A stretch of 64,000 nucleotides of DNA from Escherichia coli (GTDB lineage: Bacteria; Pseudomonadota; Gammaproteobacteria; Enterobacterales; Enterobacteriaceae), in NCBI RefSeq assembly GCF_022846255.1, contig NZ_AP025682.1; one strand, given 5' to 3'. Shown here one piece after another: positions 1-64,000 of the stretch. The notes beneath the pieces were generated by a model. It saw nothing but the letters and a program-made list of their open reading frames with translations. It did no database searches and was not told the origin of the DNA. The position numbers were made by a program, and so were the translations under genes. Within the stretch, counting starts at the first letter, position 1; each line of letters begins with the position of its first letter.

Positions 1-1
1 C

Positions 2-775
2 CGGACCAGCAACGAGCTGCGTAAACAGGGCGTTTTTATCTCCGGCAGTGGTGTCCGTTCTGCCTAGTTACGCCATAACCTTGAGAATTTCAAAAAACGT
101 CTGAAAGCACTGGAAGAAAAAGTAGCCCGTGATGGCATTGAGCTAACTGACAGCCAGATCGCAGCACTGGAGCGTAAAGCCAGTGATGACGAGGTCTGTG
201 GCGAAATCGAAACGGCTCATCCGGGATATCTGGGTTCGCAGGACACGTTCTATGTAGGCAACCTGAAAGGTGTCGGGCGTATTTATCAGCAGACGTTCGT
301 TGATACGTACTCGAAAGTGGCTCACTGTAAGCTTTACGTCATCAAAACACCGATTACCGCGGCTGACTTACCGAATGATCGTGTACTGCCGTTTTATGCG
401 TCTCAGGGCCTGCCGATGCTGAGAATACTGACCGACAGAGGCACAGAGTACTGTGGCAAAGTAGAGCAGCATGATTATCAGCTTTATCTGGCAATAAACG
501 ATATAGAACACACGAAAACAAAGGCGATGTCCCCGCAGACCAACGGCATCTGCGAGCGGTTCCATAAAACAATCCTGAACGAATTTTATCAGGTAACGTT
601 CCGTAAAAACTGTACGGCGATCTTGATACATTACAGTCGGATCTTGATGAATGACTGGCTCACTATAATAATGAGCGAACCCATCAGGGAAAAATGTGCA
701 ATGGGCGGACGCCAATGGAAACGTTACTTGATGGAAAGCGCATCTGGGCCGAGAAAAATTTAAGCCAGATGTAAT
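2..775 (+). pseudogene. Decayed DDE (rve integrase-core) transposase, IS481-like; 5' end lies outside the window
   Basis: Frame 2 translation gives an integrase-core-like sequence (…TDRGTEYCGKVEQHDYQLYLAINDIEHTKTKAMSPQTNGICERFHKTILNEFYQ…). It is broken by an in-frame TAG at 65-67, a frameshift near the A-run at ~605-612, and an in-frame TGA near 655; the C-terminus (…NNERTHQGKMCNGRTPMETLLDGKRIWAEKNLSQM*) continues in another frame to the TAA at 773-775. Confidence 0.6.
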
Positions 776-882
776 CTGACAGATACCTGTATAAATAACC
801 GGTAACTGTCAGATCAGGTCTGAGCTAATACAGCTTATTCATGCAAGGCCAGTGAACATAACTGACCTTGTTAATATATTTA

Positions 883-2673
883 TTAAGTAAATAAAAACGC
901 CTCAACCTCTTTTAAAGTCTTTTCTAAAAAACGCAAAGATTCTCTGCAATCATCATCGCTCATTTGAGCTATTTTTTTTGCTAACGGGATCTTTCGTTTT
1001 TTGGGTATAAGATACTCAATCTTAATTGAGTAGTCTTTGTCTTTTAAATTATCAGAGAGTTTCATTTCTGATTGAATTAACTCATTAACTTTTTCTGGTG
1101 TAAGCATTTCATTTAAATTAGCTCTTCTTTCAAGATTATTTTCTTCTAACTCTTCTTTCCATATTGCAATAGGATAATTGGACTCTAAAACCCCTGGTAT
1201 TTTATAACCATCTTTTTTTGCACTGAGAACATCTTGCGTTGGTTTTAATGTAAAGCATTTAACTGATTTACCAATATCTTGAATATCACCAAGTTCTTTT
1301 TTGACATTTATACCATCTTTATCTGCATCTACAATGCCAACACATTTATATTTGTTTTGATGATGTTTATGGATATGATAATAAGCTTTTAACATGTCAC
1401 AAACATAGTTTGTTCCTGCGCCAAAATCTTTTGTAATTACCTCAATGTCATTCATCCTTTCTGGTATGAAAACTTGTATCGCCCTTTCAATTATAATTTT
1501 ATCGCTGGCTCCCTCTACGTACATTACAGCTTTTTCATCACCAAGTTTACCAACGGATTCAATATTTTCTATACGAGATTTCACCTCATCAATATAGGGT
1601 GAAAGCAATTCCATAACCCCCATTCTGTCATCAAGCAGTGCATATTTATCATCACAAGAGGTTACATCAGTCAAGTCTTTCTCAATAAAAATGCAATTAA
1701 CAGATCTATCTTGTTTTGAGAGATTATAAAATGCAGGAGAATGTGTAGTTATAAATAATTGTGATACAGGATCTGGCACGAAAGTTTTAAACTGTATGGC
1801 AAGCTTGATTGATGACGTTAACTCAAGGTTATTTTCTGGCTCTTCATAGCCCCATATAAATGTATACGGTGGGTTGCCTCTTGCCTGTAGTGTTTTTGTT
1901 TTCTCAGCAATATATTTTAATATTAATGGAATGTGGCGAGCTTTGATTCCATCACCTCGTTCATTAAGAGATATTTTCATTTCATTTAGAAAGTCTAAAT
2001 TCCCAAATAAATTACTTAGATCTCTAGGAAGCGAAAGTTCAGAGTTAAAACCAAGAGATTCGTTAATCTCTTTTGTTAACTCATGAAGATTCTCAGCTAT
2101 ACTCTTCTCAAATGCTTTGCTTGAATCGCTAAAATTCTCATTGAACACAGCATTTACAACAAAATATATTTCACTCCTTAATTTTGCAATATACCCTTTA
2201 TCCTTAATTGCAGGAATATAAACATATTTTACATTATTAAGTAACTGTCTTATATTTGAACGAGCTGGAATTTCTTGCTTTTCTGTTCGTCGACCGCCTC
2301 TAGGGCCACTATATGATTTAATCCCAAGTATACTCTCATCATAAAATCCACCTGAGCGCCATGACTTCGTCCATTCAATTAAATTTCCATTTGTTGCATG
2401 ATAACTAGATGGAATATCAAGAAGTAATTTAATTTTTATCTCTCTAGCTTTTTTAGAATATTTTTTTGCCGCATAAATATTATAGTCAGTTGAAAAATCA
2501 AAAGATTCTCCTGGATTTGTTTGCGAATTAAAGAAGAGGTTTAAAGCTCTTAATATATTTGATTTACCAGCATCATTATTACCAACAATAATCTGTAGTC
2601 GCGCACTATCAATAACTATTTTCTGAATTGATCGAAAATTCGTGATTTCAATTCTTCGAATACTAACCGGCAT
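883..2673 (-). CDS. OLD-family ABC-ATPase/Toprim nuclease (class-1 OLD-like, GajA-like or fused PARIS AriAB-like), ~596 aa
   Basis: N-terminal Walker A (IVGNNDAGKSNILRALNLFF), Walker B/D-loop-like FIWGYEEPENNLE and H-loop-like QLFITTHSPAF; C-terminal Toprim-like motifs (MYVEGASDKIIIE, GIVDADKDG). Start placed at the ATG at 2673 (M37 of the track ORF 883..2781), which has a GAGG Shine-Dalgarno ~8 nt upstream. GC about 30%, well below the core genome. Confidence 0.75.
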   Translation of the reverse strand: MPVSIRRIEITNFRSIQKIVIDSARLQIIVGNNDAGKSNILRALNLFFNSQTNPGESFDFSTDYNIYAAKKYSKKAREIKIKLLLDIPSSYHATNGNLIEWTKSWRSGGFYDESILGIKSYSGPRGGRRTEKQEIPARSNIRQLLNNVKYVYIPAIKDKGYIAKLRSEIYFVVNAVFNENFSDSSKAFEKSIAENLHELTKEINESLGFNSELSLPRDLSNLFGNLDFLNEMKISLNERGDGIKARHIPLILKYIAEKTKTLQARGNPPYTFIWGYEEPENNLELTSSIKLAIQFKTFVPDPVSQLFITTHSPAFYNLSKQDRSVNCIFIEKDLTDVTSCDDKYALLDDRMGVMELLSPYIDEVKSRIENIESVGKLGDEKAVMYVEGASDKIIIERAIQVFIPERMNDIEVITKDFGAGTNYVCDMLKAYYHIHKHHQNKYKCVGIVDADKDGINVKKELGDIQDIGKSVKCFTLKPTQDVLSAKKDGYKIPGVLESNYPIAIWKEELEENNLERRANLNEMLTPEKVNELIQSEMKLSDNLKDKDYSIKIEYLIPKKRKIPLAKKIAQMSDDDCRESLRFLEKTLKEVEAFLFT

Positions 2674-2807
2674 AAAAACCTCATCGTAACGCCTGTTTAT
2701 ATTTATAGCTGATAAAATAACACAACCACAATGAAAGTGAATAGTGAATTGCCACAAGTTTAACAAACACCTCAAGATCATTTAAAATGACTTAAAGAGA
2801 GGCTCCC

Positions 2808-3125
2808 ATGAGCAGTAAGCGTTAACTCGCAGAGTTTAAAATTAAAGCAGTCAAACAGATTGTTGAACATGGTTATTCTGTTTCCCTGCGTTGCAACACA
2901 TCTGTGTAAGTTCACTCTTTAGTGTACAAGCCATGAGCGTCAGTCGTTCCTGAAATAACACGACCATCGCGGTAACTGCCACTATAATGCGGTTACAGAA
3001 AGCTTTTTCCAGTTACTGAAGTCTGAACGGATAAAGAAAAAATCTTCAGCCCCCTGATCTCATCGTGTTATTCACAACAATCCACTCCTGAAATGGCCGT
3101 GAATACAATTTATCAAGGCTAGTGG
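2808..3125 (+). mobile_element. IS3-family transposase orfA remnant with multiple stops
   Basis: Translation MSSKR*LAEFKIKAVKQIVEHGYSVSLRCNTSV* resembles the HTH N-terminus of IS3-family OrfA proteins but is interrupted by stops; no ORF of 60 aa or more survives. Confidence 0.35.
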
Positions 3126-3257
3126 TCACTTTTCCTATTATGATTAGTGAAAACATAAAGTGCGGAAACGAATGAAAATGCACTGTATTATTTAAAGACA
3201 TCATCCAACGCCCTTACCGTGGTATACACTCAGGCACCAGATGCTGTTTTACAGGGT

Positions 3258-3989
3258 TCACCTGCCATCCAGAAGACGCCCCGGCCCACGACTGCAACCA
3301 TAATTACGTTGCCCGGAACCGTCATGCTGCTTCGTCTCATACTTCACGAGATAACTGGCTCTGTTCTGGGCTTTCTGCATCGCTTCCACATCACCACGCT
3401 TGATCCAGAGAACAGCGGCTTCACCCGGCTTTTTGTCTGAAGCCTTCCTGGTTTCAGAACATCCACCCGACAAAGGCGTATCATCGGAAGAAGGGCGAGC
3501 ATCAGATGATGTCGGTTTACGGAAAGGCGTCCGCCTGGAAAAATGAACCAGTCCATTACCCTGCCAGGGCTCAAGATGCAGAGCGCTACACCATGCCAGT
3601 TGTATCAGCGTCGCCAGCGAAGAAGGAACGGTGAAATCCCCTGGCGAGCACCAGGTATCTTTGTTGAGCAGTAATATCACGTGATAATGTTTCCTGCCTT
3701 TTTCCTTGCCAAACTCCCGACACCAGAAATAACGCAGAGTGGTTGCACGCACACGCTTGTTGGCACGTCGTTTATGTCGCTGGTAAGCCTGAATTTTTGC
3801 TTTCAGGGATGCAAAAAAACGAGAAATCACCGCTGAATCTAAATCGGTATCCATGATGGTGGCAGGCATATACTCAGGGAAACGTAAATCCACCCGGATT
3901 AACGAGACGGCACGGTGTTGCGCCAGGGCACTGTTGAGAATACTTTCAAAACGGGATAACCAGTAAGCATTGTGTATTGGTTGATTCAT
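3258..3989 (-). CDS. YagK/YfjJ-family (inovirus Gp2-like) prophage protein
   Basis: 243-aa ORF whose N-terminal half (MNQPIHNAYWLSRFESILNSALAQHRAVSLIRVDLRFPEYMP…RYFWCREFGKEKGRKHYHVILLLNKDTW…) resembles YagK/YfjJ proteins of CP4-type cryptic prophages; GGAG Shine-Dalgarno ~9 nt upstream of the ATG at 3989. The Arg/Ser/Gly-rich C-terminal tail may be read-through. Confidence 0.6.
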   Translation of the reverse strand: MNQPIHNAYWLSRFESILNSALAQHRAVSLIRVDLRFPEYMPATIMDTDLDSAVISRFFASLKAKIQAYQRHKRRANKRVRATTLRYFWCREFGKEKGRKHYHVILLLNKDTWCSPGDFTVPSSLATLIQLAWCSALHLEPWQGNGLVHFSRRTPFRKPTSSDARPSSDDTPLSGGCSETRKASDKKPGEAAVLWIKRGDVEAMQKAQNRASYLVKYETKQHDGSGQRNYGCSRGPGRLLDGR

Positions 3990-5503
3990 GATGAGAGATC
4001 TCCGTTGATTTGGATTGACTTCACATCATTAATCACCGCGGTAAAACTTTACGGCATCCGGCATTGAGCAATGCTACAACTCTCTGATTAAGAGTGATTG
4101 AAACGGAACAAACCATCCCGGAACGAAAAGATAATTCTACACGCAGGGTAAAAACACTCAAGAACAGCGAATGGATTTAAAAACGACATGGACAACGAGA
4201 AAAGTCAGAAGGGAAAAGGATCCACAGAACATTCGAACAAAACACCAGAAACGCAACCAGAACGCTTCCTGGTAATGCAAATCAACAACAACCCCAAAAC
4301 CTACAGCTTAATCACACAACTCAATCACGGATGCGAATGACACGTTTAAAACCTGTTTACAGATAAACCCCGCCACAAGAACAAAAATCACCAACATCAG
4401 AATCGATTTTCTCATCCTGAAAAAGTTACGTTTCACTACGCACCATAAAAACGATTAACCATCGATAACGTAAACCTTATCTGAATCAAAAACACCAAAA
4501 CCGTTCATCACACTTTCGCAATGCAAGAAGAAACCTCATGACAAAAAGAATGACCTTACACGGAAAAGAAAACGTCAGGAATCGTTAATGCCTCAATCTG
4601 ATTGTTATCAAAACATCCAGAAAGTCGTTTAACAGAATCGTCGTAAGCACATCGAAAAAAACGTCAGATTACTTCAGGAAAGTTCGGGTTGATTTAGCGT
4701 AAAGATACTTTTCTCATGCTAACGTCGAAACTCGAAATCTCAGGAAAGGTTAAACGTAACATCAGTAAAATCGAATAGCAGATTGATTGCTGAAGCAGAA
4801 AGGTTTTACAGCAGCATTAAACTGATTTAGTTAACGTAAAGATTTACTAAACTGGATGTGTATAGCAATGCTTAACGAAAACACTTGTAGAAGTGTTTAT
4901 GAAAATACGTGTATAAGACTTACTGAAATGCTTAGTAAAAATACTTAGTAAAATACGTGTATATAGTATCATACCGACATTAGCAACATTCTCAGACACT
5001 CATGCAGACTGAATGTTGATTACCCGTTTTCACATCAGGCATGGTTCTTTACTGACCAAAAAACAAACTGGTTTACTCTTGAATTATTTTCTCTACCTCA
5101 GAAAACATGGTCTCAGGAATCTGCTATGGTTTCATAGTTTCTGTTGTTCCTTTCATAAAAGTTATAAGTCATTGTCATAATCATACGATAATCACTTTAT
5201 GTTAGTTTTTACTGTCACACGCTACTGACTTTTTCAGTCATTGCCAGAAAGGGGCTCTTTTTACTTCCATTTCACCACTCAACAAATGCAAAACTTGTCC
5301 AGTAAAGCGGACCACCTCTTGCTCACAAGCAACGAATCATCTCCAGGAACAGCCCTCAAACATTGCAGAAACAAAAACAACAAAACCCTCATTATCACTG
5401 ATGTTCGGAAAATTTCCCGGAACAAAAAAAACGAAATCAAAATGAGACTCATTATCATGGATGTAGTCAAAAAGACGTTATGGTGGCTTTCAGTTAAATG
5501 GTA
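3990..5503. other. ORF-free, strongly A-rich / T-poor tract (+ strand) with short direct and inverted repeats
   Basis: No credible ORF of 60 aa or more in any frame over ~1.5 kb; extreme A-over-T skew on the + strand; imperfect tandem units around 4860-4975 (repeated aatacgtgtata and gcttaNNNaaaa motifs) and an inverted repeat aacacttgtagaagtgtt. Confidence 0.4.
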
Positions 5504-6634
5504 CTATTTCTCATAAATCCACTTAACTTTTTTTACTGATTCATCCCAGATAACCACTTTATCAGTAAAAAATGAATTATATAGATTGACGAGTTTTTCT
5601 GTTTCAGTTATTCCCAATGTATTATGTATCAGTTGTAGATATGCTTTTATCCAGATTTCTTTACCCTCCCTCCACTTATCTATAAAACTTTCCAGCTTAC
5701 TTAATCGTTGATTTATAAAAAACGAATCAATATCATGAAAAAGCTCAACAAGAAAACAGCACGAGACAATCTCAACAAAAAACAAATTCTCCTTAAAAGT
5801 ATTATAAAACCTTATCAACACATAACGAAAAACACCTCCTGTTAATCTTTCCTGTTCATAAAACAACAAACCAAAAACAGGAGGAAATCTTTTAACCACA
5901 CCACTTTTAATCCAGTAAGGATGATGATTAGTCTTTACTGGCAGTGAATAAAAGAACAATTCGGTTTCTCTTTTCCCACCACAAACAGACAAAACTGTCT
6001 TATAAAGACTTTTTGAATCATTATGTCCTGATACCCCAGACGAATTAGCAGAGTATTTTCTTTTTACTTTTTGCCTTAATGGAGCTGGAAGAATAATAAA
6101 ACGGGATGGCAGATAACAATCGCTTTCAGAAGACCGGCATTCGCACACATGAAGATTTATATTTACATCCGGACAATTCAAAAACCACACAGAATAATTA
6201 TCGCACCGTTTGCAATATGAAACCCATGAATAAATTGCATAAAGTTCAGAAAGCGCATCTAACTCTGCTTTTGAATTAAATGTGATACCGTTTCTTCGAA
6301 TTCTCGTTTCCAGCGTTCTCCATGCCGGGGTTTTCAGTATCTCACGAACTTTTTTATTAAGTTCAGCCAGAGATGGTCCCTGCTCCTGTTTATGTTTCGT
6401 CCTGCTGTTAATGATTTCTCTTTCTTTTACTAATTTCCTCTTTCTTTTTGGTCCTTCTACCTTTCTTGGCAATGCTTCATTTAATCTGTGAACAGGATTT
6501 TGCTCTCTTCTTTTTTTGAGCTCACAAAACCTCTCATAATGTTTTCTGCACAGTCTTTTCTCCACTGCCATTTTTACTGAGAAAACCTGATTGTTACAAT
6601 TTTTTCTGACACATTTGTTTTTACGTCCGGTCAT
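5504..6634 (-). CDS. Hypothetical protein, 376 aa, basic Cys-rich N-terminus (possible zinc-binding/nucleic-acid-binding); function unknown
   Basis: Long ORF at about 35% GC. N-terminus MTGRKNKCVRKNCNN…CRKHYERFCELKKRR and a second Cys cluster YCKRCDNYSVWFLNCPDVNINLHVCECRSSESDC. No family recognised by eye. Confidence 0.6.
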   Translation of the reverse strand: MTGRKNKCVRKNCNNQVFSVKMAVEKRLCRKHYERFCELKKRREQNPVHRLNEALPRKVEGPKRKRKLVKEREIINSRTKHKQEQGPSLAELNKKVREILKTPAWRTLETRIRRNGITFNSKAELDALSELYAIYSWVSYCKRCDNYSVWFLNCPDVNINLHVCECRSSESDCYLPSRFIILPAPLRQKVKRKYSANSSGVSGHNDSKSLYKTVLSVCGGKRETELFFYSLPVKTNHHPYWIKSGVVKRFPPVFGLLFYEQERLTGGVFRYVLIRFYNTFKENLFFVEIVSCCFLVELFHDIDSFFINQRLSKLESFIDKWREGKEIWIKAYLQLIHNTLGITETEKLVNLYNSFFTDKVVIWDESVKKVKWIYEK

Positions 6635-6818
6635 CCTCTCATCTCCTGAAACAGCAGTATGTCATTAGTTCCCGTTCTGAAAAACTGACGCCATACTCCA
6701 TTACACTTTAACAATAATGTCCGTAATTCAGACATTCCATCATTTTTCACGCCCATATTACCTGAATGATAAACCGGATTAGTGTGATCCGGTTCAGTGA
6801 AATCAACAGGATACCGGT

Positions 6819-7703
6819 ATGTCATTCAGCCATTCTTCCCTCTCCGCACAAGTGAAATCATATCTGACGTTTCTTCCTGAAGAAATTCGTCAGAAAATTC
6901 TTGAACATCTCCACAGCGTTATTCATTACGAACCCGTGATTGGCATTATGGGTAAATCCGGCACCGGCAAAAGTAGCCTGTGTAATGCTATTTTTCAGTC
7001 CCATATCTGTGCCACGCATCCCCTGAACGGCTGCACCCGCCAGGCTCATCGTCTTACCCTGCAGATCGGTGAACGCAGAATGACGCTGGTCGATCTGCCC
7101 GGCATTGGAGAGACGCCGCAACATGATCAGGAATACCGGGCGCTTTACCGTCAGTTACTGCCGGAAGTGGATTTGATTATCTGGATCCTGCGGGCAGATG
7201 AACGCGCATATGCCGCCGACATTACCATGCATCAGTTTTTACTGAATGAAGGCGCAGATCCCTCGCGTTTTCTGTTTGTTCTCAGCCATGCCGATCGCGT
7301 GTTTCCTGCTGAAGAATGGAATGCCACAGAAAAATGCCCGTCCCGTCAGCAGGCGCTCTCACTGGCGACGGTGACAGCCCGGGTGGCAACCCTGTTCCCT
7401 TCATCATTTCCGGTACTCTCCGTTGCTGCACCTGTCGGCTGGAACCTTCCGGCGTTTGTGTCGCTGATGATCCACGCACTGCCACCACAGGCAACCAGCG
7501 CGGTGTATTCACATATCCGGGGAGAAAACCGCTCTGAACAGGCCCAGAAACACGCACAACAGACTTTTGGTGAAACCATCGGGAAAAGTTTTGACGTCGC
7601 CGTTGCCCGTTTCAGTTTTCCGGCCTGGATGTTACAGCTTCTGCGTAAAGCCCGGGACCGCATTATCCACCTGCTGATCACACTGTGGGAGCGTCTGTTC
7701 TGA
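6819..7703 (+). CDS. YfjP/YkfA/YeeP-family GTPase (CP4-type prophage)
   Basis: P-loop GIMGKSGTGKSSLCNAIF and G3-like DLPGIGE motifs; 294 aa. Confidence 0.8.
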   Translation: MSFSHSSLSAQVKSYLTFLPEEIRQKILEHLHSVIHYEPVIGIMGKSGTGKSSLCNAIFQSHICATHPLNGCTRQAHRLTLQIGERRMTLVDLPGIGETPQHDQEYRALYRQLLPEVDLIIWILRADERAYAADITMHQFLLNEGADPSRFLFVLSHADRVFPAEEWNATEKCPSRQQALSLATVTARVATLFPSSFPVLSVAAPVGWNLPAFVSLMIHALPPQATSAVYSHIRGENRSEQAQKHAQQTFGETIGKSFDVAVARFSFPAWMLQLLRKARDRIIHLLITLWERLF

Positions 7704-7905
7704 CACACTCACGCCGACAGGATGTGTCGCTGGATTAACGAGCATTCTTCTTTTTATGAAATCATGCTTAAAAATCAGATAATTAAAAGAATATTTTTTC
7801 TGCTGCATTTTATTCCTGATTATCCGGATGCGACACATCCTTTCAACATCATGATGCATAATAACATCATGAAATAAAAGATGTTTTCTTACGGAGTGCA
7901 CATCT

Positions 7906-8586
7906 ATGTCTGATAATCGTTCCCGGCATGATCGCCTGGCGGTTCGCTTATCACTCATTATCAGCCGACTGATGGCCGGAGAATCTCTGTCACTAAAAAC
8001 ACTGTCAGATGAATTTGGCGTTACAGAACGTACTTTACAGCGCGATTTTCATCAGCGTCTGGTTCACCTGGATTTAGAGTACAGAAATGGCAGGTACAGC
8101 CTCAGACGACAGAGCAGCCCAGGTGCGATCCCTGAAATGCTTTCTTTTATACAGAATACCGGGATCGCACGGATACTTCCGCTCCGGAACGGACGACTGA
8201 TAACCTGTCTTACCGACAACCAGGAGCCCTCTCCCTGCCTTATCTGGCTACCGGCGCCGGATATCACTGCAACGTTCCCCGAGTGTTTCTCGCAACTCAT
8301 CCTGGCAATAAGACAGTGTATCCACATCTCTCTGATGACTGAGCGATGGTATCCGTCACTGGAGCCCTGCCGGCTCATTTATTACAGCGGTAGCTGGTAT
8401 CTGATCGCGTTACAGAAGGGAAAACTGCAGGTCTTTCCTCTGGCAGATATCAAATCAGTCAGCCTGACATCAGAACGGTTTGAACGGAGAGGCCACATCC
8501 ACAGTCTGGTCGCTGAAGAGCGTTTTATCTCCGCCCTGCCACATTTCTCTTTCATCCATAAACTTATCAACACCTTTAACCTGTGA
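7906..8586 (+). CDS. YfjR-like transcriptional regulator (HTH + WYL-like domain)
   Basis: 226-aa ORF with an N-terminal HTH-like segment (LKTLSDEFGVTERTLQRDFHQ); sits in the conserved position after the GTPase gene. Confidence 0.65.
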   Translation: MSDNRSRHDRLAVRLSLIISRLMAGESLSLKTLSDEFGVTERTLQRDFHQRLVHLDLEYRNGRYSLRRQSSPGAIPEMLSFIQNTGIARILPLRNGRLITCLTDNQEPSPCLIWLPAPDITATFPECFSQLILAIRQCIHISLMTERWYPSLEPCRLIYYSGSWYLIALQKGKLQVFPLADIKSVSLTSERFERRGHIHSLVAEERFISALPHFSFIHKLINTFNL

Positions 8587-8733
8587 TCGCCGGCCTGCCA
8601 AAGCCGTCCCGACAGGTATGGAGACAATATGTTGAACAGAAAACTAAATATACGGCTACGTCATTCCCTGAACAGTCACTGCATACCTTCCGTCATTATC
8701 AATAACACCGTACGTTCATTTCAGAGGTCAGTC

Positions 8734-9411
8734 ATGAATACCAGAGCTCTTTTTCCCCTGCTGTTCACTGTGGCATCATTCTCCGCCTCCGCCGGCAACT
8801 GGGCTGTCAAAAACGGCTGGTGTCAGACCATGACGGAAGATGGTCAGGCGCTGGTAATGCTGAAAAATGGCACGATTGGTATTACCGGCCTGATGCAGGG
8901 ATGCCCGAATGGCGTACAGACGCTCCTGGGCAGCCGTATCAGTATTAACGGTAACCTGATCCCCACATCACAAATGTGTAATCAGCAGACGGGATTCAGG
9001 GCTGTTGAGGTGGAAATCGGACAGGCGCCGGAAATGGTCAAAAAAGCCGTTCACTCCATAGCAGAGCGTGATGTGTCCGTTTTACAGGCATTTGGTGTAC
9101 GAATGGAATTCACCCGCGGTGATATGCTGAAGGTCTGTCCGAAATTTGTCACATCACTTGCCGGTTTTTCCCCGAAACAGACGACCACTATTAATAAAGA
9201 TTCCGTCCTGCAGGCTGCCCGGCAGGCATACGCCCGGGAATATGACGAGGAAACAACAGAAACCGCTGATTTTGGCTCTTACGAAGTAAAAGGCAATAAG
9301 GTTGAGTTTGAAGTATTCAATCCTGAAGACCGTGCGTACGACAAAGTGACCGTCACGGTTGGTGCTGACGGTAATGCCACCGGCGCCAGCGTTGAATTTA
9401 TCGGAAAATAG
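8734..9411 (+). CDS. Secreted/periplasmic hypothetical protein with signal peptide
   Basis: Start placed at M36 of the track [24 protein letters not shown], a signal-peptide-like N-terminus. Confidence 0.6.
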
Positions 9412-9416
9412 CCGGT

Positions 9417-9650
9417 ATGTCGGACTGCCACCCTGTTTTATTGCCCGAAGGCCCTTTCTCACGCGAACAGGCGGTTGCCGTCACAACAGCTTACCGCAAT
9501 GTGCTTATTGAAGATGACCAGGGAACGCATTTCCGGCTGGTTATCCGCAATGCCGAAGGGCAGCTACGCTGGCGGTGCTGGAATTTTGAACCTGATGCCG
9601 GAAAACAGCTAAATTCGTATCTCGCCAGTGAGGGAATTCTCAGGCAATAA
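9417..9650 (+). CDS. Small conserved prophage protein (DUF905-like)
   Basis: 77-aa ORF tightly packed between neighbours on the same strand. Confidence 0.5.
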
Positions 9651-9739
9651 ACGTCTTCATTTCATCCATCAGGCCGCGTCTTCTCCGGGAGACGCGGCCT
9701 TTTCGTTTATACCGCTAATTCATTCATAAGGAGCAAAGT

Positions 9740-10558
9740 ATGCAATTAGCCAGTCGTTTTGGTCATGTAAATCAGATCCGTCGGGAGCGCCCACTGACAC
9801 GCGAAGAACTGATGTACCACGTCCCGAGTATTTTTGGAGAAGACCGGCACACCTCCCGCAGTGAACGGTATGCGTACATTCCCACCATCACCGTCCTGGA
9901 AAATCTGCAGCGGGAAGGCTTTCAGCCGTTCTTCGCCTGCCAGACCCGTGTGCGCGACCAGAGCCGCCGGGAATATACCAAACATATGCTGCGTCTGCGG
10001 CGGGCCGGACAGATAACCGGTCAGCATGTGCCTGAAATTATTCTGCTCAACTCCCATGACGGTTCATCCAGCTACCAGATGTTACCCGGATATTTTCGTG
10101 CCATCTGCACCAATGGCTTGGTCTGCGGTCAGTCGCTGGGAGAAGTCCGGGTGCCCCACCGGGGAAACGTGGTGGACAGGGTGATTGAAGGTGCTTACGA
10201 AGTGGTGGGCGTGTTTGACCGGATTGAGGAAAAGCGTGATGCCATGCAGTCGCTGGTCCTGCCGCCACCGGCACGCCAGGCGCTGGCACAGGCGGCGCTG
10301 ACTTACCGTTATGGTGATGAACATCAGCCCGTCACCACTACCGACATTCTGACGCCACGACGCCGGGAGGATTACGGTAAGGACCTGTGGAGTGCTTATC
10401 AGACCATCCAGGAAAATATGCTGAAAGGCGGGATTTCCGGTCGCAGTGCCAGAGGAAAACGTATCCATACCCGGGCCATTCGCAGCATCGATACCGACAT
10501 TAAGCTCAACCGGGCGTTGTGGGTGATGGCAGAAACGCTGCTGGAGAGCATGCGCTGA
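9740..10558 (+). CDS. DUF932 family protein (YfjQ/YafZ-like)
   Basis: 272-aa ORF; MQLASRFGHVNQIRRERPLTREELMYHVPSIFGEDRHTSRSERYAYIPTITVLENLQREGFQPFFACQT… is typical of YafZ/YfjQ. Confidence 0.8.
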   Translation: MQLASRFGHVNQIRRERPLTREELMYHVPSIFGEDRHTSRSERYAYIPTITVLENLQREGFQPFFACQTRVRDQSRREYTKHMLRLRRAGQITGQHVPEIILLNSHDGSSSYQMLPGYFRAICTNGLVCGQSLGEVRVPHRGNVVDRVIEGAYEVVGVFDRIEEKRDAMQSLVLPPPARQALAQAALTYRYGDEHQPVTTTDILTPRRREDYGKDLWSAYQTIQENMLKGGISGRSARGKRIHTRAIRSIDTDIKLNRALWVMAETLLESMR

Positions 10559-10649
10559 TGCTGTTTCCCTGAAAGTGCAGCCCTGACTCACGTCTGTACC
10601 AGTCCCCAGGCATTCTTCCATTCATTTACTTTTTATAAGGAATCATCTC

Positions 10650-11135
10650 ATGACAACCTTTTCGCATAGCTCCACCACACCTTCTGTTTCCGTAACTACT
10701 GCATCAGGGAATAACCAGTCTCAACTGGTTGCCACTCCCGTCCCTGATGAACAGCGCATCAGCTTCTGGCCGCAGCACTTTGGCCTCATTCCACAGTGGG
10801 TGACCCTGGAGCCCCGTGTCTTCGGCTGGATGGACCGTCTGTGTGAAGACTACTGCGGGGGTATCTGGAATCTGTACACCCTGAACAACGGTGGCGCATT
10901 TATAGCACCTGAACCGGATGAAGATGATGGAGAAACCTGGATACTGTTCAATGCCATGAACGGTAACCGCGCTGAAATGAGCCCGGAAGCTGCCGGCATT
11001 GCCGCCTGTCTGATGGCGTACAGCCATCATGCCTGTCGTACGGAGTGTTATGCCATGACGGTCCACTATTACCGGCTGCGGGATTACGCCCTGCAACATC
11101 CGGAATGCAGCGCCATTATGCGCATCATTGACTGA
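10650..11135 (+). CDS. Antirestriction protein (ArdB/KlcA-like; YfjX/YeeS-neighbour family)
   Basis: 161-aa ORF with the conserved …WPQHFGLIPQWVTLEPRVFGWMDRLCEDYCGGIWNLYTLNNGGAFIAPE… pattern. Confidence 0.8.
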   Translation: MTTFSHSSTTPSVSVTTASGNNQSQLVATPVPDEQRISFWPQHFGLIPQWVTLEPRVFGWMDRLCEDYCGGIWNLYTLNNGGAFIAPEPDEDDGETWILFNAMNGNRAEMSPEAAGIAACLMAYSHHACRTECYAMTVHYYRLRDYALQHPECSAIMRIID

Positions 11136-11149
11136 AAGGGGCCGGAACA

Positions 11150-11626
11150 ATGCAACAGATTTCCTTTCTGCCCGGAGAAATGACGCCCGGTGAGCGCAGC
11201 CTCATTCAGCGGGCCCTGAAAACCCTGGACCGCCATCTTCATGAACCCGGCGTGGCCTTCACCTCCACGCATGCGGCACGGGAATGGCTGATTCTGAACA
11301 TGGCGGGACTGGAGCGTGAAGAATTCCGGGTGCTGTATCTGAACAACCAGAATCAGCTGATTGCCGGTGAAACCCTCTTCACCGGCACCATCAACCGCAC
11401 GGAAGTCCATCCCCGGGAAGTGATTAAACGCGCCCTGTATCACAATGCCGCTGCCGTGGTGCTGGCACACAATCACCCGTCCGGTGAAGTCACACCCAGT
11501 AAGGCAGACCGGCTTATCACCGAACGTCTGGTACAGGCACTGGCCCTGGTGGATATCCGGGTGCCGGACCATCTGATAGTCGGTGGCAACCAGGTTTTCT
11601 CCTTTGCGGAACACGGTCTGCTTTAA
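11150..11626 (+). CDS. RadC-like JAB-domain protein (YeeS/YfjY/YkfG family)
   Basis: JAMM motif HNHPSGEVTPSKAD in a 158-aa ORF. Confidence 0.85.
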   Translation: MQQISFLPGEMTPGERSLIQRALKTLDRHLHEPGVAFTSTHAAREWLILNMAGLEREEFRVLYLNNQNQLIAGETLFTGTINRTEVHPREVIKRALYHNAAAVVLAHNHPSGEVTPSKADRLITERLVQALALVDIRVPDHLIVGGNQVFSFAEHGLL

Positions 11627-11688
11627 CCCGTCACAACTACATCACACTTGTTTTCACTTTTATCTTCTGTCTTCAGAGGTATCCCATC

Positions 11689-11910
11689 ATGAAAATTATC
11701 ACCCGTGGTGAAGCCATGCGTATTCACCAACAGCATCCTGCATCCCGTCTTTTTCCGTTCTGTACCGGTAAGTACCGCTGGCACGGCAGCGCTGAAGCGT
11801 ATACCGGTCGTGAAGTGCAGGATATTCCCGGCGTTCTTGCCGTGTTTGCTGAACGCCGTAAGGACAGTTTTGGCCCGTATGTCCGGCTGATGAGCGTCAC
11901 TCTGAACTGA
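11689..11910 (+). CDS. DUF987 protein (YeeT-like)
   Basis: 73-aa ORF MKIITRGEAMRIHQQHPASRLFPFCTGKYRWHGSAEAYTGREVQDIPGVLAVFAERRKDSFGPYVRLMSVTLN. Confidence 0.75.
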   Translation: MKIITRGEAMRIHQQHPASRLFPFCTGKYRWHGSAEAYTGREVQDIPGVLAVFAERRKDSFGPYVRLMSVTLN

Positions 11911-11989
11911 GTCAGGAAGGGCATTCAGAAGAGCAGAATTATCGCCACCACCGGACCATTCTTAACCAATTTTCTGTGAGGATTTTATT

Positions 11990-12358
11990 GTGTCAGACAC
12001 ATTCTCCGGGACAACGCATCCCGATGACAATCACGACCGCCCCTGGTGGGGGCTGCCCTGTACCGTGACACCTTGTTTTGGCGCCCGTCTGGTGCAGGAG
12101 GGTAACCGGTTGCATTACCTTGCCGACCGCGCCGATATCAGAGGCCGGTTCAGCGACGCGGATGCGTACCATCTGGACCAGGCCTTTCCGCTGCTGATGA
12201 AACAACTGGAGCTCATGCTCACCAGCGGTGAACTGAATCCCCGCCATCAGCATACCGTCACGCTGTATGCAAAAGGGCTGACCTGCGAAGCCGACACCCT
12301 CGGCAGTTGTGGCTACGTTTATATGGCTGTTTATCCGACGCCCGAAACGAAAAAGTAA
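11990..12358 (+). CDS. Type IV antitoxin of the CbeA/YeeU family
   Basis: 122-aa ORF immediately upstream of a CbtA-like gene; …WGLPCTVTPCFGARLVQEGNRLHYLADRA… matches the YeeU/CbeA pattern. Confidence 0.85.
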   Translation: MSDTFSGTTHPDDNHDRPWWGLPCTVTPCFGARLVQEGNRLHYLADRADIRGRFSDADAYHLDQAFPLLMKQLELMLTSGELNPRHQHTVTLYAKGLTCEADTLGSCGYVYMAVYPTPETKK

Positions 12359-12447
12359 ACCACCGGAATAATCGTCTGTTCCGGCCTGGTGCTTTCACCA
12401 CGCCACTTTTCCATTTTTCATCTCTGCATATCAGGAAAATCTTCAGT

Positions 12448-12825
12448 ATGAAAACATTACCTGTATTACCCGGGCAGGCGGCCAGTTCACGCCCGTCTCC
12501 GGTTGAAATCTGGCAGACACTGCTCACCCGACTGCTGGACCAGCATTACGGCCTTACGCTGAATGACACACCGTTCGCTGATGAACGTGTGATTGAGCAG
12601 CATATTGAGACAGGCATTTCACTGTGCGATGCGGTGAACTTTCTCGTTGAAAAATACACACTGGTACGTACCGACCAGCCAGGATTCAGCGCCTGTACCC
12701 GTTCTCAGTTAATAAACAGTATTGATATCCTCCGGGCCCGCCGGGCAACCGGCCTGATGGCCCGCGACAATTACAGAACGGTAAATAACATTACCCTGGG
12801 TAAACATCCGGGGGCGAAACAATGA
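12448..12825 (+). CDS. Type IV toxin of the CbtA/YeeV family
   Basis: Start at M48 of the track ORF; MKTLPVLPGQAASSRPSPVEIWQTLLTRLLDQHYGLTLNDTPFADERVIEQHIETGISLCDAVNFLVEKYTLVRTDQPGF…. Confidence 0.85.
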   Translation: MKTLPVLPGQAASSRPSPVEIWQTLLTRLLDQHYGLTLNDTPFADERVIEQHIETGISLCDAVNFLVEKYTLVRTDQPGFSACTRSQLINSIDILRARRATGLMARDNYRTVNNITLGKHPGAKQ

Positions 12826-13310
12826 AACTGGCCCTGACGCTGGAAGCCGACAGCATTAACGTGCAGGCACTGAACATGGGGCGCATTGTCGTTGACGTCG
12901 ATGGTGTTACTCTCGCTTAACTGATTAACGTGGTCTGCGATAACGGTTACTCCCTTCGTGTTGTTGATGAATCTGACCGGACATCAGCAGAGCGCACGCC
13001 ACCATCTGCGGCCCTTACCGGCATACGCTGCAGTACCGCGCATATCACGGCAAAGGACAACGCCTGGCTGTACTCGCTGTCACATCAGACGAATGGCACC
13101 GGCGAATCAGAATGGATTCATTTTACAGGTAGCGGATATCTGTTACGTACCGGTGCGTGGTCGTACCCGGTTCTGCGGCTTAAACGCCTGGGGCTGTCCA
13201 GAACGTTCCGCCGTCTGGTTGTCACACTCATCCGGCGTTATGGCGTCAGTCTCATTCATCTGGATGCCAGTGCCGGATGTCTGCCGGGTTTACCCACTTT
13301 CGACTGGTAA
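12822..13310 (+). pseudogene. YeeW-like prophage gene interrupted by an in-frame TAA
   Basis: ATG at 12822 overlaps the cbtA-like stop (ATGA). Frame 0 reads MKLALTLEADSINVQALNMGRIVVDVDGVTLA, then TAA at 12918-12920, then continues in the same frame (LINVVCDNGYSLRVVDESDR… to the stop at 13308-13310). Confidence 0.5.
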
Positions 13311-13326
13311 TCCGGAAATTCACAAC

Positions 13327-13524
13327 ATGAAATCATTAACCACGGAAACCGCACTGGATATTCTGATTGCGTGGCTGCAGGACAATATCGACTGCGAATC
13401 GGGAATTATCTTTGACAACGATGAGGATAGAACGGATTCGGCAGCACTGTTGCCCTGTATCGAACAGGCCAGGGAGGATATCCGTATCCTGCGCCAGTTG
13501 CAGCTTCTGCAACAGAACCGGTGA
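13327..13524 (+). CDS. Small hypothetical prophage protein (65 aa)
   Basis: ATG-initiated ORF MKSLTTETALDILIAWLQDNIDCESGIIFDNDEDRTDSAALLPCIEQAREDIRILRQLQLLQQNR; corresponds to the C-terminal part of the track ORF 12958..13524. Confidence 0.45.
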   Translation: MKSLTTETALDILIAWLQDNIDCESGIIFDNDEDRTDSAALLPCIEQAREDIRILRQLQLLQQNR

Positions 13525-13608
13525 GTCTTACTCACCAGACTTCATTCCACTGACGCCAGCCTGAACAGGGCTGGCGTTTTCATTTATCTGCAAAAAGGAA
13601 TATCGATT

Positions 13609-14451
13609 ATGTCTGAAATCACAGCCCCCCGTCCGGAAGTGGTCAACGGGCATACGGACGTTATCTGCTCAACCAGTATCCGCCACATTCTGGCTGTACG
13701 AAAGAGTACGCTGCTGCAAATCGACACACTTACCCGGCAACTGGCTGAAATCTCAGCAATGACAGAAAGCATTGGCGGTAAAACCGCACTGGACTGGGCG
13801 ATGAAACAGGATTTTCGCTGCGGCTGCTGGCTCATGGAGAAAACTGAAACGGCAATGAAAGCCATCACCCGAAACCTTGACCGTGAAATCTGGCGTGACC
13901 TGATGCAACGCTCCGGGATGCTGTCATTAATGGATGCGCAGACCCGTGATACATGGTACCGGTCACTGGAGTACAATAATTTTCCGGAAATCAGTGAAGC
14001 GAACATTCTGAGCACATTTGAACAACTGCACCAGAATAAGGATGAGGTGTTTGAGCGAGGGGTGATCAACGTCTTCAGGGGACTGAGCTGGGATTACAAA
14101 ACCAACTCACCCTGTAAATTTGGCAGTAAAATTATCGTCAACAACCTGGTGAGGTGGGACCGGTGGGGGTTTCATCTTATCACCGGGCAACAGACTGACC
14201 GACTCGTCGACCTGGAAAGAATGCTACATCTGTTCAGCGGCAAACCGATCCCCGACAACCGGGAAAACATCACTATTCGTCTGGATGGTCACATCCAGTC
14301 CGTTCAGGGTAAAGAGCGCTATGAAGACGAGATGTTCATCATTAAATACTTTAAGAAGGGATCTGCACACATCACTTTCAAAAGGCTGGAACTGATTGAC
14401 AGAATTAACGATATAATAGCCAGGTACTTTCCTTCTGTGCTCTCAGCCTGA
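13609..14451 (+). CDS. DUF4942-family protein (terminal gene of CP4-like elements)
   Basis: 280-aa ORF at the island end, just inside the tRNA-derived repeat. Confidence 0.7.
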   Translation: MSEITAPRPEVVNGHTDVICSTSIRHILAVRKSTLLQIDTLTRQLAEISAMTESIGGKTALDWAMKQDFRCGCWLMEKTETAMKAITRNLDREIWRDLMQRSGMLSLMDAQTRDTWYRSLEYNNFPEISEANILSTFEQLHQNKDEVFERGVINVFRGLSWDYKTNSPCKFGSKIIVNNLVRWDRWGFHLITGQQTDRLVDLERMLHLFSGKPIPDNRENITIRLDGHIQSVQGKERYEDEMFIIKYFKKGSAHITFKRLELIDRINDIIARYFPSVLSA

Positions 14452-14561
14452 TCCCGAGTGTGATTCCCTTTCGATATCAAAAGGGACTGCGGGTATAATT
14501 GAGGGTACATTTTTAATCAAACCAAACAAATTGTATTAATATCAATATGATAAAAGAAATT

Positions 14562-14583
14562 TTCGATTCCGAGTCCGGCACCA
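14562..14583 (+). repeat. tRNA-Phe (pheU) 3'-end copy; island attachment-site direct repeat (right boundary)
   Basis: ttcgattccgagtccggcacca matches the 3' end of E. coli tRNA-Phe (TTCGATTCCGAGTCCGGGCACCA, recalled) with one G missing; the upstream sequence does not continue the tRNA. Confidence 0.7.
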
Positions 14584-14592
14584 AATTCATAT

Positions 14593-14622
14593 AAACGGAC
14601 CTCCACGGAGGTCCGTTTTTCG
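14593..14622 (+). terminator. Rho-independent terminator-like hairpin downstream of the tRNA-derived repeat
   Basis: ggacctcc-ac-ggaggtcc stem followed by gttttt. Confidence 0.6.
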
Positions 14623-15199
14623 TTTCAGGACGCCACGATTTAAGCGTCCTGCCGCCAAATCAATTCTACCGAACTCAACCAGATTCTCCCCACATCACCA
14701 GCAATTTACGGGCATATTCCAATTCGGGAAAATTTGTTTCTGAGCTATAGCGCTGACTGACGTGAAATGTCGTGCGGCCCCGTGATGCTGTTGAACGTCA
14801 AATGACGTCATCAGGAGCGTAACGCACCCATAAAGCACAACATCGGGCAGAACGCCAACTGATGAGATTTTCTGAATAAGAACAAAGAGAAATGTATCAG
14901 TCCGTTTGCTCATGCAAAGACTAACAATCCATTAAAATAGTAAGCGCTCCGGACAATTTTTCATGGATTATTTTCTGAACATTTTTCTTTGGCAAAGATG
15001 ATGAATTTTGATGGTAAGGAAAATTACTTCTGGTTCTCAGTAAAATCCTTTCGTAATACTATGTAATCAAGAAGTTTATGGCGGGTAAAAATAACGTCCT
15101 ACATTCACCAATAATATGTAAATAAACCCATCTATAGATGGAAAAAATAGGTTATGGCAATTATCATTGCATCATTCCCTTTTCGAATGAGTTTCTATT

Positions 15200-16738
15200 A
15201 TGCAACAACCTGTAGTTCGCGTTGGCGAATGGCTTGTTACTCCGTCCATAAACCAAATTAGCCGCAATGGGCGTCAACTTACCCTTGAGCCGAGATTAAT
15301 CGATCTTCTGGTTTTCTTTGCTCAACACAGTGGCGAAGTACTTAGCAGGGATGAACTTATCGATAATGTCTGGAAGAGAAGTATTGTCACCAATCACGTT
15401 GTGACGCAGAGTATCTCAGAACTACGTAAGTCATTAAAAGATAATGATGAAGATAGTCCTGTCTATATCGCTACTGTACCAAAGCGCGGCTATAAATTAA
15501 TGGTGCCGGTTATCTGGTACAGCGAAGAAGAGGGAGAGGAAATAATGCTATCTTCGCCTCCCCCTATACCAGAGGCGGTTCCTGCCACAGATTCTCCCTC
15601 CCACAGTCTTAACATTCAAAACACCACAACGCCACCTGAACAATCCCCAGTTAAAAGCAAACGATTCACTACCTTTTGGGTATGGTTTTTTTTCCTGTTG
15701 TCGTTAGGTATCTGTGTCGCACTGGTAGCGTTTTCAAGTCTTGAAACACGTCTTCCTATGAGTAAATCGCGCATTTTGCTCAATCCACGCGATATTGACA
15801 TTAATATGGTTAATAAGAGTTGTAACAGCTGGAGTTCTCCGTATCAGCTCTCTTACGCGATAGGCGTGGGTGATTTGGTGGCGACATCACTTAACACCTT
15901 CTCCACCTTTATGGTGCATGACAAAATCAACTACAACATTGATGAACCGAGCAGTTCCGGTAAAACATTATCTATTGCGTTTGTTAATCAGCGCCAATAC
16001 CGTGCTCAACAATGCTTTATGTCGGTAAAATTGGTAGACAATGCAGATGGTTCAACCATGCTGGATAAACGTTATGTCATCACTAACGGTAATCAGCTGG
16101 CGATTCAAAATGATTTGCTCCAGAGTTTATCAAAAGCGTTAAACCAACCGTGGCCACAACGAATGCAGGAGATGCTCCAGCAAATTTTGCCGCATCGTGG
16201 TGCGTTATTAACTAATTTTTATCAGGCACATGATTATTTACTGCATGGTGATGATAAATCATTGGATCGTGCCAGTGAATTATTAGGTGAGATTGTTCAA
16301 TCATCCCCAGAATTTACCTACGCGAGAGCAGAAAAAGCATTAGTTGATATCGTGCGCCATTCTCAACATCCTTTAGACGAAAAACAATTAGCAGCACTGA
16401 ACACAGAAATAGATAACATTGTTACACTACCGGAATTGAACAACTTGTCCATTATATATCAAATAAAAGCGGTCAGTGCCCTGGTAAAAGGTAAAACAGA
16501 TGAGTCTTATCAGGCGATAAATACTGGCATTGATCTTGAAATGTCCTGGCTAAATTATGTGTTGCTTGGCAAGGTTTATGAAATGAAGGGGATGAACCGG
16601 GAAGCAGCTGATGCATATCTCACCGCCTTTAATTTACGCCCAGGGGCAAACACCCTTTACTGGATTGAAAATGGTATATTCCAGACTTCTGTTCCTTATG
16701 TTGTACCTTATCTCGACAAATTTCTCGCTTCAGAATAA
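15200..16738 (+). CDS. cadC: CadC, membrane-integrated ToxR-like activator of the cadBA operon
   Basis: 512 aa; N-terminal winged-helix segment (MQQPVVRVGEWLVTPSINQISRNGRQLTLEPRLIDLLVFFAQHSGEVLSRDELIDNVW), transmembrane segment and periplasmic sensor; upstream of cadBA. Confidence 0.95.
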   Translation: MQQPVVRVGEWLVTPSINQISRNGRQLTLEPRLIDLLVFFAQHSGEVLSRDELIDNVWKRSIVTNHVVTQSISELRKSLKDNDEDSPVYIATVPKRGYKLMVPVIWYSEEEGEEIMLSSPPPIPEAVPATDSPSHSLNIQNTTTPPEQSPVKSKRFTTFWVWFFFLLSLGICVALVAFSSLETRLPMSKSRILLNPRDIDINMVNKSCNSWSSPYQLSYAIGVGDLVATSLNTFSTFMVHDKINYNIDEPSSSGKTLSIAFVNQRQYRAQQCFMSVKLVDNADGSTMLDKRYVITNGNQLAIQNDLLQSLSKALNQPWPQRMQEMLQQILPHRGALLTNFYQAHDYLLHGDDKSLDRASELLGEIVQSSPEFTYARAEKALVDIVRHSQHPLDEKQLAALNTEIDNIVTLPELNNLSIIYQIKAVSALVKGKTDESYQAINTGIDLEMSWLNYVLLGKVYEMKGMNREAADAYLTAFNLRPGANTLYWIENGIFQTSVPYVVPYLDKFLASE

Positions 16739-17103
16739 GTAACTCCCGGGTTGATTCATGCTCGGGAATATTTGTTGTTGAGTTTTTGTATGTTCCCGTT
16801 GGTATAATATGTTGCGGCAATTTATTTGCCGCATAATTTTTATTACATAAATTTAACCAGAAGATGTCACATAACACATTGTAAATATTGAATGTTTATC
16901 TTTTCATGATATCAACTTGCGATCCTGATGTGTTAATAAAAAACCTCAAGTTCTCACTTACAGAAACTTTTGTGTTATTTCACCTAATCTTTAGGATTAA
17001 TCCTTTTTTCGTGAGTAATCTTAGCGCCAGTTTGGTCTGGTCAGGAAATAGTTATACATCATGACCCGGACTCCAAATTCAAAAATGAAATTAGGAGAAG
17101 AGC
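16739..17103 (+). promoter_or_regulatory. cadBA promoter region (Pcad) with CadC-binding sites expected
   Basis: AT-rich intergenic region between cadC and cadB; position assigned from established knowledge of Pcad, individual sites not resolved. Confidence 0.5.
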
Positions 17104-18438
17104 ATGAGTTCTGCCAAGAAGATCGGGCTATTTGCCTGTACCGGTGTTGTTGCCGGTAATATGATGGGGAGCGGTATTGCATTATTACCTGCGAACCTAG
17201 CAAGTATCGGTGGTATTGCTATCTGGGGTTGGATTATCTCTATTATTGGTGCAATGTCGCTGGCATATGTATATGCCCGACTGGCAACAAAAAACCCGCA
17301 ACAAGGTGGCCCAATTGCGTATGCCGGAGAAATTTCTCCTGCATTTGGTTTTCAGACAGGTGTTCTTTATTACCATGCTAACTGGATTGGTAACCTGGCA
17401 ATTGGTATTACCGCTGTATCTTATCTTTCCACCTTCTTCCCAGTATTAAATGATCCTGTTCCGGCGGGTATCGCCTGTATTGCTATCGTCTGGGTATTTA
17501 CCTTTGTAAATATGCTCGGCGGTACCTGGGTAAGCCGTTTAACCACTATTGGTCTGGTGCTGGTTCTTATTCCTGTGGTGATGACTGCTATTGTTGGCTG
17601 GCATTGGTTTGATGCAGCAACTTATGCAGCTAACTGGAATACTGCGGATACCACTGATGGTCATGCGATCATTAAAAGTATTCTGCTCTGCCTGTGGGCC
17701 TTCGTGGGTGTTGAATCCGCAGCAGTAAGTACTGGTATGGTTAAAAACCCGAAACGTACCGTTCCGCTGGCAACCATGCTGGGTACTGGTTTAGCAGGTA
17801 TTGTTTACATCGCTGCGACTCAGGTGCTTTCCGGTATGTATCCGTCTTCTGTAATGGCGGCTTCCGGTGCTCCATTTGCAATCAGTGCTTCAACTATCCT
17901 CGGTAACTGGGCTGCGCCGCTGGTTTCTGCATTCACCGCCTTTGCGTGCCTGACTTCTCTGGGCTCCTGGATGATGTTGGTAGGCCAGGCAGGTGTACGT
18001 GCCGCTAACGACGGTAACTTCCCGAAAGTTTATGGTGAAGTCGACAGCAACGGTATTCCGAAAAAAGGTCTGCTGCTGGCTGCAGTGAAAATGACTGCCC
18101 TGATGATCCTCATCACTCTGATGAACTCTGCCGGTGGTAAAGCATCTGACCTGTTCGGTGAACTGACCGGTATCGCAGTACTGCTGACTATGCTGCCGTA
18201 CTTCTACTCTTGCGTTGACCTGATTCGTTTTGAAGGCGTTAACATCCGCAACTTTGTCAGCCTGATCTGCTCTGTACTGGGTTGCGTGTTCTGCTTCATC
18301 GCGCTGATGGGCGCAAGCTCCTTCGAGCTGGCAGGTACCTTCATCGTCAGCCTGATTATCCTGATGTTCTACGCTCGCAAAATGCACGAGCGCCAGAGCC
18401 ACTCAATGGATAACCACACAGCGTCTAACGCACATTAA
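17104..18438 (+). CDS. cadB: Lysine/cadaverine antiporter
   Basis: 444-aa polytopic membrane protein of the APC family, directly upstream of cadA. Confidence 0.95.
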   Translation: MSSAKKIGLFACTGVVAGNMMGSGIALLPANLASIGGIAIWGWIISIIGAMSLAYVYARLATKNPQQGGPIAYAGEISPAFGFQTGVLYYHANWIGNLAIGITAVSYLSTFFPVLNDPVPAGIACIAIVWVFTFVNMLGGTWVSRLTTIGLVLVLIPVVMTAIVGWHWFDAATYAANWNTADTTDGHAIIKSILLCLWAFVGVESAAVSTGMVKNPKRTVPLATMLGTGLAGIVYIAATQVLSGMYPSSVMAASGAPFAISASTILGNWAAPLVSAFTAFACLTSLGSWMMLVGQAGVRAANDGNFPKVYGEVDSNGIPKKGLLLAAVKMTALMILITLMNSAGGKASDLFGELTGIAVLLTMLPYFYSCVDLIRFEGVNIRNFVSLICSVLGCVFCFIALMGASSFELAGTFIVSLIILMFYARKMHERQSHSMDNHTASNAH

Positions 18439-18517
18439 TTAAAAGTATTTTCCGAGGCTCCTCCTTTCATTTTGTCCCATGTGTTGGGAGGGGCCTTTTT
18501 TACCTGGAGATATGACT

Positions 18518-20665
18518 ATGAACGTTATTGCAATATTGAATCACATGGGGGTTTATTTTAAAGAAGAACCCATCCGTGAACTTCATCGCGCGCTTGAACG
18601 TCTGAACTTCCAGATTGTTTACCCGAACGACCGTGACGACTTATTAAAACTGATCGAAAACAATGCGCGTCTGTGCGGCGTTATTTTTGACTGGGATAAA
18701 TATAATCTCGAGCTGTGCGAAGAAATTAGCAAAATGAACGAGAACCTGCCGTTGTACGCGTTCGCTAATACGTATTCCACTCTCGATGTAAGCCTGAATG
18801 ACCTGCGTTTACAGATTAGCTTCTTTGAATATGCGCTGGGTGCTGCTGATGATATTGCTAACAAGATCAAGCAGACCACTGACGAATATATCAACACTAT
18901 TCTGCCTCCGCTGACCAAAGCACTGTTTAAATATGTTCGTGAAGGTAAATATACTTTCTGTACTCCTGGTCACATGGGTGGTACTGCATTCCAGAAAAGC
19001 CCGGTAGGTAGCCTGTTCTATGATTTCTTTGGTCCGAACACCATGAAATCTGATATTTCCATTTCAGTATCTGAATTGGGTTCTCTGCTGGATCACAGTG
19101 GTCCACACAAAGAAGCAGAACAGTATATCGCTCGCGTCTTTAACGCAGACCGCAGCTACATGGTGACCAACGGTACTTCCACTGCGAACAAAATTGTTGG
19201 TATGTACTCTGCTCCGGCAGGCAGCACCATTCTGATTGACCGTAACTGCCACAAATCGCTGACCCACCTGATGATGATGAGCGATGTTACGCCAATCTAT
19301 TTCCGCCCGACCCGTAACGCTTACGGTATTCTTGGTGGTATCCCACAGAGTGAATTCCAGCACGCTACCATTGCTAAGCGCGTGAAAGAAACACCAAACG
19401 CAACCTGGCCGGTACATGCTGTAATTACCAACTCTACCTATGATGGTCTGCTGTACAACACCGACTTCATCAAGAAAACACTGGATGTGAAATCCATCCA
19501 CTTTGACTCCGCGTGGGTGCCTTACACCAACTTCTCACCGATTTACGAAGGTAAATGCGGTATGAGCGGTGGCCGTGTAGAAGGGAAAGTGATTTACGAA
19601 ACCCAGTCTACTCACAAACTGCTGGCGGCGTTCTCTCAGGCTTCCATGATCCACGTTAAAGGTGACGTAAACGAAGAAACCTTTAACGAAGCCTACATGA
19701 TGCACACCACCACCTCTCCGCACTACGGTATCGTGGCGTCCACTGAAACCGCTGCGGCGATGATGAAAGGCAATGCAGGTAAACGTCTGATCAATGGTTC
19801 CATTGAACGTGCGATCAAATTCCGTAAAGAGATCAAACGTCTGAGAACGGAATCTGATGGCTGGTTCTTTGATGTATGGCAGCCGGATCATATCGATACG
19901 ACTGAATGCTGGCCGCTGCGTTCTGACAGCACCTGGCACGGCTTCAAAAACATCGATAACGAGCACATGTATCTTGACCCGATCAAAGTCACCCTGCTGA
20001 CTCCGGGGATGGAAAAAGACGGCACCATGAGCGACTTTGGTATTCCGGCCAGCATCGTGGCGAAATACCTCGACGAACATGGCATCGTTGTTGAGAAAAC
20101 CGGTCCGTATAACCTGCTGTTCCTGTTCAGCATCGGTATCGATAAGACCAAAGCACTGAGCCTGCTGCGTGCTCTGACTGACTTCAAACGTGCGTTCGAT
20201 CTGAACCTGCGTGTGAAAAACATGCTGCCGTCTCTGTATCGTGAAGATCCTGAATTCTATGAAAACATGCGTATTCAGGAACTGGCTCAGAATATCCACA
20301 AACTGATTGTTCACCACAATCTGCCGGATCTGATGTATCGCGCATTTGAAGTTCTGCCGACTATGGTAATGACTCCGTATGCTGCGTTCCAGAAAGAGCT
20401 GCACGGTATGACCGAAGAAGTTTACCTCGACGAAATGGTAGGTCGTATTAACGCCAATATGATCCTTCCGTATCCGCCGGGAGTTCCTCTGGTAATGCCG
20501 GGTGAAATGATCACCGAAGAAAGCCGTCCGGTTCTGGAGTTCCTGCAGATGCTGTGTGAAATCGGCGCTCACTATCCGGGCTTTGAAACCGATATTCACG
20601 GTGCATACCGTCAGGCTGATGGCCGCTATACCGTTAAAGTATTGAAAGAAGAAAGCAAAAAATAA
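18518..20665 (+). CDS. cadA: Inducible lysine decarboxylase
   Basis: 715 aa from the ATG at M14 of the track ORF (MNVIAILNHMGVYFKEEP…); PLP-fold decarboxylase with the STHKLL motif. Confidence 0.95.
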   Translation: MNVIAILNHMGVYFKEEPIRELHRALERLNFQIVYPNDRDDLLKLIENNARLCGVIFDWDKYNLELCEEISKMNENLPLYAFANTYSTLDVSLNDLRLQISFFEYALGAADDIANKIKQTTDEYINTILPPLTKALFKYVREGKYTFCTPGHMGGTAFQKSPVGSLFYDFFGPNTMKSDISISVSELGSLLDHSGPHKEAEQYIARVFNADRSYMVTNGTSTANKIVGMYSAPAGSTILIDRNCHKSLTHLMMMSDVTPIYFRPTRNAYGILGGIPQSEFQHATIAKRVKETPNATWPVHAVITNSTYDGLLYNTDFIKKTLDVKSIHFDSAWVPYTNFSPIYEGKCGMSGGRVEGKVIYETQSTHKLLAAFSQASMIHVKGDVNEETFNEAYMMHTTTSPHYGIVASTETAAAMMKGNAGKRLINGSIERAIKFRKEIKRLRTESDGWFFDVWQPDHIDTTECWPLRSDSTWHGFKNIDNEHMYLDPIKVTLLTPGMEKDGTMSDFGIPASIVAKYLDEHGIVVEKTGPYNLLFLFSIGIDKTKALSLLRALTDFKRAFDLNLRVKNMLPSLYREDPEFYENMRIQELAQNIHKLIVHHNLPDLMYRAFEVLPTMVMTPYAAFQKELHGMTEEVYLDEMVGRINANMILPYPPGVPLVMPGEMITEESRPVLEFLQMLCEIGAHYPGFETDIHGAYRQADGRYTVKVLKEESKK

Positions 20666-20678
20666 TTAGCTCGTACAA

Positions 20679-20707
20679 GGGAAGTGGCTTGCCACTTCCC
20701 TTTTTTG
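20679..20707 (+). terminator. Rho-independent terminator after cadA
   Basis: gggaagtggc-tt-gccacttccc hairpin followed by tttttt. Confidence 0.7.
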
Positions 20708-20723
20708 CTCATAAGGAGAACAC

Positions 20724-22181
20724 ATGAAAACACCCTCACAGCCGCGCGCGATATACTATATCGTGGCGATCCAAATCTGGGAGTACTTCAGTTTTTACGG
20801 CATGCGTGCCTTACTCATTCTCTATCTCACCCATCAGCTTGGTTTTGATGATAACCATGCCATCAGCCTGTTCAGCGCATATGCTTCTCTGGTTTACGTT
20901 ACCCCTATTCTCGGCGGCTGGCTTGCCGACCGCCTGCTCGGCAACCGCACTGCAGTGATTGCCGGCGCGCTGTTAATGACCCTTGGCCATGTGGTGCTGG
21001 GCATTGATACAAATTCAACCTTTAGCCTGTATCTGGCGCTGGCAATCATTATTTGTGGCTACGGTTTATTCAAATCAAACATCAGCTGTTTGCTTGGCGA
21101 GCTCTACGACGAGAACGATCATCGACGTGATGGCGGTTTTTCGCTGCTATATGCTGCGGGCAATATCGGTTCTATCGCCGCGCCCATCGCCTGCGGCCTG
21201 GCTGCTCAGTGGTATGGATGGCATGTTGGCTTTGCCCTTGCGGGAGGCGGCATGTTTATCGGTTTGTTGATTTTCTTAAGTGGTCATCGTCATTTCCAGT
21301 CCACGCGTAGTATGGATAAAAAAGCGCTCACTAGCGTCAAATTTGCCTTACCAGTATGGAGCTGGTTAGTGGTGATGCTCTGTTTAGCCCCAGTATTTTT
21401 TACCCTGCTGCTGGAGAACGACTGGTCCGGATATTTGCTGGCGATCGTTTGCCTCATTGCCGCACAAATCATTGCCCGCATGATGATCAAATTCCCCGAA
21501 CACCGCCGTGCTCTTTGGCAAATTGTATTGTTGATGTTTGTCGGGACGTTGTTCTGGGTACTGGCACAACAGGGCGGCAGTACCATCAGCTTGTTTATCG
21601 ATCGCTTTGTGAATCGTCAGGCATTCAATATTGAAGTACCTACAGCACTATTCCAGTCGGTGAATGCCATTGCGGTGATGCTCGCTGGGGTTGTTCTGGC
21701 CTGGCTGGCGTCGCCAGAAAGCCGCGGCAATTCAGCATTGCGCGTCTGGCTGAAGTTTGCCTTTGGCTTACTGCTGATGGCTTGTGGCTTTATGTTGCTG
21801 GCATTTGATGCCCGACATGCAGCGGCTGGCGGTCAAGCGTCAATGGGCGTGATGATATCCGGGCTGGCGCTAATGGGCTTTGCTGAACTCTTTATTGACC
21901 CGGTGGCGATTGCGCAAATCACGCGTCTGAAAATGTCTGGCGTATTAACTGGTATTTATATGCTGGCAACAGGCGCAGTCGCCAACTGGCTGGCAGGCGT
22001 CGTGGCACAGCAGACGACAGAGTCGCAAATTAGCGGTATGGCAATTGCCGCTTACCAGCGATTCTTTTCTCAGATGGGAGAGTGGACGTTGGCTTGTGTC
22101 GCGATCATCGTGGTATTGGCCTTTGCTACCCGTTTTCTGTTTAGCACGCCGACGAATATGATACAGGAGAGCAACGATTAA
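20724..22181 (+). CDS. dtpC: Dipeptide/tripeptide:H+ symporter (POT family)
   Basis: 485-aa membrane protein with the POT signature region (…[26 protein letters not shown]…). Confidence 0.9.
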
Positions 22182-22417
22182 CTGTCGTAAAAACAATTGG
22201 TTATGAATAAATTAACTTTCAGTTTATCACACTAGCAAATCGAGATTAATAAGTCATTTAAACCATTTTTATGGTTATTTATTAGTGATATCAACTTGAG
22301 GTAAACGTTAGTTTCGATAAGATAAACTGAGTTATTAATAGTCGAGGCAGATAATACAGTGTACCGATCTGTCTCTTTATCTACGCTAAATTGAAAGCTG
22401 GATTTAGAGGAACCAAA

Positions 22418-23935
22418 ATGTCTGAACGAGAAACACGGGGAGCCAATGAGGCTATTGATTTTAACGATGAACTGAGAAATCGCCGCGAAAAACTGGCGGC
22501 ACTACGTCAGCAAGGTGTGGCGTTTCCCAATGATTTTCGCCGCGACCATACCTCTGACCAGTTGCACGAAGAGTTTGATGCGAAGGATAACCAGGAACTG
22601 GAATCCTTAAACATTGAAGTCTCGGTTGCTGGCCGAATGATGACCCGTCGTATTATGGGGAAAGCCTCCTTTGTAACGTTGCAGGATGTCGGTGGCCGTA
22701 TTCAACTGTACGTTGCAAGAGATAGCCTGCCAGAAGGTGTTTATAACGATCAGTTTAAAAAATGGGATCTGGGTGACATTATCGGTGCCTGCGGTACGCT
22801 GTTTAAGACGCAAACGGGTGAGCTTTCCATTCACTGTACTGAGCTGCGCCTGCTGACTAAAGCACTACGTCCTTTACCAGATAAATTCCATGGTCTGCAG
22901 GATCAGGAAGTCCGTTATCGTCAACGTTATCTGGACCTCATCGCTAACGATAAATCCCGTCAAACGTTTGTTGTCCGTTCAAAAATTCTGGCCGCTATCC
23001 GTCAGTTCATGGTCGCACGCGGCTTTATGGAAGTAGAAACCCCGATGATGCAGGTAATTCCAGGTGGGGCATCTGCTCGCCCGTTTATTACCCATCATAA
23101 CGCTCTGGATTTAGATATGTACCTGCGTATCGCGCCGGAGCTGTATCTGAAACGTCTGGTTGTAGGCGGTTTTGAACGGGTATTCGAAATCAACCGTAAC
23201 TTCCGTAATGAAGGTATTTCTGTTCGCCATAATCCTGAGTTCACAATGATGGAACTCTACATGGCATATGCGGATTACCACGATTTGATTGAACTGACGG
23301 AGTCACTGTTCCGCACCCTGGCACAAGAGGTACTGGGTACCACTAAAGTCACTTATGGCGAGCATGTGTTTGATTTCGGCAAACCGTTTGAAAAACTCAC
23401 CATGCGCGAAGCAATCAAAAAATATCGTCCAGAAACCGATATGGCGGATCTGGATAATTTTGATGCTGCTAAAGCATTAGCTGAATCTATCGGTATTACG
23501 GTAGAGAAAAGCTGGGGGCTGGGACGTATTGTTACGGAGATCTTTGATGAAGTGGCAGAAGCACATCTGATTCAGCCAACCTTTATTACGGAATATCCGG
23601 CAGAAGTGTCCCCGCTGGCGCGCCGTAATGATGTTAACCCGGAAATCACCGACCGTTTTGAATTCTTCATCGGTGGTCGTGAAATTGGTAATGGTTTTAG
23701 CGAATTAAACGACGCAGAAGATCAGGCTGAACGTTTCCAGGAACAGGTTAACGCTAAAGCTGCAGGTGACGACGAAGCCATGTTCTATGACGAAGATTAC
23801 GTGACTGCGCTGGAATATGGCCTGCCGCCAACCGCTGGTCTGGGTATTGGTATCGACCGAATGATTATGCTGTTTACAAACAGTCATACTATTCGCGACG
23901 TTATTCTCTTCCCGGCGATGCGCCCACTGAAATAA
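22418..23935 (+). CDS. lysU: Lysyl-tRNA synthetase, inducible isoform
   Basis: 505 aa from M10 of the track ORF ([33 protein letters not shown]…); class II aaRS motifs. Confidence 0.9.
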
Positions 23936-24053
23936 ATTTCACTTTAATGAACGAAGCAGTCAGGCGACTGCTTCGTTCGTCATTCCGCAAATCCAGTTTT
24001 GAGGAGAGACGCTTCGTTTCAAGATAACCAGCGGGTCCACTCAACTACAGCTC

Positions 24054-24227
24054 CTAAAAGAGAGAAAAAAGTAATGCCACAGGCAGACTCATTGGCCAGG
24101 TTATTCCGACCAGAAATGCACTAAGTAAACGAATATGTGTTTTCTCATGTGAGATAAACCAGATAATGACAAAGGATATGTTCACACCAATCACATAAAA
24201 AATTAATATTTTAGAGAATAGTGCCAT
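24054..24227 (-). CDS. ghoT: Type V toxin GhoT (small membrane toxin, 57 aa)
   Basis: Hand-translated minus-strand ORF MALFSKILIFYVIGVNISFVIIWFISHEKTHIRLLSAFLVGITWPMSLPVALLFSLF, immediately downstream of ghoS; below the 60-aa track cutoff. Coordinates hand-derived, ±1 nt possible. Confidence 0.8.
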   Translation of the reverse strand: MALFSKILIFYVIGVNISFVIIWFISHEKTHIRLLSAFLVGITWPMSLPVALLFSLF

Positions 24228-24254
24228 TTTTTATGTTCTTCTTATCCTTCCTGG

Positions 24255-24551
24255 CTACTTGTAAAACTGACGGAAATAGTCATCAACGGTCATAATGCTG
24301 AGGTCAAAATCAATATCCGGTAAGTCTAAGCATTTGAGCCTGATTAAATCTTCGATTTCACTTGCGGCTAACGATGTCGTTATTGCGAAGGAGTTTTCAT
24401 TCAGTTGTCGTGGTATCCCATATTCATCAGCCACGATAGAGGAGAAATTCATATCATACATCAATGATCTTAACCTTAAGAACACTGAGGAATAAGATGA
24501 TGGATAATCAAAAGAAACAACATAAGTATTGAACTTGTTTTTACCTTCCAT
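24255..24551 (-). CDS. ghoS: Type V antitoxin GhoS (RNase cleaving ghoT mRNA)
   Basis: 98-aa ORF MEGKNKFNTYVVSFDYPSSYSSVFLRLRSLMYDMNFSSIVADEYGIPRQLNENSFAITTSLAASEIEDLIRLKCLDLPDIDFDLSIMTVDDYFRQFYK. Confidence 0.85.
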   Translation of the reverse strand: MEGKNKFNTYVVSFDYPSSYSSVFLRLRSLMYDMNFSSIVADEYGIPRQLNENSFAITTSLAASEIEDLIRLKCLDLPDIDFDLSIMTVDDYFRQFYK

Positions 24552-24778
24552 AATATGACTCCTATCAATATTGAACGCTCTGGGGACGCAAAACTTATTA
24601 ACCCCGAATGATGATTCTCATATAGGAGATATTCTTTTTTTTTGCTCAGTAAAGGGGATGACTTGGGACAAAAAAACGCTCTCTCTGACCATTCTTTGTG
24701 CATCCCCCTACCCTTCAGATGCTCTCCTGCATCACACCGCGGAGAGCATGAAAAATATCGTGACTCTGTACTCTCCCA

Positions 24779-25051
24779 TCAACTGCGAATATCATCATAC
24801 TCCCGTGTTTTATCAAATTCGTGTTTCGCAAATGGGCATAGTGGGATAATTTTTCGTTTTTCCCGACGCATTTTTTCCACGACTTTCGCAACCAGCTGTT
24901 TACCAATCCCTTGCCCTTTCAGGCTTTCATCGACATCGGTATGTTCGATAATCGCTAAATTCTCTCCGGTCGGCACAAAGACAATTTCAGCGATTTGCTT
25001 GCCTTGTTCGTCATTAATGTAAAATTTATTGTGGCCTTCGCGTATTTCCAT
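24779..25051 (-). CDS. yjdJ: GNAT-like small protein YjdJ
   Basis: 90-aa ORF with the GNAT-like QGIGKQLV motif. Confidence 0.8.
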
Positions 25052-25062
25052 TTTACCCTCGC

Positions 25063-25293
25063 TTATTTATGACGGTATTTCAGCGCGCCACTCGGGCACG
25101 TATCAATCACTTTAACCACAGTGGCAACGTCGACTTCATCCGGCATGATTCACGGCTTTCGTTTGAGATTAAATAACTTGCCGTTGCCACGTACGCAATT
25201 GCCAGAATGCTGACATATCGCAGTATTGAAATAGACATCGATCTTTTCGCCGGTATAACAGCGATAACCCCCGTCCAGTAGCGCCCGATCCAT
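25063..25293 (-). pseudogene. yjdI: yjdI (DUF1271 Cys-rich protein) interrupted by an in-frame TGA at codon 48
   Basis: Minus-strand frame from the ATG at 25293 reads MDRALLDGGYRCYTGEKIDVYFNTAICQHSGNCVRGNGKLFNLKRKP, then TGA at 25152..25150, then [28 protein letters not shown] to the TAA at 25063-25065. 47 + 1 + 28 = 76 codons; the track has no ORF of 60 aa or more in this frame. Confidence 0.6.
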
Positions 25294-25473
25294 GACCTTC
25301 CCTCTCTCATCAGTATGATTATCGCTATAAGCATAGCCCCGGAATCTTCATACAGCACTGGCAGTTTCCGTTGCCAGAATCTCTTCCCCTATATAGCCAA
25401 TCATTCTTACTCCCTTTGAATTACCCGCCTCATCAGAGATAATGCTTAAGAAATTTGTCACACAAGGAAGCTG

Positions 25474-27105
25474 ATGAGACATTCATTGCCCTACCGTATG
25501 TTACGCAAACGTCCGATGAAATTGAGTACCACTGTGATCTTAATGGTCAGCGCGGTACTGTTCTCGGTGCTATTGGTGGTGCATCTGATTTACTTCTCGC
25601 AAATCAGTGATATGACGCGAGACGGGCTAGCTAACAAGGCTCTGGCAGTAGCGCGTACCCTCGCCGACTCGCCGGAAATCCGTCAGGGCTTGCAGAAAAA
25701 ACCGCAGGAGAGTGGAATCCAGGCCATCGCGGAAGCCGTGCGCAAACGCAACGATCTGCTGTTTATTGTCGTTACCGATATGCACAGTCTTCGCTACTCG
25801 CATCCTGAAGCCCAGCGTATTGGTCAGCCATTTAAAGGTGATGACATCCTTAAAGCGCTGAATGGCGAAGAAAATGTCGCTATCAATCGCGGTTTTCTGG
25901 CGCAGGCTTTACGCGTATTTACCCCCATCTACGATGAAAATCATAAACAAATTGGCGTAGTGGCGATCGGCCTTGAGTTAAGCCGCGTGACCCAACAGAT
26001 CAATGACAGTCGCTGGAGCATTATCTGGTCGGTACTATTTGGCATGCTGGTCGGACTGATCGGCACCTGCATTCTGGTTAACGTACTGAAAAAAATCCTT
26101 TTCGGCCTGGAACCCTACGAAATCTCCACACTGTTTGAGCAACGCCAGGCCATGTTGCAGTCCATCAAAGAAGGCGTCGTTGCCGTGGACGATCGCGGCG
26201 AGGTCACGCTGATCAACGATGCCGCACAAGAATTGCTGAATTACCGTAAGTCGCAGGACGATGAGAAACTGTCGACGCTAAGCCACTCGTGGTCACAAGT
26301 GGTAGATGTCTCGGAAGTGTTACGCGACGGAACCCCACGCCGCGACGAAGAGATTACGATTAAAGACCGACTATTACTGATCAACACCGTTCCGGTGCGC
26401 AGTAATGGCGTTATCATCGGTGCCATTTCAACCTTCAGGGACAAAACTGAAGTACGTAAACTGATGCAGCGACTCGACGGTCTGGTCAACTATGCTGACG
26501 CACTTCGTGAACGATCCCACGAATTTATGAATAAATTGCATGTGATTCTCGGATTATTGCATCTGAAGAGTTATAAGCAGTTGGAAGATTACATTCTCAA
26601 AACAGCCAATAACTATCAGGAAGAGATTGGCTCTCTGCTGGGTAAGATCAAATCTCCGGTTATCGCTGGTTTTTTAATCAGCAAGATTAACCGCGCGACC
26701 GATTTAGGCCATACGCTGATTTTAAACAGTGAAAGCCAGCTGCCAGACAGCGGTAGTGAGGATCAGGTCGCGACGCTGATTACCACGTTGGGAAATCTGA
26801 TAGAAAACGCGCTGGAGGCATTAGGGCCGGAACCCGGTGGCGAAATTAGCGTAACATTGCACTACCGTCACGGCTGGCTGCACTGCGAAGTTAACGATGA
26901 TGGACCGGGGATCGCACCCGACAAAATCGATCACATTTTTGACAAAGGTGTCTCGACAAAAGGAAGCGAGCGAGGCGTCGGTTTAGCACTTGTCAAACAA
27001 CAGGTAGAAAATCTCGGCGGCAGCATCGCCGTGGAATCGGAACCCGGGATTTTCACACAATTTTTTGTCCAGATACCCTGGGACGGGGAGAGGTCGAACA
27101 GATGA
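25474..27105 (+). CDS. dcuS: C4-dicarboxylate sensor histidine kinase
   Basis: 543 aa; two transmembrane segments, periplasmic sensor, PAS and HATPase_c motifs (DDGPGIAPD). Confidence 0.95.
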   Translation: MRHSLPYRMLRKRPMKLSTTVILMVSAVLFSVLLVVHLIYFSQISDMTRDGLANKALAVARTLADSPEIRQGLQKKPQESGIQAIAEAVRKRNDLLFIVVTDMHSLRYSHPEAQRIGQPFKGDDILKALNGEENVAINRGFLAQALRVFTPIYDENHKQIGVVAIGLELSRVTQQINDSRWSIIWSVLFGMLVGLIGTCILVNVLKKILFGLEPYEISTLFEQRQAMLQSIKEGVVAVDDRGEVTLINDAAQELLNYRKSQDDEKLSTLSHSWSQVVDVSEVLRDGTPRRDEEITIKDRLLLINTVPVRSNGVIIGAISTFRDKTEVRKLMQRLDGLVNYADALRERSHEFMNKLHVILGLLHLKSYKQLEDYILKTANNYQEEIGSLLGKIKSPVIAGFLISKINRATDLGHTLILNSESQLPDSGSEDQVATLITTLGNLIENALEALGPEPGGEISVTLHYRHGWLHCEVNDDGPGIAPDKIDHIFDKGVSTKGSERGVGLALVKQQVENLGGSIAVESEPGIFTQFFVQIPWDGERSNR

Positions 27106-27821
27106 TCAATGTATTAATTATCGATGATGACGCAATGGTCGCGGAGCTGAATCGCCGATACGTGGCACAAATCCCGGGCTTTCAATGCTGTGGAACGGCT
27201 TCGACGCTGGAGAAAGCCAAAGAGATTATCTTCAATAGCGATACGCCTATCGACCTGATATTGCTAGATATCTATATGCAAAAAGAGAACGGGCTCGATT
27301 TACTGCCTGTCCTGCATAACGCGCGTTGCAAAAGTGATGTGATTGTCATCTCCTCCGCTGCCGATGCAGTAACCATTAAAGATTCGCTGCATTACGGTGT
27401 TGTGGATTACCTGATCAAACCCTTCCAGGCTTCCCGCTTTGAAGAGGCGCTCACCGGCTGGCGGCAAAAGAAAATGGCGCTGGAAAAACATCAGTATTAT
27501 GACCAGGCCGAGCTTGATCAGCTAATCCACGGCAGCAGCTCCAACGAGCAGGATCCTCGTCGCTTGCCAAAAGGCTTAACGCCGCAGACGTTACGCACGC
27601 TGTGCCAGTGGATTGACGCGCATCAGGACTATGAGTTTTCAACCGACGAGCTGGCTAACGAGGTTAACATCTCGCGTGTTTCCTGCCGTAAATACCTTAT
27701 CTGGCTGGTCAACTGCCACATATTGTTCACCAGTATCCATTATGGCGTCACGGGGCGTCCGGTTTACCGTTACCGTATTCAGGCAGAACACTACTCACTA
27801 CTGAAACAATATTGCCAATAA
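27102..27821 (+). CDS. dcuR: C4-dicarboxylate response regulator
   Basis: 239 aa, CitB-family receiver domain; start overlaps the dcuS stop. Confidence 0.95.
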   Translation: MINVLIIDDDAMVAELNRRYVAQIPGFQCCGTASTLEKAKEIIFNSDTPIDLILLDIYMQKENGLDLLPVLHNARCKSDVIVISSAADAVTIKDSLHYGVVDYLIKPFQASRFEEALTGWRQKKMALEKHQYYDQAELDQLIHGSSSNEQDPRRLPKGLTPQTLRTLCQWIDAHQDYEFSTDELANEVNISRVSCRKYLIWLVNCHILFTSIHYGVTGRPVYRYRIQAEHYSLLKQYCQ

Positions 27822-28391
27822 CGGATCGCTGGTTATCTGTAAGTAATAATTATTACCGTAATGCAAAATCCCCCTGGCACAAGTTACATCGTTCATCAGT
27901 AAAACTTGTGCCAGATCAAATATAATTATCCCTCCATCATCGCTAAAAATTAATATCTCTTCAGATGAACGGTGTTTTTAATTTCAAAACGCTAACAAAA
28001 GTTAATTAACTATTATGTCACCCACATTATGTGTATTTTTACCCACAAATGGGTAGATCAGATTAATCTATAAACCTAATGATACCTGCCCTGAGAACAA
28101 AAAACAGACCGATAAATATCAATAAGATAACAGCAAACAAAACATTAACATCTGCGCTGTACAAACTATAAACCCATCGCCAGAGAGTCTTTCTCTCTGA
28201 AAAAGCCGCTTATCACAGTGCATAAATTTGCCGCTGCTTTAATCAGCCAATATTCACTGTGAGGTATTTGCTCAAGCCGGTAACGACCAAACGGATATTT
28301 AGTCAGGCTCTGAAAACAGTTCATACAAAACAGAACGTGACTGTGATCTATTCAGCAAAAATTTAAATAGGATTATCGCGAGGGTTCACAC

Positions 28392-29732
28392 ATGTTATTT
28401 ACTATCCAACTTATCATAATACTGATATGTCTGTTTTATGGTGCCAGAAAGGGGGGTATCGCGCTGGGTTTATTAGGCGGTATCGGTCTGGTCATTCTGG
28501 TCTTCGTCTTCCACCTTCAGCCAGGTAAACCACCGGTTGATGTCATGCTGGTTATCATTGCGGTGGTGGCGGCATCGGCGACCTTGCAAGCTTCGGGCGG
28601 TCTTGATGTCATGCTGCAAATTGCCGAGAAGCTGCTGCGTCGCAACCCGAAATATGTCTCAATTGTCGCGCCGTTTGTGACCTGTACGCTGACCATTCTT
28701 TGCGGTACGGGTCATGTGGTTTACACCATTCTGCCGATCATCTACGACGTTGCTATTAAGAACAACATCCGTCCGGAACGTCCGATGGCGGCAAGTTCTA
28801 TCGGTGCACAGATGGGGATTATCGCCAGTCCGGTGTCGGTTGCGGTCGTATCTTTGGTTGCGATGCTGGGTAATGTCACCTTTGATGGTCGCCATCTTGA
28901 GTTCCTCGACCTGCTGGCAATCACCATTCCATCGACGTTAATCGGTATCCTGGCGATCGGTATCTTCAGCTGGTTCCGCGGTAAAGATCTGGATAAAGAC
29001 GAAGAGTTCCAAAAATTCATCTCCGTACCGGAAAACCGTGAGTATGTTTACGGTGATACCGCGACGCTGCTGGATAAAAAACTGCCGAAAAGCAACTGGC
29101 TGGCAATGTGGATCTTCCTCGGGGCAATCGCTGTAGTCGCCCTTCTTGGTGCTGATTCGGACCTGCGTCCATCCTTCGGCGGCAAACCGCTGTCGATGGT
29201 ACTGGTTATTCAGATGTTTATGCTGCTGACCGGGGCGCTGATTATTATCCTGACCAAAACCAATCCCGCGTCTATCTCAAAAAACGAAGTCTTCCGTTCC
29301 GGTATGATCGCCATCGTGGCGGTGTACGGTATCGCATGGATGGCTGAAACCATGTTCGGTGCGCATATGTCTGAAATTCAGGGCGTACTGGGTGAAATGG
29401 TGAAAGAGTATCCGTGGGCCTATGCCATTGTTCTGCTGCTGGTTTCCAAGTTTGTAAACTCTCAGGCTGCGGCGCTGGCGGCGATTGTTCCGGTCGCGCT
29501 GGCGATCGGCGTTGACCCCGCTTACATCGTGGCTTCAGCACCGGCTTGCTACGGTTATTACATCCTGCCGACTTATCCGAGCGATCTGGCAGCGATTCAG
29601 TTTGACCGTTCCGGCACCACCCACATCGGTCGCTTCGTCATCAACCACAGCTTTATTCTGCCGGGGTTGATTGGTGTGAGCGTATCGTGCGTCTTCGGCT
29701 GGATCTTCGCCGCGATGTACGGGTTCTTATAA
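28392..29732 (+). CDS. dcuB: Anaerobic C4-dicarboxylate antiporter
   Basis: 446-aa polytopic membrane protein of the DcuA/DcuB family. Confidence 0.95.
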
Positions 29733-29809
29733 ATGCACTTTGCGTGCCGCCCGTGACTACGCGGCACGCCATTTTCGAATAACAAATACAGAGTTACAGG
29801 CTGGAAGCT

Positions 29810-31456
29810 ATGTCAAACAAACCCTTTATCTACCAGGCACCTTTCCCGATGGGGAAAGACAATACCGAATACTATCTACTCACTTCCGATTACGTTAGCG
29901 TTGCCGACTTCGACGGCGAAACCATCCTGAAAGTGGAACCAGAAGCCCTGACCCTGCTGGCGCAGCAAGCCTTTCACGATGCTTCTTTCATGCTCCGCCC
30001 GGCACACCAGAAACAGGTTGCGGCTATTCTTCACGATCCAGAAGCCAGCGAAAACGACAAGTACGTGGCGCTGCAATTCTTAAGAAACTCCGAAATCGCC
30101 GCCAAAGGCGTGCTGCCGACCTGCCAGGATACCGGCACCGCGATCATCGTCGGTAAAAAAGGTCAGCGCGTGTGGACCGGTGGCGGTGATGAAGAAGCAC
30201 TGTCGAAAGGTGTCTATAACACCTATATCGAAGATAACCTGCGCTATTCACAGAACGCGCCGCTGGACATGTATAAAGAGGTCAACACCGGCACGAACCT
30301 GCCTGCGCAAATCGACCTGTATGCGGTAGATGGCGATGAGTACAAATTCCTCTGTGTCGCTAAAGGCGGCGGCTCTGCCAACAAAACGTATCTCTACCAG
30401 GAAACCAAAGCCCTGCTGACGCCCGGCAAACTGAAAAACTTCCTCGTCGAGAAAATGCGTACCCTCGGTACTGCGGCCTGCCCGCCGTACCATATCGCGT
30501 TTGTGATTGGCGGTACGTCTGCGGAAACCAACCTGAAAACCGTCAAGTTAGCAAGCGCTCACTATTACGATGAACTGCCGACGGAAGGGAACGAACATGG
30601 TCAGGCGTTCCGCGATATCCAGCTGGAACAGGAACTGCTGGAAGAGGCCCAGAAACTCGGTCTTGGCGCGCAGTTTGGCGGTAAATACTTCGCGCACGAC
30701 ATCCGCGTTATCCGTCTGCCACGTCACGGCGCATCCTGCCCGGTAGGCATGGGCGTTTCCTGCTCCGCAGACCGTAATATCAAAGCGAAAATTAACCGCG
30801 AAGGTATCTGGATCGAAAAACTGGAACACAATCCAGGCCAGTACATTCCAGAAGAACTGCGTCAGGCAGGTGAAGGCGAAGCAGTGAAAGTCGACCTTAA
30901 CCGCCCGATGAAAGAGATCCTTGCCCAGCTTTCGCAATACCCGGTATCCACCCGCTTGTCGCTCACCGGCACCATTATCGTGGGTCGCGATATTGCACAC
31001 GCCAAGCTGAAAGAGCTGATTGACGCCGGTAAAGAACTGCCGCAGTACATCAAAGATCACCCGATCTACTACGCGGGTCCGGCGAAAACGCCTGCCGGTT
31101 ATCCATCAGGTTCACTTGGCCCAACCACCGCAGGTCGTATGGACTCCTACGTGGATCTGCTGCAATCCCACGGCGGCAGCATGATCATGCTGGCGAAAGG
31201 TAATCGCAGTCAGCAGGTTACCGACGCGTGCCATAAACACGGCGGCTTCTACCTCGGTAGCATCGGCGGTCCGGCGGCGGTACTGGCGCAGCAGAGCATC
31301 AAGCATCTGGAATGCGTCGCTTATCCGGAGCTGGGTATGGAAGCTATCTGGAAAATCGAAGTAGAAGATTTCCCGGCGTTTATCCTGGTCGATGACAAAG
31401 GTAACGACTTCTTCCAGCAGATCGTCAACAAACAGTGCGCGAACTGCACTAAGTAA
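29810..31456 (+). CDS. fumB: Class I fumarate hydratase (anaerobic)
   Basis: 548 aa, Fe-S fumarase family. Confidence 0.95.
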
Positions 31457-31578
31457 CCTCTTCGGCCCAGCGCCTGGCAGCATGCTGCCAGGTGATCCCC
31501 CTGGGCCACCTCTTTTGCGATTGTAATTTCACGCTTACTGGTCAATAGTCAGTATTTTCCCTGACTTGCGAACTCACC

Positions 31579-32229
31579 ATGACCCGCACACTCAAGCCGT
31601 TAATTCTTAACACCGGCGCACTGGCGCTAACGTTAATCCTGATTTATACCGGCATTTCGGCCCATGACAAACTCACCTGGCTGATGGAAGTGACACCGGT
31701 GATTATTGTCGTGCCGCTACTGCTTGCCACCGCTAAACGTTATCCGTTAACGCCGCTGCTTTATACGCTCATTTTCTTTCACGCCATCATCCTGATGGTC
31801 GGCGGGCAATACACCTACGCGAAAGTCCCCGTTGGTTTTGAGGTGCAGGAATGGCTGGGGTTGAGCCGTAATCCGTATGACAAACTGGGGCATTTTTTCC
31901 AGGGGCTGGTGCCTGCACTGGTGGCACGAGAGATCCTCGTGCGCGGGATGTACGTTCGCGGGCGTAAAATGGTGGCGTTTCTGGTCTGTTGTGTCGCGCT
32001 GGCGATAAGCGCGATGTATGAGTTAATCGAGTGGTGGGCAGCGCTGGCAATGGGCCAGGGCGCAGATGATTTTCTCGGTACTCAAGGCGACCCGTGGGAT
32101 ACGCAATCCGATATGTTCTGCGCACTACTGGGCGCATTAACGACGGTGATATTCCTCGCCCGCTTTCATTGCCGCCAGCTACGGCGCTTTGGCTTAATCA
32201 CCAGAGCGCCGGAAGCGATTACCCCTTAA
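31579..32229 (+). CDS. yjdF: Inner membrane protein YjdF
   Basis: 216-aa multi-TM ORF; its stop overlaps the melA stop on the opposite strand (TTAA at 32226-32229). Confidence 0.85.
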   Translation: MTRTLKPLILNTGALALTLILIYTGISAHDKLTWLMEVTPVIIVVPLLLATAKRYPLTPLLYTLIFFHAIILMVGGQYTYAKVPVGFEVQEWLGLSRNPYDKLGHFFQGLVPALVAREILVRGMYVRGRKMVAFLVCCVALAISAMYELIEWWAALAMGQGADDFLGTQGDPWDTQSDMFCALLGALTTVIFLARFHCRQLRRFGLITRAPEAITP

Positions 32230-33581
32230 CGGTGCAACCAGCCTGGCAGCCAGTCGCCGTGGGCGGCAATCAGGTCGTCAACAAGAGCATATATTTCGTC
32301 AATGCCCAGCACGGCGGCAGTATGCGGGTCCATCATCGCGGCGTGGTAAACACGGTCGCGGTTTTCCGTAAGAATGGCTTCGGTCAGCAGCGTCTGTACG
32401 TTGATGTTGGTTTGCATCAGAGCGGCCAGATGCGAAGGTAGCGTACCGACTTTGGTCGGCTGAATGCCATTAGCATCAACCAGACAGGCTACTTCCACGC
32501 AACATCCTTGTGGCAGGTTATCAATCAATCCATCGTTACGGACGTTGCCGTAAATCACACTCGGCTCGCCAGTCCAGATAGCGTTCATGATTGTGCTGGC
32601 ATATTCCCGTGACGGTTTAATATCAATCCGGGAGGCGTTCTTATACTCCTCCAGCTCTTTATGCCAGTTCGCCAGCTGCTCGACGCAGCGTTTCGGGTAC
32701 TCATCCAGCGGTACTTTATAACGCTCAATCAAATCCTCACGACCTGGCTTAATAAACCACGGCGTGTACTCAGCAAAATGTTCTGACGATTCCGTGACGA
32801 AGTAGCCCAGCTTTTTGAACATTTCGTAGCGCACAATATTCTGGCAGCGAGTATTGCCATGAATATTCGGCTTCGGTGCCTGCCCTGCTTCATAAGCCGC
32901 CAGCAGTTCCGGGTAGAGATTCACGTAACTGCCGTCGGCGGTTTTGCGCTCCAGTTCCAGGTAAAACGCCATATGGTTGATACCTGCGCAACGGTAACGC
33001 AGCGTAGCCGGATCGATATTGAGGTCACGCGCCAGCTCTTCCGCCGTTCCCTGCACCGAATGGCACAGCCCTACCTGCTTGATATGCGGATAGCGGGCAT
33101 ACATCGCCCAGGTATTCATCGCCATTGGGTTAACGTAGTTGAGCATGGTGGCATCGGGGCAGACTTCCGTCATGTCCTCGCAAATTTGCCACAGGTGCGG
33201 AATGGTACGTAGCGCGCGCATAATACCGCCCGGCCCCAACGTATCGGCAATGGTTTGTTCCAGACCATGCCGCTTACAGACCTCGAAATCAGTCACCGTG
33301 CAAGGTTCATAACCGCCAATCTGAAATGCCACCACCACAAAATCAGCATCCTGTAAGGCTTCTTTCTGTTGGGTGTGGCAGGTGATTTTGCCGCTGGCCC
33401 CTGCTGAATCCATCAGCTTACGCACCACAATGTGCGACTCTTCCAGGCGGGTGGGATCAATGTCCATCAGGGCAATATGCGCCGTTTTCAGCGCCTCGCG
33501 ATGGAACACATCACCAAGAATATTTTTAACGAAAATCGTCGAACCAGCGCCGATAAATGTAATTTTAGGTGCAGACATCAT
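32226..33581 (-). CDS. melA: Alpha-galactosidase (GH4, NAD/Mn-dependent)
   Basis: 451 aa; GH4 N-terminal Rossmann motif KITFIGAGSTIF. Confidence 0.95.
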   Translation of the reverse strand: MMSAPKITFIGAGSTIFVKNILGDVFHREALKTAHIALMDIDPTRLEESHIVVRKLMDSAGASGKITCHTQQKEALQDADFVVVAFQIGGYEPCTVTDFEVCKRHGLEQTIADTLGPGGIMRALRTIPHLWQICEDMTEVCPDATMLNYVNPMAMNTWAMYARYPHIKQVGLCHSVQGTAEELARDLNIDPATLRYRCAGINHMAFYLELERKTADGSYVNLYPELLAAYEAGQAPKPNIHGNTRCQNIVRYEMFKKLGYFVTESSEHFAEYTPWFIKPGREDLIERYKVPLDEYPKRCVEQLANWHKELEEYKNASRIDIKPSREYASTIMNAIWTGEPSVIYGNVRNDGLIDNLPQGCCVEVACLVDANGIQPTKVGTLPSHLAALMQTNINVQTLLTEAILTENRDRVYHAAMMDPHTAAVLGIDEIYALVDDLIAAHGDWLPGWLHR

Positions 33582-33863
33582 GCAGATCTCCTGGCTTGCT
33601 TGAATGACTTCATCATGGCAGGCGATATCGCAGAAAACCTCCGGTTTCCCGGTTGAGCATTCCCAAAAACTCAGATCCTAAGTGGCACATCAATAGATCT
33701 GAGTTTATGGGAATAAATTACCTGAAAAGCTGAATAATCGACCCCAGTCTTCTCATCCGCTCTCCTCGCACCTCCAGGGAGAGAAATAAAACCGTGCGCC
33801 TGTTCGCAGTCATCCTCCCTCACTCCTGCCATAATTCTGATATTCCAGGAAAGAGAGTCATCC
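33582..33863. promoter_or_regulatory. Divergent melR / melA promoter region
   Basis: Intergenic region between divergently transcribed melA and melR; MelR and CRP sites expected from established knowledge, not individually resolved. Confidence 0.5.
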
Positions 33864-34772
33864 ATGAATACAGATACGTTTATGTGCAGCAGCGACGAAA
33901 AGCAGACCCGTAGCCCACTGTCGCTGTATTCAGAATACCAGCGGATGGAAATTGAGTTTCGCGCACCGCATATCATGCCCACCAGCCACTGGCATGGTCA
34001 GGTCGAAGTGAATGTGCCTTTCGATGGCGATGTGGAATACCTGATCAACAATGAAAAAGTGAATATCAATCAGGGTCATATCACGCTGTTCTGGGCCTGT
34101 ACACCGCACCAACTAACAGATACCGGAACCTGTCAGAGCATGGCGATTTTTAATCTGCCGATGCATCTGTTTCTCTCCTGGCCGCTGGATAAAGACCTGA
34201 TTAACCACGTTACTCACGGCATGGTGATCAAATCACTGGCGACACAGCAACTTAGCCCGTTTGAAGTGCGCCGCTGGCAGCAGGAATTAAACAGTCCGAA
34301 CGAGCAAATTCGCCAGCTCGCCATTGATGAAATTGGCCTGATGCTCAAGCGATTTAGCCTCTCTGGCTGGGAACCGATTCTGGTCAATAAAACCTCGCGC
34401 ACACACAAAAACAGCGTCTCGCGCCATGCGCAATTTTATGTCAGCCAGATGCTGGGCTTTATTGCCGAAAACTATGATCAGGCGCTGACCATCAACGATG
34501 TGGCTGAGCACGTCAAACTTAACGCCAACTATGCAATGGGGATATTCCAGCGGGTCATGCAATTGACGATGAAACAGTACATAACCGCGATGCGCATCAA
34601 CCACGTTCGCGCGTTACTGAGCGATACCGATAAAAGTATTCTCGATATTGCCCTGACGGCAGGCTTTCGTTCGAGTAGCCGTTTTTACAGCACGTTCGGC
34701 AAATATGTCGACATGTCGCCGCAACAATACCGCAAACTTAGCCAACAGCGCCGCCAGACGTTTCCCGGCTAA
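33864..34772 (+). CDS. melR: AraC-family melibiose operon activator
   Basis: 302 aa with a C-terminal AraC-type HTH. Confidence 0.95.
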   Translation: MNTDTFMCSSDEKQTRSPLSLYSEYQRMEIEFRAPHIMPTSHWHGQVEVNVPFDGDVEYLINNEKVNINQGHITLFWACTPHQLTDTGTCQSMAIFNLPMHLFLSWPLDKDLINHVTHGMVIKSLATQQLSPFEVRRWQQELNSPNEQIRQLAIDEIGLMLKRFSLSGWEPILVNKTSRTHKNSVSRHAQFYVSQMLGFIAENYDQALTINDVAEHVKLNANYAMGIFQRVMQLTMKQYITAMRINHVRALLSDTDKSILDIALTAGFRSSSRFYSTFGKYVDMSPQQYRKLSQQRRQTFPG

Positions 34773-34970
34773 AGACGATATCAGTATCAGCCAAAAAAAT
34801 AGTTTAGCCGTCGATAATAAGCAGTGAAAATAATTTAAAATAATCACATAACGTGTTGTTTATAAAAATAAATATTTCAAAAATGTTTGTTTTTCACGCG
34901 CTTTACAGCCCGAAAAGGCCGGAAGATACTTGCCCGCAACGAAGATTCCTTCATAACCGGGTAAGCAATG

Positions 34971-37238
34971 ATGAAAGTATTAATTGTTGAAAGCGAGTTT
35001 CTCCATCAAGACACCTGGGTCGGTAACGCCGTTGAGCGTCTGGCAGATGCTTTAAGCCAGCAAAATGTTACCGTGATTAAATCCACCTCCTTTGATGATG
35101 GTTTTGCCATTCTCTCTTCAAACGAAGCCATTGACTGCCTGATGTTCAGCTATCAAATGGAACATCCGGACGAACATCAAAACGTCAGACAATTGATCGG
35201 TAAGCTTCATGAGCGCCAACAAAACGTGCCGGTCTTCCTGTTGGGCGATCGGGAAAAAGCCCTCGCCGCAATGGACCGGGATCTGCTGGAGCTTGTCGAT
35301 GAATTCGCCTGGATTCTGGAAGATACTGCCGACTTTATCGCCGGACGCGCCGTTGCCGCGATGACCCGCTACCGCCAGCAGCTGTTGCCGCCACTGTTCA
35401 GCGCGCTGATGAAATATAGCGACATCCATGAATATTCCTGGGCAGCGCCAGGCCACCAGGGCGGCGTTGGTTTTACTAAAACACCCGCCGGACGTTTCTA
35501 CCATGACTACTATGGTGAAAATCTGTTCCGCACCGACATGGGCATCGAACGCACTTCCCTCGGTTCTTTGCTTGACCATACTGGCGCATTTGGCGAAAGC
35601 GAAAAATATGCCGCACGCGTATTTGGTGCCGATCGCTCCTGGTCGGTAGTCGTCGGTACTTCCGGCTCTAACCGCACCATCATGCAGGCTTGCATGACCG
35701 ATAACGATGTCGTGGTCGTTGACCGTAACTGCCATAAATCCATCGAACAAGGCTTGATGCTGACAGGCGCGAAACCGGTCTACATGGTGCCAAGCCGCAA
35801 CCGCTACGGCATTATCGGGCCAATCTATCCGCAGGAAATGCAACCTGAAACCTTGCAGAAGAAAATCAGTGAAAGCCCGCTGACCAAAGACAAAGCCGGG
35901 CAAAAACCGTCTTACTGCGTGGTGACCAACTGCACCTATGACGGCGTGTGTTATAACGCTAGAGAAGCACAGGATCTGCTGGAAAAAACCTCCGATCGTC
36001 TGCACTTTGACGAAGCCTGGTACGGCTATGCACGTTTCAACCCGATCTATGCCGATCACTATGCCATGCGCGGCGAACCTGGCGATCACAACGGTCCTAC
36101 CGTTTTCGCCACCCACTCCACCCACAAACTGCTGAATGCGCTGTCCCAGGCCTCTTATATTCATGTACGTGAAGGTCGTGGGGCGATTAACTTCTCCCGC
36201 TTCAACCAGGCCTACATGATGCATGCCACCACCTCCCCGCTGTATGCCATCTGCGCATCCAACGACGTGGCGGTGTCGATGATGGACGGCAACAGCGGCC
36301 TGTCACTGACCCAGGAAGTGATCGACGAAGCGGTTGATTTCCGTCAGGCGATGGCGCGGCTATATAAAGAGTTCACCGCTGACGGTAGCTGGTTCTTCAA
36401 ACCGTGGAACAAAGAAGTCGTCACCGACCCACAAACCGGCAAAACCTATGACTTTGCTGACGCACCAACCAAACTGCTGACCACCGTTCAGGACTGCTGG
36501 GTCATGCATCCGGGCGAAAGCTGGCACGGCTTCAAAGATATTCCGGATAACTGGAGTATGCTCGACCCAATTAAAGTCAGCATCCTTGCTCCGGGAATGG
36601 GTGAAGATGGTGAACTGGAAGAAACCGGTGTTCCGGCGGCGCTGGTCACTGCCTGGCTTGGTCGCCACGGCATTGTGCCTACCCGCACCACTGACTTCCA
36701 AATTATGTTCCTGTTCTCTATGGGCGTAACCCGTGGGAAATGGGGGACTCTGGTTAACACCCTTTGCTCCTTCAAACGCCACTATGACGCCAACACACCG
36801 CTGGCGCAGGTGATGCCGGAACTTGTTGAACAATATCCTGACACTTACGCGAACATGGGGATTCACGATCTGGGTGACACCATGTTTGCCTGGCTGAAAG
36901 AAAACAACCCTGGCGCACGGTTGAACGAAGCCTATTCCGGCCTGCCGGTGGCGGAAATCACCCCGCGTGAAGCGTACAACGCGATTGTCGACAACAATGT
37001 CGAACTGGTATCCATTGAAAACCTGCCAGGACGCATCGCGGCAAACTCAGTTATCCCGTATCCGCCAGGAATCCCGATGCTGCTGTCTGGTGAAAACTTC
37101 GGCGATAAAAACAGTCCGCAAGTAAGTTATTTACGCTCGCTGCAATCCTGGGACCATCATTTCCCTGGATTTGAACACGAAACAGAAGGGACAGAAATTA
37201 TTGATGGTATTTACCACGTTATGTGTGTGAAAGCGTAA
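34971..37238 (+). CDS. adiA: Biodegradative arginine decarboxylase
   Basis: 755 aa from the second ATG (MKVLIVESEFLHQDTW…); paralogous to CadA, with the STHKLL PLP-lysine motif. Confidence 0.95.
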   Translation: MKVLIVESEFLHQDTWVGNAVERLADALSQQNVTVIKSTSFDDGFAILSSNEAIDCLMFSYQMEHPDEHQNVRQLIGKLHERQQNVPVFLLGDREKALAAMDRDLLELVDEFAWILEDTADFIAGRAVAAMTRYRQQLLPPLFSALMKYSDIHEYSWAAPGHQGGVGFTKTPAGRFYHDYYGENLFRTDMGIERTSLGSLLDHTGAFGESEKYAARVFGADRSWSVVVGTSGSNRTIMQACMTDNDVVVVDRNCHKSIEQGLMLTGAKPVYMVPSRNRYGIIGPIYPQEMQPETLQKKISESPLTKDKAGQKPSYCVVTNCTYDGVCYNAREAQDLLEKTSDRLHFDEAWYGYARFNPIYADHYAMRGEPGDHNGPTVFATHSTHKLLNALSQASYIHVREGRGAINFSRFNQAYMMHATTSPLYAICASNDVAVSMMDGNSGLSLTQEVIDEAVDFRQAMARLYKEFTADGSWFFKPWNKEVVTDPQTGKTYDFADAPTKLLTTVQDCWVMHPGESWHGFKDIPDNWSMLDPIKVSILAPGMGEDGELEETGVPAALVTAWLGRHGIVPTRTTDFQIMFLFSMGVTRGKWGTLVNTLCSFKRHYDANTPLAQVMPELVEQYPDTYANMGIHDLGDTMFAWLKENNPGARLNEAYSGLPVAEITPREAYNAIVDNNVELVSIENLPGRIAANSVIPYPPGIPMLLSGENFGDKNSPQVSYLRSLQSWDHHFPGFEHETEGTEIIDGIYHVMCVKA

Positions 37239-37573
37239 CCACTATTCCGCTGAAGGCGTAATTGTTAAATAACATTACGCCGCCTGGCTTGAGGCCTTTT
37301 AAGTATGGCAACGTTTTCATAAAAATTGCTGCAAACAAAAAATGTCATGCTTTTTGCGCGGTCCCACCCCGCGCTTTTTTTTGCCTGTTATTTATCCTTT
37401 TTTTAGCCTGTAAAAAAATATGTACATGAGAAATTACTATAAAAATTTGTAATATTAGTAAAACTCGTTATTTTTATGCATGTTTATATTCATCATACAA
37501 TTATATAACCATTTCCCGGTATCGCTTTGCTTTAGCGAGAACTGGTCTTTTATTCGCACTCAGGAGTACATGT

Positions 37574-38335
37574 ATGAGGATTTGCAGCGACCAACCTTGT
37601 ATTGTTTTATTGACTGAAAAAGATGTCTGGATAAGGGTGAATGGGAAAGAACCTATTAGCCTTAAAGCTAACCATATGGCGTTATTAAATTGTGAAAATA
37701 ATATTATCGACGTCTCCTCTCTTAATAACACTTTGGTTGCTCATATTAGTCACGACATCATCAAAGATTACCTCCGGTTTCTGAATAAAGATCTCTCGCA
37801 AATACCAGTATGGCAACGTAGCGCTACGCCCATCCTCACCCTGCCATGCCTGACGCCAGACGTCTTTCGCGTTGCCGCGCAACATAGCATGATGCCCGCT
37901 GAAACTGAGTCAGAAAAGGAACGAACACGTGCATTATTATTCACTGTGCTATCCCGTTTTCTCGACAGTAAAAAATTCCTTTCACTAATGATGTATATGT
38001 TACGTAATTGTGTAAGTGACAGCGTTTATCAAATTATTGAAAGCGATATCCACAAAGACTGGAATCTTAGTATGGTAGCCAGTTGTTTATGTCTTAGCCC
38101 AAGTCTGTTAAAGAAAAAGCTGAAAAGCGAAAACACCAGTTATAGCCAAATAATCACCACCTGCCGCATGCGTTATGCCGTAAATGAATTAATGATGGAC
38201 GGTAAAAATATCTCTCAGGTATCACAGTCCTGCGGCTACAACAGTACGTCGTACTTTATTTCTGTCTTTAAAGACTTCTACGGTATGACGCCGCTGCATT
38301 ATGTTAGTCAGCACAGAGAACGCACTGTCGCCTGA
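37574..38335 (+). CDS. adiY: AraC-family regulator of arginine-dependent acid resistance
   Basis: 253 aa, C-terminal AraC HTH, between adiA and adiC. Confidence 0.9.
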   Translation: MRICSDQPCIVLLTEKDVWIRVNGKEPISLKANHMALLNCENNIIDVSSLNNTLVAHISHDIIKDYLRFLNKDLSQIPVWQRSATPILTLPCLTPDVFRVAAQHSMMPAETESEKERTRALLFTVLSRFLDSKKFLSLMMYMLRNCVSDSVYQIIESDIHKDWNLSMVASCLCLSPSLLKKKLKSENTSYSQIITTCRMRYAVNELMMDGKNISQVSQSCGYNSTSYFISVFKDFYGMTPLHYVSQHRERTVA

Positions 38336-38471
38336 TTTTTAACCTTAACGAAGAGCTATATTAATAACGGCATCAGCGATAACCCGGCCGATAATAATTC
38401 AACTATCGAATGCAGGCGTATGATATGACGTAATTTATTGTCACGAAGCTCGCCTTCGCAGGAGTTTAATT

Positions 38472-39809
38472 ATGTCTTCGGATGCTGATGCTCACAAAGT
38501 GGGCTTAATCCCCGTCACCCTGATGGTGTCGGGGAATATTATGGGGTCAGGTGTTTTTCTGTTACCTGCAAACCTGGCCTCCACTGGCGGGATTGCCATT
38601 TATGGATGGTTGGTGACGATTATCGGTGCGCTGGGGCTCTCGATGGTATACGCCAAAATGTCGTTCCTCGACCCAAGTCCTGGTGGTTCTTACGCTTACG
38701 CCCGCCGCTGCTTTGGCCCGTTTCTCGGTTATCAAACCAACGTCCTCTACTGGCTGGCCTGCTGGATCGGCAATATCGCCATGGTGGTCATTGGCGTAGG
38801 ATATTTAAGTTACTTCTTCCCGATTCTGAAAGATCCACTGGTATTAACCATTACCTGCGTCGTGGTGCTATGGATCTTCGTCCTGCTGAATATTGTCGGT
38901 CCGAAAATGATCACCCGCGTGCAGGCCGTTGCCACCGTGCTGGCGCTGATCCCCATCGTCGGGATTGCCGTATTTGGCTGGTTCTGGTTCCGTGGTGAAA
39001 CCTATATGGCGGCATGGAACGTCAGCGGCCTGGGCACCTTCGGCGCGATTCAAAGTACCCTTAACGTTACGCTGTGGTCGTTCATCGGTGTGGAAAGTGC
39101 CTCCGTTGCCGCTGGTGTGGTGAAAAACCCGAAACGCAACGTCCCTATCGCCACCATTGGTGGGGTATTGATTGCCGCCGTTTGCTATGTACTCTCCACC
39201 ACCGCGATTATGGGGATGATCCCTAATGCCGCACTGCGCGTTTCTGCCTCGCCATTCGGTGATGCCGCACGGATGGCGTTGGGTGACACCGCCGGGGCCA
39301 TTGTTTCCTTCTGCGCAGCTGCGGGTTGCTTAGGTTCACTGGGCGGCTGGACGTTGCTGGCGGGTCAAACGGCGAAAGCCGCTGCCGATGACGGACTGTT
39401 CCCACCGATTTTTGCCCGTGTAAATAAAGCGGGTACGCCAGTGGCGGGGCTGATTATCGTCGGTATTTTGATGACCATCTTCCAGCTCAGTAGCATTTCG
39501 CCAAACGCGACCAAAGAGTTCGGTCTGGTTTCTTCCGTCTCGGTCATCTTTACACTGGTGCCATATCTTTACACCTGTGCGGCGTTACTGCTGCTCGGCC
39601 ACGGTCACTTTGGTAAAGCACGCCCGGCATATCTGGCAGTTACTACCATTGCCTTCCTCTACTGCATCTGGGCCGTGGTGGGGTCCGGGACGAAAGAGGT
39701 TATGTGGTCATTTGTCACCCTGATGGTCATCACCGCCATGTATGCGCTGAATTACAACCGGCTGCATAAAAACCCGTATCCCTTAGATGCACCAATAAGC
39801 AAAGATTAA
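38472..39809 (+). CDS. adiC: Arginine/agmatine antiporter
   Basis: 445-aa APC-family transporter, paralogous to CadB. Confidence 0.95.
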
Positions 39810-39832
39810 TTCCCCTTAATCCAGCAAACATA

Positions 39833-39872
39833 AAAGCCAACCTTAAGAACTTAAGGTTGGCTTAATTTTGCT
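39833..39872 (+). terminator. Rho-independent terminator after adiC
   Basis: aaagccaaccttaag-aa-cttaaggttggctt hairpin followed by aattttg. Confidence 0.7.
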
Positions 39873-39912
39873 TTGCGAGCATATGCGCACTTTGTTCGAT
39901 GGAAACACCGTG

Positions 39913-41556
39913 ATGTTGAAGCGCCTACTAAAAAGACCCTCTTTGAATTTACTCGCCTGGCTATTGTTAGCCGCTTTTTATATCTCTATCTGCCTGAATA
40001 TTGCCTTTTTTAAACAGGTGTTGCAGGCGCTGCCGCTGGACTCGCTGCATAACGTACTGGTTTTCTTGTCGATGCCGGTCGTCGCCTTCAGCGTGATTAA
40101 TATTGTCCTGACACTAAGCTCTTTCTTGTGGCTTAATCGACCGCTGGCCTGCCTGTTTATTCTGGTTGGCGCGGCTGCACAATATTTCATAATGACTTAC
40201 GGCATCGTCATCGACCGCTCGATGATTGCCAATATTATTGATACCACTCCGGCAGAAAGTTATGCGTTGATGACGCCGCAAATGTTATTAACGCTGGGAT
40301 TCAGCGGCGTGCTTGCTGCGCTGATTGCCTGCTGGATTAAAATCAAACCAGCCACCTCGCGCCTGCGCAGTGTTCTTTTCCGTGGAGCCAATATTCTGGT
40401 TTCTGTACTGCTGATTTTGCTGGTCGCCGCACTGTTTTATAAAGACTACGCCTCGTTGTTTCGCAATAACAAAGAGCTGGTGAAATCCTTAAGCCCCTCT
40501 AACAGCATTGTTGCCAGCTGGTCATGGTACTCCCATCAGCGACTGGCAAATCTGCCGCTGGTGCGAATTGGTGAAGACGCGCACCGCAACCCGTTAATGC
40601 AGAACGAAAAACGTAAAAATTTGACCATCCTGATTGTCGGCGAAACCTCGCGGGCGGAGAACTTCTCCCTCAACGGCTACCCGCGTGAAACTAACCCGCG
40701 GCTGGCAAAAGATAACGTGGTCTATTTTCCTAATACCGCATCTTGCGGCACGGCAACGGCAGTTTCAGTACCGTGCATGTTCTCGGATATGCCGCGTGAG
40801 CACTACAAAGAAGAGCTGGCACAGCACCAGGAAGGCGTGCTGGATATCATTCAGCGAGCGGGCATCAACGTGCTGTGGAATGACAACGATGGCGGCTGTA
40901 AAGGCGTTTGCGATCGCGTACCTCACCAGAACGTCACCGCGCTGAACCTGCCTGGTCAGTGCATCAACGGCGAGTGCTATGATGAAGTACTGTTCCACGG
41001 GCTGGAAGATTACATCAATAACCTGCAGGGTGATGGCGTGATTGTCTTACACACCATCGGCAGCCACGGCCCGACCTATTACAACCGCTATCCGCCGCAG
41101 TTCAGGAAATTTACCCCAACCTGCGACACTAACGAGATCCAGACCTGTACCCAAGAGCAACTGGTGAACACTTACGACAACACGCTGGTTTACGTCGACT
41201 ATATTGTTGATAAAGCGATTAATCTGCTGAAAGAACATCAGGATAAATTTACCACCAGCCTGGTTTATCTTTCTGACCACGGTGAATCGTTAGGTGAAAA
41301 TGGCATCTATCTGCACGGTCTGCCTTATGCCATCGCCCCGGATAGCCAAAAACAGGTGCCGATGCTGCTGTGGCTGTCGGAGGATTATCAAAAACGGTAT
41401 CAGGTTGACCAGAACTGCCTGCAAAAACAGGCGCAAACGCAACACTATTCACAAGACAATTTATTCTCAACCTTATTGGGCCTGACTGGCGTTGAGACGA
41501 AGTATTACCAGGCTGCGGATGATATTCTGCAAACTTGCAGGAGAGTGAGTGAATGA
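39913..41556 (+). CDS. eptA: Lipid A phosphoethanolamine transferase
   Basis: 547 aa from M16 of the track ORF ([18 protein letters not shown]…); sulfatase-like C-terminal domain; stop overlaps the basR start. Confidence 0.95.
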
Positions 41557-42221
41557 AAATTCTGATTGTTGAAGACGATACGCTGTTATTGCAGGGATTG
41601 ATTCTGGCGGCGCAAACCGAAGGCTACGCGTGCGATGGCGTGACAACCGCGCGGATGGCGGAACAAAGCCTTGAGGCCGGTCATTACAGCCTGGTGGTAC
41701 TGGATTTAGGGTTACCCGACGAAGATGGACTGCATTTTCTCGCCCGTATCCGGCAGAAAAAATACACCCTGCCGGTACTGATCCTCACCGCTCGCGATAC
41801 GCTGACCGACAAAATCGCCGGGCTGGATGTCGGTGCCGATGACTATCTGGTGAAGCCTTTTGCGCTGGAAGAGTTACACGCCCGTATCCGCGCCCTGCTA
41901 CGACGCCATAATAATCAGGGCGAAAGTGAGCTGATTGTTGGCAATCTGACGCTGAATATGGGTCGCCGTCAGGTATGGATGGGCGGTGAAGAGTTGATTC
42001 TGACGCCCAAAGAATATGCTCTGCTGTCACGGTTAATGCTCAAAGCAGGCAGCCCGGTGCATCGGGAAATTCTCTACAACGACATCTATAACTGGGACAA
42101 TGAACCCTCGACCAACACCCTGGAAGTGCATATCCACAATCTGCGCGACAAAGTGGGCAAAGCCCGTATCCGCACCGTGCGCGGATTTGGCTATATGCTG
42201 GTCGCAAATGAGGAAAACTAA
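41553..42221 (+). CDS. basR: Response regulator BasR/PmrA (OmpR family)
   Basis: 222 aa; receiver domain plus winged-helix. Confidence 0.95.
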
Positions 42222-42230
42222 TTGAATCTG

Positions 42231-43322
42231 ATGCGTTTTCTGCGCCGACCAATATCGCTGCGCCAACGGCTGATATTGACCATCGGGGCCATTTTGTTGG
42301 TGTTTGAGCTGATCAGCGTCTTCTGGCTATGGCATGAAAGTACCGAGCAGATTCAGCTGTTTGAGCAGGCGCTACGCGACAATCGTAACAACGATCGCCA
42401 CATCATGCGTGAGATCCGCGAGGCGGTCGCCAGCCTGATTGTCCCCGGCGTCTTTATGGTCAGCCTGACGCTATTTATCTGCTATCAGGCGGTACGCCGC
42501 ATCACCCGCCCGCTGGCGGAGCTGCAAAAAGAGCTGGAAGCGCGCACCGCCGACAACTTAACGCCCATTGCCATTCACAGCGCCACCCTCGAAATCGAAG
42601 CGGTGGTTTCGGCGTTAAACGATCTGGTCAGTCGCCTGACCAGCACGCTGGATAACGAAAGGTTGTTTACCGCTGACGTCGCGCACGAACTGCGAACGCC
42701 ACTGGCGGGGGTGCGTTTGCATCTGGAACTGCTGGCGAAAACGCATCACATTGATGTAGCACCGTTAGTGGCACGACTTGATCAGATGATGGAGAGCGTC
42801 TCCCAGCTGCTGCAACTGGCGCGTGCCGGACAGTCATTTTCTTCCGGTAATTATCAACATGTAAAACTGCTGGAAGATGTCATTCTCCCCTCGTATGACG
42901 AACTTAGTACCATGCTCGACCAGCGCCAGCAAACCCTGCTATTGCCAGAGAGCGCCGCCGACATCACCGTTCAGGGTGATGCAACCCTGCTGCGGATGTT
43001 ATTGCGAAACCTGGTAGAAAACGCCCATCGTTATAGCCCACAAGGCAGCAACATTATGATTAAGCTGCAAGAAGATGGCGGAGCGGTCATGGCCGTTGAA
43101 GATGAAGGGCCGGGTATTGATGAGAGTAAATGCGGGGAGTTGAGTAAAGCGTTTGTACGAATGGACAGCCGTTATGGCGGAATTGGTCTGGGGTTAAGTA
43201 TTGTCAGCCGCATTACACAGTTGCATCACGGGCAGTTTTTCCTGCAAAACCGGCAAGAGACTTCCGGCACGCGGGCCTGGATACGGCTGAAAAAAGATCA
43301 GTACGTGGCAAACCAGATATAA
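42231..43322 (+). CDS. basS: Sensor histidine kinase BasS/PmrB
   Basis: 363 aa from the ATG (MRFLRRPISL…); an in-frame TTG at 42222 is an alternative start; H-box VAHELRTPL. Confidence 0.9.
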   Translation: MRFLRRPISLRQRLILTIGAILLVFELISVFWLWHESTEQIQLFEQALRDNRNNDRHIMREIREAVASLIVPGVFMVSLTLFICYQAVRRITRPLAELQKELEARTADNLTPIAIHSATLEIEAVVSALNDLVSRLTSTLDNERLFTADVAHELRTPLAGVRLHLELLAKTHHIDVAPLVARLDQMMESVSQLLQLARAGQSFSSGNYQHVKLLEDVILPSYDELSTMLDQRQQTLLLPESAADITVQGDATLLRMLLRNLVENAHRYSPQGSNIMIKLQEDGGAVMAVEDEGPGIDESKCGELSKAFVRMDSRYGGIGLGLSIVSRITQLHHGQFFLQNRQETSGTRAWIRLKKDQYVANQI

Positions 43323-43387
43323 AGAAAGCTGCTGACCACCAGCACGCTGAACACGGTAGTTAAACTTTCATAAACACGGTTTTTCAT
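43298..43387 (-). CDS. pmrR: Small membrane regulator PmrR (29 aa)
   Basis: Hand-translated MKNRVYESLTTVFSVLVVSSFLYIWFATY on the minus strand, overlapping the basS 3' end; coordinates hand-derived. Confidence 0.7.
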   Translation of the reverse strand: MKNRVYESLTTVFSVLVVSSFLYIWFATY

Positions 43388-43498
43388 TGCACTCTCCTCC
43401 GTTAACCTGGAGGAGAGTATGCGCGTCAGAGATTAAGTGAACCTTAAGAGTTCAATTGACCTGATAAGACAGCGTCACATCAGGCCATCCGTTTCAGC

Positions 43499-45001
43499 TT
43501 ATTCATCAATTCGCGGATGTTGCTGCACCAGGCGGGTACGTTTCGCCTGCAAATCGGCAATCTCGTGGTCAATATCATCGATTTTCTGCTCGATATTATC
43601 GTAATGCTCGACGAGAATTTCCTTCGCTTCCTGTATATCTGACGCCGCTGGTGTCGCACCTTTCAACGGTCGATTCGCCGTCTCTTTCATGGTTACGCCG
43701 GTGATTAAACCAACCACCGCCACTACCATCAGGTAATAGGCAGGCATCATCAGATTCTGCGAGCTTTCGACCAGCCAGGCCGCCAGCGTTGGCGTCAGAC
43801 CGGCAACCAGCACCGAAATATTAAATGCCGCCGCCAGCGCGCTGTAACGGATATGCGTCGGGAACATCGCAGGCAAGGTAGAAGCCATAACGCCCGTAAA
43901 GCAGTTAAGGATCACCGCCAGCATCAATAAGCCGGCAAAAATCAGGCCGATGACGTTACTGTTAATCAGAATAAACGCCGGGATCGCCAACACAAACAGT
44001 GCAACACTACCAAGAAGCACAAACGGACGACGGCCAAAACGGTCACTCAGCAAGCCCATCACCGGTTGAACAAACAGCATACCGATCATAATGGCGATAA
44101 TAATCAGCACCCCGTGGTCTTCGGAGTAATGCAGGTTATGCGACAAATAACTCGGCATATAGGTCAGCAACATGTAGTAAGTCACGTTGGTGGCAATTAC
44201 CAGACCAATACATGTCAACAGGCTGCGCCAGTGTTTGGTGGCAATCTCTTTAAACGAGACTTTCGGGCCATCCTGCAAACCTTCGCGGTCGCCCTGTTCC
44301 AGTTTATCGACATGCTGCTGGAACGCCGGAGTCTCTTCCAGCGCATGGCGCAGGTAAAGCCCGATAATCCCTAACGGCAGAGCGATAAAGAACGGAATAC
44401 GCCAGCCCCAATCGAGGAAGTTCTCTTCGCCGACAATGGTCGAAATTAACACCACTACGCCAGCTCCCAGCACAAACCCGGCAATAGAACCAAAGTCCAG
44501 CCAGCTGCCCATAAAGCCACGTTTACGGTCAGGGGAGTATTCCGCAACAAATATTGACGCCCCGGTATATTCACCGCCGACCGAGAAACCTTGTGCCATC
44601 TTACAGATCAACAGCAGAATCGGTGCCCAAATACCAATCGTGTCGTAGGACGGTATTAAGCCAATACAGAACGTACTGATCGACATAATCACAATAGTGA
44701 TAGCGAGGATCTTCTGGCGACCATATTTATCGCCCAACATACCAAAGAAGAGCCCGCCAAGCGGTCGAATCAGAAAGGGAACGGAGAAAGTGGCGAGTGC
44801 AGCAACCATCTGCACGCTGGGGTCAGCCCCCGGGAAAAAAACTTTACCTAATGCGTAAGCAACAAAACCATAAACACCAAAATCGAACCATTCCATTGCA
44901 TTACCCAGTGATGCTGCGGTAATGGCTTTACGCAGTTTACCGTCATCAATAATGGTGACATCACGAAGGGTAATCGGTTTTACTTTTTTCCTTTTCAGCA
45001 T
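43499..45001 (-). CDS. proP: Proline/glycine-betaine:H+ symporter (MFS osmosensor)
   Basis: 500 aa from M12 of the track ORF (MLKRKKVKPITLRDVTIIDDGKL…); C-terminal coiled-coil tail. Confidence 0.95.
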   Translation of the reverse strand: MLKRKKVKPITLRDVTIIDDGKLRKAITAASLGNAMEWFDFGVYGFVAYALGKVFFPGADPSVQMVAALATFSVPFLIRPLGGLFFGMLGDKYGRQKILAITIVIMSISTFCIGLIPSYDTIGIWAPILLLICKMAQGFSVGGEYTGASIFVAEYSPDRKRGFMGSWLDFGSIAGFVLGAGVVVLISTIVGEENFLDWGWRIPFFIALPLGIIGLYLRHALEETPAFQQHVDKLEQGDREGLQDGPKVSFKEIATKHWRSLLTCIGLVIATNVTYYMLLTYMPSYLSHNLHYSEDHGVLIIIAIMIGMLFVQPVMGLLSDRFGRRPFVLLGSVALFVLAIPAFILINSNVIGLIFAGLLMLAVILNCFTGVMASTLPAMFPTHIRYSALAAAFNISVLVAGLTPTLAAWLVESSQNLMMPAYYLMVVAVVGLITGVTMKETANRPLKGATPAASDIQEAKEILVEHYDNIEQKIDDIDHEIADLQAKRTRLVQQHPRIDE

Positions 45002-45264
45002 AGCTTTCCTCGCAGAGTTGGCCCATTTCCGCAAACGCCAGAAAAATCAGCGCGACGGCCGCAAAAGGGGAGCGGGAATTGCAGGATGCAATCTCTGTAA
45101 CAAGCGTAGCGGGTTTGCTTACACCCTCCGGTTAAGGAATGTACAATCAAACCAGTTGACGCCTGAATTGGGCAGTTAATGACCTTTTTACCCTACCAGT
45201 GTTTAAATTTGTGATCAACTTCACACATGTATTTCGTTTAGGACTCATTGGTGTAACTGATTAT

Positions 45265-46143
45265 TTACACCAAATTTACAGAGAAGATTTCCTCGACCAT
45301 TGCCCCCGCCAGACGCTGCGCTGAACAGAGTCGTGGCATCCCCAGCGCGACAGTTTGCCAACGTTGGGTCACTGACCAGCAAACGGGTTGTTTATCTGCC
45401 GTGGTCCACTTTCCCAGCCAACTTAAAAAATCAGCATGATCCCCGCCCGTCGGAATGGTCGAAGAGGCAAACCACTGATGGTAATAGTGACGCGTGGTCG
45501 GGGCCGCATTGATACTCTCTGCCAGATGTTGTGTCGCTTTCACGCGCAAATCACCCAGCAACAACGCCACCGCTTGCGGGCTTCCCAGACGAAAGGCATC
45601 GCCAAATGCACCCCAGCGCAACTCCTCCAGAACGATAAAACAGCGCCCAGGCAACGACCAGGCGTTATACGCCCCAGCACGCCAGCGGGTAAAAATTTGC
45701 TCGCTCTGATCACCTGCCTGCACCAGTAGGCCTCGTTGCGTTAACGCCTTTTCCTTCCAGCGACAACGGGCTGAAAACCACTCATACAAGGCGGCTATTT
45801 GCTGGGGGAGCTCAGGGAAAGCAGAGTGCTGGCGGTGATCCATTTTTTGCAGCAGCGCCAGATGTTGCGCGATCTGCGTCAGCGCCAGATGACCGGGATC
45901 CAGCATCGACGCCAGTTTTTCCACCAATGTCAGACGCAGGCTAAGCGGCGCATTTAACATCCCGCCGTTCGTCCATGCCTGAAGCTGCACACGCGCAAGA
46001 AGTTCCTGCATCAGTCGTTCACGAAACTGCTGCTGATGGGCTTGTGGATGGCGGGCATCATCGCCCTGCGCCAGATCCACTAAAAAGCGCGGATGAACCG
46101 ACTCCAGCACGCGACCGGGGCCGTCCAGTAACGTCTTGGTCAA
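45265..46143 (-). CDS. yjcZ: Uncharacterized protein YjcZ
   Basis: 292-aa ORF immediately downstream of, and overlapping, crfC/yjdA. Confidence 0.8.
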   Translation of the reverse strand: MTKTLLDGPGRVLESVHPRFLVDLAQGDDARHPQAHQQQFRERLMQELLARVQLQAWTNGGMLNAPLSLRLTLVEKLASMLDPGHLALTQIAQHLALLQKMDHRQHSAFPELPQQIAALYEWFSARCRWKEKALTQRGLLVQAGDQSEQIFTRWRAGAYNAWSLPGRCFIVLEELRWGAFGDAFRLGSPQAVALLLGDLRVKATQHLAESINAAPTTRHYYHQWFASSTIPTGGDHADFLSWLGKWTTADKQPVCWSVTQRWQTVALGMPRLCSAQRLAGAMVEEIFSVNLV

Positions 46144-48368
46144 TATCGTTCTGCCGTGAAAAGTGTTTGAATATCATCGCGTAACAGCTGAGCGTCGGTG
46201 CAAATCCAGCTGTGAGTCATCACAGCCTGCTGCAATTGCTGCTGCATCAGCCTGACCACCGATTCATTTTGTTGACGCAGAGCCAGGCTTTCGCGTAAAC
46301 GCGTCTGTAATTCCGTCAAACATGAAGCGAACTCAGCGAAAAAAGTATTCATGCCTGCCGTAACAGATTCATCGACCTGCTCTGCCAGAACTTTAGCCAT
46401 TTGTTGGCAATAAAGATCGACTTCTGCGCTTAATGCTCGTTGCAACACACTGTAATCAACCGTCTCTGTCGGGGATTTCTCATTTCCCCGTCCCCAGTCG
46501 GGCTGATTCAACCAGCGCGAAAAAGTCTCACGCACAACGCCTAAACGCGTGCTCTGCTCGTCCGTTGCTTCCTGGCGCGAAATGACTTCACTGAACAGCT
46601 GGCGAGTGTTGAAGTGGGGAACTGCGCCGTGAAAAACAGGAAAATGAAACCCAGGACGAAACCCTGACTCGCTCAATTCCATTTTGATTTGTTGCTCAAT
46701 GGGGCGAATAACATCGGTTAACACCCGGCAAAGGGTAGATTCCAGCTCGGCAAAACGCAGCGTAAAGTCGCGACAGATGGTGTTCTGCGCCGTCTGTAAC
46801 AGTGTCTCACAGCGGGTACGAATCTCGCTTAACGGCTCCGAATCATCCTGAAACAACGCGGCTAACTGTGCATTCAGCGCATCTTGCTGTTGACGCAGAA
46901 AGTGGTTGGCGGAGGTCAGGGCCAGCTCGATTTCATGTTTAATCTCGCCGCTCACCTGCGCCTGATTGAGTTGAAATAGCTGCAAACTTTCTTCGACCTG
47001 ATGGATATTTTGCCGCAATTGTTCACAAGCGACGTTTAACCCGTGCGCACGAAAATCCAGGTATTCCCGCGCCTGCTGCGCGTAATTCAACAGTTTATGC
47101 ACGGCAGATCGCAGAGCATACAACGAGGCGTTAGCGTAAGCGGCATGAAGCAACGCCTGAATTGGCTGGGCGAACAGCGAATCTTCCCACAACTGATCGG
47201 CAGCATGACGAATATGTTCGAGGTCAGCCAGATCGGCATGACGCCAGCGCCTGCCGAGCGCGGCATGGGCAAAATCTTCCACCCAGCGTTGTTGTTGGGG
47301 GTCCGGCAGTCTGCCGCTGCTAGCTAACTCATGGCGAGCCCGATTCGCCAGATAGCCCCACATCGAAGATACCGGAAATATCTGCCCTGGCGTAACGCAG
47401 CCTTTCATCAACGTCCCGGAAATCAGCGCCCGCACCTGTTCGGCGTCGTCACTGTTACGATCCTGTTGATCGAACTTATTGACCAGCACATACAGCGGCA
47501 CCGATTGCCCCACCGCCAAAATCGCCTCACGGACCTCTTCATCGGAGATCGATTTCAGTTGCGTATAATCCAGCACCGCCAGTACCGCCGAGGCGCGTGC
47601 CAGCTGCTGGTTAAGCATTTTTTGCAGATGCGGTTGCCCGGCTTCATTTGGCCCGGGGGTATCCAGTAACGTCAATTGACCGGGATAACTCTCCAGCCCC
47701 GCCAGATGGACAAACTCCACTTCAATCACGGGAATATGCTCAATGGCGGCGTAAGCAGAAAAAGGAAAATCGACGTCCAGCGCCTTCGCCAGTCGCACCA
47801 AATCATTCAAACTTTTCAGACAATGAAAAATAGGCTGGGCACCCAGATAATATTTTTCGAAAGCGACGCCATTTTCGATCCGCTGCATAAGCGCACGCAT
47901 ATCTTTATCTATTTCCAGCACATCGGTCAGATGCTTAATATCGCAATCACGCAGGCGCTGTTGTAATTTTTGAATTAAACAATCGATTGGCGCGACATGT
48001 GAAAAATGCAGTACCGGTTCCTTTTGCCCGGGCGTATGGCGAATAAGCGTCGGCAGCGCAGTCATTGGGCGATTACGATTAGGCAAAACCTCCGTACCAA
48101 CAATGGCATTAATGGTGGTTGATTTCCCTGCTTTCATGGTACCGACAATCGCCAGCACCATTTCCAGTCGGGAAATTTTACGCAACTCATTATTCAGCAT
48201 CGCGTGACGTTCGGCGATATTAGGCTGACTCCAGGGTAAAGCCAGTTGTGGCGCATCGTCTCCTGGGACAGAGAGAGGCATTTTTTCCAGTAACTGCAAC
48301 TGTTGGCGAGAAAGCTGTAACAGGCGTTCAGCCTCCTGACTTAACTCATACAGGGTCTGTGTGTACAT
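46140..48368 (-). CDS. crfC: Dynamin-like GTPase CrfC (YjdA)
   Basis: 742 aa; dynamin-type GTPase motif GTMKAGKSTTINAIVG near the N-terminus. Confidence 0.9.
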   Translation of the reverse strand: MYTQTLYELSQEAERLLQLSRQQLQLLEKMPLSVPGDDAPQLALPWSQPNIAERHAMLNNELRKISRLEMVLAIVGTMKAGKSTTINAIVGTEVLPNRNRPMTALPTLIRHTPGQKEPVLHFSHVAPIDCLIQKLQQRLRDCDIKHLTDVLEIDKDMRALMQRIENGVAFEKYYLGAQPIFHCLKSLNDLVRLAKALDVDFPFSAYAAIEHIPVIEVEFVHLAGLESYPGQLTLLDTPGPNEAGQPHLQKMLNQQLARASAVLAVLDYTQLKSISDEEVREAILAVGQSVPLYVLVNKFDQQDRNSDDAEQVRALISGTLMKGCVTPGQIFPVSSMWGYLANRARHELASSGRLPDPQQQRWVEDFAHAALGRRWRHADLADLEHIRHAADQLWEDSLFAQPIQALLHAAYANASLYALRSAVHKLLNYAQQAREYLDFRAHGLNVACEQLRQNIHQVEESLQLFQLNQAQVSGEIKHEIELALTSANHFLRQQQDALNAQLAALFQDDSEPLSEIRTRCETLLQTAQNTICRDFTLRFAELESTLCRVLTDVIRPIEQQIKMELSESGFRPGFHFPVFHGAVPHFNTRQLFSEVISRQEATDEQSTRLGVVRETFSRWLNQPDWGRGNEKSPTETVDYSVLQRALSAEVDLYCQQMAKVLAEQVDESVTAGMNTFFAEFASCLTELQTRLRESLALRQQNESVVRLMQQQLQQAVMTHSWICTDAQLLRDDIQTLFTAERY

Positions 48369-48769
48369 AGAAAATTCTTCCTTAAAGCAAATTTTGTTAC
48401 TTTTATTTAGCCAGATTGTTTTTGAGTTCTGTTTTCGGCTTTTATAATTACTGCAAGAAATAATTTTATATTTAGAGTGTTGTTTTTTATTAGAATAAAT
48501 AATGTCTTCCGATACGTTTAAAACGTCAGAAAGATAAAAATATCATTTGAATTAAAAAAAGAACAAGTAGAGCATTAACCTTATCTTAAATAATAAATGG
48601 AGGCAAAAAGATTATTTTCTTTTTGCGTTTCCTTTCAAATGAAAACGATCGTCGTCTAAAATCAGCAGTACCCCCGACAAACTCAGGGATTTTGTGTATA
48701 ATTGCGGCCTTTTTCGGCAATCTGCCGTTTTTTGGCGCTTTTGCCCTGCTGACTTTTGAGGAAATCCAC

Positions 48770-49105
48770 ATGTCATTACCACACTGCCCAAAATGCAACT
48801 CCGAATACACCTACGAAGATAACGGCATGTACATCTGCCCGGAATGTGCCTACGAATGGAACGACGCAGAACCTGCACAGGAAAGCGACGAGCTGATCGT
48901 TAAAGATGCTAACGGCAATCTGCTGGCTGACGGCGACAGCGTTACCATCATTAAAGATCTGAAGGTGAAAGGTAGCTCTTCGATGCTGAAAATTGGCACC
49001 AAAGTGAAAAACATCCGCCTGGTTGAAGGCGACCATAACATCGATTGCAAAATCGACGGTTTTGGTCCGATGAAACTGAAATCTGAGTTTGTGAAAAAGA
49101 ACTGA
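48770..49105 (+). CDS. phnA: PhnA, zinc-ribbon protein
   Basis: 111 aa from M50 of the track ORF; two CxxC pairs (CPKCNSEY…CPECAYEW). Confidence 0.9.
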
Positions 49106-49120
49106 TTGTATTGTGATCGG

Positions 49121-49199
49121 TAAGCCGGATAAGGCGCTCGCGCCGCATCCGGCAACGATGCCGACAGCCTGATGCGACGCTGACCGCGTCTTATCAGGC
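49121..49199. repeat. REP (repetitive extragenic palindrome) elements
   Basis: gccggataaggcgctcgcgccgcatccggca and an inverted partner; canonical E. coli REP motifs. Confidence 0.7.
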
Positions 49200-49264
49200 T
49201 TCCCTCTCATCTGTATAAATTTCGAACTACACTTAACTGGCTTCTCTTAACTGAGGTCACCATC

Positions 49265-49708
49265 ATGCCGTTAAGTCCCTACCTCTCTTTTGCCGGTAAC
49301 TGTGCCGACGCAATTGCTTATTATCAACGTACGTTGGGCGCTGAACTGCTCTATAAAATCAGCTTCGGCGAAATGCCAAAATCAGCGCAGGACAGCGCCG
49401 AGAACTGCCCTTCCGGAATGCAATTTCCCGATACCGCCATCGCCCACGCCAATGTGCGCATTGCCGGAAGCGATATCATGATGAGCGATGCTATACCGTC
49501 AGGAAAAGCCAGCTACTCCGGCTTTACGCTGGTGCTCGATTCGCAACAGGTCGAAGAAGGAAAACGCTGGTTTGACAACCTTGCCGCTAACGGAAAAATC
49601 GAAATGGCCTGGCAGGAAACTTTCTGGGCGCATGGCTTCGGCAAAGTCACCGATAAATTTGGCGTACCGTGGATGATTAATGTCGTCAAACAACAACCAA
49701 CGCACTAA
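49265..49708 (+). CDS. phnB: PhnB (glyoxalase/bleomycin-resistance fold)
   Basis: 147-aa ORF between phnA and phnC. Confidence 0.9.
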   Translation: MPLSPYLSFAGNCADAIAYYQRTLGAELLYKISFGEMPKSAQDSAENCPSGMQFPDTAIAHANVRIAGSDIMMSDAIPSGKASYSGFTLVLDSQQVEEGKRWFDNLAANGKIEMAWQETFWAHGFGKVTDKFGVPWMINVVKQQPTH

Positions 49709-49840
49709 CCCGCCGGGAGGGCCGCCCTCCCGCACTGTCATCGAATTCCCGTTAACTCTTCATCTGTTAGTCACTTTTAATTAACCAAATCGTCACAATA
49801 ATCCGCCACGATGGAGCCACTTTTTTAGGGAGGCTGCATC

Positions 49841-50629
49841 ATGCAAACGATTATCCGTGTCGAGAAGCTCGCCAAAACCTTCAATCAGCATCAGGCGCTG
49901 CACGCGGTTGATCTGAACATTCATCACGGTGAAATGGTGGCTCTGCTTGGGCCGTCGGGTTCCGGCAAATCCACCCTTTTACGTCACTTAAGCGGTTTGA
50001 TTACCGGCGATAAATCTGCCGGTAGCCATATCGAGCTGCTGGGCCGCACAGTCCAGCGCGAAGGCCGCCTGGCCCGCGATATCCGCAAAAGCCGCGCCAA
50101 CACCGGCTACATCTTCCAACAATTCAACCTGGTGAATCGCCTGAGCGTACTGGAGAACGTGCTGATTGGCGCGCTCGGCAGCACGCCATTCTGGCGCACC
50201 TGTTTTAGCTACTTCACCCGCGAGCAGAAACAGCGCGCGTTACAGGCGCTGACCCGCGTTGGCATGGTGCACTTTGCCCATCAGCGCGTTTCCACACTCT
50301 CCGGCGGCCAGCAACAGCGTGTGGCGATTGCCCGCGCGCTGATGCAGCAGGCGAAGGTGATTCTGGCCGATGAACCCATCGCCTCGCTGGACCCGGAATC
50401 AGCGCGCATCGTGATGGACACCCTGCGCGACATCAACCAGAACGACGGCATTACCGTGGTCGTCACGCTGCATCAGGTGGATTACGCCCTGCGCTACTGC
50501 GAACGCATCGTCGCCCTGCGCCAGGGGCACGTCTTCTACGACGGCAGCAGCCAACAGTTTGATAACGAACGTTTTGACCATCTCTACCGCAGCATTAACC
50601 GCGTCGAAGAGAACGCGAAAGCTGCCTGA
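49841..50629 (+). CDS. phnC: Phosphonate ABC transporter ATPase
   Basis: 262 aa; Walker [10 protein letters not shown] and ABC signature LSGGQQQR. Confidence 0.95.
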
Positions 50630-50653
50630 CATCCCCATCATTGAGGAAAACGA

Positions 50654-51670
50654 ATGAACGCTAAGATAATTGCCTCGCTGGCCTTCACCAGCATGTTCAG
50701 CCTCAGCACCCTGTTAAGCCCGGCGCACGCCGAAGAGCAGGAAAAGGCGCTGAATTTCGGCATTATTTCAACGGAATCACAGCAAAACCTGAAACCGCAA
50801 TGGACGCCGTTCTTACAGGATATGGAAAAGAAGCTGGGCGTGAAAGTGAACGCCTTCTTTGCCCCGGACTACGCGGGCATTATCCAGGGAATGCGTTTTA
50901 ATAAAGTGGATATCGCCTGGTACGGCAACCTGTCGGCAATGGAAGCGGTGGATCGCGCCAACGGTCAGGTCTTCGCCCAGACGGTCGCGGCAGATGGATC
51001 GCCGGGTTACTGGAGCGTGTTGATCGTCAACAAAGATAGTCCGATCAACAACCTGAACGATCTGCTGGCGAAGCGGAAAGATCTCACCTTCGGCAATGGC
51101 GATCCTAACTCTACCTCCGGCTTCCTCGTCCCCGGTTACTACGTCTTCGCTAAAAACAATATCTCCGCCAGCGACTTTAAGCGCACCGTCAACGCCGGGC
51201 ATGAAACCAACGCCCTCGCCGTCGCTAACAAGCAAGTGGATGTCGCCACCAACAACACCGAAAACCTCGACAAGCTGAAAACCTCCGCGCCGGAGAAGCT
51301 GAAAGAACTGAAGGTGATCTGGAAATCACCGCTGATCCCTGGCGATCCGATCGTCTGGCGCAAAAATCTTTCCGAAACCACTAAAGACAAGATCTACGAC
51401 TTCTTTATGAATTACGGCAAAACGCCGGAAGAGAAAGCGGTGCTGGAACGCCTGGGCTGGGCCCCGTTCCGCGCCTCCAGCGACCTGCAACTGGTGCCGA
51501 TTCGCCAGCTCGCACTGTTTAAAGAGATGCAAAGCGTGAAGGACAACAAAGGGCTGAACGAACAGGACAAGCTGGCAAAAACCACTGCCATTCAGGTGCA
51601 ACTGGATGATTTGGACCGCCTGAACAACGCGTTAAGCGCAATGAGTTCGGTGAGTAAAGCGGTGCAGTAA
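50654..51670 (+). CDS. phnD: Phosphonate ABC transporter periplasmic binding protein
   Basis: 338 aa with a signal peptide. Confidence 0.95.
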
Positions 51671-51671
51671 A

Positions 51672-51762
51672 TCGTAGGTCGGATAAGACGCCCGGCGTCG
51701 CATCCGACAATGTGCAGACGTTGATGCCGGATGCGGTGCAAGCACCTTATCCGGCCTACAGA
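51672..51762. repeat. REP elements between phnD and phnE
   Basis: aggtcggataagacgcccggcgtcgcatccgaca … gatgccggatgcggtgcaagcaccttatccggcctaca. Confidence 0.7.
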
Positions 51763-51774
51763 CCGGAGCCAAAC

Positions 51775-52554
51775 ATGCAAACCATCACCATCGCCCCACC
51801 CAAGCGCAGCTGGTTCTCGCTTCTGAGCTGGGCCGTTGTTATCGCCGTGCTGGTCGTCTCGTGGCAGGGCGCGGAAATGGCCCCGCTTACGCTGATTAAA
51901 GATGGCGGCAACATGGCGACGTTCGCCGCCGACTTCTTCCCGCCCGATTTCAGCCAGTGGCAGGATTACCTCACCGAAATGGCCGTCACGCTGCAAATCG
52001 CCGTCTGGGGCACCGCGCTGGCGGTGGTTCTCTCCATCCCCTTCGGCCTGATGAGCGCTGAAAACCTGGTACCGTGGTGGGTCTACCAACCTGTACGCCG
52101 CCTGATGGACGCCTGCCGCGCCATTAACGAAATGGTCTTCGCCATGCTGTTCGTGGTCGCCGTCGGCCTCGGCCCGTTCGCTGGCGTGCTGGCGCTGTTT
52201 ATCCACACCACCGGCGTACTTTCCAAACTGCTTTCCGAAGCGGTAGAAGCGATTGAACCCGGCCCGGTGGAGGGCATTCGCGCCACTGGTGCCAACAAGC
52301 TGGAAGAGATCCTCTACGGCGTACTACCGCAGGTCATGCCGCTGCTGATTTCCTACTCTCTCTATCGCTTCGAATCCAACGTCCGCTCGGCGACCGTCGT
52401 CGGTATGGTTGGCGCGGGCGGAATTGGCGTCACGCTGTGGGAAGCGATTCGCGGTTTCCAGTTCCAGCAAACCTGCGCCCTGATGGTGCTCATCATCGTC
52501 ACGGTCAGCCTGCTGGATTTCCTCTCTCAACGGTTGCGTAAGCACTTTATCTGA
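51775..52554 (+). CDS. phnE: Phosphonate ABC transporter permease (intact)
   Basis: 259 aa from M22 of the track ORF ([13 protein letters not shown]…); uninterrupted reading frame. Confidence 0.9.
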
Positions 52555-52574
52555 TAAGCGAGGCATTGATATCT

Positions 52575-53300
52575 ATGCACTTGTCTACACATCCGACCAG
52601 CTACCCAACACGCTATCAGGAGATAGCCGCAAAACTTGAGCAGGAGCTTCGTCAACACTACCGCTGCGGCGACTATCTTCCCGCCGAGCAGCAACTGGCG
52701 GCGCGCTTTGAGGTGAACCGCCACACCCTGCGCCGCGCCATCGACCAACTGGTGGAAAAAGGCTGGGTACAGCGCCGTCAGGGCGTCGGCGTACTGGTGC
52801 TGATGCGCCCGTTCGATTACCCGCTCAATGCCCAGGCGCGTTTTAGCCAGAACCTGCTGGACCAGGGCAGCCATCCCACCAGCGAAAAATTGCTATCGGT
52901 GCTGCGCCCCGCCTCCGGTCACGTCGCTGACGCGCTGGGGATAACCGAGGGGGAGAACGTTATCCACCTGCGCACCCTGCGTCGGGTCAACGGCGTCGCG
53001 CTCTGTTTAATCGACCACTACTTTGCGGACCTCACCCTCTGGCCGACGCTTCAATGCTTTGACAGCGGTTCGCTACACGATTTTCTGCGCGAGCAAACGG
53101 GGATTACGCTACGACGCAGTCAGACGCGGATCAGCGCCCGCCGCGCCCAGGCCAAAGAGTGCCAGCGTCTTGAAATTCCGAATATGTCGCCGCTGCTGTG
53201 CGTGCGCACCCTTAACCACCGTGACGGTGAAAGCAGCCCGGCGGAATACTCCGTCAGCCTGACACGCGCCGACATGATTGAATTCACTATGGAGCACTGA
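52575..53300 (+). CDS. phnF: GntR-family repressor of the phn operon
   Basis: 241 aa from M4 of the track ORF; HTH plus UTRA domain. Confidence 0.9.
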   Translation: MHLSTHPTSYPTRYQEIAAKLEQELRQHYRCGDYLPAEQQLAARFEVNRHTLRRAIDQLVEKGWVQRRQGVGVLVLMRPFDYPLNAQARFSQNLLDQGSHPTSEKLLSVLRPASGHVADALGITEGENVIHLRTLRRVNGVALCLIDHYFADLTLWPTLQCFDSGSLHDFLREQTGITLRRSQTRISARRAQAKECQRLEIPNMSPLLCVRTLNHRDGESSPAEYSVSLTRADMIEFTMEH

Positions 53301-53753
53301 ATGCACGCAGATACCGCGACCCGCCAGCACTGGATGTCCGTGCTGGCGCACAGCCAACCGGCTGAACTGGCAGCCCGCCTGAACGCGCTGAACATCACCG
53401 CCGACTATGAAGTAATCCGCGCCGCTGAAACCGGCCTGGTGCAGATTCAGGCGCGGATGGGTGGCACCGGCGAACGCTTTTTTGCTGGCGACGCCACGCT
53501 CACCCGCGCCGCCGTACGCCTGACTGACGGCACGCTCGGCTACAGCTGGGTGCTGGGGCGCGACAAACAGCACGCCGAACGCTGCGCGCTGATCGACGCG
53601 CTGATGCAGCAAACCCGCCATTTTCAAAACTTATCAGAAACTCTTATTGCCCCGCTGAACGCTGACCGTATGGCACGCATTGCCGCACGCCAGGCCGAAG
53701 TAAACGCCAGCCGGGTCGACTTCTTTACGATGGTTCGCGGAGATAACGCATGA
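53301..53753 (+). CDS. phnG: C-P lyase core complex subunit PhnG
   Basis: 150 aa; position and translationally coupled arrangement within phnGHIJ. Confidence 0.95.
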
Positions 53754-54334
53754 CCCTGGAAACCGCTTTTATGCTTCCCGTGCAGGATGCCCAGCACAGT
53801 TTTCGTCGCCTGTTAAAGGCCATGAGCGAGCCGGGCGTGATTGTCGCCCTGCATCAGCTCAAACGCGGCTGGCAGCCGCTGAATATCGCCACCACCAGCG
53901 TGCTGCTGACGCTGGCCGATAACGACACGCCGGTGTGGCTTTCTGCGCCATTAAGTAACGATATCGTCAGCCAGAGCCTGCGTTTTCATACCAACGCGCC
54001 GCTGGTCAATCAGCCGGAACTGGCGACCTTCGCGGTAACGGATGAGGCGATTTCCAGCGAACAGCTTAACGCCCTTTCCAGCGGCACCGCTGTTGCGCCA
54101 GAAGCGGGCGCGACGCTGATTTTACAGGTCGTCAGCCTGAGCGGCGGGCGCATGCTGCGCCTTACTGGCGCGGGTATTGCCGAAGAACGAATGATCGCCC
54201 CGCAGCTGCCGGAGTGCATTCTGCACGAACTTACCGAGCGCCCGCACCCGTTCCCGCTCGGCATCGACCTGATCCTGACCTGCGGCGAGCGCCTGCTGGC
54301 TATCCCGCGAACCACTCATGTGGAGGTGTGCTGA
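53750..54334 (+). CDS. phnH: C-P lyase core complex subunit PhnH
   Basis: 194 aa; start overlaps the phnG stop. Confidence 0.95.
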
Positions 54335-55398
54335 TGTACGTTGCCGTGAAAGGGGGCGAGAAGGCGATCGACGCCGCCCACGCCCTGCAAGAGAGCCGAC
54401 GCCGGGGCAATACCGATTTGCCTGAACTGAGCGTCGCCCAGATTGAACAGCAGCTTAATCTTGCAGTAGATCGCGTGATGACCGAAGGCGGCATTGCCGA
54501 CCGCGAACTGGCGGCGCTGGCGCTGAAACAGGCCAGCGGCGATAACGTCGAAGCGATTTTCCTGCTACGCGCCTACCGCACCACGCTGGCGAAGCTTGCG
54601 GTGAGCGAGCCGCTCGACACCACGGAGATGCGTCTCGAACGGCGTATTTCAGCGGTTTATAAAGATATTCCCGGCGGCCAGCTGCTTGGCCCAACCTACG
54701 ACTACACCCATCGCCTGCTCAATTTCACCCTGCTGGCAAACGGCGAAGCGCCGACGCTGACCACCGCCGACAGCGAACAACAGCCGTCGCCGCACGTTTT
54801 CAGCCTGCTGGCGCGTCAGGGGCTGGCGAAGTTTGAAGAAGATAGCGGCGCACAGCCGGACGACATCACCCGCACGCCGCCGGTTTACCCCTGCTCACGC
54901 TCCTCCCGCCTGCAACAATTAATGCGCGGCGACGAAGGCTATTTGCTGGCGCTGGCCTACTCCACCCAGCGTGGTTACGGACGCAATCATCCGTTCGCAG
55001 GCGAAATCCGCAGCGGCTATATCGACGTGTCGATTGTGCCGGAAGAGCTGGGATTTGCGGTGAACGTCGGCGAACTGCTGATGACCGAATGTGAAATGGT
55101 CAACGGTTTTATCGACCCGCCGGATGAGCCGCCGCACTTCACGCGCGGCTACGGGCTGGTGTTCGGCATGAGCGAGCGCAAAGCGATGGCGATGGCGCTG
55201 GTTGACCGCGCTCTACAAGCCCCGGAGTACGGCGAGCACGCGACAGGCCCGGCGCAGGATGAAGAGTTCGTGCTGGCGCATGCCGACAACGTCGAAGCCG
55301 CAGGCTTTGTCTCGCACCTTAAACTCCCGCACTACGTCGATTTCCAGGCCGAACTGGAGCTACTCAAACGTCTGCAACAGGAGCAGAACCATGGCTAA
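54334..55398 (+). CDS. phnI: C-P lyase core complex subunit PhnI
   Basis: 354 aa from M41 of the track ORF ([13 protein letters not shown]…); ATG overlaps the phnH TGA. Confidence 0.95.
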   Translation: MYVAVKGGEKAIDAAHALQESRRRGNTDLPELSVAQIEQQLNLAVDRVMTEGGIADRELAALALKQASGDNVEAIFLLRAYRTTLAKLAVSEPLDTTEMRLERRISAVYKDIPGGQLLGPTYDYTHRLLNFTLLANGEAPTLTTADSEQQPSPHVFSLLARQGLAKFEEDSGAQPDDITRTPPVYPCSRSSRLQQLMRGDEGYLLALAYSTQRGYGRNHPFAGEIRSGYIDVSIVPEELGFAVNVGELLMTECEMVNGFIDPPDEPPHFTRGYGLVFGMSERKAMAMALVDRALQAPEYGEHATGPAQDEEFVLAHADNVEAAGFVSHLKLPHYVDFQAELELLKRLQQEQNHG

Positions 55399-56236
55399 TC
55401 TGAGCGGCTACAACTTTGCCTACCTCGACGAGCAGACCAAACGCATGATCCGCCGCGCCATCTTAAAAGCGGTGGCGATCCCCGGTTATCAGGTGCCGTT
55501 TGGCGGGCGCGAGATGCCGATGCCGTACGGCTGGGGAACTGGTGGTATCCAGCTTACCGCCAGCGTGATTGGCGAAAGCGATGTGCTGAAGGTGATTGAC
55601 CAGGGCGCGGACGACACCACCAACGCGGTGTCGATCCGTAACTTCTTTAAGCGCGTGACCGGGGTAAACACTACCGAACGCACGGACGATGCGACGCTTA
55701 TCCAGACGCGCCATCGCATCCCCGAAACGCCGCTCACCGAAGATCAGATCATTATTTTCCAGGTGCCGATCCCCGAACCGCTGCGCTTTATCGAGCCGCG
55801 CGAAACGGAAACCCGCACCATGCACGCGCTGGAGGAGTACGGCGTGATGCAGGTGAAACTGTATGAAGATATCGCCCGCTTCGGTCATATCGCCACCACC
55901 TATGCCTATCCGGTGAAGGTGAACGGGCGCTACGTGATGGACCCGTCGCCGATCCCGAAATTCGATAACCCGAAAATGGACATGATGCCCGCCCTGCAGC
56001 TGTTCGGCGCAGGGCGCGAGAAGCGCATCTATGCGGTGCCGCCGTTTACCCGCGTGGAAAGTCTCGATTTCGACGATCACCCGTTCACCGTTCAGCAGTG
56101 GGATGAGCCATGCGCCATCTGCGGATCGACCCACAGCTATCTCGACGAAGTGGTGCTGGATGACGCCGGAAACCGCATGTTTGTCTGCTCCGATACCGAT
56201 TATTGCCGCCAACAGAGCGAGGCAAAAAACCAATGA
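55391..56236 (+). CDS. phnJ: C-P lyase catalytic subunit PhnJ (radical SAM-like, 4 Cys)
   Basis: 281 aa from M64 of the track ORF (MANLSGYNFAYLDEQTKRMIRR…); C-terminal Cys cluster CAICGSTHSYLDEVV…CSDTDYC. Confidence 0.95.
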   Translation: MANLSGYNFAYLDEQTKRMIRRAILKAVAIPGYQVPFGGREMPMPYGWGTGGIQLTASVIGESDVLKVIDQGADDTTNAVSIRNFFKRVTGVNTTERTDDATLIQTRHRIPETPLTEDQIIIFQVPIPEPLRFIEPRETETRTMHALEEYGVMQVKLYEDIARFGHIATTYAYPVKVNGRYVMDPSPIPKFDNPKMDMMPALQLFGAGREKRIYAVPPFTRVESLDFDDHPFTVQQWDEPCAICGSTHSYLDEVVLDDAGNRMFVCSDTDYCRQQSEAKNQ

Positions 56237-56991
56237 ATCAACCGTTACTTTCGGTCAATAACCTGACCCACCTTTACGCGCCGGGCAAAGGCTTTAGCGA
56301 TGTCTCTTTTGATTTATGGCCGGGGGAAGTGCTGGGCATCGTCGGGGAATCCGGCTCCGGGAAGACCACGCTGCTGAAGTCGATCTCCGCGCGCCTGACG
56401 CCGCAGCAGGGGGAAATTCGCTATGAAAACCGTTCCCTCTATGGCATGAGCGAGGCCGACCGCCGTCGCCTGCTGCGCACCGAATGGGGCGTGGTGCATC
56501 AGCATCCACTCGACGGCCTGCGCCGCCAGGTGTCGGCAGGCGGCAATATCGGCGAGCGGCTGATGGCGACCGGGGCGCGTCATTACGGCGATATTCGTGC
56601 CACCGCGCAGAAGTGGCTGGAAGAGGTGGAAATTCCCGCCAACCGGATCGACGACCTGCCGACCACCTTTTCCGGCGGTATGCAGCAGCGTTTGCAGATT
56701 GCCCGCAACCTGGTGACGCATCCGAAGCTGGTATTTATGGACGAGCCAACCGGCGGGCTGGATGTATCTGTGCAGGCGCGCCTGCTCGACCTGCTGCGCG
56801 GCCTGGTGGTGGAGCTGAACCTGGCGGTGGTGATTGTCACCCACGATTTAGGCGTCGCCCGCCTGCTGGCGGACCGTTTGCTGGTGATGAAGCAGGGGCA
56901 AGTAGTGGAGAGTGGGTTAACCGACCGCGTGCTCGACGACCCGCATCACCCGTATACCCAGCTGCTGGTGTCATCTGTTTTGCAGAATTGA
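56233..56991 (+). CDS. phnK: C-P lyase-associated ABC-type ATPase PhnK
   Basis: 252 aa from M11 of the track ORF; Walker [10 protein letters not shown]. Confidence 0.95.
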
Positions 56992-56992
56992 G

Positions 56993-57082
<90 letters not shown>

Positions 57083-57101
57083 CCGAACCACGAGGCGAAA
57101 A

Positions 57102-57782
57102 ATGATTAACGTACAAAACGTCAGTAAAACCTTCATCCTGCATCAGCAAAACGGCGTGCGCCTGCCCGTATTACAACGTGCCTCGCTCACCGTCAACGCA
57201 GGCGAATGCGTGGTGCTTCACGGCCACTCCGGCAGCGGAAAATCAACCCTGCTGCGCTCGCTGTACGCCAACTATCTGCCCGACGAAGGGCAAATCCAGA
57301 TCAAACACGGTGAGGAATGGGTAGACCTGGTCACCGCGCCAGCCCGCAAAGTGGTGGAGATCCGCAAAACCACCATCGGCTGGGTGAGCCAGTTTCTGCG
57401 CGTCATCCCGCGTATTTCGGCACTGGAAGTGGTGATGCAGCCTCTGCTCGATACCGGCGTACCGCGTGAAGCCTGCGCCGCTAAAGCCGCCCGATTACTG
57501 ACGCGCCTGAACGTGCCTGAACGCCTGTGGCACCTGGCACCATCGACCTTCTCCGGCGGCGAACAGCAGCGCGTCAACATCGCCCGTGGCTTTATCGTCG
57601 ACTATCCGATTCTGCTGCTGGATGAACCCACCGCCTCGCTGGACGCTAAAAACAGCGCCGCGGTGGTGGAATTAATTCGCGAAGCCAAAGCCCGTGGCGC
57701 GGCCATCGTCGGTATCTTCCATGACGAAGCCGTACGCAATGACGTCGCCGACCGCCTGCACCCAATGGGAGTCTCTTCATGA
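57102..57782 (+). CDS. phnL: C-P lyase-associated ABC-type ATPase PhnL
   Basis: 226 aa ([51 protein letters not shown]…); in frame within the longer track ORF 56484..57782, whose N-terminal extension is spurious. Confidence 0.95.
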
Positions 57783-58915
57783 TTATCAATAACGTCAAAC
57801 TGGTGCTGGAAAACGAAGTGGTGCACGGTTCACTGGAAGTACAGGATGGCAAAATTCGCGCCTTTGCCGAAAGCCAGAGCCGCCAGCCGGAAGCGATGGA
57901 CGGCGAAGGTGGCTGGCTGCTGCCGGGGCTGATTGAGCTGCATACCGATAATCTGGATAAATTCTTCACCCCGCGTCCAAAAGTGGACTGGCCCGCCCAC
58001 TCGGCAATGAGTAGCCACGACGCGCTGATGGTGGCGAGCGGCATCACCACCGTGCTGGACGCGGTGGCGATTGGCGACGTGCGCGACGGCGGCGATCGGC
58101 TGGAGAATCTGGAGAAGATGATCAACGCCATCGAAGAGACGCAGAAACGCGGCGTCAACCGCGCCGAGCACCGCCTGCACCTGCGCTGCGAACTGCCGCA
58201 CCACACCACGTTGCCGCTGTTTGAAAAACTGGTGCAGCGCGAACCGGTGACGCTGGTATCGCTGATGGACCACTCGCCAGGCCAGCGCCAGTTCGCCAAT
58301 CGCGAGAAGTATCGCGAATATTATCAGGGCAAATATTCCCTCACCGATGCGCAGATGCAGCAGTACGAAGAGGAACAGCTGGCGCTTGCCGCACGCTGGT
58401 CACAGCCTAATCGCGAAACTATCGCCGCAATGTGCCGCGCGCGACACATTGCCCTCGCCAGCCACGATGACGCCACGCACGCCCACGTTGCCGAATCCCA
58501 CCAGCTTGGCAGCGTGATCGCCGAATTTCCCACCACGTTCGAAGCGGCAGAAGCCTCGCGCAAGCATGGCATGAACGTGCTGATGGGCGCGCCGAATATC
58601 GTGCGCGGCGGTTCGCACTCCGGCAACGTGGCGGCCAGTGAACTGGCGCAGCTTGGCCTGCTGGATATCCTCTCTTCCGATTACTACCCCGCCAGCCTGC
58701 TCGATGCGGCATTTCGCGTCGCCGATGACGAGATCAACCGCTTTACGCTGCCGCAGGCGGTGAAGCTGGTGACTAAAAATCCGGCGCAGGCGCTTAATCT
58801 TCAGGATCGCGGGGTGATTGGCGAGGGCAAACGCGCCGACCTGGTGCTGGCGCATCGCAAGGGCAACCACATTCATATCGACCACGTCTGGCGTCAGGGT
58901 AAAAGGGTGTTCTGA
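57779..58915 (+). CDS. phnM: PhnM, amidohydrolase-fold RPnTP diphosphatase
   Basis: 378-aa amidohydrolase-like ORF. Confidence 0.95.
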
Positions 58916-59472
58916 TGACGGGAAAACTGATTTGGTTAATGGGGGCCTCTGGCTCCGGAAAAGACAGTCTGTTGACGGAACTCCGCCAGCGGGAACAAAC
59001 TCAGCTACTGGTAGCGCATCGCTACATCACGCGTGATGCCAGCGCCGGAAGTGAAAATCATATCGCCTTAAGCGAGCGGGAGTTTTTTACCCGCGCGGGG
59101 CAAAATCTGTTGGCCCTGAGCTGGCATGCTAATGGTTTGTATTACGGTGTCGGCATTGAGATCGACCTCTGGCTGCACGCCGGATTCGACGTCGTGGTTA
59201 ACGGCTCACGCGCCCACCTGCCGCAGGCGCGGGCGCGTTATCAATCGGCGCTGCTGCCCATCTGTTTACAGGTTTCGCCGGAGATCCTGCGCCAGCGCCT
59301 GGAAAACCGTGGCCGCGAAAACGCCAGTGAAATTAATGCCCGGCTGGCGCGCGCCGCCCGCTATACTCCTCAGGATTGCCATACACTCAATAATGACGGC
59401 AGCCTGCGCCAGTCGGTCGACACGCTGCTGACGCTGATTCATCAGAAGGAGAAACACCATGCCTGCTTGTGA
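58915..59472 (+). CDS. phnN: Ribose 1,5-bisphosphokinase PhnN
   Basis: 185 aa; P-loop [10 protein letters not shown]. Confidence 0.95.
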
Positions 59473-59893
59473 ACTTCGCCCGGCAACGCAGTACGACACC
59501 GACGCGGTTTACGCGCTGATTTGTGAGCTAAAACAAGCGGAGTTTGACCACCAGGCGTTTCGCGTGGGCTTTAACGCCAACCTGCGCGACCCGAACATGC
59601 GCTACCATCTGGCGCTGTTGGATGGCGAGGTTGTCGGCATGATCGGCCTGCATTTGCAGTTTCATCTGCATCATGTCAACTGGATCGGCGAAATTCAGGA
59701 ACTGGTGGTGATGCCGCAGGCGCGCGGTCTGAACGTCGGCAGTAAATTACTGGCATGGGCAGAAGAAGAAGCCCGCCAGGCTGGGGCCGAAATGATCGAG
59801 CTTTCCACCAACGTGAAGCGCCACGACGCGCACCGTTTTTACCTGCGTGAAGGCTACGAGCAGAGCCACTTCCGCTTCACCAAGGAGCTGTAA
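59459..59893 (+). CDS. phnO: Aminoalkylphosphonate N-acetyltransferase PhnO (GNAT)
   Basis: 144-aa GNAT fold. Confidence 0.95.
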
Positions 59894-59894
59894 T

Positions 59895-60653
59895 ATGAGC
59901 CTGACCCTCACGCTCACCGGCACCGGCTGCGCACAGGGCGTTCCGGCATGGGGCTGCGAGTGCGTAGCCTGCGCCAGAGCGCGGCGCTCACCGCAGTATC
60001 GCCGCCAGCCGTGCAGCGGCGTAGTGAAGTTTAACGAGGCGATCACCCTGATCGACGCCGGGCTGCACGATCTCGCCGATCGCTGGTCGCCCGGATCGTT
60101 CCAGCAGTTTTTACTGACGCACTACCATATGGATCACGTCCAGGGGCTGTTTCCGCTGCGCTGGGGCGTGGGCAATCAGATCCCGGTCTACGGTCCACCG
60201 GATGAGCAGGGCTGCGACGATCTGTTTAAACATCCGGGCCTGCTTGATTTCAGCCACACGGTGGAGCCGTTTGTGGTGTTTGATTTGCAGGGGTTGCAGG
60301 TCACGCCGCTGCCGCTTAACCATTCGAAACTCACTTTCGGCTATTTACTGGAAACGGCGCACAGCCGGGTGGCGTGGCTATCTGACACCGCAGGCCTGCC
60401 GGAAAAAACGCTGAAATTTTTACGCAATAATCAGCCGCAGGTAATGGTGATTGATTGCAGCCACCCGCCGCGCGAGGATGCACCGCGTAATCACTGTGAT
60501 TTAAATACCGTGCTGGCGCTGAATGAGGTTATCCGCTCGCCGCGCGTGATTCTGACCCATATCAGCCACCGGTTTGATGCGTGGCTGATGGAAAACGCGC
60601 TACCATCGGGGTTTGAGGCGGGGTTTGATGGGATGGAGATTGAGGTGGCGTGA
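59895..60653 (+). CDS. phnP: Phosphodiesterase PhnP (metallo-beta-lactamase fold)
   Basis: 252 aa from M17 of the track ORF; HxHxDH motif ([10 protein letters not shown]). Confidence 0.95.
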
Positions 60654-60680
60654 GGGAAAATACCCGCGCCGGCCCCTATA

Positions 60681-61010
60681 TCAACGCCCATACTCATCTT
60701 CCATTCTCCGCTCTTCATCTTCCAGTTGCCGACGCTCCTGATCAAGCTGGCGCTGGCGATCGTCCAGCTGCCTGCGGCGATCTTCAAACTGGCGGCGGCG
60801 GTCATCATATTGTCTGCGCCGATCGTCGCTCACTTCACGCTGCCAGCCGTCGTCGCGCGAATCTTCATAGTCTCGCCCACGGTCAGGGTTATAAGCGTCG
60901 TTAATCGCCTGCTGAATATTGCCAATGGTGTCGTCGATAATATCGGCCTGGGCCGGAACGGTGGACAGCGTGAGCAGGGTGAATAAAAGAAATAGCGGAA
61001 AGCGTTTCAT
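60681..61010 (-). CDS. yjdP: Secreted low-complexity protein YjdP
   Basis: 109 aa; signal peptide followed by an Arg/Asp/Gln-rich repetitive region. Confidence 0.85.
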   Translation of the reverse strand: MKRFPLFLLFTLLTLSTVPAQADIIDDTIGNIQQAINDAYNPDRGRDYEDSRDDGWQREVSDDRRRQYDDRRRQFEDRRRQLDDRQRQLDQERRQLEDEERRMEDEYGR

Positions 61011-61078
61011 TAGCCAACCTCAAAAAGAAACTCTATCCACATTAGTCATTACTCATCCATGCAAGTAGTGGATGAATC

Positions 61079-61528
61079 TCAATTTCTCCGCTGCTCTATT
61101 GCCGTAATCGCCTCCACGCGTTGTTGATGACGACCGCCTTCGTACTGTGCGCCCAGCCACGCATCGACAATCATTTTTGCCAGTTCGAGGCCAACCACTC
61201 GTGAACCAAAAGCCAGCACGTTGGTATCGTTATGCTGCCGCGAAAGTTGCGCGGAATAAGGTTCGCTACAAACGACCGCGCGAATTCCGGCAAACTTGTT
61301 CGCCGCTATCGAAATACCGACGCCAGTGCCACAAATCAAAATCCCGCCATCAGCCTCTCCGCCAGCAACGGCCAGTGCGACTTGACTGGCGTAATGCGGA
61401 TAATCAGTACGCTCTGACGACCAGGTTCCTTTATCAATCACTTCAACGCCACGCTCAACTAAATGTGCCACTATTTCATGTTTTAAAATGAAACCGACAT
61501 GATCACAGCCAAATGCAATCTTTTTCAT
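61079..61528 (-). CDS. rpiB: Ribose-5-phosphate / allose-6-phosphate isomerase B
   Basis: 149 aa, RpiB/LacAB family (MKKIAFGCDHVGF…). Confidence 0.95.
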   Translation of the reverse strand: MKKIAFGCDHVGFILKHEIVAHLVERGVEVIDKGTWSSERTDYPHYASQVALAVAGGEADGGILICGTGVGISIAANKFAGIRAVVCSEPYSAQLSRQHNDTNVLAFGSRVVGLELAKMIVDAWLGAQYEGGRHQQRVEAITAIEQRRN

Positions 61529-61886
61529 TCATCTTCCCCGCCCGTGCAAAACTTCACAATCAAAAAACATTTGTGATGTAAATGAATTAAAAACATCCAA
61601 AATCGATGAAATCCGCCTTCCCGATCTGTTTTACAGAGTTACATCTGGCAGCGCAATAGCGTTAAAGACACTCACTATCCAGCAACATCTATCATCTAAT
61701 AAACCAGGAAGACAAATAACATCATGTTTTTAAAGTGATTAAATGAAATAAAATTTTAAGCTACTCTCCATTATTCACAACAAAACAAACTTTATAAATT
61801 TTATTTTTTTGTGAAGTTACCAGCATCTTTTCTGTTCTTGCTGTGGTGATATAGTGGCGTCTTCAATTCAAGGACAAGAGAACGTG

Positions 61887-62777
61887 ATGAGCCAGTCAGA
61901 GTTTGATTCAGCGCTTCCGAACGGTATCGGGTTAGCGCCTTACCTGCGAATGAAGCAGGAAGGAATGACAGAAAACGAAAGCCGCATCGTGGAGTGGTTA
62001 CTCAAACCCGGTAACCTGAGTTGTGCACCCGCAATTAAAGATGTCGCAGAAGCTCTGGCGGTATCTGAAGCGATGATCGTTAAGGTATCAAAGCTGCTGG
62101 GGTTTAGCGGCTTTCGTAACTTACGCAGTGCGCTGGAAGATTATTTTTCTCAGTCAGAACAAGTATTGCCTTCCGAGTTGGCTTTTGATGAAGCGCCGCA
62201 GGATGTGGTGAATAAGGTATTTAACATCACTTTACGCACCATTATGGAAGGTCAGTCGATCGTCAACGTTGATGAGATCCACCGTGCCGCCCGCTTTTTC
62301 TATCAGGCCAGACAGCGGGATTTGTACGGTGCCGGAGGATCAAATGCTATCTGTGCTGATGTACAGCACAAGTTTTTGCGCATTGGCGTACGCTGCCAGG
62401 CCTATCCGGACGCTCACATCATGATGATGTCTGCTTCGTTGTTACAGGAAGGAGATGTGGTGCTGGTGGTGACTCATTCCGGGCGGACCAGTGATGTAAA
62501 AGCGGCTGTAGAACTGGCAAAAAAGAACGGGGCAAAGATTATTTGTATAACGCATAGCTATCATTCACCAATAGCGAAGCTGGCCGATTATATTATTTGC
62601 TCACCGGCCCCGGAAACACCGTTATTAGGTCGTAATGCCTCGGCAAGAATATTACAACTGACTTTGCTGGACGCGTTTTTTGTCTCTGTCGCCCAGCTCA
62701 ACATTGAACAAGCTAATATTAATATGCAAAAAACCGGCGCAATTGTTGATTTCTTCTCACCAGGCGCGCTGAAATAA
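61887..62777 (+). CDS. alsR: RpiR-family repressor of rpiB and the als operon
   Basis: 296 aa from M12 of the track ORF; HTH_6 plus SIS domain. Confidence 0.9.
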   Translation: MSQSEFDSALPNGIGLAPYLRMKQEGMTENESRIVEWLLKPGNLSCAPAIKDVAEALAVSEAMIVKVSKLLGFSGFRNLRSALEDYFSQSEQVLPSELAFDEAPQDVVNKVFNITLRTIMEGQSIVNVDEIHRAARFFYQARQRDLYGAGGSNAICADVQHKFLRIGVRCQAYPDAHIMMMSASLLQEGDVVLVVTHSGRTSDVKAAVELAKKNGAKIICITHSYHSPIAKLADYIICSPAPETPLLGRNASARILQLTLLDAFFVSVAQLNIEQANINMQKTGAIVDFFSPGALK

Positions 62778-62835
62778 GAAAAAGGTAATTCCGCCATCGC
62801 GGAGTTACCTCTCCCCTTACCGTGAGAACATGATT

Positions 62836-63771
62836 ATGAATAAATATCTGAAATATTTCAGCGGCACACTCGTGGGCTTAATGTTGTCAACCAGCGCTTT
62901 TGCTGCCGCCGAATATGCCGTCGTATTGAAAACACTCTCCAATCCATTTTGGGTAGATATGAAAAAAGGCATTGAAGATGAAGCAAAAACGCTGGGCGTC
63001 AGCGTTGATATTTTTGCCTCTCCTTCAGAAGGCGATTTTCAATCTCAATTGCAGTTATTTGAAGATCTCAGTAATAAAAATTACAAAGGTATCGCCTTCG
63101 CACCATTATCCTCAGTGAACCTGGTCATGCCTGTTGCCCGCGCATGGAAAAAAGGCATTTATCTGGTCAATCTCGATGAAAAAATCGACATGGATAATCT
63201 GAAAAAAGCAGGCGGTAATGTGGAAGGTTTTGTCACCACCGATAATGTTGCCGTCGGGGCGAAAGGCGCGTCATTCATTATTGACAAGCTGGGTGCCGAA
63301 GGGGGTGAAGTCGCAATCATTGAGGGTAAAGCCGGTAACGCCTCCGGTGAAGCGCGTCGTAATGGTGCCACCGAAGCCTTCAAAAAAGCAAGCCAGATCA
63401 AGCTTGTCGCCAGCCAGCCTGCCGACTGGGACCGTATTAAAGCACTGGATGTCGCCACTAACGTGTTGCAACGTAATCCGAATATTAAAGCGATCTATTG
63501 CGCGAATGACACGATGGCAATGGGTGTTGCTCAGGCAGTCGCAAACGCTGGAAAAACGGGCAAAGTGTTGGTCGTCGGTACAGATGGCATTCCGGAAGCC
63601 CGCAAAATGGTGGAAGCCGGACAAATGACCGCGACGGTTGCCCAGAACCCGGCGGATATCGGTGCAACGGGTCTGAAGCTGATGGTTGACGCTGAGAAAT
63701 CCGGCAAGGTTATCCCGCTGGATAAAGCACCGGAATTTAAACTGGTCGATTCAATCCTGGTCACTCAATAA
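62836..63771 (+). CDS. alsB: D-allose ABC transporter periplasmic binding protein
   Basis: 311 aa from M3 of the track ORF; signal peptide and sugar-binding-protein fold. Confidence 0.95.
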   Translation: MNKYLKYFSGTLVGLMLSTSAFAAAEYAVVLKTLSNPFWVDMKKGIEDEAKTLGVSVDIFASPSEGDFQSQLQLFEDLSNKNYKGIAFAPLSSVNLVMPVARAWKKGIYLVNLDEKIDMDNLKKAGGNVEGFVTTDNVAVGAKGASFIIDKLGAEGGEVAIIEGKAGNASGEARRNGATEAFKKASQIKLVASQPADWDRIKALDVATNVLQRNPNIKAIYCANDTMAMGVAQAVANAGKTGKVLVVGTDGIPEARKMVEAGQMTATVAQNPADIGATGLKLMVDAEKSGKVIPLDKAPEFKLVDSILVTQ

Positions 63772-63780
63772 AACTGAATG

Positions 63781-63826
63781 ATGCCGGATGATGATGCTAA
63801 TGAAGTGTCTTATCCGGCCAACAAAA
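63781..63826. repeat. REP element between alsB and alsA
   Basis: atgccggatg … cttatccggcc REP-like palindromic unit. Confidence 0.55.
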
Positions 63827-63897
63827 TAACCTGAACGTAGACCTGATAAACGTAGCCATCAGGCAATAATACGATATTTCGTGCAGAGAGGTTATTT

Positions 63898-64000
63898 ATG
63901 GCCACGCCATATATATCGATGGCGGGGATCGGCAAGTCCTTTGGTCCGGTTCACGCATTAAGGTCGGTTAATTTAACGGTTTATCCTGGTGAAATACATG
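63898..64000 (+). CDS. alsA: D-allose ABC transporter ATPase, 5' end only (truncated by the window edge)
   Basis: [34 protein letters not shown]…, an ABC-ATPase N-terminus directly downstream of alsB. Confidence 0.85.

Follow-up and report, generated by a model that had tools for sequence, protein, structure and literature searches.

Insertion sequences (ISs) of the IS481 family are elements of ~1-1.3 kb bounded by terminal inverted repeats, as ISfinder describes them. Their target-site duplications range from 2 to 15 bp and are mostly 6 bp (PMC10045372). The closest described counterpart of the element analysed here is the pseudogene HPE52_RS22705 of Escherichia coli SCU-176 (NZ_CP054345.1 4715800-4716838), which lies at the same locus with the same junctions, is 99.9% identical over positions 1-900 of our window (the whole stretch of E. 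coli DNA under analysis, 64 kb), and is annotated as 'IS481 family transposase; frameshifted; internal stop'; it has counterparts in ~20 other complete genomes. The copy in our window differs from HPE52_RS22705 and these counterparts by one additional stop codon, a TAG that is present in the window only. A candidate relative on another replicon is rlgA (PSLT044) of the Salmonella virulence plasmid pSLT, and 919 PLSDB plasmid records carry a match to the IS (567 from Escherichia, 215 from Salmonella, 60 from Klebsiella, and the remainder from others). A plasmid-borne IS481-family element has been annotated as 'ISAzs36' (PMC12393075), which is a nearest-hit label and not an identification. We found no name specific to this element, since RefSeq and PLSDB give only 'IS481 family transposase' and the literature that we searched holds family-level descriptions only.

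We defined the element from an intact copy in E. coli Z1323CEC0019, which has arsC on one side and hda on the other, and used this 1201-bp IS (NZ_CP148401.1, complement of 1864998-1866198) as the reference. Its transposase (WP_024236841.1, 346 aa) is encoded by a single ORF at IS positions 103-1143, with an N-terminal helix-turn-helix (HTH) and an rve core and without the orfA/orfB frameshift arrangement. The protein scored 292.6 bits with NCBIfam model NF033577 (cut-off 224), and the Pfam domains HTH_29, rve and rve_3 were found at 74.9, 30.6 and 47.0 bits, respectively. SQDTFYV (168), LTDRGTEY (232) and NGICERFH (270) contain the candidate DDE residues, and all three motifs align with those of a second IS481-family transposase. 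At its ends, alignment by blastn revealed 26-bp imperfect terminal inverted repeats that start with TGT (TGTATTAGTCGCGACTTGATCTGACA and TGTATTAGCTCAGACCTGATCTGACA), and the whole is flanked by a 7-bp target-site duplication, TCTTATC. When the IS and one repeat copy were removed, the reconstructed empty site (300 nt) was found as contiguous sequence in 5,419 genomes, with best matches that were 100% identical; thus, both the ends and the duplication of the intact copy are established. In this way comparison with intact copies, which the preliminary description of the locus had proposed to take from ISfinder and which we took from RefSeq, defined the element, its original ends and its duplication. 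The IS has in common with the IS481 family a DDE transposase that is encoded by one ORF and contains an HTH and an rve core, a length of ~1.2 kb and repeats that start with TGT, and its 7-bp duplication falls within the reported range of 2-15 bp (PMC10045372). Copies are common on the chromosomes and plasmids of E. coli, E. albertii and Salmonella, and one of the complete E. coli genomes carries the IS at 5 places.

The start of the window corresponds to IS positions 369-1201, with 99.04% identity over 833 nt (7 mismatches and 1 gap by blastn against the intact copy at L002:2133-3333). Since an identity of 99.0% is maintained over 833 nt of an intact IS, we consider chance resemblance ruled out, and on this alignment window 1-832 is assigned to the IS481-family element. 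The 5' 368 nt of the IS fall upstream of the window edge, such that window base 1 is within codon 89 and the first whole codon is codon 90 (window 2-4). What remains of the transposase gene covers the DDE/rve catalytic core and the C-terminus. It begins in frame 2, as RTSNELRKQGVFISGSGVRSA, the TAG stop (preceded by ...GVRSA) and LRHNLENFKKRLKALEEK..., and stays open to ...NEFYQVTFRK at ~604. At the A-run the reading moves to frame 1, in which the homologous continuation begins with KLYGDLDTLQSDLDE, the TGA stop and LAHYNNERTHQGK, and extends after that stop as LAHYNNERTHQGKMCNGRTPMETLLDGKRIWAEKNLSQM to end at ...NLSQM and the native stop codon, TAA at 772-774. Translation of the window with the lesions repaired gave Pfam scores of 48.1 bits for rve_3 (cut-off 26.5) and 26.9 bits for rve, as well as 204.4 bits for NF033577 (model positions 82-283), despite the 89 missing N-terminal codons; the next best family model, IS3, reached only 53-82 bits. 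The right terminal inverted repeat is the same as that in the intact copy, and its reverse complement, TGTATTAGCTCAGACCTGATCTGACA, pairs with the left repeat, TGTATTAGTCGCGACTTGATCTGACA. Of 5,426 complete E. coli genomes, 1,409 contained a match to window 1-900 by megablast, always annotated as 'IS481 family transposase', and blastn detected no other copy of the IS, whole or partial, in the 64-kb window. We conclude that window 1-832 almost certainly belongs to an old copy of the 1201-bp IS481-family IS that is in decay and unable to make its transposase, and of which the 3' two-thirds are present. The preliminary description had placed an element at 2-775, which fits the pseudogene remnant (2-774); the IS itself reaches 832, and the gene is cut by the window edge. 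The features of the locus are collected in Table 1.

Table 1. Features of the IS copy, its lesions and the adjoining DNA (window coordinates)
Feature	Position	Strand	Basis or detail
IS481-family IS, 3' 833 nt	1..832	+	blastn to intact copy
Transposase pseudogene remnant, codons 90-346 of 346	2..774	+	frame translations, alignment, Pfam, NCBIfam
TGG>TAG, W111 to stop	65..67	+	G>A at window 66
C>T, A154V	195	+	codon-by-codon mapping
C>T, T203I	342	+	codon-by-codon mapping
T>C, L213P	372	+	codon-by-codon mapping
A6>A5 (IS 973-978), frameshift at codon 292	605..609	+	one A lost
TGG>TGA, W307 to stop	652..654	+	G>A at window 654
Right terminal inverted repeat, TGTCAGATCAGGTCTGAGCTAATACA	807..832	+	same as in intact copy
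Junction DNA, IS end to OLD-like gene stop	833..882		sequence, flank comparison
OLD-like ATP-dependent nuclease gene, intact	883..2673	-	596 aa by RefSeq start; ORF open to 2781
Probable IS3-family debris	2744..3200	+	orfA N-terminal fragment with internal stop and rve C-terminus fragment

The window copy departs from the family in being a pseudogene, with two nonsense mutations and one frameshift, and in having no target-site duplication. It is not an active element, capable of autonomous transposition, as its transposase ORF is broken. Because the intact copies have TGG, A6 and TGG at the three altered sites, every lesion represents a departure from a functional sequence. From this alignment, we conclude that both stops are G>A transitions in Trp codons and that the frameshift is a homopolymer slip. 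The earlier proposals for this gene thus held: an rve-type transposase pseudogene, in which a TAG and a TGA had each replaced Trp by a G-to-A change and a frameshift lay in the A-run, read in the frames that had been assigned. The TGA, which had been put near 655, was located exactly at 652-654, and the run, put near 605-612, is five A residues at 605-609 in place of six. The prospect that the stops were native to the element, which the preliminary description had named as grounds for abandoning its reading, did not materialise, as the intact copies read TGG at both sites. Moreover, Trp307 aligns with a Trp of an IS481-family transposase that is only 26% identical.

Three other substitutions, A154V, T203I and L213P, distinguish the window copy from both reference copies (L002 and L003). 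All three of these lineage-specific non-stop changes are missense, and codon-by-codon mapping found no lineage-specific synonymous change in the window copy. The remaining mismatches (window 63 and 705) are peculiar to the reference copy, since pCEA224S, a second copy, has the base of the window at each of these positions. A further lesion, a 1-nt deletion of C near IS position 287 (~codon 62), was seen in all sister loci examined (L001, L007, L008 and L009) and lies upstream of the window edge. By the same comparison, the DNA upstream of the window would begin the IS with the left inverted repeat TGTATTAATCG...; the left repeat, the start codon and the upstream frameshift are known from genomes that are 99.9% identical to the window over the first 900 nt, and only from these.

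We considered that the gene might be functional and its interruptions be recoded, by a programmed frameshift on the A-run and read-through of the stops, in the manner of IS3 orfAB. IS3-family elements use homopolymeric A-run motifs for programmed -1 frameshifting, the frameshift in the window does fall in a homopolymeric A-run, and RefSeq annotates a 'programmed frameshift' for neighbouring IS3 and IS1 elements. In contrast, the intact copies of this IS consist of one uninterrupted 346-aa ORF with A6 and TGG, the shift that the window copy would require is +1/-2 and not -1, and the version with A5 and TGA is limited to a single locus linked to the OLD-like gene (21 records). Furthermore, neither TAG nor TGA is known to be read as Trp in E. 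coli, and the three lineage-specific non-stop substitutions are all missense. We therefore rejected programmed frameshifting and read-through, whose probability we consider negligible, given that the intact copies are uninterrupted and that the altered sites occur at this locus only. The interruptions are, in our reading, lesions.

We examined the distribution of the lesions among 5,426 complete E. coli genomes. The whole of the 1-900 stretch, including the junction between the IS and the nuclease gene, is present in 21 records (99.4-99.9% identity). A 111-nt probe that spans the A-run and the TGA was matched perfectly by 20 records and at 99.1% by a single further record, such that the version with A5 and TGA occurs at 99% or above in exactly the 21 genomes that carry the junction. 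Among the matches listed, all other full-length matches to this probe were at 98.2%, as expected for copies with A6 and TGG, and none showed A5 or TGA in a copy away from the OLD-linked locus; the reference copies that we aligned carry A6 and TGG. From their confinement to the 21 junction genomes, we conclude that A5 and TGA had a single origin, in this copy, and that the two frameshifts and the TGA predate the spread of the island module through ~21 sequenced E. coli genomes.

The distribution of the TAG is different. A 73-nt probe carrying the TAG found no match at 100% among 375 E. coli records, every best match having one mismatch, and position 66 is the only difference between SCU-176 and window 1-900. 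Since the TAG is absent from all 5,426 genomes, it is private to this strain; it is probably the youngest lesion and would have arisen later, only in the lineage of this strain. Might some of the lesions instead be errors of sequencing or assembly, chiefly the strain-private TAG and the length of the homopolymer? Homopolymer miscounts are common on some sequencing platforms, and the TAG rests on one sequence, being absent from all of the other 375 records. In contrast, 20 complete genomes that were sequenced independently agree on A5 and TGA (a further genome matches at 99.1%), and hence these two lesions are real; if the TAG were removed as a base-call error the copy would still be a pseudogene. 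We thus regard error as very unlikely overall, and a base-call error as the less probable account of the TAG itself.

Other changes have accumulated at the sister loci, for which RefSeq pseudogene flags are found in SCU-176 (L001), B1, FEX669 and TUM12357. Codon 111 carries another change in FEX669 and TUM12357, T>A, which gives AGG. In strain B1, an IS3 has cut off the left 164 nt of the IS, and in TUM12357 an IS1 removed the nuclease gene except for 209 nt.

The preliminary description had called the element dead. With respect to autonomous transposition this claim stands: the transposase ORF is broken, and from the reading frames no full-length transposase is expected from this copy. In principle, mobilisation in trans is possible, and we considered that the element might be non-autonomous yet mobile, moved by an intact copy elsewhere in the genome. 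Its right inverted repeat matches that of the intact copy exactly and the left repeat, as read in sister genomes, has 2 substitutions in its first 31 positions; intact copies are present in many E. coli genomes, at 5 places in the one mentioned above. Against this, the left and right junctions are constant in all sister genomes examined, the version with the lesions is found at one fixed place per genome, with no sign that the copy ever moved, and the 64-kb window holds no intact copy. Thus, we consider mobility in trans improbable.

The right end of the IS, at window 832, lies 50 bp downstream of the OLD-like nuclease gene, which is on the opposite strand (stop codon at 883-885). Within the intervening DNA there is an imperfect inverted repeat (caaggccagt...actgaccttg, at ~844-870) that was not called as a terminator in a scan with the consensus. 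A target-site duplication, which had been proposed as something to look for, was absent: we found no 7-bp duplication at the ends of the IS at this locus, where the flanks read ...AATTGGA on the left and GCTTATT... on the right, in contrast to the TCTTATC that flanks the reference copy. The left flank is ...AATT(A/T)AATTGGA in three sister genomes, and the right flank, GCTTATTCATG..., is shared by the window and all 4 of the sister genomes examined. The left-flank sequence is present in ~1,570 E. coli genomes. We take the missing duplication as evidence of a later rearrangement, and not as evidence against membership in the IS481 family.

Relatives of the nuclease cassette that lack the IS point in the same direction. 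We found an 85%-identical cassette, with no IS beside the gene at this position, in four E. coli genomes; three of these cassettes are homologous to the window from 835 to ~2743, and the fourth only from 954, the point at which an IS1 adjoins the gene. Homology to these cassettes thus stops at 835, 3 nt from the end of the IS. In 3 of 3 relatives examined the gene is at the edge of a prophage, and in two it is followed downstream by ~750 bp of unannotated DNA, which in Sx181-0-1 holds a 3' fragment of a tRNA gene. A search for the downstream DNA of one of these 85% relatives (L004:5299-6003) beyond the IS or elsewhere in the window found nothing past the 60 nt that adjoin the gene. Likewise, we found no IS-free version of the OLD allele at 99% identity or above; every complete E. 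coli genome with this allele has the IS remnant. Because there is no duplication and the homology of the cassette ends 3 nt away, the DNA beyond the IS is not the original neighbour of the cassette, and judging from these comparisons the IS marks a rearrangement junction. We infer that the junction is most likely the scar of an exchange between two IS copies or of a deletion adjacent to the IS, either of which would have joined the OLD cassette to the island backbone.

The preliminary description had raised the possibility that the insertion removed whatever lay downstream of the OLD-family gene. A rearranged junction is indeed what we found, but no functional gene is shown to have been lost, and the OLD-like ORF itself is intact. 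The protein has an N-terminal ABC-type ATPase (Pfam AAA_15, 75.8 bits), and among PDB entries it matched GajA (8j4t, E=3.6e-6, residues 2-407) and OLD (6p74, E=0.004). The C-terminal 272 aa have no Pfam match, including to Toprim, and two motifs in the translation, ...MYVEGASD... and ...GIVDADKDG... (E and DxD), fit a Toprim domain by eye only. Homologues are named 'ATP-dependent endonuclease of the OLD family'.

Specifically, the IS insertion might have deleted a functional partner of the nuclease, such as a GajB-type helicase, and thereby have crippled a defence system. Such a loss would be compatible with the missing duplication and with the end of cassette homology at the IS, and the best PADLOC profiles for the protein (AriA, GajA and Old) include members of the two-gene systems Gabija (GajA/GajB) and PARIS (AriA/AriB). 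These matches, however, are mostly confined to the N-terminal ATPase, and the OLD-like gene differs from both systems in having no adjoining partner: we found neither a GajB partner (UvrD-like helicase) nor an AriB partner (DUF4435 Toprim) here, in the 85% relatives, or beside four distant homologues. In the 85% relatives the nuclease gene is the last of the prophage, and what follows is ~520 bp of non-coding DNA and the tRNA fragment, with no gene. The downstream neighbours of the distant homologues are unrelated in Morganella (81% identical, within a lambdoid prophage), Aeromonas (70%), Enterobacter mori (57%, where the next gene is convergent and umuC-like) and Frateuria (43%), and single-protein homologues of ~600 aa with full-length coverage are widespread. 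We thus consider the loss of a partner highly improbable; the OLD-like gene appears from its relatives to behave as a stand-alone unit, with no lost gene indicated.

The backbone to which the cassette is joined belongs to a genomic island. Over its first 14.4 kb the window aligns collinearly, at 93-97% identity, with an SCU-176 island arm that encodes Gp2/YagK-YfjJ-like proteins, a GTPase, a DUF932 protein, an antirestriction protein, RadC and a YeeU/CbtA toxin-antitoxin pair. In the window the arm ends just upstream of cadC, at a 22-nt repeat (14562-14583, with one G missing) that we take to be the 3' end of tRNA-Phe; the SCU-176 arm abuts yicL. We recognised the repeat by reading the sequence, as a search with the full tRNA-Phe 3' pattern at up to 3 mismatches gave no match because of the 1-nt deletion in the repeat. 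No tRNA gene was found in the island arm, and no RNA family was found in 1-15,500 by Rfam at the gathering score.

Homology of the backbone to other islands halts at the left end of the IS and resumes at ~3201. Since the backbone breaks there, the IS remnant, the nuclease cassette and ~450 nt of debris together constitute a variable slot. The debris matched HTH_Tnp_1 at 17.6 bits and rve_3 at 15.3 bits, both of which are below the Pfam cut-offs. The IS copy thus sits in a slot for variable cargo, within a genomic island that is associated with tRNA-Phe.

In the same slot of 20KM2762, an unrelated IS481-family element is found, together with a restriction endonuclease gene in the place of the OLD-like nuclease. 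The transposase of this element is 26% identical to that of our IS; the element has inverted repeats of its own as well as a duplication of 7 bp (AGTCAGG), and its start lies ~10 nt past the insertion point of our IS in the homologous backbone. The near-coincidence of the two insertions could reflect site preference or could be coincidence.

A more speculative reading, which we think unlikely, is that the IS marks a point at which IS481-family elements preferentially enter, on the border of a variable slot for defence genes, where recombination swaps cassettes. In tRNA-associated islands of E. coli, the proposed point of entry has a YagK/YfjJ (Gp2-like) gene on either side. If such elements did target this boundary, and recombination between their copies did exchange defence cassettes between islands and prophages, then the duplication-free junction at our locus would be the trace of such an exchange.

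In itself the locus is ordinary genomic debris, already annotated as an IS481-family pseudogene at sister loci in RefSeq, and it matters little beyond being a textbook case of the decay of an insertion sequence. Our analysis adds the precise identity of the element, including where it ends and which duplication it makes. It also shows how the lesions are distributed, in what order they arose and that a duplication is absent at this locus, and it provides evidence that the nuclease need not have lost a partner gene. The placement of an OLD-like defence cassette between scars of insertion sequences is consistent with, and no proof of, the shuffling of defence genes by such elements. As a phylogenetic marker the copy is more informative: the three shared lesions identify one island module in ~21 complete E. 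coli genomes, and the one private nonsense mutation marks this strain.

The variable slot of the island, which in the window holds the IS481 remnant and the OLD-like nuclease gene, is flanked by two paralogous genes annotated as inovirus Gp2 / YagK-YfjJ. After the left paralogue comes an AT-rich stretch of ~1.1 kb, non-coding and without annotation, which shows 80-95% conservation across ~1,570 E. coli genomes. On the far side of the OLD-like cassette, window 2744-3200 is probably IS3-family debris, with two recognizable fragments that both score below the Pfam threshold. At 90% identity or more, this debris occurs almost exclusively alongside the window's OLD allele.

Features of the island and its variable slot
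Feature	Position	Remark
Inovirus Gp2 / YagK-YfjJ paralogues, slot flanks	window 3258-3989; L001 (sister locus) 3915-4481	
orfA-like start, MSSKR*LAEFKIKAVKQIVEHGYSVS	within window 2744-3200	Pfam score below threshold
rve C-terminal fragment, GNCHYNAVTESFFQLLKSERI	within window 2744-3200	Pfam score below threshold
tRNA-Phe 3'-end copy, ttcgattccgagtccggcacca	window 14562-14583	one G missing

The OLD-like nuclease cassette itself (window 835-2743) is a portable unit. Four other E. coli genomes have a version with 85% identity at a prophage edge, and the gene content of that prophage includes pinE, tail-fibre genes and a LEM-3-like GIY-YIG gene. More distant OLD-like homologues are found in unrelated contexts, and their neighbours are not conserved.

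The island module also occupies different places. Its 14.4-kb arm (window 1-14400) is 93-97% identical to that of strain SCU-176, where it adjoins yicL/nlpA, while in the window's strain it adjoins the cadCBA region; thus, the chromosomal site of the module varies among strains. In the window, the arm ends at a short repeat that matches tRNA-Phe at its 3' end except for one missing G. A hairpin and its T-run come directly after the repeat, and cadC (15200-16738) lies ~600 nt downstream of it. The repeat probably marks the island boundary at the pheU site. No intact tRNA gene occurs anywhere in the 64-kb window.

Sister loci continue to erode. In strain B1, an IS3 has cost the IS481 remnant its left 164 nt (L007 2606-3797), and in TUM12357 a deletion by an IS1 leaves only 209 nt of the nuclease gene (L009 5057-5754). 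The Trp111 codon of the remnant (IS position 433) reads AGG (W>R) in both FEX669 and TUM12357; this change and the TAG at window 65-67 arose independently at the same codon.

We also observed an IS481-family element, unrelated to the window copy, in E. coli 20KM2762 (NZ_CP151063.1; ~6030-7060 of locus L011 in that record). Its 323-aa transposase scores 267 bits against NF033577 and has 26% identity to that of the window element. The 20KM2762 element is bounded by inverted repeats of its own and flanked by a 7-bp duplication, AGTCAGG. The backbone around it is 88% identical to that of the window's island, and the element is offset by ~10 nt from the homologous insertion point; in window coordinates, the site falls just before position 1. 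The next gene, on the opposite strand, encodes a restriction endonuclease. 20KM2762 and the window's strain share one slot, which is occupied by different insertion sequences and different defence cargo.

Follow-up and report, generated by a model that had tools for sequence, protein, structure and literature searches.

The locus lies near the left end of a 64,000-nucleotide stretch of Escherichia coli DNA (the window; assembly GCF_022846255.1, contig NZ_AP025682.1) and comprises the following features:

1–774, plus strand: IS481-family transposase pseudogene, of which the 3′ part with the rve core is present and the longest ORF is 317–763, annotated by RefSeq as 'IS481 family transposase; frameshifted; internal stop'
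835–882, minus strand: 3′ tail conserved with the gene across genera, the end of a single-gene cassette; blastn identity to two other loci (L002, L016) ends 42–48 nt past the stop codon
883–2673, minus strand: coding sequence of an OLD-family ATPase–Toprim nuclease, 596 aa, stop codon 883–885, at the same coordinates in the ORF list and the RefSeq annotation
2674–2748, minus strand: 5′ leader that accompanies the gene from genus to genus; blastn matches to the Serratia allele and to a second one from E. coli extend only as far as 70–75 nt before the ATG
2679–2682, minus strand: Shine–Dalgarno GAGG, in the 5′ leader
2726–2731 and 2702–2707, minus strand: promoter-like TTGTGG and TATAAA with an 18-nt spacer, in the 5′ leader, read by eye and not returned by a consensus scan
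2749–3200, no strand assigned: linker DNA from the cassette to the island backbone; backbone-type matches begin at about 3200
3258–3989, minus strand: YagK/YfjJ-type 'inovirus Gp2 family' gene, by RefSeq annotation in several genomes

The product of 883–2673 is WP_001521654.1, named 'ATP-dependent nuclease' by RefSeq; P0001 matches it at 100% identity along all 596 aa, and in E. coli genomes that are 99.6–99.9% identical RefSeq places the protein at exactly these coordinates. A minus-strand ORF ending at 883 had been called in an earlier, sequence-only reading of this DNA, and this was confirmed, with the ATG at 2673 as the supported start. This ATG is preceded by GAGG at 2682–2679, and all homologues begin within about 3 residues of M1. 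On both grounds we dropped a longer ORF of 632 aa that starts from 2781. We are confident that 883–2673 is an intact solo OLD-family ATPase–Toprim nuclease gene. Its kind is already labelled in databases, as the RefSeq name illustrates, but the subfamily itself, though widespread, is uncharacterised.

Downstream (left) of the gene, the IS481 pseudogene extends past the window's left edge; its ORF matched NF033577 at 2e-24 (86.6 bits), and it corresponds to the decayed rve-type transposase reported there from the sequence. The IS3-like remnant proposed for the upstream side was not found. Instead, 2674–3257 is unannotated intergenic DNA followed by the YagK/YfjJ gene, and the sole IS3 signal came from the opposite side, where the IS481 fragment gave a weak secondary match (25.6 bits). 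The YagK/YfjJ gene, the first of a conserved island backbone common to 836 genomes, is the true upstream neighbour. The linker occurs in E. coli almost only alongside the OLD gene and is complete in only 20 genomes, with IS1 insertions within it in strains B1, EC15 and 167.

Within the 596-aa protein we mapped an ATPase head, a Toprim core and a C-terminal helical domain:

2560–2583, minus strand: Walker A/P-loop G31-N-N-D-A-G-K37-S38, coordinates checked by translation
1888–2199, minus strand: helical insertion in the ATPase head, residues ~159–262, from AF2 helices at 159–261 and an AAA_15 match split around the insertion
1822–1860, minus strand: Walker B and D-loop F-I-W-G-Y-E277-E278-P-E280-N-N-L-E284, from conservation and translation
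1735–1749, minus strand: H-loop T-T310-H311-S312-P313, invariant, aligning with TsOLD 'STHSP'
1189–1539, minus strand: Toprim core, residues ~379–495, with E387 and D391 at 1501–1515 and D449-x-D451 at 1321–1329
1183–1185, minus strand: E497, invariant, putative metal-B ligand, from conservation
1159–1161, minus strand: W505, invariant, from conservation
991–993, minus strand: K561, invariant, putative catalytic lysine, from conservation
886–1188, minus strand: C-terminal helical domain, residues 496–596 (~100 aa), all-helical in the model with a pLDDT of 94.8

The N-terminal part matched Pfam AAA_15 (split, residues 5–83 and 181–315), SMC_N and AAA_23, and weakly DUF2813, in agreement with the ABC-type ATPase that had been recognized from the sequence. 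In all 50 homologues compared (30–87% identity), G31, N33, D34, G36, K37 and S38 were invariant, as were E277, E278, P279, E280, N281 and E284, which hmmsearch aligned with I-E276-E-P-E of the Thermus OLD protein TsOLD. Substitution E276A abolishes the ATPase activity of TsOLD, and its 'STHSP' motif includes H310 (PMC7049728). The head is thus of the OLD-family type, with K37, E277/E278 and H311 aligning to TsOLD K34, E276 and H310 (PMC7049728). The helical insertion was modelled at lower pLDDT (54–67) and is closed by an invariant, signature-like R239-G240-D241-G242 motif (1942–1959 spans RGDGIK). Its position is that of the dimerisation domain of Thermus OLD (domain layout in PMC7049728) and GajA, and by analogy it probably serves dimerisation.

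Pfam Toprim models gave no significant match on the 596-aa protein, and the predicted Toprim domain is assigned by its motifs and modelled fold. The motifs VEGASD (386–391) and DAD (449–451) vary little or not at all among family members, which bears out the Toprim-like motifs noted earlier. E387, G388, D391, D449, E497 and K561 were invariant in the 50 homologues, and D451 was present in 48 of them. The loss of Walker or Toprim catalytic residues, against which the sequence-only reading had cautioned, has therefore not occurred. The conserved Glu, the DxD pair and the extra metal-B acidic residues of OLD-family Toprim domains are all represented. In alignment, the conserved positions appear to correspond one-to-one to the TsOLD set (K34/E276/H283/H310/E377/D381/D431/D433/E480; PMC7049728), and to match those of BpOLD (E400/E404/D455/D457/E508/K562; PMC6755086) and retron Eco2 (E374/D378/D460/D462/E515/K562; PMC12405507).

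By sequence, the C-terminal region had no significant match in Pfam, PADLOC or PHROGs; its 205 aa returned zero PADLOC model matches, and a PDB sequence search found only the Toprim 1T6T, at E = 0.06. Structure comparison of this region alone placed the retron Eco2 Toprim and the C-terminal regions (CTRs) of class 2 OLD proteins closest. It aligned over 154 residues to the BpOLD CTR, compared with 125 to TsOLD. The BpOLD CTR has 204 residues, of which 115 form the Toprim part (PMC6755086), so the alignment reaches beyond Toprim. Over the full length, the AF2 model had a pLDDT of 83.7 and gave Foldseek alignments spanning the whole protein to GajA (4e-19), TsOLD (1.6e-16) and Eco8 OLD (8e-16), so that the modelled fold resembles solved OLD proteins as a whole.

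We then considered the organisation of the gene. Across 11 independent contexts, we found no conserved partner, be it a paired helicase, a reverse transcriptase or AriB. Contexts without a conserved neighbour included those in Serratia, Aeromonas, Enterobacter, Frateuria, Enterovibrio, Yoonia, Sphingobium and Aminobacter and that of a second E. coli allele. Inter-genus DNA conservation was confined to 835–2748, and the conserved cross-genus unit is a single gene with short flanks, ~75 bp on the 5′ side of the coding sequence and ~45 bp on the 3′ side. Repeat, terminator and promoter scans around the gene returned nothing above chance except a 25-nt inverted repeat at 766–822. Being an isolated gene without a conserved partner, it falls into class 1, yet it does not share the shorter TsOLD-type C-terminus, free of the class 2 helical domain, that serves as a secondary description of that class. 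The 596-aa protein is a class 1 OLD by genomic context with a class-2-like catalytic module.

TsOLD (class 1, Thermus scotoductus, PDB 6P74) is likewise a solo gene with an ABC ATPase that carries an inserted dimerisation-type domain and is followed by Toprim. It was the top match of the family profile among solved structures (1.7e-16, followed by GajA at about 1e-12 and Eco8 OLD at 1.6e-5), and it shares the non-canonical Walker B Glu in 'EEPE', the 'THSP' H-loop and an E/D/DxD/E acidic constellation with near-identical numbering. However, sequence similarity is restricted to the ATPase motifs, and the D-loop residue is His in TsOLD but Glu (E284) in the WP_001521654.1 family. [quoted passage not shown] The residue at +4 after the Toprim Glu is nevertheless Asp, as in TsOLD and Eco2, and not Glu; GajA HMM matches are weak and cover the ATPase part only; and the UvrD-like partner, the defining feature of class 2, is missing from every context.

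[quoted passage not shown] This falls short of the full-length similarity expected of an orthologue: past the EG motif the C-terminal regions have no detectable similarity (probability 1.5%), the PADLOC Old model covers residues 4–59 only, and the WP_001521654.1 family is essentially missing from sequenced phages. Vc OLD is the best functional precedent. [quoted passage not shown] Its published key residues (K48, D313, D468/D470) imply a Walker B Asp and a spacing other than K37/E277/D449/D451, so that Vc OLD probably belongs to another clade.

The RT–Toprim protein of retron Eco2 (Ec67; PDB 9I2F) has the same seven-residue active-site pattern, which includes the Asp at +4 and a Lys of the helical part (PMC12405507). 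In Eco2 the fusion partner of Toprim is a reverse transcriptase and regulation is by msDNA, whereas here Toprim is fused to an ABC ATPase with no RT or ncRNA nearby. A retron effector was rejected, since no reverse transcriptase is annotated within about 15 kb, Rfam gave no RNA match in 1–7000 and the model of the retron Eco8 type (class 3), NF038234, scored 39 bits against a cut-off of 250. Finally, E. coli YbjD/OldB (DUF2813) is a solo OLD-type gene of class 1, but it is a core gene of host-like composition, whereas the present gene is rare, AT-rich and accessory; the alignment between the two is limited to 87 N-terminal columns (probability 93.5). The Toprim domain of YbjD is dispensable for its phenotype (PMC13261556).

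The family comprises 368 representative clusters at E < 1e-30 and, apart from one partial match, is absent from 50,697 phage records. Within E. coli, 24 of 5426 complete genomes (0.44%) carry the gene, in islands at three chromosomal sites. Its GC content is 0.32 (GC3 0.22), compared with 0.50 for the whole window, and in gammaproteobacterial hosts the gene has a GC of 0.32–0.36 against 0.52–0.61 in the flanks, remaining AT-rich even in Serratia and Aeromonas. The low GC and recent horizontal acquisition put forward earlier are thus supported: AT-richness holds in all the gammaproteobacterial hosts checked, and the E. coli copies occupy islands at three sites. In E. coli, H-NS frequently silences DNA that is rich in AT. 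About 30 E. coli contigs carry truncated alleles, and IS1 lies upstream in several complete genomes, which suggests that selection to keep the gene is not universal. A KAP-NTPase/OLD hybrid (P0050) was set aside as a probable assembly chimera: it is represented by a single draft contig of 2 kb, and its junction occurs in no complete genome.

Known defence genes adjoin the gene in 3 of the 11 contexts. The Yoonia homologue lies inside hsdM-[gene]-hsdS-hsdR, that of E. coli Sx181 next to PD-T4-3 (2.4e-140), and that of an Aminobacter plasmid next to a GajA+GajB pair and a RES toxin. As the other eight contexts show no adjacent known defence gene, the association with defence islands is anecdotal and does not amount to statistical enrichment.

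Of the alternatives raised from the sequence, one was a Gabija GajA (class 2 OLD) that had lost its GajB helicase through IS activity, which would leave a non-functional remnant. Such an origin would fit the position of the IS481 pseudogene, exactly at the expected place of gajB, as well as the class-2-type helical domain with its conserved lysine, the rank of GajA as best full-length Foldseek match and the matches of several PADLOC GajA models. These models, however, reached 55 bits at most, on the ATPase part only, with the longest alignment covering residues 5–405 and none the full length. Homologues of 40–87% identity stand without a downstream helicase in unrelated, IS-free contexts, the Aminobacter GajB pairs with a separate GajA (140 bits) and not with the WP_001521654.1 homologue, and cross-genus DNA conservation ends 45 bp past the stop codon. 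As first read, no helicase gene adjoins the gene, and beyond the IS481 fragment, to the left of position 1, there was none in two genomes with the same module (ST131, B1). We rejected the remnant, which is exceedingly improbable. Another candidate was a fused PARIS protein (AriA–AriB), which would respond to anti-restriction proteins of phages (Ocr, for example) and cleave tRNA-Lys. The ABC ATPase–Toprim architecture is indeed that of merged PARIS, and tRNA cleavage is established for AriB and P2 Old (PMC12409363, PMC12445682). The top PADLOC match was an AriA model (2.8e-22, 78 bits), but its best stretch spans residues 5–84 only, the P-loop end, and the AriAB fusion model was not among the best 25 PADLOC matches. 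The family profile matched AriA in the PDB at E = 0.15 and did not match AriB, and DUF4435 matched the C-terminal region in 1 of 34 members, at 6e-3. The protein thus lacks the AriA-type ATPase with DUF4435 AriB Toprim that marks class 4, and we rejected a PARIS-like identity as very unlikely. The lack of a partner in 11 contexts, together with conservation limited to the cassette, also indicates that the gene is neither a Gabija remnant nor PARIS.

Alternatively, the gene may be a genuine solo OLD with a role outside defence (DNA repair or processing, mobile-element stabilisation or inter-element competition), or silent, decaying cargo. Most contexts have no neighbouring defence genes, and the archaeal OLD-family ATPase Cran1 has a non-defence, cell-cycle role (PMC12796447); the rarity of the gene in E. 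coli, the IS debris flanking it there and its truncated alleles and upstream IS1 copies point the same way. On the other hand, all catalytic residues are kept across hundreds of divergent homologues, which implies purifying selection on enzymatic function. Patchy occurrence of a single AT-rich gene that moves by horizontal transfer is typical for defence cargo, three contexts directly adjoin known defence systems, and every characterized bacterial solo OLD (P2 Old, Vc OLD, YbjD) has an anti-phage phenotype (PMC12445682, PMC12392090, PMC13261556). We consider a non-defence role or decay unlikely. The evidence supports the first of the earlier alternatives, a stand-alone class 1 OLD-type defence gene, with architecture and residues intact and relatives solo everywhere examined, and a single-gene anti-phage role is rather likely.

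For this solo OLD enzyme, we infer enzymatic activity, substrate, trigger and defence phenotype as follows. The SMC/Rad50-like ABC ATPase head would act as sensor or switch, binding and hydrolysing ATP through K37, E277/E278, E284 and H311, and the helical insertion would probably mediate dimerisation. The Toprim and helical domains would cut nucleic acid by two-metal catalysis, with metal A held by E387, D449 and D451, metal B by D391 and E497, and the transition state stabilised by K561. Defence would most likely be by abortive infection: once switched on by a signal from the phage, the nuclease would either nick and so damage DNA, or inactivate RNA or tRNA. The gene spreads as an AT-rich ~1.9 kb cassette through cargo slots of integrative islands, prophage ends, restriction–modification operons and plasmids. 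Taken as a whole, a self-contained OLD enzyme, class 1 by context, working by this mechanism against phages is quite likely.

In the family behind Gabija, PARIS and some retrons, no branch is understood less well than the solo (class 1) OLD nucleases, of which only P2 Old, Vc OLD and YbjD have a phenotype on record. It is close to an even call, leaning slightly towards no, whether the present proteins form a distinct, unnamed OLD lineage that combines the solo organisation with the class 2/Eco2 Toprim–helical–lysine module, a complete one-gene abortive-infection system that moves between Proteobacteria as a ~1.9 kb cassette and whose substrate could be RNA or tRNA. The Toprim domain of Eco2 is an RNase, making an RNA substrate plausible for WP_001521654.1, and RNA or tRNA in place of DNA would match P2 Old, AriB and the Eco2 Toprim. 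Such a lineage would blur the context-based OLD class scheme and add a compact defence gene that PADLOC and Pfam models leave unclassified. The subfamily is large, its catalytic positions are fully conserved, and the PADLOC models for Old, GajA and PARIS give only partial matches; it bears on whether the helical-domain lysine module and a solo lifestyle go together, and on DNA versus tRNA cutting.

The OLD gene lies on an Escherichia coli chromosome, the first 5 kb of the window being 99.6% identical to several complete genomes. Its minus-strand ORF has its stop at 883 and a possible start at 2781, while the supported start is the ATG at 2673, which is preceded by GAGG (2682-2679) and lies at most about 3 residues from the starts of all homologues. 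RefSeq places WP_001521654.1, 'ATP-dependent nuclease', at exactly 883-2673, and the 596-residue product is 100% identical to database protein P0001. Its GC content is 0.32 (GC3 0.22) versus 0.50 across the whole window. This evidence confirms the coordinates, strand and composition of the sequence-only reading, which had described an orphan OLD gene between IS remnants and was essentially right, except for the neighbour on one side. We found no mention of the protein accession in the searchable literature.

Features surrounding the OLD gene
1-774, frameshifted 3' part of an IS481-family transposase with rve core (NF033577, 86.6 bits), downstream of the OLD gene
2674-3257, unannotated intergenic DNA, upstream of the OLD gene
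3258-3989, YagK/YfjJ 'inovirus Gp2 family' gene, next gene upstream
5504-6634, minus strand, AT-rich ORF (376 aa, GC 0.34), annotated hypothetical, conserved in the island backbone
6819-7703, YeeP-like GTPase, CP4-type backbone
7906-8586, HTH regulator, CP4-type backbone
9740-10558, DUF932, CP4-type backbone
10650-11135, antirestriction protein, CP4-type backbone
11150-11626, RadC, CP4-type backbone
11990-12825, YeeU/CbtA toxin-antitoxin pair, CP4-type backbone
13609-14451, DUF4942, CP4-type backbone
15200-16738, cadC, core gene, abutted by the island at ~15.2 kb

The 'decayed rve transposase' reported beside the OLD gene is the IS481-family fragment at 1-774. The IS3-like remnant proposed upstream is absent: that side holds unannotated DNA and then the YagK/YfjJ gene, the first gene of the CP4-type island backbone, and the sole IS3 signal nearby is a weak secondary match of the IS481 fragment, on the opposite side. 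The 376-residue ORF had no PADLOC or NCBIfam match. No tRNA gene was found across the whole window; the tRNA at the integration site must therefore be located left of position 1. An inverted repeat at 766-822 (25-nt arms, 80% complementary, 7-nt spacer) sits between the IS481 pseudogene end and the OLD gene 3' end; candidates for its identity are an IS terminal structure and a bidirectional terminator.

Pfam searches of the OLD protein identified an AAA_15 ATPase split over residues 5-83 and 181-315, along with SMC_N and AAA_23, and matched no Toprim model. The homologue family is large (1,489 word-index hits; 368 representative clusters at E < 1e-30), with nearly all clusters about 600 residues long and aligning end to end. 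In an alignment of 50 members (30-87% identity), the invariant positions comprised Walker A (G31-x-N-D-x-G-K37-S38), a signature-like motif (R239-G-D-G), Walker B and D-loop (E277-E278-P-E280-N281 and E284), the H-loop (T310-H311-S-P) and, in the Toprim and C-terminal part, E387-G388, D391, D449, E497, W505 and K561; D451 was kept in 48 of the 50. No Walker or Toprim residue is missing, which removes an objection that the sequence-only reading had raised against itself. The family positions match in order and spacing the experimentally defined K34, E276, H283, H310, E377, D381, D431/D433 and E480 of Thermus OLD (PMC7049728), and likewise correspond to E400, E404, D455/D457, E508 and K562 of Burkholderia class 2 OLD (PMC6755086) and to E374, D378, D460/D462, E515 and K562 of the retron Eco2 Toprim (PMC12405507).

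When the whole protein was modelled with AlphaFold2 (pLDDT 83.7), the model matched solved OLD proteins along its length (GajA, 4e-19; Thermus OLD, 1.6e-16; retron Eco8 OLD, 8e-16), followed by Rad50, SMC and PtuA heads. Since sequence methods gave no placement of the C-terminal region, residues 372-596 were modelled on their own (pLDDT 94.8, pTM 0.90), and the retron Eco2 Toprim was the best structural match. This region aligned with the Burkholderia C-terminal region over 154 residues; because the Burkholderia Toprim core has 115, the alignment must reach into its helical domain. The helical part also opens with the invariant E497 and contains the invariant K561. Taken together, these features suggest a catalytic module of class 2 type: a Toprim plus a helical domain, the latter supplying the putatively equivalent metal-B glutamate and lysine.

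OLD classes are defined by context, and the sequence-only reading had left a stand-alone class 1 gene, a PARIS-like gene (class 4) and a GajA that had lost its partner (class 2) as alternatives. The contexts examined revealed no partner gene. In strain ST-131 the IS481 fragment is followed on its left by a further gene of YagK type, a hypothetical gene and an HTH gene, and in strain B1 by IS3, MalY and NhaC. No common neighbour was found among the homologues in Serratia (87% identity), Aeromonas (70%), Enterobacter mori (57%), Frateuria, Enterovibrio and Yoonia (41-43%), the second E. coli allele (86% DNA identity) and the Sphingobium and Aminobacter plasmids (40%). DNA similarity to the Serratia allele and to the second E. 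coli allele ends 70-75 bp before the ATG and 42-48 bp past the stop, and the moving unit is, judged by these limits (835-2748), one gene. The lack of a partner in these contexts and the one-gene unit exclude a Gabija remnant.

A retron effector (class 3) is excluded by an NF038234 score of 39 bits, below the cut-off of 250, and by the absence of Rfam RNAs within 1-7000. PARIS fails as well: the best AriA stretch covers residues 5-84 only, PDB AriA gave E = 0.15 and the C-terminal region does not resemble DUF4435. Solo in all contexts examined, the gene is a class 1 OLD under the context definition of the literature (PMC10568477, PMC7049728), the first of the three alternatives. Orthology to P2 Old was rejected (hhalign covers 1-419 only, at 20% identity; C-terminal comparison probability 1.5%), as was orthology to YbjD, with which only 87 columns align. 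The OLD gene encodes a predicted solo OLD nuclease of an uncharacterised subfamily, of a kind already known, with a putative class-2-like catalytic module.

Homologues lie directly beside known defence systems in 3 of 11 contexts, an association that is anecdotal. In Yoonia litorea (L012 4004-12363) a type I restriction-modification operon holds the homologue between hsdM and hsdS/hsdR; the start and stop codons of the homologue overlap the flanking genes. The 86%-identity allele of E. coli Sx181-0-1 (L016 9001-12797) adjoins a PD-T4-3 GIY-YIG defence gene (2.4e-140) at a prophage end, with pinE invertase and tail-fibre genes; the Enterobacter mori homologue likewise adjoins resolvase and tail-fibre genes. 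On Aminobacter sp. MSH1 plasmid pAM01 (L019 2581-8862), a 40%-identical homologue directly follows a GajA+GajB pair and precedes a RES-family toxin, a small defence island in which two different OLD-family genes are neighbours. All characterised solo OLDs have an anti-phage phenotype: P2 Old cleaves the anticodon stem of tRNA-Thr (PMC12445682), Vc OLD is a DNA nickase that acts through abortive infection (PMC12392090), and YbjD is also anti-phage (PMC13261556). From these contexts and phenotypes we propose that the OLD gene is probably a single-gene defence: a dimeric ABC head would bind and hydrolyse ATP and thereby gate a two-metal Toprim nuclease. Analogy to GajA, Vc OLD and the class 1 and class 2 enzymes studied in vitro suggests DNA as the substrate; analogy to P2 Old, AriB and the Eco2 Toprim suggests RNA or tRNA.

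The gene is carried by 24 of 5,426 complete E. coli genomes, 20 at at least 99.5% identity and 4 at ~86%. The IS481-pseudogene/OLD/YagK module occupies islands at three chromosomal sites: beside cadC (the window), at tRNA-Leu (B1) and between dsdA and yicL (ST-131). In the window, the OLD gene and IS481 pseudogene fill the slot left of the YagK/YfjJ gene (2749-3257 compared with loci L014 7861-10050 and L015 22088-22785). In the same-backbone strain MINF_1D, which lacks the OLD gene, acyltransferase and H-NS genes fill it, with a dGTPase-family gene further left; the cargo at this position thus varies within the island type. In all gammaproteobacterial hosts the gene is rich in AT (Serratia and Aeromonas homologues, GC 0.34-0.36 versus flanks of 0.60-0.61), and alphaproteobacterial members match their host.

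Seven complete genomes carry IS1 in the intergenic region upstream of the OLD gene. A truncated allele in E. coli drafts (P0012/P0013) retains residues 1-524 followed by 14 foreign residues (break near window position 1100) and lacks the helical domain and K561. Its presence on ~30 contigs shows that the gene is decaying in some lineages, and truncation or upstream IS1 in some E. coli lineages indicates that it is dispensable. One 596-residue protein, P0050 (L020 1-2078), joins a KAP-family P-loop NTPase N-terminus to OLD residues ~340-596, and L020 matches the OLD 3' half and IS481 flank at 100% identity over bases 1021-2078. The junction occurs in no complete genome and P0050 was found once, on a draft contig of 2 kb; the hybrid is probably an assembly chimera, or may be a real sensor-domain swap.

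Follow-up and report, generated by a model that had tools for sequence, protein, structure and literature searches.

A composite non-coding tract with a conserved leader and a one-directional repeat array beside a putative HUH nuclease gene in a common mobile island of Escherichia coli

The window analysed here is a 64,000-nucleotide stretch of Escherichia coli DNA in which a tract at 3990-5503 separates two genes that are both read on the minus strand. On one side lies a YagK/YfjJ ('inovirus Gp2 family') gene encoding 243 aa (3258-3989), with the tract directly upstream of its start codon, and on the other an orphan cargo gene encoding 376 aa (5504-6634), with the tract beginning right after its stop codon. 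These are the flanks that the first-pass annotation had given, and its description of the interval as free of credible open reading frames also holds: the ORF list has no entry above 91 aa here, and across the six frames no run without a stop codon exceeds 91 codons, the length expected by chance for non-coding sequence of this composition. The same annotation described the plus strand as half A and very T-poor, which fits about 4090-4590 and 5290-5390 but not the whole tract, where the base fractions are A 0.373, T 0.253, C 0.211 and G 0.163. At 4090-4589 the plus strand has A at 0.39-0.46, T at 0.10-0.26 and more C than G, and within 4990-5289 T exceeds A. Its larger part, 3990-5089, has no annotation other than insertions and short hypothetical ORFs in some of the genomes, and the literature on yfjJ/yagK, on 'inovirus Gp2' and on the sRNAs of EHEC islands yielded no account of the tract. 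Among these sRNAs, sRNA56/MavR belongs to the ter locus, which is unrelated. The tract sequence had no match in a phage collection, and its matches in a plasmid collection came to four records, all from E. coli.

The tract is backbone DNA of a CP4-57-type integrative island. The YagK/YfjJ gene is read leftwards, a GTPase-DUF932-antirestriction-RadC-CbtA module is read rightwards, and a cargo cassette is inserted between them. In related loci an AlpA-family protein is encoded downstream of the YagK/YfjJ gene, and variable cargo slots lie on each side of that gene; in the loci examined these slots are occupied by an OLD/Gabija-like nuclease, TIR proteins, restriction enzymes, the siderophore receptor IreA and a number of orphan genes. 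From E. coli to Providencia and Brenneria, the YagK/YfjJ gene keeps an ORF-free upstream gap of 0.45-2 kb. The motif set and predicted fold of the YagK/YfjJ protein point to an HUH-type nuclease: it has an HUH motif, a catalytic Tyr and a predicted HUH fold, is encoded in cis to the tract, and in its predicted fold best matches the origin-binding nickase domains of NS1/Rep. A sequence search of the PDB with a profile of the HUH protein returned no relatives. A scan of genome contigs with the single protein recovered two close loci only.

Although the first-pass annotation treated the tract as one unit, comparison of island loci divides it into two unrelated modules joined at about 5090. It is a non-coding patchwork carried by a mobile island that is common in E. 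coli. The first module (3990-5089) is backbone and travels with the adjoining YagK/YfjJ gene, and the second is the beginning of an exchangeable cargo cassette (5090-6742) that carries the 376-aa gene. Homology with islands of other cargo ends at about 5089-5090. The sequence beyond this point, 5090-5503, flanks the 376-aa gene on its 3' side, is non-coding, has no relation to the backbone and contains a second A/C-rich patch (5290-5389); it is 97-99.5% identical only in loci with the same 376-aa gene and is unalignable elsewhere (32-42%). The 376-aa protein had no match in Pfam, NCBIfam, PHROG or PADLOC, and in other islands the same slot is filled by different unknown genes.

Of 5426 complete E. 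coli genomes, 1877 have a match to the backbone module, and a single genome can have it in as many as 8 places. The module consists of three parts: a conserved leader of 85-150 bp within the proximal control region of the HUH gene (3990-4142), an exchangeable A/C-rich middle (4143-4474) and a 620-bp distal element (4475-5089). The leader is nearly invariant over 3990-4074, with 100% column conservation at 3990-4050 among 14 E. coli loci selected by BLAST, and some genomes without the remainder of the tract still match query positions 1-85, at 95-96% identity. Nucleotide diversity (pi) is 0.079 for 4030-4074 and 0.197 for 4075-4142. A palindrome, GCATTG-AG-CAATGC, lies inside the leader at 4061-4074, and a second leader haplotype has, as judged by eye, a different palindrome, CCATTG-N8-CAATGG, at the same position. 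The middle is the most skewed part of the tract, and in 'Form 2' islands it is swapped for about 1.19 kb of unrelated DNA with a plus-strand ORF of 176/177 aa. The Form 1 locus is carried, for example, by strain SCU-176 (NZ_CP054345, 4,719,322-4,722,684). Form 1 and Form 2 are both found with the same HUH-protein clusters, and in one locus, L135, the cassette flank of our window is joined to a Form 2 backbone. The distal element is common to both forms, with 69% identity between them, and ends at the junction with the cargo cassette; it occurs in 82 distinct variants of 66-100% identity. Indels are frequent in this region, which also has a hexanucleotide microsatellite and IS insertions.

Neither a coding past nor an RNA product accounts well for this tract. 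The possibility that it is the decayed remnant of a low-complexity gene, raised in the first-pass annotation, found no positive evidence in six-frame searches, in codon periodicity or in the ORFs of relatives. Such a reading would make the tract the frameshifted remnant of at least one protein-coding gene, and could appeal to the intact 176-aa ORF that sister islands have at the place of the A-rich middle and to the hypothetical proteins of 58-83 aa that PGAP calls over the equivalents of 4094-4340 in some genomes. However, the A-rich middle and the Form 2 segment share zero nucleotide or translated similarity, and plus-strand G, at only 14-16%, is atypical for a coding strand. Six-frame translations matched no NCBIfam family at E<=1 and none of 5.8 billion protein clusters at E<=1e-3, a search of limited sensitivity where matches are short and of low complexity. 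Three-base periodicity of diversity is absent from the best candidate frame (pi of 0.124, 0.099 and 0.106 at codon positions 1, 2 and 3). The longest open frame across 14 copies is at most 100 codons, the candidate ORF is 0-57 aa long in the 62 Form 1 variants, and none of the 62 has a long open frame over the homologous sequence. We therefore consider a decayed gene very unlikely. Three individual frames were also rejected: the minus-strand ORF 4847-4999, which spans the repeats described below, is open in about half of the variants and has indels that are not multiples of three; the minus-strand ORF 4308-4436 is hydrophobic, but is not conserved, contains a (CATCAC)n microsatellite and ends in a tail with frameshifts; and the plus-strand ORF 4188-4340, annotated in some genomes, is not conserved and is without codon periodicity. 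The small ORFs annotated here in some genomes are probably spurious.

A structured non-coding RNA, also proposed at first pass, is unsupported by Rfam, by single-sequence folding and by consensus folding. A large ribozyme- or riboswitch-like RNA or a cluster of sRNAs would suit the length of the tract and its absence of ORFs, and there are sub-threshold Rfam matches, the best in 3900-5600 being STnc390 (20.6 bits, cut-off 50) and STnc550 (18.1 bits, cut-off 48). These scores are far below their gathering cut-offs, and neither a scan of 12 kb at E<=1 nor one of the tract by itself at E<=5 came close to a gathering score. Sliding-window folding gave no excess of stability over shuffles on either strand (z of -2.5 to +1.6, without consistent signal and generally about 0), and the middle segment as a plus-strand RNA is almost unstructured, with an MFE of -10 to -15 kcal/mol per 150 nt and z about 0. 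Consensus folding of the distal element with RNAalifold, on a set of 27 diverged copies below 92% identity, gave, for either strand, energies between 0 and -4.7 kcal/mol per 120 columns. Together with the neutral-like sequence diversity described below, these data largely refute a structured RNA, which we hold to be extremely improbable. A CsrA-sponge RNA was likewise rejected (13 GGA motifs, against 11.8 +/- 2.4 in shuffles), and a search for enriched k-mers in the tract gave nothing notable. The tract is neither an RNA gene nor a recognisable dead gene.

The feature of the distal element that does stand out is a set of repeats. The tandem repeats reported at first pass around 4860-4975 are real, with AATACGTGTATA at 4904 and again at 4952, and with 13 of 17 bases identical between GCTTAACGAAAACACTT (4870) and GCTTAGTAAAAATACTT (4930); stronger support for them comes from comparison of the 82 distinct relatives. 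The inverted repeat described with them, AACACTT-GTAG-AAGTGTT at 4880-4897, is present in the window but is not conserved among relatives. A repeat finder placed the copies in a register of 24 nt, TRF gave periods of 12-13, and the longest exact repeat is 14 nt, a length reached in 1% of mononucleotide shuffles (mean 10.4). All of these repeats are spanned by an array of a directional 8-mer, A[CT]GTGTA(T), on the plus strand at 4856-4963; ATGTGTAT stands at 4856 and ACGTGTAT at 4907 and 4955, and AACACTT/ACTTAGTAA units lie among these copies. At least three copies of A[CT]GTGTA with no more than one mismatch are found in 82 of 82 variants, and in the opposite orientation in none, and so each variant has a direct-repeat cluster in one orientation of the kind looked for at an HUH-initiator origin. 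Exact copies number 1-6 per variant, mostly 3-4, at spacings of 19, 34-36, 48-51 and 57 nt. The length of the array is 18-204 nt, and its copy number varies through indels of 13-60 nt. Classical plasmid iterons were rejected as a description of the array, the copies being 62-71% identical over a 45-nt unit and irregularly spaced at 19-57 nt. A resemblance spotted post hoc is that Gp2-like genes of Brenneria and Providencia have arrays of an ACACAT core in their upstream gaps, with 3 copies within 70 nt in the former and 3 within 50 nt in the latter, although these gaps are otherwise unalignable with the E. coli tract; the core is inverted in Providencia and is missing from five other distant Gp2-like loci.

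Abutting the array on the minus strand is an extended -10-like element, TGATACTAT (ATAGTATCA on the plus strand), at 4963-4971, which is identified by its match to the consensus and is present in 82 of 82 variants of the distal element. The same bases on the plus strand read TATCAT, and TTAGTA-16/17-TATCAT is found in 62 of the 82 variants, so that the element is a candidate promoter of ambiguous direction. Within the window, scans for promoters and for terminators gave sites of either kind at a level not above chance, and comparative scanning left this one -10-like site. Near the array we found no convincing hairpin or nick-site motif. An inverted repeat at 4984-5018 (-8 kcal/mol, z about 0) is absent from one of four variants folded and is, as a terminator or nick hairpin, weak and not conserved. 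Phased A-tracts or curved DNA, as in an H-NS-type target, were rejected, since the power at 10-11.5 bp was reached by 7.5%-43% of dinucleotide shuffles, depending on the segment.

Outside the leader, the pattern of variation is that of weakly constrained DNA. Diversity in the tract (pi 0.11-0.20) is no lower than the 0.09 of the four-fold sites in the neighbouring gene, and conserved columns of the distal element are not clustered beyond the expectation from permutation, and so there is no strong footprint in this element. Neither coding nor structure seems to require the compositional skew, which is seen in 3 of 9 Gp2-like upstream gaps and so is not family-wide. In the skewed part, parsimony counts of substitutions per site, which are distorted by recombination and homoplasy, are 1.94 for G>A against 1.31 for C>T, 0.72 for T>C against 0.44 for A>G, and 0.28 for T>A against 0.15 for A>T. 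Strand-asymmetric substitution of this kind may maintain the excess of A over T and of C over G on the plus strand, and the direction of the asymmetry would fit the minus strand, which is sense for the flanking genes, as the exposed, non-template strand.

This asymmetry could be taken to mean that the tract serves as a long untranslated transcript in which composition matters rather than sequence, with the skew either selected or a footprint of transcription. A minus-strand promoter at about 4965, or read-through from the cargo gene, would then give the HUH gene a leader of ~1 kb that is U/G-rich, C-poor and a poor substrate for Rho, and the plus-strand antisense RNA would be A/C-rich, unstructured and rut-like, leading to quick Rho termination. 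In keeping with this are the invariable presence of the minus-strand -10-like element, the composition of the plus strand at 4200-4650 (C 0.20-0.30, G 0.10-0.20, scarcely any structure), the agreement of the substitution asymmetry with a non-template minus strand, and the same-sense excess of A over T in two upstream tracts of unrelated sequence, those of the 188-aa paralogue of locus L001 and of the Providencia gap. However, the skew is missing in 5-6 of 9 independent Gp2-like upstream gaps, the promoter is a consensus match that is equally good on either strand, and in Form 2 islands the leader would cross the 176-aa gene antisense. On balance we find this reading quite unlikely.

A simpler view is that everything beyond the promoter and leader of the HUH gene is functionless intergenic DNA that hitch-hikes with the island. 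It would possibly be earlier cargo, long eroded, that is retained for its position between modules under selection and is of use, if at all, as homology for recombination, and the repeat array would be a slippage-prone minisatellite. Diversity that equals or exceeds the synonymous diversity of the adjoining gene is in agreement with this, as are the unclustered conserved columns, the many indels, microsatellite and IS insertions, the free exchange of the middle segment, and the lack of skew in most other Gp2-like upstream gaps. What it explains less well is that the near-copies of the motif persist in one orientation in all 82 variants despite heavy indel turnover, that a similar motif core is arrayed in two further genera, and that the ORF-free gap itself is kept as far as Providencia and Brenneria. 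Without a strand bias in mutation, neutral DNA would also be expected to approach A=T and G=C. We regard this reading as rather unlikely.

Our preferred reading, to which we assign a probability of about 0.4, is that the tract is mostly unconstrained spacer with a putative DNA-level protein-binding array, either origin-like or an operator. If the tract acts at all, it would act as DNA and not as RNA. Most of the 1.5 kb would be weakly constrained or unconstrained filler, recombined from interchangeable blocks, and within it two cis-acting sites can be proposed. The first, the near-invariant 85-150 bp at the start of the HUH gene, would be the proximal promoter, operator and leader of that gene. 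The second would be the array of 3-6 copies of A[CT]GTGTA about 870-975 bp upstream, abutting the promoter-like -10. The short conserved leader and this array of a one-directional 8-base motif are likely to be the only working parts. The iteron or operator cluster suggested at first pass is borne out as anatomy, in that the array is directional, polymorphic in copy number, present in all variants and echoed in two more genera, while its binding of a protein is putative. The array may form a multi-site platform for an island-encoded DNA-binding protein. The binder would most likely be the HUH protein itself, whose closest structural relatives, parvovirus NS1 and AAV Rep, bind short direct repeats arranged in tandem next to the site that they nick, or alternatively the AlpA-type regulator of the island. 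With the HUH protein as binder, the array would indicate either an operator for autoregulation or a site of nicking or of origin-like function. An origin-like element is plausible because the neighbouring gene, by its motifs and predicted fold, encodes an HUH nuclease. The more specific proposal that the distal element is the cognate origin, a double-strand origin or oriT, of the YagK/YfjJ nuclease is unlikely in our estimation. We note, as points against a binding array, that its universal presence could be plain inheritance with copy number altered by slippage, that in E. coli it lies nearly 1 kb from the HUH gene, and that its copies are irregularly spaced (19-57 nt).

These alternatives differ in what they would mean for the islands, which have matches in roughly one in three complete E. 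coli genomes and whose cargo includes virulence and anti-phage genes. If the origin reading is true, CP4-57-type islands would replicate or be mobilised after excision by a rolling-circle or relaxase-like route that is undescribed for them, and if the array is the recognition site of the HUH nuclease, it offers an experimental handle on the upkeep, amplification and movement of very common islands. If the tract is only filler, one candidate large non-coding RNA is removed and the small annotated ORFs are shown to be probably spurious.

Comparison with known systems gives partial likenesses. Iterons of theta plasmids are similarly tandem and directional, with a register of about 20-25 nt and copy number that varies between relatives. 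In the island tract, in contrast, the repeats are imperfect copies at irregular distances, neither a DnaA-box cluster nor an AT-rich unwinding element was identified next to them, and the neighbouring gene encodes a putative HUH nuclease rather than an iteron-binding winged-helix Rep. The Cox boxes of P2, the Xis sites of lambda and the Vis/AlpA-family sites of P4 are directly repeated sites for directionality or regulator proteins. Like these, the array has same-orientation copies of a short motif by a promoter-like element, and an AlpA-family protein is encoded by the islands; unlike these, it lies off the attachment site and its spacing is not that of the helical repeat. We know of no AlpA recognition sequence for these islands. 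Origins of HUH initiators, as in NS1/AAV Rep elements, rolling-circle plasmids and filamentous phages with gpII, have in common with this locus a predicted HUH nuclease gene in cis and a one-orientation cluster of short direct repeats beside a well-conserved block. They differ in that here a nick-site consensus and a stable hairpin were not found, some 0.9 kb separates the array from the gene, and the repeat units are longer and irregularly spaced; rolling-circle replication or transfer of these islands is putative, and the skew is local rather than island-wide. The gene neighbourhood is that of the CP4-57/CP4-44/CP4-6-type and tRNA-inserted defence islands (yfjJ and yagK of E. coli K-12), which share with the locus the Gp2-like HUH, AlpA, GTPase, DUF932, antirestriction, RadC and CbtA/YeeU genes. 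CP4-57 of K-12 itself differs in being without the tract, with a yfjI-yfjJ gap of 152 bp. The same neighbourhood is present in Pseudomonas islands with intY-alpA-RadC-Gp2-like cores (bioRxiv 10.1101/2024.08.29.610337).

The best-supported reading of the ORF-free tract at 3990-5503 is non-coding backbone and cassette-flank DNA, most of it filler, in which two candidate cis-acting DNA sites are likely: a proximal leader, and a directional motif array with an adjacent -10-like element. The tract begins directly at the start of a 243-aa gene (3258-3989, minus strand), whose product is, judged by its motifs and predicted fold, an HUH nuclease, and ends directly at the stop of a 376-aa gene (5504-6634, minus strand). 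Its longest open frame on either strand is 91 codons, in agreement with the first-pass annotation, which saw no credible ORF. The description there of a plus strand half A and T-poor holds for 4090-4589, where C is clearly above G (A 0.39-0.46, T 0.10-0.26), and for another A-rich, T-poor patch at 5290-5389, but not for the tract as a whole (A 0.373, T 0.253, C 0.211, G 0.163), and T exceeds A in 4990-5289.

The tract had also been treated as a single unit, whereas alignment of 14 loci resolves two modules joined at about 5090. Module A (3990 to about 5089) travels with the HUH gene (78-99.7% identity), and module B (5090-5503) is conserved only with the same 376-aa gene and is elsewhere unalignable. 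Homology between islands with different cargo ends at about 5089-5090 and restarts at about 6743, 76 bp before the GTPase start; 5090-6742 is therefore an exchangeable cassette, and module B its non-coding 3' flank. By BLAST, the tract has matches in 1877 of 5426 complete E. coli genomes, at up to 8 places per genome, and is present whole in only 412. Module A is itself a mosaic. Its first 85-150 bp hardly vary and stand alone in many genomes; its most A-rich part, 4143-4474, characterises Form 1 islands, Form 2 islands having about 1.19 kb of unrelated DNA in its place; and its distal element, 4475-5089, is common to both forms at about 69% identity. Of 91 metagenomic loci whose HUH gene is complete, 59 belong to Form 1, 26 to Form 2 and 6 to neither, and since the same HUH-protein clusters occur with both forms, the blocks have been shuffled by recombination. 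The Form 2 segment carries a plus-strand ORF of 176/177 aa, divergent from the HUH gene (2616-3146 in locus L134, 2653-3183 in L135, tract positions 667-1200 in L107), whose sole family match is a marginal one to the PHROG 'transcriptional regulator, D5-like' (E 0.003); a Myb/SANT-like motif, W..E.D..L...LGRTP..V..K, was noted by eye.

RefSeq annotation of near-identical loci places these modules in a CP4-57/PAI-type backbone, with an 'inovirus Gp2 family protein' on one side of the tract and an AlpA-like HTH gene further on, and on the other side a GTPase-HTH-DUF905-DUF932-antirestriction-RadC-DUF987-YeeU-CbtA module in the opposite reading direction. Searches of Pfam, NCBIfam, PHROGs and PADLOC gave no match for the orphan 376-aa protein, whose N-terminus is rich in Cys. 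In other islands the same slot contains unknown genes of 262-407 aa, unrelated to it and on either strand. The cassette is possibly a hotspot of unknown defence or accessory genes. A low-GC (about 30%) gene for a 632-aa ATPase-nuclease (883-2781, minus strand; RefSeq 'ATP-dependent nuclease'), which lies downstream of the HUH gene, is probably anti-phage cargo. Its PADLOC matches are to AriA (8e-22), GajA (1e-15) and Old (1.5e-13). Its slot is occupied elsewhere by a TIR protein, a restriction endonuclease, ireA or an acyltransferase. Upstream of a Gp2 homologue of 63% identity in one E. coli-like genome, about 3.8 kb (L021, 214-4000) contain a single called gene, of 58 aa. ARAGORN detected neither tRNA nor tmRNA genes across the 64-kb window, which places the insertion site of the island outside it. 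A passage in one preprint (bioRxiv 10.1101/364505), not linked to the tract, may point to the excision or amplification of an island of this type, and the literature searched yielded no paper describing the tract.

A decayed gene and a structured non-coding RNA had both been proposed. Six-frame translations matched no NCBIfam family and none of 5.8 billion protein clusters, the latter in a search of limited sensitivity for short matches, and a long ORF across the homologous sequence is absent from all 62 Form 1 variants. Small plus-strand ORFs called by PGAP in some genomes (about 4094-4340) vary from 0 to 57 aa and lack codon periodicity (pi 0.124/0.099/0.106); neither a minus-strand ORF across the repeats nor a hydrophobic one at 4308-4436 is maintained among relatives. 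As far as can be tested, the tract is no gene remnant. It is also not a structured RNA: Rfam gave no match near threshold, shuffled sequences fold with the same energies on both strands, plus-strand RNA of 4100-4600 is almost without structure, and RNAalifold consensus energies for 27 distal elements (pairwise identity below 92%) stay, for both strands, within 0 to -4.7 kcal/mol per 120 columns.

The strand skew is local and does not extend over the island as a whole, and is accompanied in the tract by neither helical phasing of A-tracts nor enrichment of GGA or other motifs. Substitutions per site in the skewed part, from a parsimony count made crude by recombination and homoplasy, were 1.94 for G>A against 1.31 for C>T, 0.72 for T>C against 0.44 for A>G, and 0.28 for T>A against 0.15 for A>T, asymmetries that would sustain A over T on the plus strand; the excess of C seems to be eroding, with C lost 208 times and gained 111 times. 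More deamination is expected on a non-template strand, and the asymmetry fits stronger deamination of the minus strand, which carries the sense sequence of both flanking genes. The skew is not a defining property, because it occurs in only 3 of 9 independent gaps upstream of Gp2-like genes: the present tract, one in Providencia, and one at locus L001. There, an unrelated 1.25-kb ORF-free tract (2493-3746; A 0.40 overall, reaching A 0.43-0.50 and C 0.04-0.07 at 3243-3540) lies upstream of a sequence-unrelated 188-aa Gp2-type paralogue (1926-2492, minus strand; motifs HAHAVFWI and YLAKEEQK). The DNA corresponding to this paralogue region lies just past the window's left end. Short similarities between modules A and B (TCCCGGAACGAAAA / TCCCGGAACAAAAA at 4116-4129 and 5415-5428; A-rich 36-mers of 67-75% identity at 4484-4519 in A and, 60 nt apart, at 5369-5404 and 5429-5464 in B) could have arisen by chance in A-rich sequence or be what is left of an old duplication. 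A plus-strand hexanucleotide microsatellite, (CATCAC/CATNAC)n, at 4387-4400 and in Form 1 equivalents varies in copy number among relatives; on the minus strand it reads as (VM)n runs within a spurious ORF.

Pi over the tract is 0.11-0.20 (A-rich middle 0.113, distal element 0.144, repeat array 0.113, outermost 115 bp 0.198), whereas four-fold sites of the HUH gene in the same loci give 0.09, and conserved columns of the distal element cluster no more than in permutations; most of the tract therefore evolves as unconstrained DNA. The exception is its first 85 bp, of which 3990-4029 owe their conservation in the metagenome sample to the search pattern but are independently conserved in BLAST-selected loci. 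This leader holds a palindrome, GCATTG-AG-CAATGC, at 4061-4074, some 75-85 nt before the ATG of the HUH gene, and the other leader haplotype has, by eye, CCATTG-N8-CAATGG in the same place, which suggests an operator or hairpin kept through different sequences.

Neutral filler, apart from the proximal promoter and leader, is nearly as likely as the best-supported reading; against it, at least three copies of A[CT]GTGTA at up to one mismatch, all in one orientation with none on the opposite strand, persist in 82 of 82 distinct distal elements (66-100% identity). The array is the sole feature of the tract that looks maintained. Exact copies number 1-6, mostly 3-4, and number and spacing change through 13-60-nt indels. 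The repeats reported near 4860-4975 are where the first-pass annotation placed them: AATACGTGTATA at 4904 and 4952, 17-mers at 4870 and 4930 identical at 13 of 17 bases, and a hairpin-type inverted repeat at 4880-4897 (7-bp arms, 4-nt loop). An extended -10-like element, TGATACTAT on the minus strand (equal to ATAGTATCA at 4963-4971), adjoins the array in all 82 variants, and its direction is ambiguous because the same bases read TATCAT on the plus strand in 62. Gaps upstream of Gp2-like genes in distant islands are unalignable with E. coli, yet three copies of ACACATTTTA lie within 70 nt in Brenneria and three of ATGTGTTT, in inverted orientation, within 50 nt in Providencia; five other distant loci lack a similar array, and the shared core, spotted post hoc, is a lead and not a test. 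The suggestion of an iteron or operator cluster, or of an origin-like element, is favoured by the directionality kept in every variant and weakened by irregular spacings (19, 34-36, 48-51 and 57 nt). With an AlpA-type regulator as the alternative binder, the array is a reasonable candidate for an HUH-protein binding platform, origin-like or autoregulatory, by analogy with the closest structural relatives of that protein, which bind tandem short repeats beside nick sites.

Follow-up and report, generated by a model that had tools for sequence, protein, structure and literature searches.

Related modules in K-12, pathogenic strains and plasmids

Gene blocks of the kind described here are familiar from three elements of E. 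coli K-12. In CP4-44, genes for RadC, DUF987, CbeA, CbtA and DUF5983 proteins follow one another in that order, and the yeeP GTPase gene is a pseudogene followed by Ag43 (flu) and yeeR. CP4-57 (yfjP to ypjF) and CP4-6 (ykfA to ykfI), whose integration sites are ssrA and thrW and not pheU, share the GTPase, DUF932, regulator and DUF905 families, together with the ArdB, RadC, DUF987, antitoxin and toxin families; in both, the DUF932 gene lies directly 3' of the GTPase gene, and the K-12 elements have the additional genes ypjK, yfjS and yfjT. Outside K-12, islands at pheU, pheV or selC of extraintestinal pathogenic strains (MSHS 133, IAI39, 536, KP63 and H22) carry a block of 7.6 kb, and PAI II of strain CFT073 is the source of the ArdB protein that has been studied. 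Similar genes are found on plasmids. IncFIB/HI1B megaplasmids of Klebsiella carry a block running from a WYL regulator gene to a DUF957 gene, with extra small genes interspersed, and on an IncF plasmid a DUF932 gene lies in the leading region, between psiB/hok and traM. Anti-restriction genes are typical of plasmid leading regions (PMC11541004).

The window analysed here (64,000 nucleotides of E. coli contig NZ_AP025682.1, assembly GCF_022846255.1) contains a module of 13 co-oriented genes on the + strand, which extends from the first ATG at 6819 to the last stop at 14451. The reading frames of the original prediction proved exact in their coordinates, and all the family assignments that could be tested held against Pfam. 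Its list of twelve genes stands, with the addition of a thirteenth that it had missed, a DUF957 gene at 13327-13524. About four transcription units are predicted for the whole.

The gene order had been called stereotyped for E. coli islands integrated at tRNA genes. This is correct for the pheU island of MSHS 133, the selC island of KP63 and strains 536 and IAI39, in which the same order is annotated, as it is in CP057032; in H22 (pheU) the order matches from DUF905 onward. DNA identity to the pathogenic islands is 95-96%. It does not hold for CP4-57 and CP4-6: since DUF932 directly follows the GTPase in these two, the order of the module is that of the pathogenic-strain islands and not that of K-12. 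Identity to CP4-57 and CP4-6 is only 32-82%, and tblastn detected no DUF5983, DUF957 or DUF4942 in either. The expected synteny with K-12 was likewise found in part. The stretch from RadC to CbtA is close to CP4-44 (90-99% amino-acid identity), but identity to the K-12 counterparts is only 32-36% for the GTPase and 43% for the regulator; the DUF5983 product is 62% identical to the short YeeW fragment of CP4-44. A tblastn search of CP4-44 gave no regulator, secreted protein, DUF905, DUF932, ArdB or DUF4942, and only a partial DUF957-like match; the copy studied here is far more complete. The Klebsiella plasmid block, about 69% identical at the DNA level, agrees with the module in its WYL-to-DUF957 order but lacks the GTPase and DUF4942.

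Taken as a whole, the stretch 6819-14451 is very probably the conserved integrase-distal accessory module of an island that integrated into the pheU tRNA-Phe gene at its 3' end. As such it is a well-known, widely repeated block, and an ordinary one.

Genes of the module

The first gene (6819-7703) encodes a YfjP/YeeP-like GTPase of 294 residues (Pfam MMR_HSR1, 2.6e-15), which is 99.7% identical to the protein of the KP63 selC island and to which the K-12 proteins YfjP, YkfA and YeeP are the distant relatives mentioned above. It is followed by a YfjR-like transcriptional regulator of 226 residues with HTH_11 and WYL domains (7906-8586; both by Pfam), which also matches a WYL profile of PADLOC (2.6e-18). 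The third gene (8734-9411, with the start chosen by PGAP) encodes an orphan protein of 225 residues without a match in Pfam, NCBIfam, PHROGs or the PDB. Its homologues form only 60 clusters; all that are named by organism come from Enterobacteriaceae, and the source name is "hypothetical protein" throughout. Judged by eye from the letters, its N-terminus reads as a putative Sec signal peptide. A YkfF-like DUF905 protein of 77 residues comes next (9417-9650; Pfam 1e-31; PDB 2HJJ, the YkfF structure, 1.7e-28), with a terminator-like hairpin 3' of its gene at 9671-9700, and then a YfjQ/YafZ-like DUF932 protein of 272 residues (9740-10558; Pfam 1.8e-49), 74% identical to both YfjQ and YafZ of K-12.

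The sixth gene (10650-11135) encodes a 161-residue anti-restriction protein of the ArdB/KlcA family (Pfam PF03230, 123 bits, 5.9e-36), whose fold is recovered in PDB matches to 2WJ9 (2.3e-95) and to KlcA, 2KMG (1.8e-20). Activity against type I restriction in vivo has been reported for the homologues from CFT073, YafX and YfjX (PMC2836571), and by analogy with these close homologues the ArdB of the module would block type I restriction in vivo. The neighbouring RadC-like JAB/JAMM protein of 158 residues (11150-11626; Pfam RadC 2.8e-45; PDB 2QLC, 1.2e-25) is 98.7% identical to K-12 YeeS. The JAMM motif HNHPSGEVTPSKAD is intact in its translation, and its close homologues suggest that it is a JAMM metalloprotease. 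The DUF987 protein of 73 residues (11689-11910; Pfam 5.4e-40) is 98.6% identical to K-12 YeeT.

The type IV toxin-antitoxin pair comes next. The antitoxin gene cbeA (yeeU; 11990-12358) begins with GTG, as does its CP4-44 homologue, and encodes 122 residues (Pfam CbeA_antitoxin PF06154, 183.9 bits, 9.2e-55) that are 90% identical to the CP4-44 protein; the YeeU fold is matched at about 1e-76 by PDB 2INW and 2H28. Directly downstream on the same strand, after a spacer of 89 bp (88 bp in K-12), lies the toxin gene cbtA (yeeV; 12448-12825). Its start is the ATG at 12448 and not the TTG at 12307, and its 125-residue product covers the full length of the Pfam CbtA_toxin profile PF06755 (192.6 bits, against a cut-off of 25; 1.8e-57). 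The proposal that toxins of this family target FtsZ and MreB agrees with published work on K-12 CbtA, in which the F65S substitution abolishes interaction with FtsZ, R15C abolishes interaction with MreB, and the double mutant is non-toxic (PMC5624674). The toxin of the module is 94% identical to CbtA of CP4-44 and retains R15 and F65; like its close homologue, it would bind FtsZ and MreB, stopping division and elongation. In K-12, CbeA reportedly counteracts CbtA by bundling FtsZ and MreB polymers, and the CbeA encoded here probably opposes the action of CbtA on these two targets in the same manner as its close homologues. Together, the two proteins would penalise loss of the island. The K-12 pairs cross-neutralise and are not autoregulated (PMC5371832). 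An addiction role is left unproven, because deletion of the antitoxins is tolerated in K-12 and the operon is weakly expressed there (PMC5371832).

The start of the following YeeW-like gene overlaps the cbtA stop codon (ATGA). This gene (12822-13310) was rightly assigned in the original prediction, as the C-terminal DUF5983 domain is recognized by Pfam (2.6e-21), but it had been overlooked that codon 33 (12918-12920), Glu in a homologue, is an in-frame TAA. The two intact copies used for comparison (MSHS 133 and H22) have no such stop. The gene is therefore either a pseudogene or an N-terminally truncated gene. The DUF957 gene (13327-13524) encodes 65 residues with no match of their own in Pfam or NCBIfam; its name is taken from the syntenic PGAP annotation, the product being 89-92% identical to proteins so named in two syntenic loci. 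A terminator-like hairpin at 13552-13578 separates it from the last gene of the island (13609-14451), which encodes a 280-residue DUF4942 protein (Pfam 3.3e-66). In some relatives DUF4942 is fused to a SAM methyltransferase, and its fold is without a match among solved structures.

Island boundary, distribution and probable mosaic structure

The module ends 110 bp before the distal att core, a 22-bp remnant of the tRNA-Phe 3' end (14562-14583, + strand) that corresponds to the 23-bp tRNA end minus one G; the pheU terminator hairpin follows at 14593-14618. Homology with K-12 sets in precisely with the final 23 bp of pheU and is collinear through yjdQ' into cadC, and the junction between island and backbone is at 14561/14562. 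The tRNA-Phe remnant and the collinearity with pheU-yjdQ'-cadC together identify this as the integrase-distal end of a pheU island, which bears out the earlier view of a tRNA-integrated element. MSHS 133 and H22 have the same att remnant and cadC flank. A tRNA search of the window gave none, and the island runs past the left end of the window. The integrase adjoins tRNA-Phe in related islands; the pheU tRNA and the integrase of this one would lie to the left, outside the window. The one-base deletion in the att core also occurs in pheU islands of other strains, and this argues for vertical inheritance with internal recombination rather than for recent mobility.

Of 5426 complete E. coli genomes, 5037 (about 93%) contain DNA related to the module, in a median of three copies, and 1815 contain at least 80% of it. 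Positions 1-6818, by contrast, are common to only 16 genomes, and near 6800 there is a fall in GC content from about 51% to about 36%, in agreement with the variable cargo that had been placed immediately to the left of the module. Within this left part, 4660-5040 is conserved, unannotated, repeat-bearing non-coding DNA adjoining a Gp2/Rep-like gene. A second variable slot lies inside the module, since in H22 and CP4-44 Ag43 takes the place of the regulator and the secreted protein.

Among the 5426 complete genomes, none has a full-length match above about 96% to this copy of the module. Positions 1-9600 agree with the KP63 selC island at about 99.8% identity, as do 7600-11200 with the MSHS 133 pheU island, while 11600-14400 are only 89-95% identical to these loci, with a best value of 96% among the 5426 genomes. 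The copy thus differs from the known pathogenic islands in that its left half resembles KP63 and its centre MSHS 133, and its right third has no close counterpart. Such a pattern suggests, more weakly than the boundary assignment, that it may be a recombinant mosaic of paralogous modules.

Mobility and possible roles

That the element was once transmissible, as had been proposed from its anti-restriction gene, has found circumstantial support only, and is still an inference. CP057032 is a 62-kb circle in which the order runs from DUF4942 through an intact 23-bp att core to a tyrosine integrase; the integrase side of this junction normally abuts tRNA-Phe in chromosomes. It has no assigned replicon or mobility type, and no rep or tra gene was seen among its annotated genes examined. 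The same contiguous DUF4942-att-integrase junction is chromosomal in two genomes, and the circle might have arisen from tandem islands through misassembly. Past mobility is further suggested by the syntenic module on the Klebsiella plasmids, which are conjugative, and by the occurrence of DUF932 in IncF leading regions.

By analogy, the module would serve the island as a leading region serves a plasmid, helping it to survive on entering a new host and then to persist. A more specific form of this idea, which we put forward only tentatively and regard as improbable, is that the module is the leading region of a chromosomal island: a cassette for establishment and against host defences, expressed early once a helper element has mobilised the excised island into a new cell, as in islands of the "iOriT" type. 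Unrecognised anti-defence or establishment factors would then be expected among the DUF932, DUF905, DUF987, DUF5983, DUF957 and DUF4942 proteins and the orphan protein, with DUF4942 as a component directed at DNA, and the non-coding stretch 4660-5040 could be a cis-acting origin. Unlike in plasmid leading regions, neither ssb nor psiB adjoins the module in the window. No similarity to oriT of the F-type family was found in 1-14600, and no relaxase or mating-pair gene was seen among the genes examined in 1-14561, most of the island lying outside the window.

The module, or the toxin-antitoxin pair with the WYL regulator, might instead act mainly in anti-phage abortive infection and not in maintenance or transfer of the island. 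We consider this unlikely, even though the module adjoins a defence-like cargo gene for an OLD/AriA/GajA-like ATP-dependent nuclease (883-2781), and the cargo of K-12 CP4-57 is annotated with the anti-phage genes abpAB and rnlAB. The PADLOC profile matched by the regulator is labelled Cas-associated signalling, and WYL regulators also control other defence systems; for the module proteins scanned, a set without CbeA, CbtA, ArdB and RadC, PADLOC returned only this generic WYL match and a weak GTPase match. ArdB is moreover an anti-defence and not a defence protein, and a literature search yielded no published anti-phage phenotype for CbtA or CbeA.

More doubtful still is the view that the module is an inert relic, the decaying DNA of an old integration carried passively by the chromosome. 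The nonsense codon in DUF5983 and the shortened att core shared across strains would fit such a relic, as would the truncated and IS-interrupted copies in K-12 and the weak transcription of the K-12 toxin-antitoxin operons (PMC5371832). Against this, the reading frames of 12 of the 13 genes are intact, dN/dS lies between 0.07 and 0.39 for all 13 in every pairwise comparison, and all 13 are under purifying selection; the JAMM motif and the R15 and F65 residues of CbtA are preserved, and related DNA has been kept in the great majority of the complete genomes. Finally, although K-12 annotation labels the CP4 elements cryptic prophages and several module proteins have matches in PHROG, in each case to families of unknown function, it is highly improbable that the region belongs to a defective prophage. 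When 50,697 phage records were searched with the module by distant blastn, a 3.2-kb unannotated fragment was the sole match; the genes inspected in the window's island portion and in syntenic islands included none for phage structure, lysis or packaging; and the homologues are found instead on conjugative plasmids.

The reading as an integrase-distal accessory module brings no new biology, this being one of the accessory blocks that recur most often in E. coli. It is useful for annotating the window, for it places the right-hand boundary of the pheU island with single-base precision and shows which type of island this is. Seven of the 13 module proteins have no known function and, given the ties of the module to plasmid leading regions, it is a reasonable hunting ground for anti-defence or establishment factors.

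Gene content and relation to the K-12 elements

Thirteen genes, all on the + strand, fill positions 6819-14451, and these limits, as given in the original prediction, are exact: 6819 is the first ATG and 14451 the last stop. Pfam places a GTPase (MMR_HSR1, 6819-7703), a regulator with HTH_11 and WYL domains (7906-8586), DUF905 (9417-9650), DUF932 (9740-10558), an anti-restriction protein (PF03230, 10650-11135), a RadC-like JAB protein with the motif HNHPSGEVTPSKAD intact (11150-11626), DUF987 (11689-11910), CbeA (11990-12358, with a GTG start as in K-12), CbtA (12448-12825), DUF5983 (12822-13310) and DUF4942 (13609-14451). With E-values of 1e-15 to 1e-66, chance is no concern for these assignments. 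There are in addition a 225-aa protein of no family (8734-9411) and a 65-aa protein (13327-13524), for which PGAP, the annotation pipeline of NCBI, gives the name DUF957 in syntenic loci. The gene list proposed originally thus holds for the families placed by Pfam; it lacked DUF957 and passed over an in-frame TAA in the DUF5983 gene (12918-12920), where the MSHS 133 homologue has a Glu codon. Pairwise dN/dS is 0.07-0.39 across all 13 genes, which indicates constrained coding sequences and not decaying DNA.

The 225-aa protein had been described as secreted, and a putative signal peptide can be read by eye in its N-terminal 22 residues. It has no match in Pfam, NCBIfam, PHROG or PDB. Its homologues form only 60 clusters, those with an organism name being from Enterobacteriaceae, and all their source names are "hypothetical protein". 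NCBIfam returned only generic GTPase and RadC matches among the proteins tested, and among the PADLOC defence models none fits the module proteins scanned, the exceptions being a generic WYL match and a weak LeoBC match to the GTPase. A permissive Rfam scan of positions 1-16000 found nothing, including no IsrC-like sRNA. Three long terminator-like hairpins, 3' of DUF905, 3' of DUF957 and 3' of the att core, suggest a predicted division of the region into about four transcription units. No promoters are claimed, because a promoter scan gave 12 sites where 12.5 were expected from shuffled sequence, that is, no enrichment.

The anti-restriction protein matches PDB 2WJ9, which we take to be the crystal structure of CFT073 ArdB, at 2.3e-95. 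In vivo inhibition of type I restriction is documented for CFT073 ArdB, YafX and YfjX (PMC2836571). The K-12 RadC paralogue YfjY (LfgB) is reported to be a protease that cleaves MqsA (PMC10846083). CbtA differs from K-12 CbtA by seven residues and one additional C-terminal residue, and keeps R15 and F65. F65S abolishes the interaction with FtsZ and R15C that with MreB; toxicity is lost only when both mutations are combined (PMC5624674). The sequences argue strongly that the CbtA/CbeA pair would work as the K-12 pair does. K-12 antitoxins neutralise their toxins, with cross-neutralisation between pairs, and neither partner autoregulates (PMC5371832).

The original prediction described the module as of the type of the K-12 elements CP4-57 and CP4-44. 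The RadC-like and DUF987 proteins are indeed 98.7% and 98.6% identical to YeeS and YeeT of CP4-44, and CbeA and CbtA are 90% and 94% identical to their CP4-44 counterparts, whereas the GTPase shows only 32-36% identity to YfjP, YkfA and YeeP, and the regulator 43% to YfjR. In CP4-57 and CP4-6, unlike in the window, DUF932 directly follows the GTPase. Tblastn found no DUF4942 in CP4-44, CP4-57 or CP4-6; for DUF5983 and DUF957 it gave nothing beyond short partial matches, in CP4-44. Since the order differs and these three genes are absent or partial, the description is right at the family level only; in order and completeness, the module corresponds to the islands of pathogenic strains. In H22 (L002, its pheU island, 10803-14893) and in CP4-44 (L005, 7540-10659), the GTPase is separated from the remaining module by a gene for an Ag43/Cah autotransporter, which takes the place of the regulator and the 225-aa protein. 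There is therefore a variable slot inside the module, besides the one to its left.

The pheU boundary and the left-hand cargo

The sequence TTCGATTCCGAGTCCGGCACCA at 14562-14583 corresponds, with one G missing, to the 3'-terminal 23 bp of tRNA-Phe. Homology to K-12 starts exactly at this core and continues through the pheU terminator and the integrase relic yjdQ into cadC. The cadCBA-dtpC-lysS backbone (cadC, cadB and cadA at 15200-20665) is 99.7% identical to that of E. coli H22 over 9.5 kb, which rules out a non-E. coli origin of the window, considered because the module is only 95-96% identical to other copies. Given this att remnant and an E. coli backbone collinear with K-12, the module forms that end of a pheU island which is distal to the integrase. 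No tRNA gene is present within the window; the tRNA and the integrase of the island would be beyond its left edge.

The one-G deletion, giving a core of 22 bp and not 23, is found with identical flanks in the pheU islands of MSHS 133 (L001, 16763-16784) and H22 (L002, 20111-20132), and yet the interiors of the three islands differ. An old, fixed and vertically inherited right end is suggested by this pattern, with an interior that has been renewed by homologous recombination. Between the att remnant and cadC, at approximately 14781-14940, there is a P4-type integrase fragment equivalent to L001 16982-17141 and to K-12 yjdQ; as it also occurs, as this pseudogene, in island-free K-12, it is what remains of an element that occupied the pheU site earlier. 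Further into the backbone, a high-GC stretch at 50-61 kb was rejected as a second island: it is the phnC-phnP phosphonate operon (49841-60653, 58-62% GC), with yjdM and crfC to its left and alsR and alsB to its right.

Leftward of about position 6800, the GC content falls from about 51% to 34-38%. Positions 1-6818 are present at a coverage of at least 80% in only 16 genomes, among them KP63, where they lie in the selC island. This narrow spread, the low GC and the gene content of the flank bear out the proposal of a variable cargo slot left of the module. The flank begins with an IS481 pseudogene at the window start, which adjoins a solitary gene for an OLD/AriA/GajA-like ATP-dependent nuclease (883-2781, - strand). 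Its ORF has 632 aa (596 from the PGAP start) and an AAA_15 N-terminus, with AriA, GajA and Old as best PADLOC matches. No partner gene is visible beside it, so the IS may have cut short a defence system here. Then come a YagK/YfjJ "inovirus Gp2" protein (3258-3989, - strand) and a 376-aa protein without Pfam or PADLOC match (5504-6634, - strand), which has a Cys-rich N-terminus and is encoded by a low-GC gene head-to-head with that of the GTPase. This last gene may belong to the module and not to the cargo, because in KP63 (selC island) and in CP057032, a circular record, it is again the neighbour of this GTPase variant.

The 1.5 kb between these two genes (3990-5503) are AT-rich, with no ORF longer than 55 aa, and carry short direct repeats, especially at 4660-5040: AAAATACGTGTATA twice, TTA[GA]CGTAAAGAT, also twice, and at 4871-4963 a family with a spacing of 24 nt. 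The 381-bp core (4660-5040) is conserved at a coverage of at least 80% in 913 of the 5426 complete E. coli genomes, far more than the 16 that have the flanking cargo; it is always chromosomal and unannotated in every match listed. It could serve the Rep-like Gp2 protein as an origin-like site, either an oriT or a rolling-circle origin.

Frequency, mosaic structure and mobility

Of 5426 complete E. coli genomes, 5037 contain related DNA according to megablast; the number of places per genome has a median of 3 and a maximum of 18, and at least 80% of the module is present in 1815 genomes. The stereotyped gene order that had been predicted recurs in the PGAP annotation of MSHS 133 (pheU), KP63 (selC) and strains 536 and IAI39. 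The module is of a known and very common kind. Over its full length, no match in these genomes exceeds about 96%, and the window's copy is a mosaic. In sliding comparisons, identity is about 99.8% between positions 1-9600 and the KP63 selC island, and likewise about 99.8% between 7600-11200 and the pheU island of MSHS 133; for 11600-14400 it is just 89-95% with these loci, and the best match to this segment in the whole genome collection is 96%.

A prophage reading is rejected, because the module is absent from the 50,697 phage records searched, save for one unannotated fragment of 3.2 kb. Links to other mobile DNA were found. CP057032, a 62-kb circular record in the plasmid collection, contains the whole module at 92.5% identity, with DUF4942 followed by an intact 23-bp core (L008, 19755-19777) and a tyrosine integrase. 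It has no assigned replicon or mobility type and no rep or tra among the genes examined. The integrase side of the junction normally abuts tRNA-Phe in chromosomes, and the contiguous DUF4942-core-integrase junction occurs in only 2 of the 5426 genomes; CP057032 therefore has the appearance of an attP circle that was excised. The record may possibly be an assembly artefact of tandem islands instead. An excised circle would fit the claim that the element was once transmissible; the evidence for this claim, though circumstantial, is consistent. On conjugative IncFIB/HI1B megaplasmids of Klebsiella there is a syntenic block from WYL to DUF957 at about 69% identity. Thousands of plasmids, mostly conjugative, match the DUF932 gene alone, and in an IncFIA example this gene lies between psiB/hok and traM, in the leading region. 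On the other side, neither IncF oriT similarity nor the F nic core was found in positions 1-14600. According to a 2026 preprint, many genomic islands carry only an oriT, and anti-restriction genes are common there (10.64898/2026.01.13.699239); no mention of the module was found in that preprint. Anti-defence genes are reported to be concentrated in plasmid leading regions (PMC11541004).

What is of residual value is the exact island boundary and the mosaic structure of this copy, together with seven conserved proteins without known function, whose module has links to the leading regions of plasmids.

Follow-up and report, generated by a model that had tools for sequence, protein, structure and literature searches.

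The she PAI (SHI-1) of Shigella flexneri is located at pheV, has an imperfect 22-bp copy of the pheV 3′-end as its boundary repeat, and is excised by its P4-type Int with an AlpA-like factor. The attR sequence TTCGATTCCGAGTCCGG-CACCA, termed a 23-bp imperfect repeat, was tabulated for the GI-pheV of APEC O1, S88, ED1a, H10407, 12009, CB9615, 55989, and others (PMC11537424, PLoS Genet 2024). Insertions at pheU as well as at pheV end with a 22-bp tRNA direct repeat that shows a 1-nt shift with respect to K-12 (PMC6174562, Gut Pathog 2018), and the pheU islands PAI-CFT073-pheU, PAI-S88-pheU, PAI-ED1a-pheU, and PAI-CE10-pheU have been catalogued (PMC7545054).

The whole stretch of DNA analyzed here, 64 kb in length (the window), includes the 22-mer TTCGATTCCGAGTCCGGCACCA, a string identical to the GI-pheV attR listed in Table 1 of PMC11537424. 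We consider it very probable that this 22-mer is the attR site, i.e., the distal direct repeat, of an island with a P4-type tyrosine integrase inserted at the 3′-end of pheU. It resembles the attR sites of GI-pheV and GI-pheU with P4-type integrases in its sequence, in being a distal partial tRNA-Phe 3′-end, and in having a CP4-type ('yee') module beside it. The present case is at pheU whereas pheV is the more thoroughly studied site; otherwise, there is no material difference from the GI-pheV attR. The integration site is also shared with the ExPEC pheU PAIs, and the host backbone is B2-like (99.4% identical to the phylogroup B2 strains ABU 83972 and ATCC 11775). The cargo differs from theirs, as the visible part includes an OLD-type ATPase-nuclease and none of their listed virulence genes. 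The she PAI is alike in the kind of repeat and in the logic of the integrase family. The repeat is already known as an ordinary feature, and it had been correctly recognized in the first-pass annotation. Since the mechanism is textbook knowledge and the exact repeat is published, no open question is advanced by its identification.

The repeat and the right-hand boundary of the island

The features of the locus are listed below. The comparators named are CS18F and H22, with islands at pheU, EC15, with an island at pheV, and SCU-176, with an island at selC.

1-14561 (no strand): visible right-hand part of the island; absent from the K-12 locus, found at pheV (EC15) and selC (SCU-176)
6819-14451 (+): CP4-type backbone module; ORFs, collinear PGAP names in CS18F, EC15, H22, and SCU-176, and a PADLOC WYL match
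14465-14486 (no strand): palindrome TCCCTTTCGAT/ATCAAAAGGGA, 11+11 nt, just after the DUF4942 stop; conserved at the end of the EC15 pheV island
14489-14506 (+): doublet GCGGGT-N6-GAGGGT, candidate arm-type site 73 nt upstream of the repeat; recurs elsewhere
14562-14583 (+): attR core, assigned with high confidence from the exact match, the alignment with K-12 pheU, the CS18F, H22, and EC15 junctions, and the published GI-pheV attR
14593-14623 (+): predicted native pheU intrinsic terminator (hairpin and T tract); terminator scan, fold, and K-12 identity
14781-14943 (+): yjdQ, frameshifted C-terminal remnant of an older tyrosine integrase; annotation in K-12, CS18F, and H22
15200-16738 (+): cadC, nearest intact backbone gene on the right side of the junction; 512-aa ORF and annotation of collinear loci

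A pattern search located a single exact match to the 22-mer in the window, in the context ...aaagaaatt TTCGATTCCGAGTCCGGCACCA aattcatataAAACGGACCTCCACGGAGGTCCGTTTttcgttt.... Alignment with K-12 pheU showed that it corresponds to nucleotides 54-76 of tRNA-Phe minus one G of the GGG, so that 22 of the 23 nt are retained, in the orientation that pheU has relative to cadC. Counting back from the CCA end, the repeat spans the T-loop (7 nt), the 3′ strands of both the T-stem and the acceptor stem, and the discriminator base, and it includes the CCA itself. The first-pass annotation had placed a 22-nt copy of the tRNA-Phe 3′-end with one G missing, together with the hairpin that follows it, at 14562-14622, and both the description and the coordinates were accurate. 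The perfect tRNA-Phe 23-mer was absent from the window, also when up to 3 mismatches were tolerated, and no second copy of the repeat was present in the 64 kb. ARAGORN identified no tRNA genes in the whole window, and the Rfam search of the same DNA gave no tRNA match, only three unrelated matches of the sRNA or REP type. A functional tRNA gene or a tRNA pseudogene at the repeat was rejected, as the element includes only nucleotides 54-76 and neither ARAGORN nor Rfam found a cloverleaf. The three Rfam matches above the gathering score were found in the backbone part, and they are the STnc630 sRNA at 43291-43456 (-) and two REP-derived naRNA4 elements at 49123-49200 (+) and 51677-51756 (-).

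In K-12 MG1655 the order of the locus is cadA-cadB-cadC-yjdQ (pseudogene)-pheU-dicD-dsbD, with all genes on one strand. When positions 14440-15210 of the window were compared with K-12, similarity started exactly at T54, with none to the left of the 22-mer, and continued rightward through the remainder of pheU minus the G, an identical terminator, yjdQ, and the start of cadC. Identity to the right of the junction was 98.3% over 4.6 kb, and positions 1-14561 are absent from the K-12 pheU-cadC locus. The right-hand boundary of the island is located between positions 14561 and 14562, with single-base precision, and from 14584 onward the window is shared E. coli backbone, the yjdQ integrase fossil included. 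The comparison with a pheU-empty genome that had been recommended in the first-pass annotation defined the insertion, with the breakpoint at T54. Its proposal that the repeat marks the exact boundary between the CP4-like module and the core agrees with this breakpoint, and the DNA to the left, which it had assigned to an island, is island DNA for positions 1-14561.

The distribution of the locus was determined in 5,426 complete RefSeq E. coli genomes. An empty site, with dicD, pheU, yjdQ, and cadC contiguous, was found in 3,700 of them, and the dicD-pheU segment was matched in 5,425. Among the genomes listed without an integrase of the CS18F type, the last base of the dicD-pheU segment to be matched is A76 of pheU or a position 6 nt further on. 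A query spanning the junction (window 13600-15600) was covered to at least 80% in 877 of the genomes, and the best match reached 98.2% over the junction. None of the complete genomes exceeded about 97% identity over the full length of the island part, the best values being 95.8-96.9%.

The terminator scan identified a hairpin, AAACGGACCTCC/GGAGGTCCGTTT, at 14593-14618, followed by a T run. The stem has 11-12 bp, with a dG of -20.5 kcal/mol and a z of -3.1, and the T tract after it reads TTTTTCGTTT. This hairpin is identical, base for base, to the terminator found after the intact pheU in K-12. The segment 14593-14623 is a predicted Rho-independent terminator that the insertion has displaced from pheU, and the terminator hairpin noted after the repeat in the first-pass annotation was supported by the scan, the fold, and the K-12 identity. 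The next element, yjdQ, is annotated as a pseudogene in K-12; in the CS18F and H22 annotations it is a partial tyrosine recombinase. K-12 has it between the pheU terminator and cadC, as do all the annotated E. coli pheU-cadC loci that were examined. A tblastn search with the integrase of the CS18F pheU island against the window and the yjdQ region gave no significant match; its identity as an integrase remnant therefore comes from annotation only. As a fossil of an older integrase, yjdQ indicates that the pheU site was used before.

Related islands at pheU, pheV, and selC

CS18F shows the layout of a complete island at this site. It has dicD, an intact pheU, and a 394-aa tyrosine integrase that starts 176 nt downstream of pheU. 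The island is about 43-44 kb long, with a cargo of sugar-utilisation genes, IS elements, and ireA, and then a CP4-type module ending with DUF4942. At its right end are the same G-less 22-mer, the terminator, yjdQ′, and cadC. The second copy of the repeat within an intact tRNA gene and the adjacent integrase were thus both seen in this comparator. The layout of CS18F, the breakpoint at T54, and the published attR sequences (PMC11537424, PMC6174562) all bear out the proposal of the first-pass annotation that the 22-mer is the att direct repeat of a tRNA-integrated element. In H22, which is among the closest backbone relatives, the same attR ends a pheU island of more than 45 kb.

Islands of the same backbone are found at other tRNA genes. 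EC15 carries it at pheV, next to yghD, with 99.8% identity to positions 1-2914 of the window, and the same G-less 22-mer is found at the end of its island, but the terminator-like hairpin after it is a different one. In SCU-176 the backbone is located at selC, next to yicL-nlpA, it is 96.9% identical over window positions 1-14402, and its terminal repeat is that of selC, TTCGACTCCTGTGATC. The point at which similarity to the window is lost depends on the locus: it precedes the repeat at selC and immediately follows it at pheV, and at pheU the similarity continues, which is the behavior of an att site. The selC islands (SCU-176 and those of the ST131 type) share with the present one the OLD-type nuclease, a terminal repeat that starts at the T-loop, and a GGGGGT doublet upstream. 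They differ in that the repeat is that of the selC 3′-end, and the match to the window ends some 140-160 nt short of the Phe repeat.

The integration model can be described as follows. Recombination would have taken place between the attP site of the island and the 3′-end of pheU, the tRNA-Phe gene. A functional pheU would be kept next to dicD at the far left end, as attL, with the integrase beside it, and the attL junction at the intact pheU is expected to carry TTCGATTCCGAGTCCGGGCACCA. The non-functional partial tRNA 3′-end left at the near end still has the original pheU terminator behind it, and then the yjdQ fossil and cadC.

The island arm of attR contains the doublet GCGGGT-N6-GAGGGT, which has only 3 matches in the whole window, counting both strands. 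Islands at pheU and pheV in E. coli, as well as loci in Budvicia and Limnobaculum, have this motif at 73-75 nt upstream of the repeat, with different flanks. A related sequence, GGGGGC-N6-GGGGGC, is present 125 nt downstream of pheU in the attL of CS18F. A similar GGGGGT doublet was described at both ends of a selC island (PMC6174562), and one is also visible in SCU-176. On the basis of its position and recurrence, we infer that the doublet may be an arm-type site for the integrase or for an accessory factor.

The missing G and the position of strand exchange

The overlap between the cleavage positions of tyrosine recombinases is usually seven bases long. The G-less variant of the repeat was found at two loci, pheU and pheV, which have different right flanks. 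The attR variants reported at pheV differ from one another: the intP4.1 islands mostly have a T-substituted 19-bp variant, TTTCATTCCGATTCCGGGCACCA, and the G-less form and AAAGTTCTCGAGTCCGGGCACCA are tabulated as well; what all of the variants have in common with the tRNA is limited to the terminal GGCACCA (PMC11537424). Taking together the presence of the G-less form at both pheU and pheV, the restriction of the shared sequence to GGCACCA, and the usual overlap of seven bases, a crossover within GGCACCA is the most economical reading. The G-less left part of the repeat would then be island-borne, i.e., derived from attP, and not a decayed chromosomal copy, and an island-borne origin would in turn place strand exchange in these last 7 nt. 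We favor, with moderate confidence, strand exchange in the terminal GGCACCA and an imperfect left part of attR that is the island's own core-type site. A point against a crossover at the 3′-end is that the repeat starts exactly at the first base of the T-loop.

The exact G-less 22-mer is widespread. In a scan of one genome per species, which covered the G-less form only, it was found at 22 loci, 21 of them outside tRNA genes. The genera included Yersinia, Budvicia, Citrobacter, Pantoea, Erwinia, Xenorhabdus, Sodalis, Rouxiella, Edwardsiella, Pectobacterium, Brenneria, and Limnobaculum. Two loci of Xenorhabdus hominickii (L031 2752-2773 and L032 5784-5805) have identical flanks and a tRNA-Phe fragment, G-less and beginning at the anticodon stem. 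The sequence after the fragment, CTTCAACTTCCAG... in both, is similar to the integrase-proximal arm of the E. coli attL, CTTTCACTTCCAG. This arrangement suggests tandem or serial integration of islands.

A different position of the crossover has to be considered, in which strand exchange at attR took place in the T-loop and the G-less copy is the displaced 3′-end of pheU, which lost its G after integration. Excision would then leave a defective pheU. We regard this as the less likely of the two positions, although several observations are compatible with it. The start of the repeat at T54 is what is seen in the T-loop class of tRNA sites; T-loop-starting sites are among the tRNA sublocation classes summarized in bioRxiv 10.1101/2020.11.02.365908, and the attB sites of Klebsiella phe-tDNA islands start in the T-loop (same source). 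In addition, Pantoea sp. IMH (L023 1473-1547) has a full-length tRNA-Phe gene that lacks the G and is followed by its own terminator, and it could be what excision after a T-loop crossover would leave. The deletion in this gene is the same single G, in the 3′ strand of the acceptor stem; a scar of excision, a tRNA copy that is defective, and a homopolymer sequencing error are all conceivable explanations. The species scan, which was limited to the G-less form, also leaves room for a T-loop crossover. Against a T-loop crossover, the same 1-nt deletion would have to occur independently at pheU, at pheV, and in many genera. Moreover, the attR of the intP4.1 type differs within the T-loop, with TTTCATT in place of TTCGATT, so that there would be mismatches in the overlap region, and close relatives among the islands do not agree in the bases immediately 5′ of T54 (AAATT versus CACTC). 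A Pectobacterium fragment with a compensated anticodon-stem variant also points to one, non-local source. In this fragment, from Pectobacterium polonicum (L037 2492-2513 and upstream), GAGGA...TCCTC is found instead of GGGGA...TCCCC, which suggests that it derives as a whole from a foreign functional tRNA-Phe and not from local decay. The crossover in GGCACCA remains the reading that we prefer.

The left end and the contents of the island

The intact pheU and the integrase of the present genome are strongly expected to lie beyond the left edge of the window, next to dicD, by analogy with CS18F. A search with the CS18F-type integrase gave no match in the 64 kb. A Logan contig that includes the nuclease gene is 100% identical to positions 1-9880 of the window and has 2,819 bp more on the left. 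These hold the rest of an IS481 remnant, a gene for a 188-aa Gp2-like protein, and part of a 190-aa gene. Contigs from the runs DRR322657, DRR684531, and ERR2357297 show 100% identity to the window on its left side. A further leftward walk with the 188-aa protein reached only long contigs of other strains. We infer the attL site in this genome, as the window has neither a tRNA gene nor a CS18F-type integrase and the leftward extension amounts to 2.8 kb only. Because the repeat is imperfect, the island may no longer excise.

A truncated pheU that lost its 5′ two-thirds by deletion or by IS rearrangement, without site-specific integration, would also leave a partial tRNA gene, and a rearrangement mediated by an IS that separated this end from pheU is a possible objection to the attR reading. 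An IS481-family pseudogene is located at about 1-780 of the window, the comparator islands are rich in IS elements, and attL, like the integrase and any excisionase, lies outside the visible DNA. However, the T54 breakpoint is identical in independent pheU and pheV islands and in other genera, the breakpoint of the selC island in this family falls on the equivalent base of the T-loop, the comparators keep an intact pheU at the opposite end, and no IS end abuts the fragment, all of which makes simple truncation very improbable. A chance likeness of 22 nt to tRNA-Phe without biological meaning, the possibility raised in the first-pass annotation, can be dismissed, since the recurrence by chance of short 10-mers such as TCCGGCACCA within coding genes is all that speaks for it, while 100 dinucleotide-preserving shuffles gave no match to the 22-mer with 3 mismatches tolerated, the 600 nt that come after it show homology to what lies downstream of pheU in K-12, and the identical string is found at island ends in many genomes.

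The visible part has the atypical content of an island, with the CP4-type module, the IS481 remnant, genes of the YagK/YfjJ type, and stretches of 32-39% GC. These last are the 1-kb bins in 1001-3000 and 4001-7000; the backbone module, by comparison, has 51-55%. To the left of the module, the order is the IS481 remnant, a gene for a 596-aa nuclease, a YagK/YfjJ ('inovirus Gp2') gene of 243 aa, an ORF-poor stretch, and a gene for a 376-aa hypothetical protein. In order, the module (6819-14451) comprises a YfjP-like GTPase, a WYL/HTH regulator, DUF905, DUF932, an antirestriction protein, and RadC/JAB, and then DUF987, a YeeU/CbtA toxin-antitoxin pair, DUF5983, DUF957, and DUF4942. The DUF4942 gene (13609-14451) is the last gene of the island and ends 110 nt upstream of the repeat. 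For most of the backbone genes, the NCBIfam search gave no matches and the PADLOC search at most one weak match. The ORF-poor stretch was delimited at 3990-5503, 1.5 kb without an internal ORF of at least 70 aa, with 37% GC and a strong A-over-T skew of +0.27 on the plus strand. Several comparator islands likewise have about 1.5 kb without a called gene between these two genes. Rfam gave only sub-threshold noise in the region 3900-5600.

The 596-aa protein, encoded at 886-2673 (-) in DNA of 32-34% GC, is an OLD-type ATPase of the AAA_15/AAA_23 kind, named 'ATP-dependent nuclease' by PGAP. It gave only partial, N-terminal matches, both to the PADLOC models for AriA, GajA, and Old and to the NCBIfam retron-Eco8 and PtuA effector models, none of them near the curated cut-offs of NCBIfam. 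Judging from these matches, it is probably the product of a stand-alone OLD-like defense gene outside the named systems. The exact protein was found only in three short Logan contigs. Its gene occupies a slot, at about 800-3260, between the genes for the 243-aa YagK/YfjJ protein and the 188-aa Gp2-like protein, and the cargo of this slot varies among genomes: the OLD-type nuclease is present here, and a DUF3987 protein, a TIR-domain protein, or an IreA receptor is present elsewhere. The slot looks like a variable cargo or defense hotspot within the island. As a tentative wider proposal, the absence of the G could be an attP trait, and not decay, in a family of Phe-tRNA islands that occurs in many genera of Enterobacterales and crosses over within GGCACCA; an alternative resolution, now and then, could leave defective G-less tRNA-Phe genes like that of Pantoea sp. 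IMH. Separately, the left part of the island beyond the window could, together with the OLD slot, carry uncharacterized anti-phage cargo.

The main value of the repeat is one of bookkeeping, as it separates accessory DNA (1-14561) from the shared backbone (14584 onward). It also indicates dicD/pheU as the place where the other end of the island is to be found in the full genome. Of interest to specialists are the recurrence of the G-less repeat at pheU, at pheV, and in many genera, and the conserved doublet motif 73-75 nt upstream of it.
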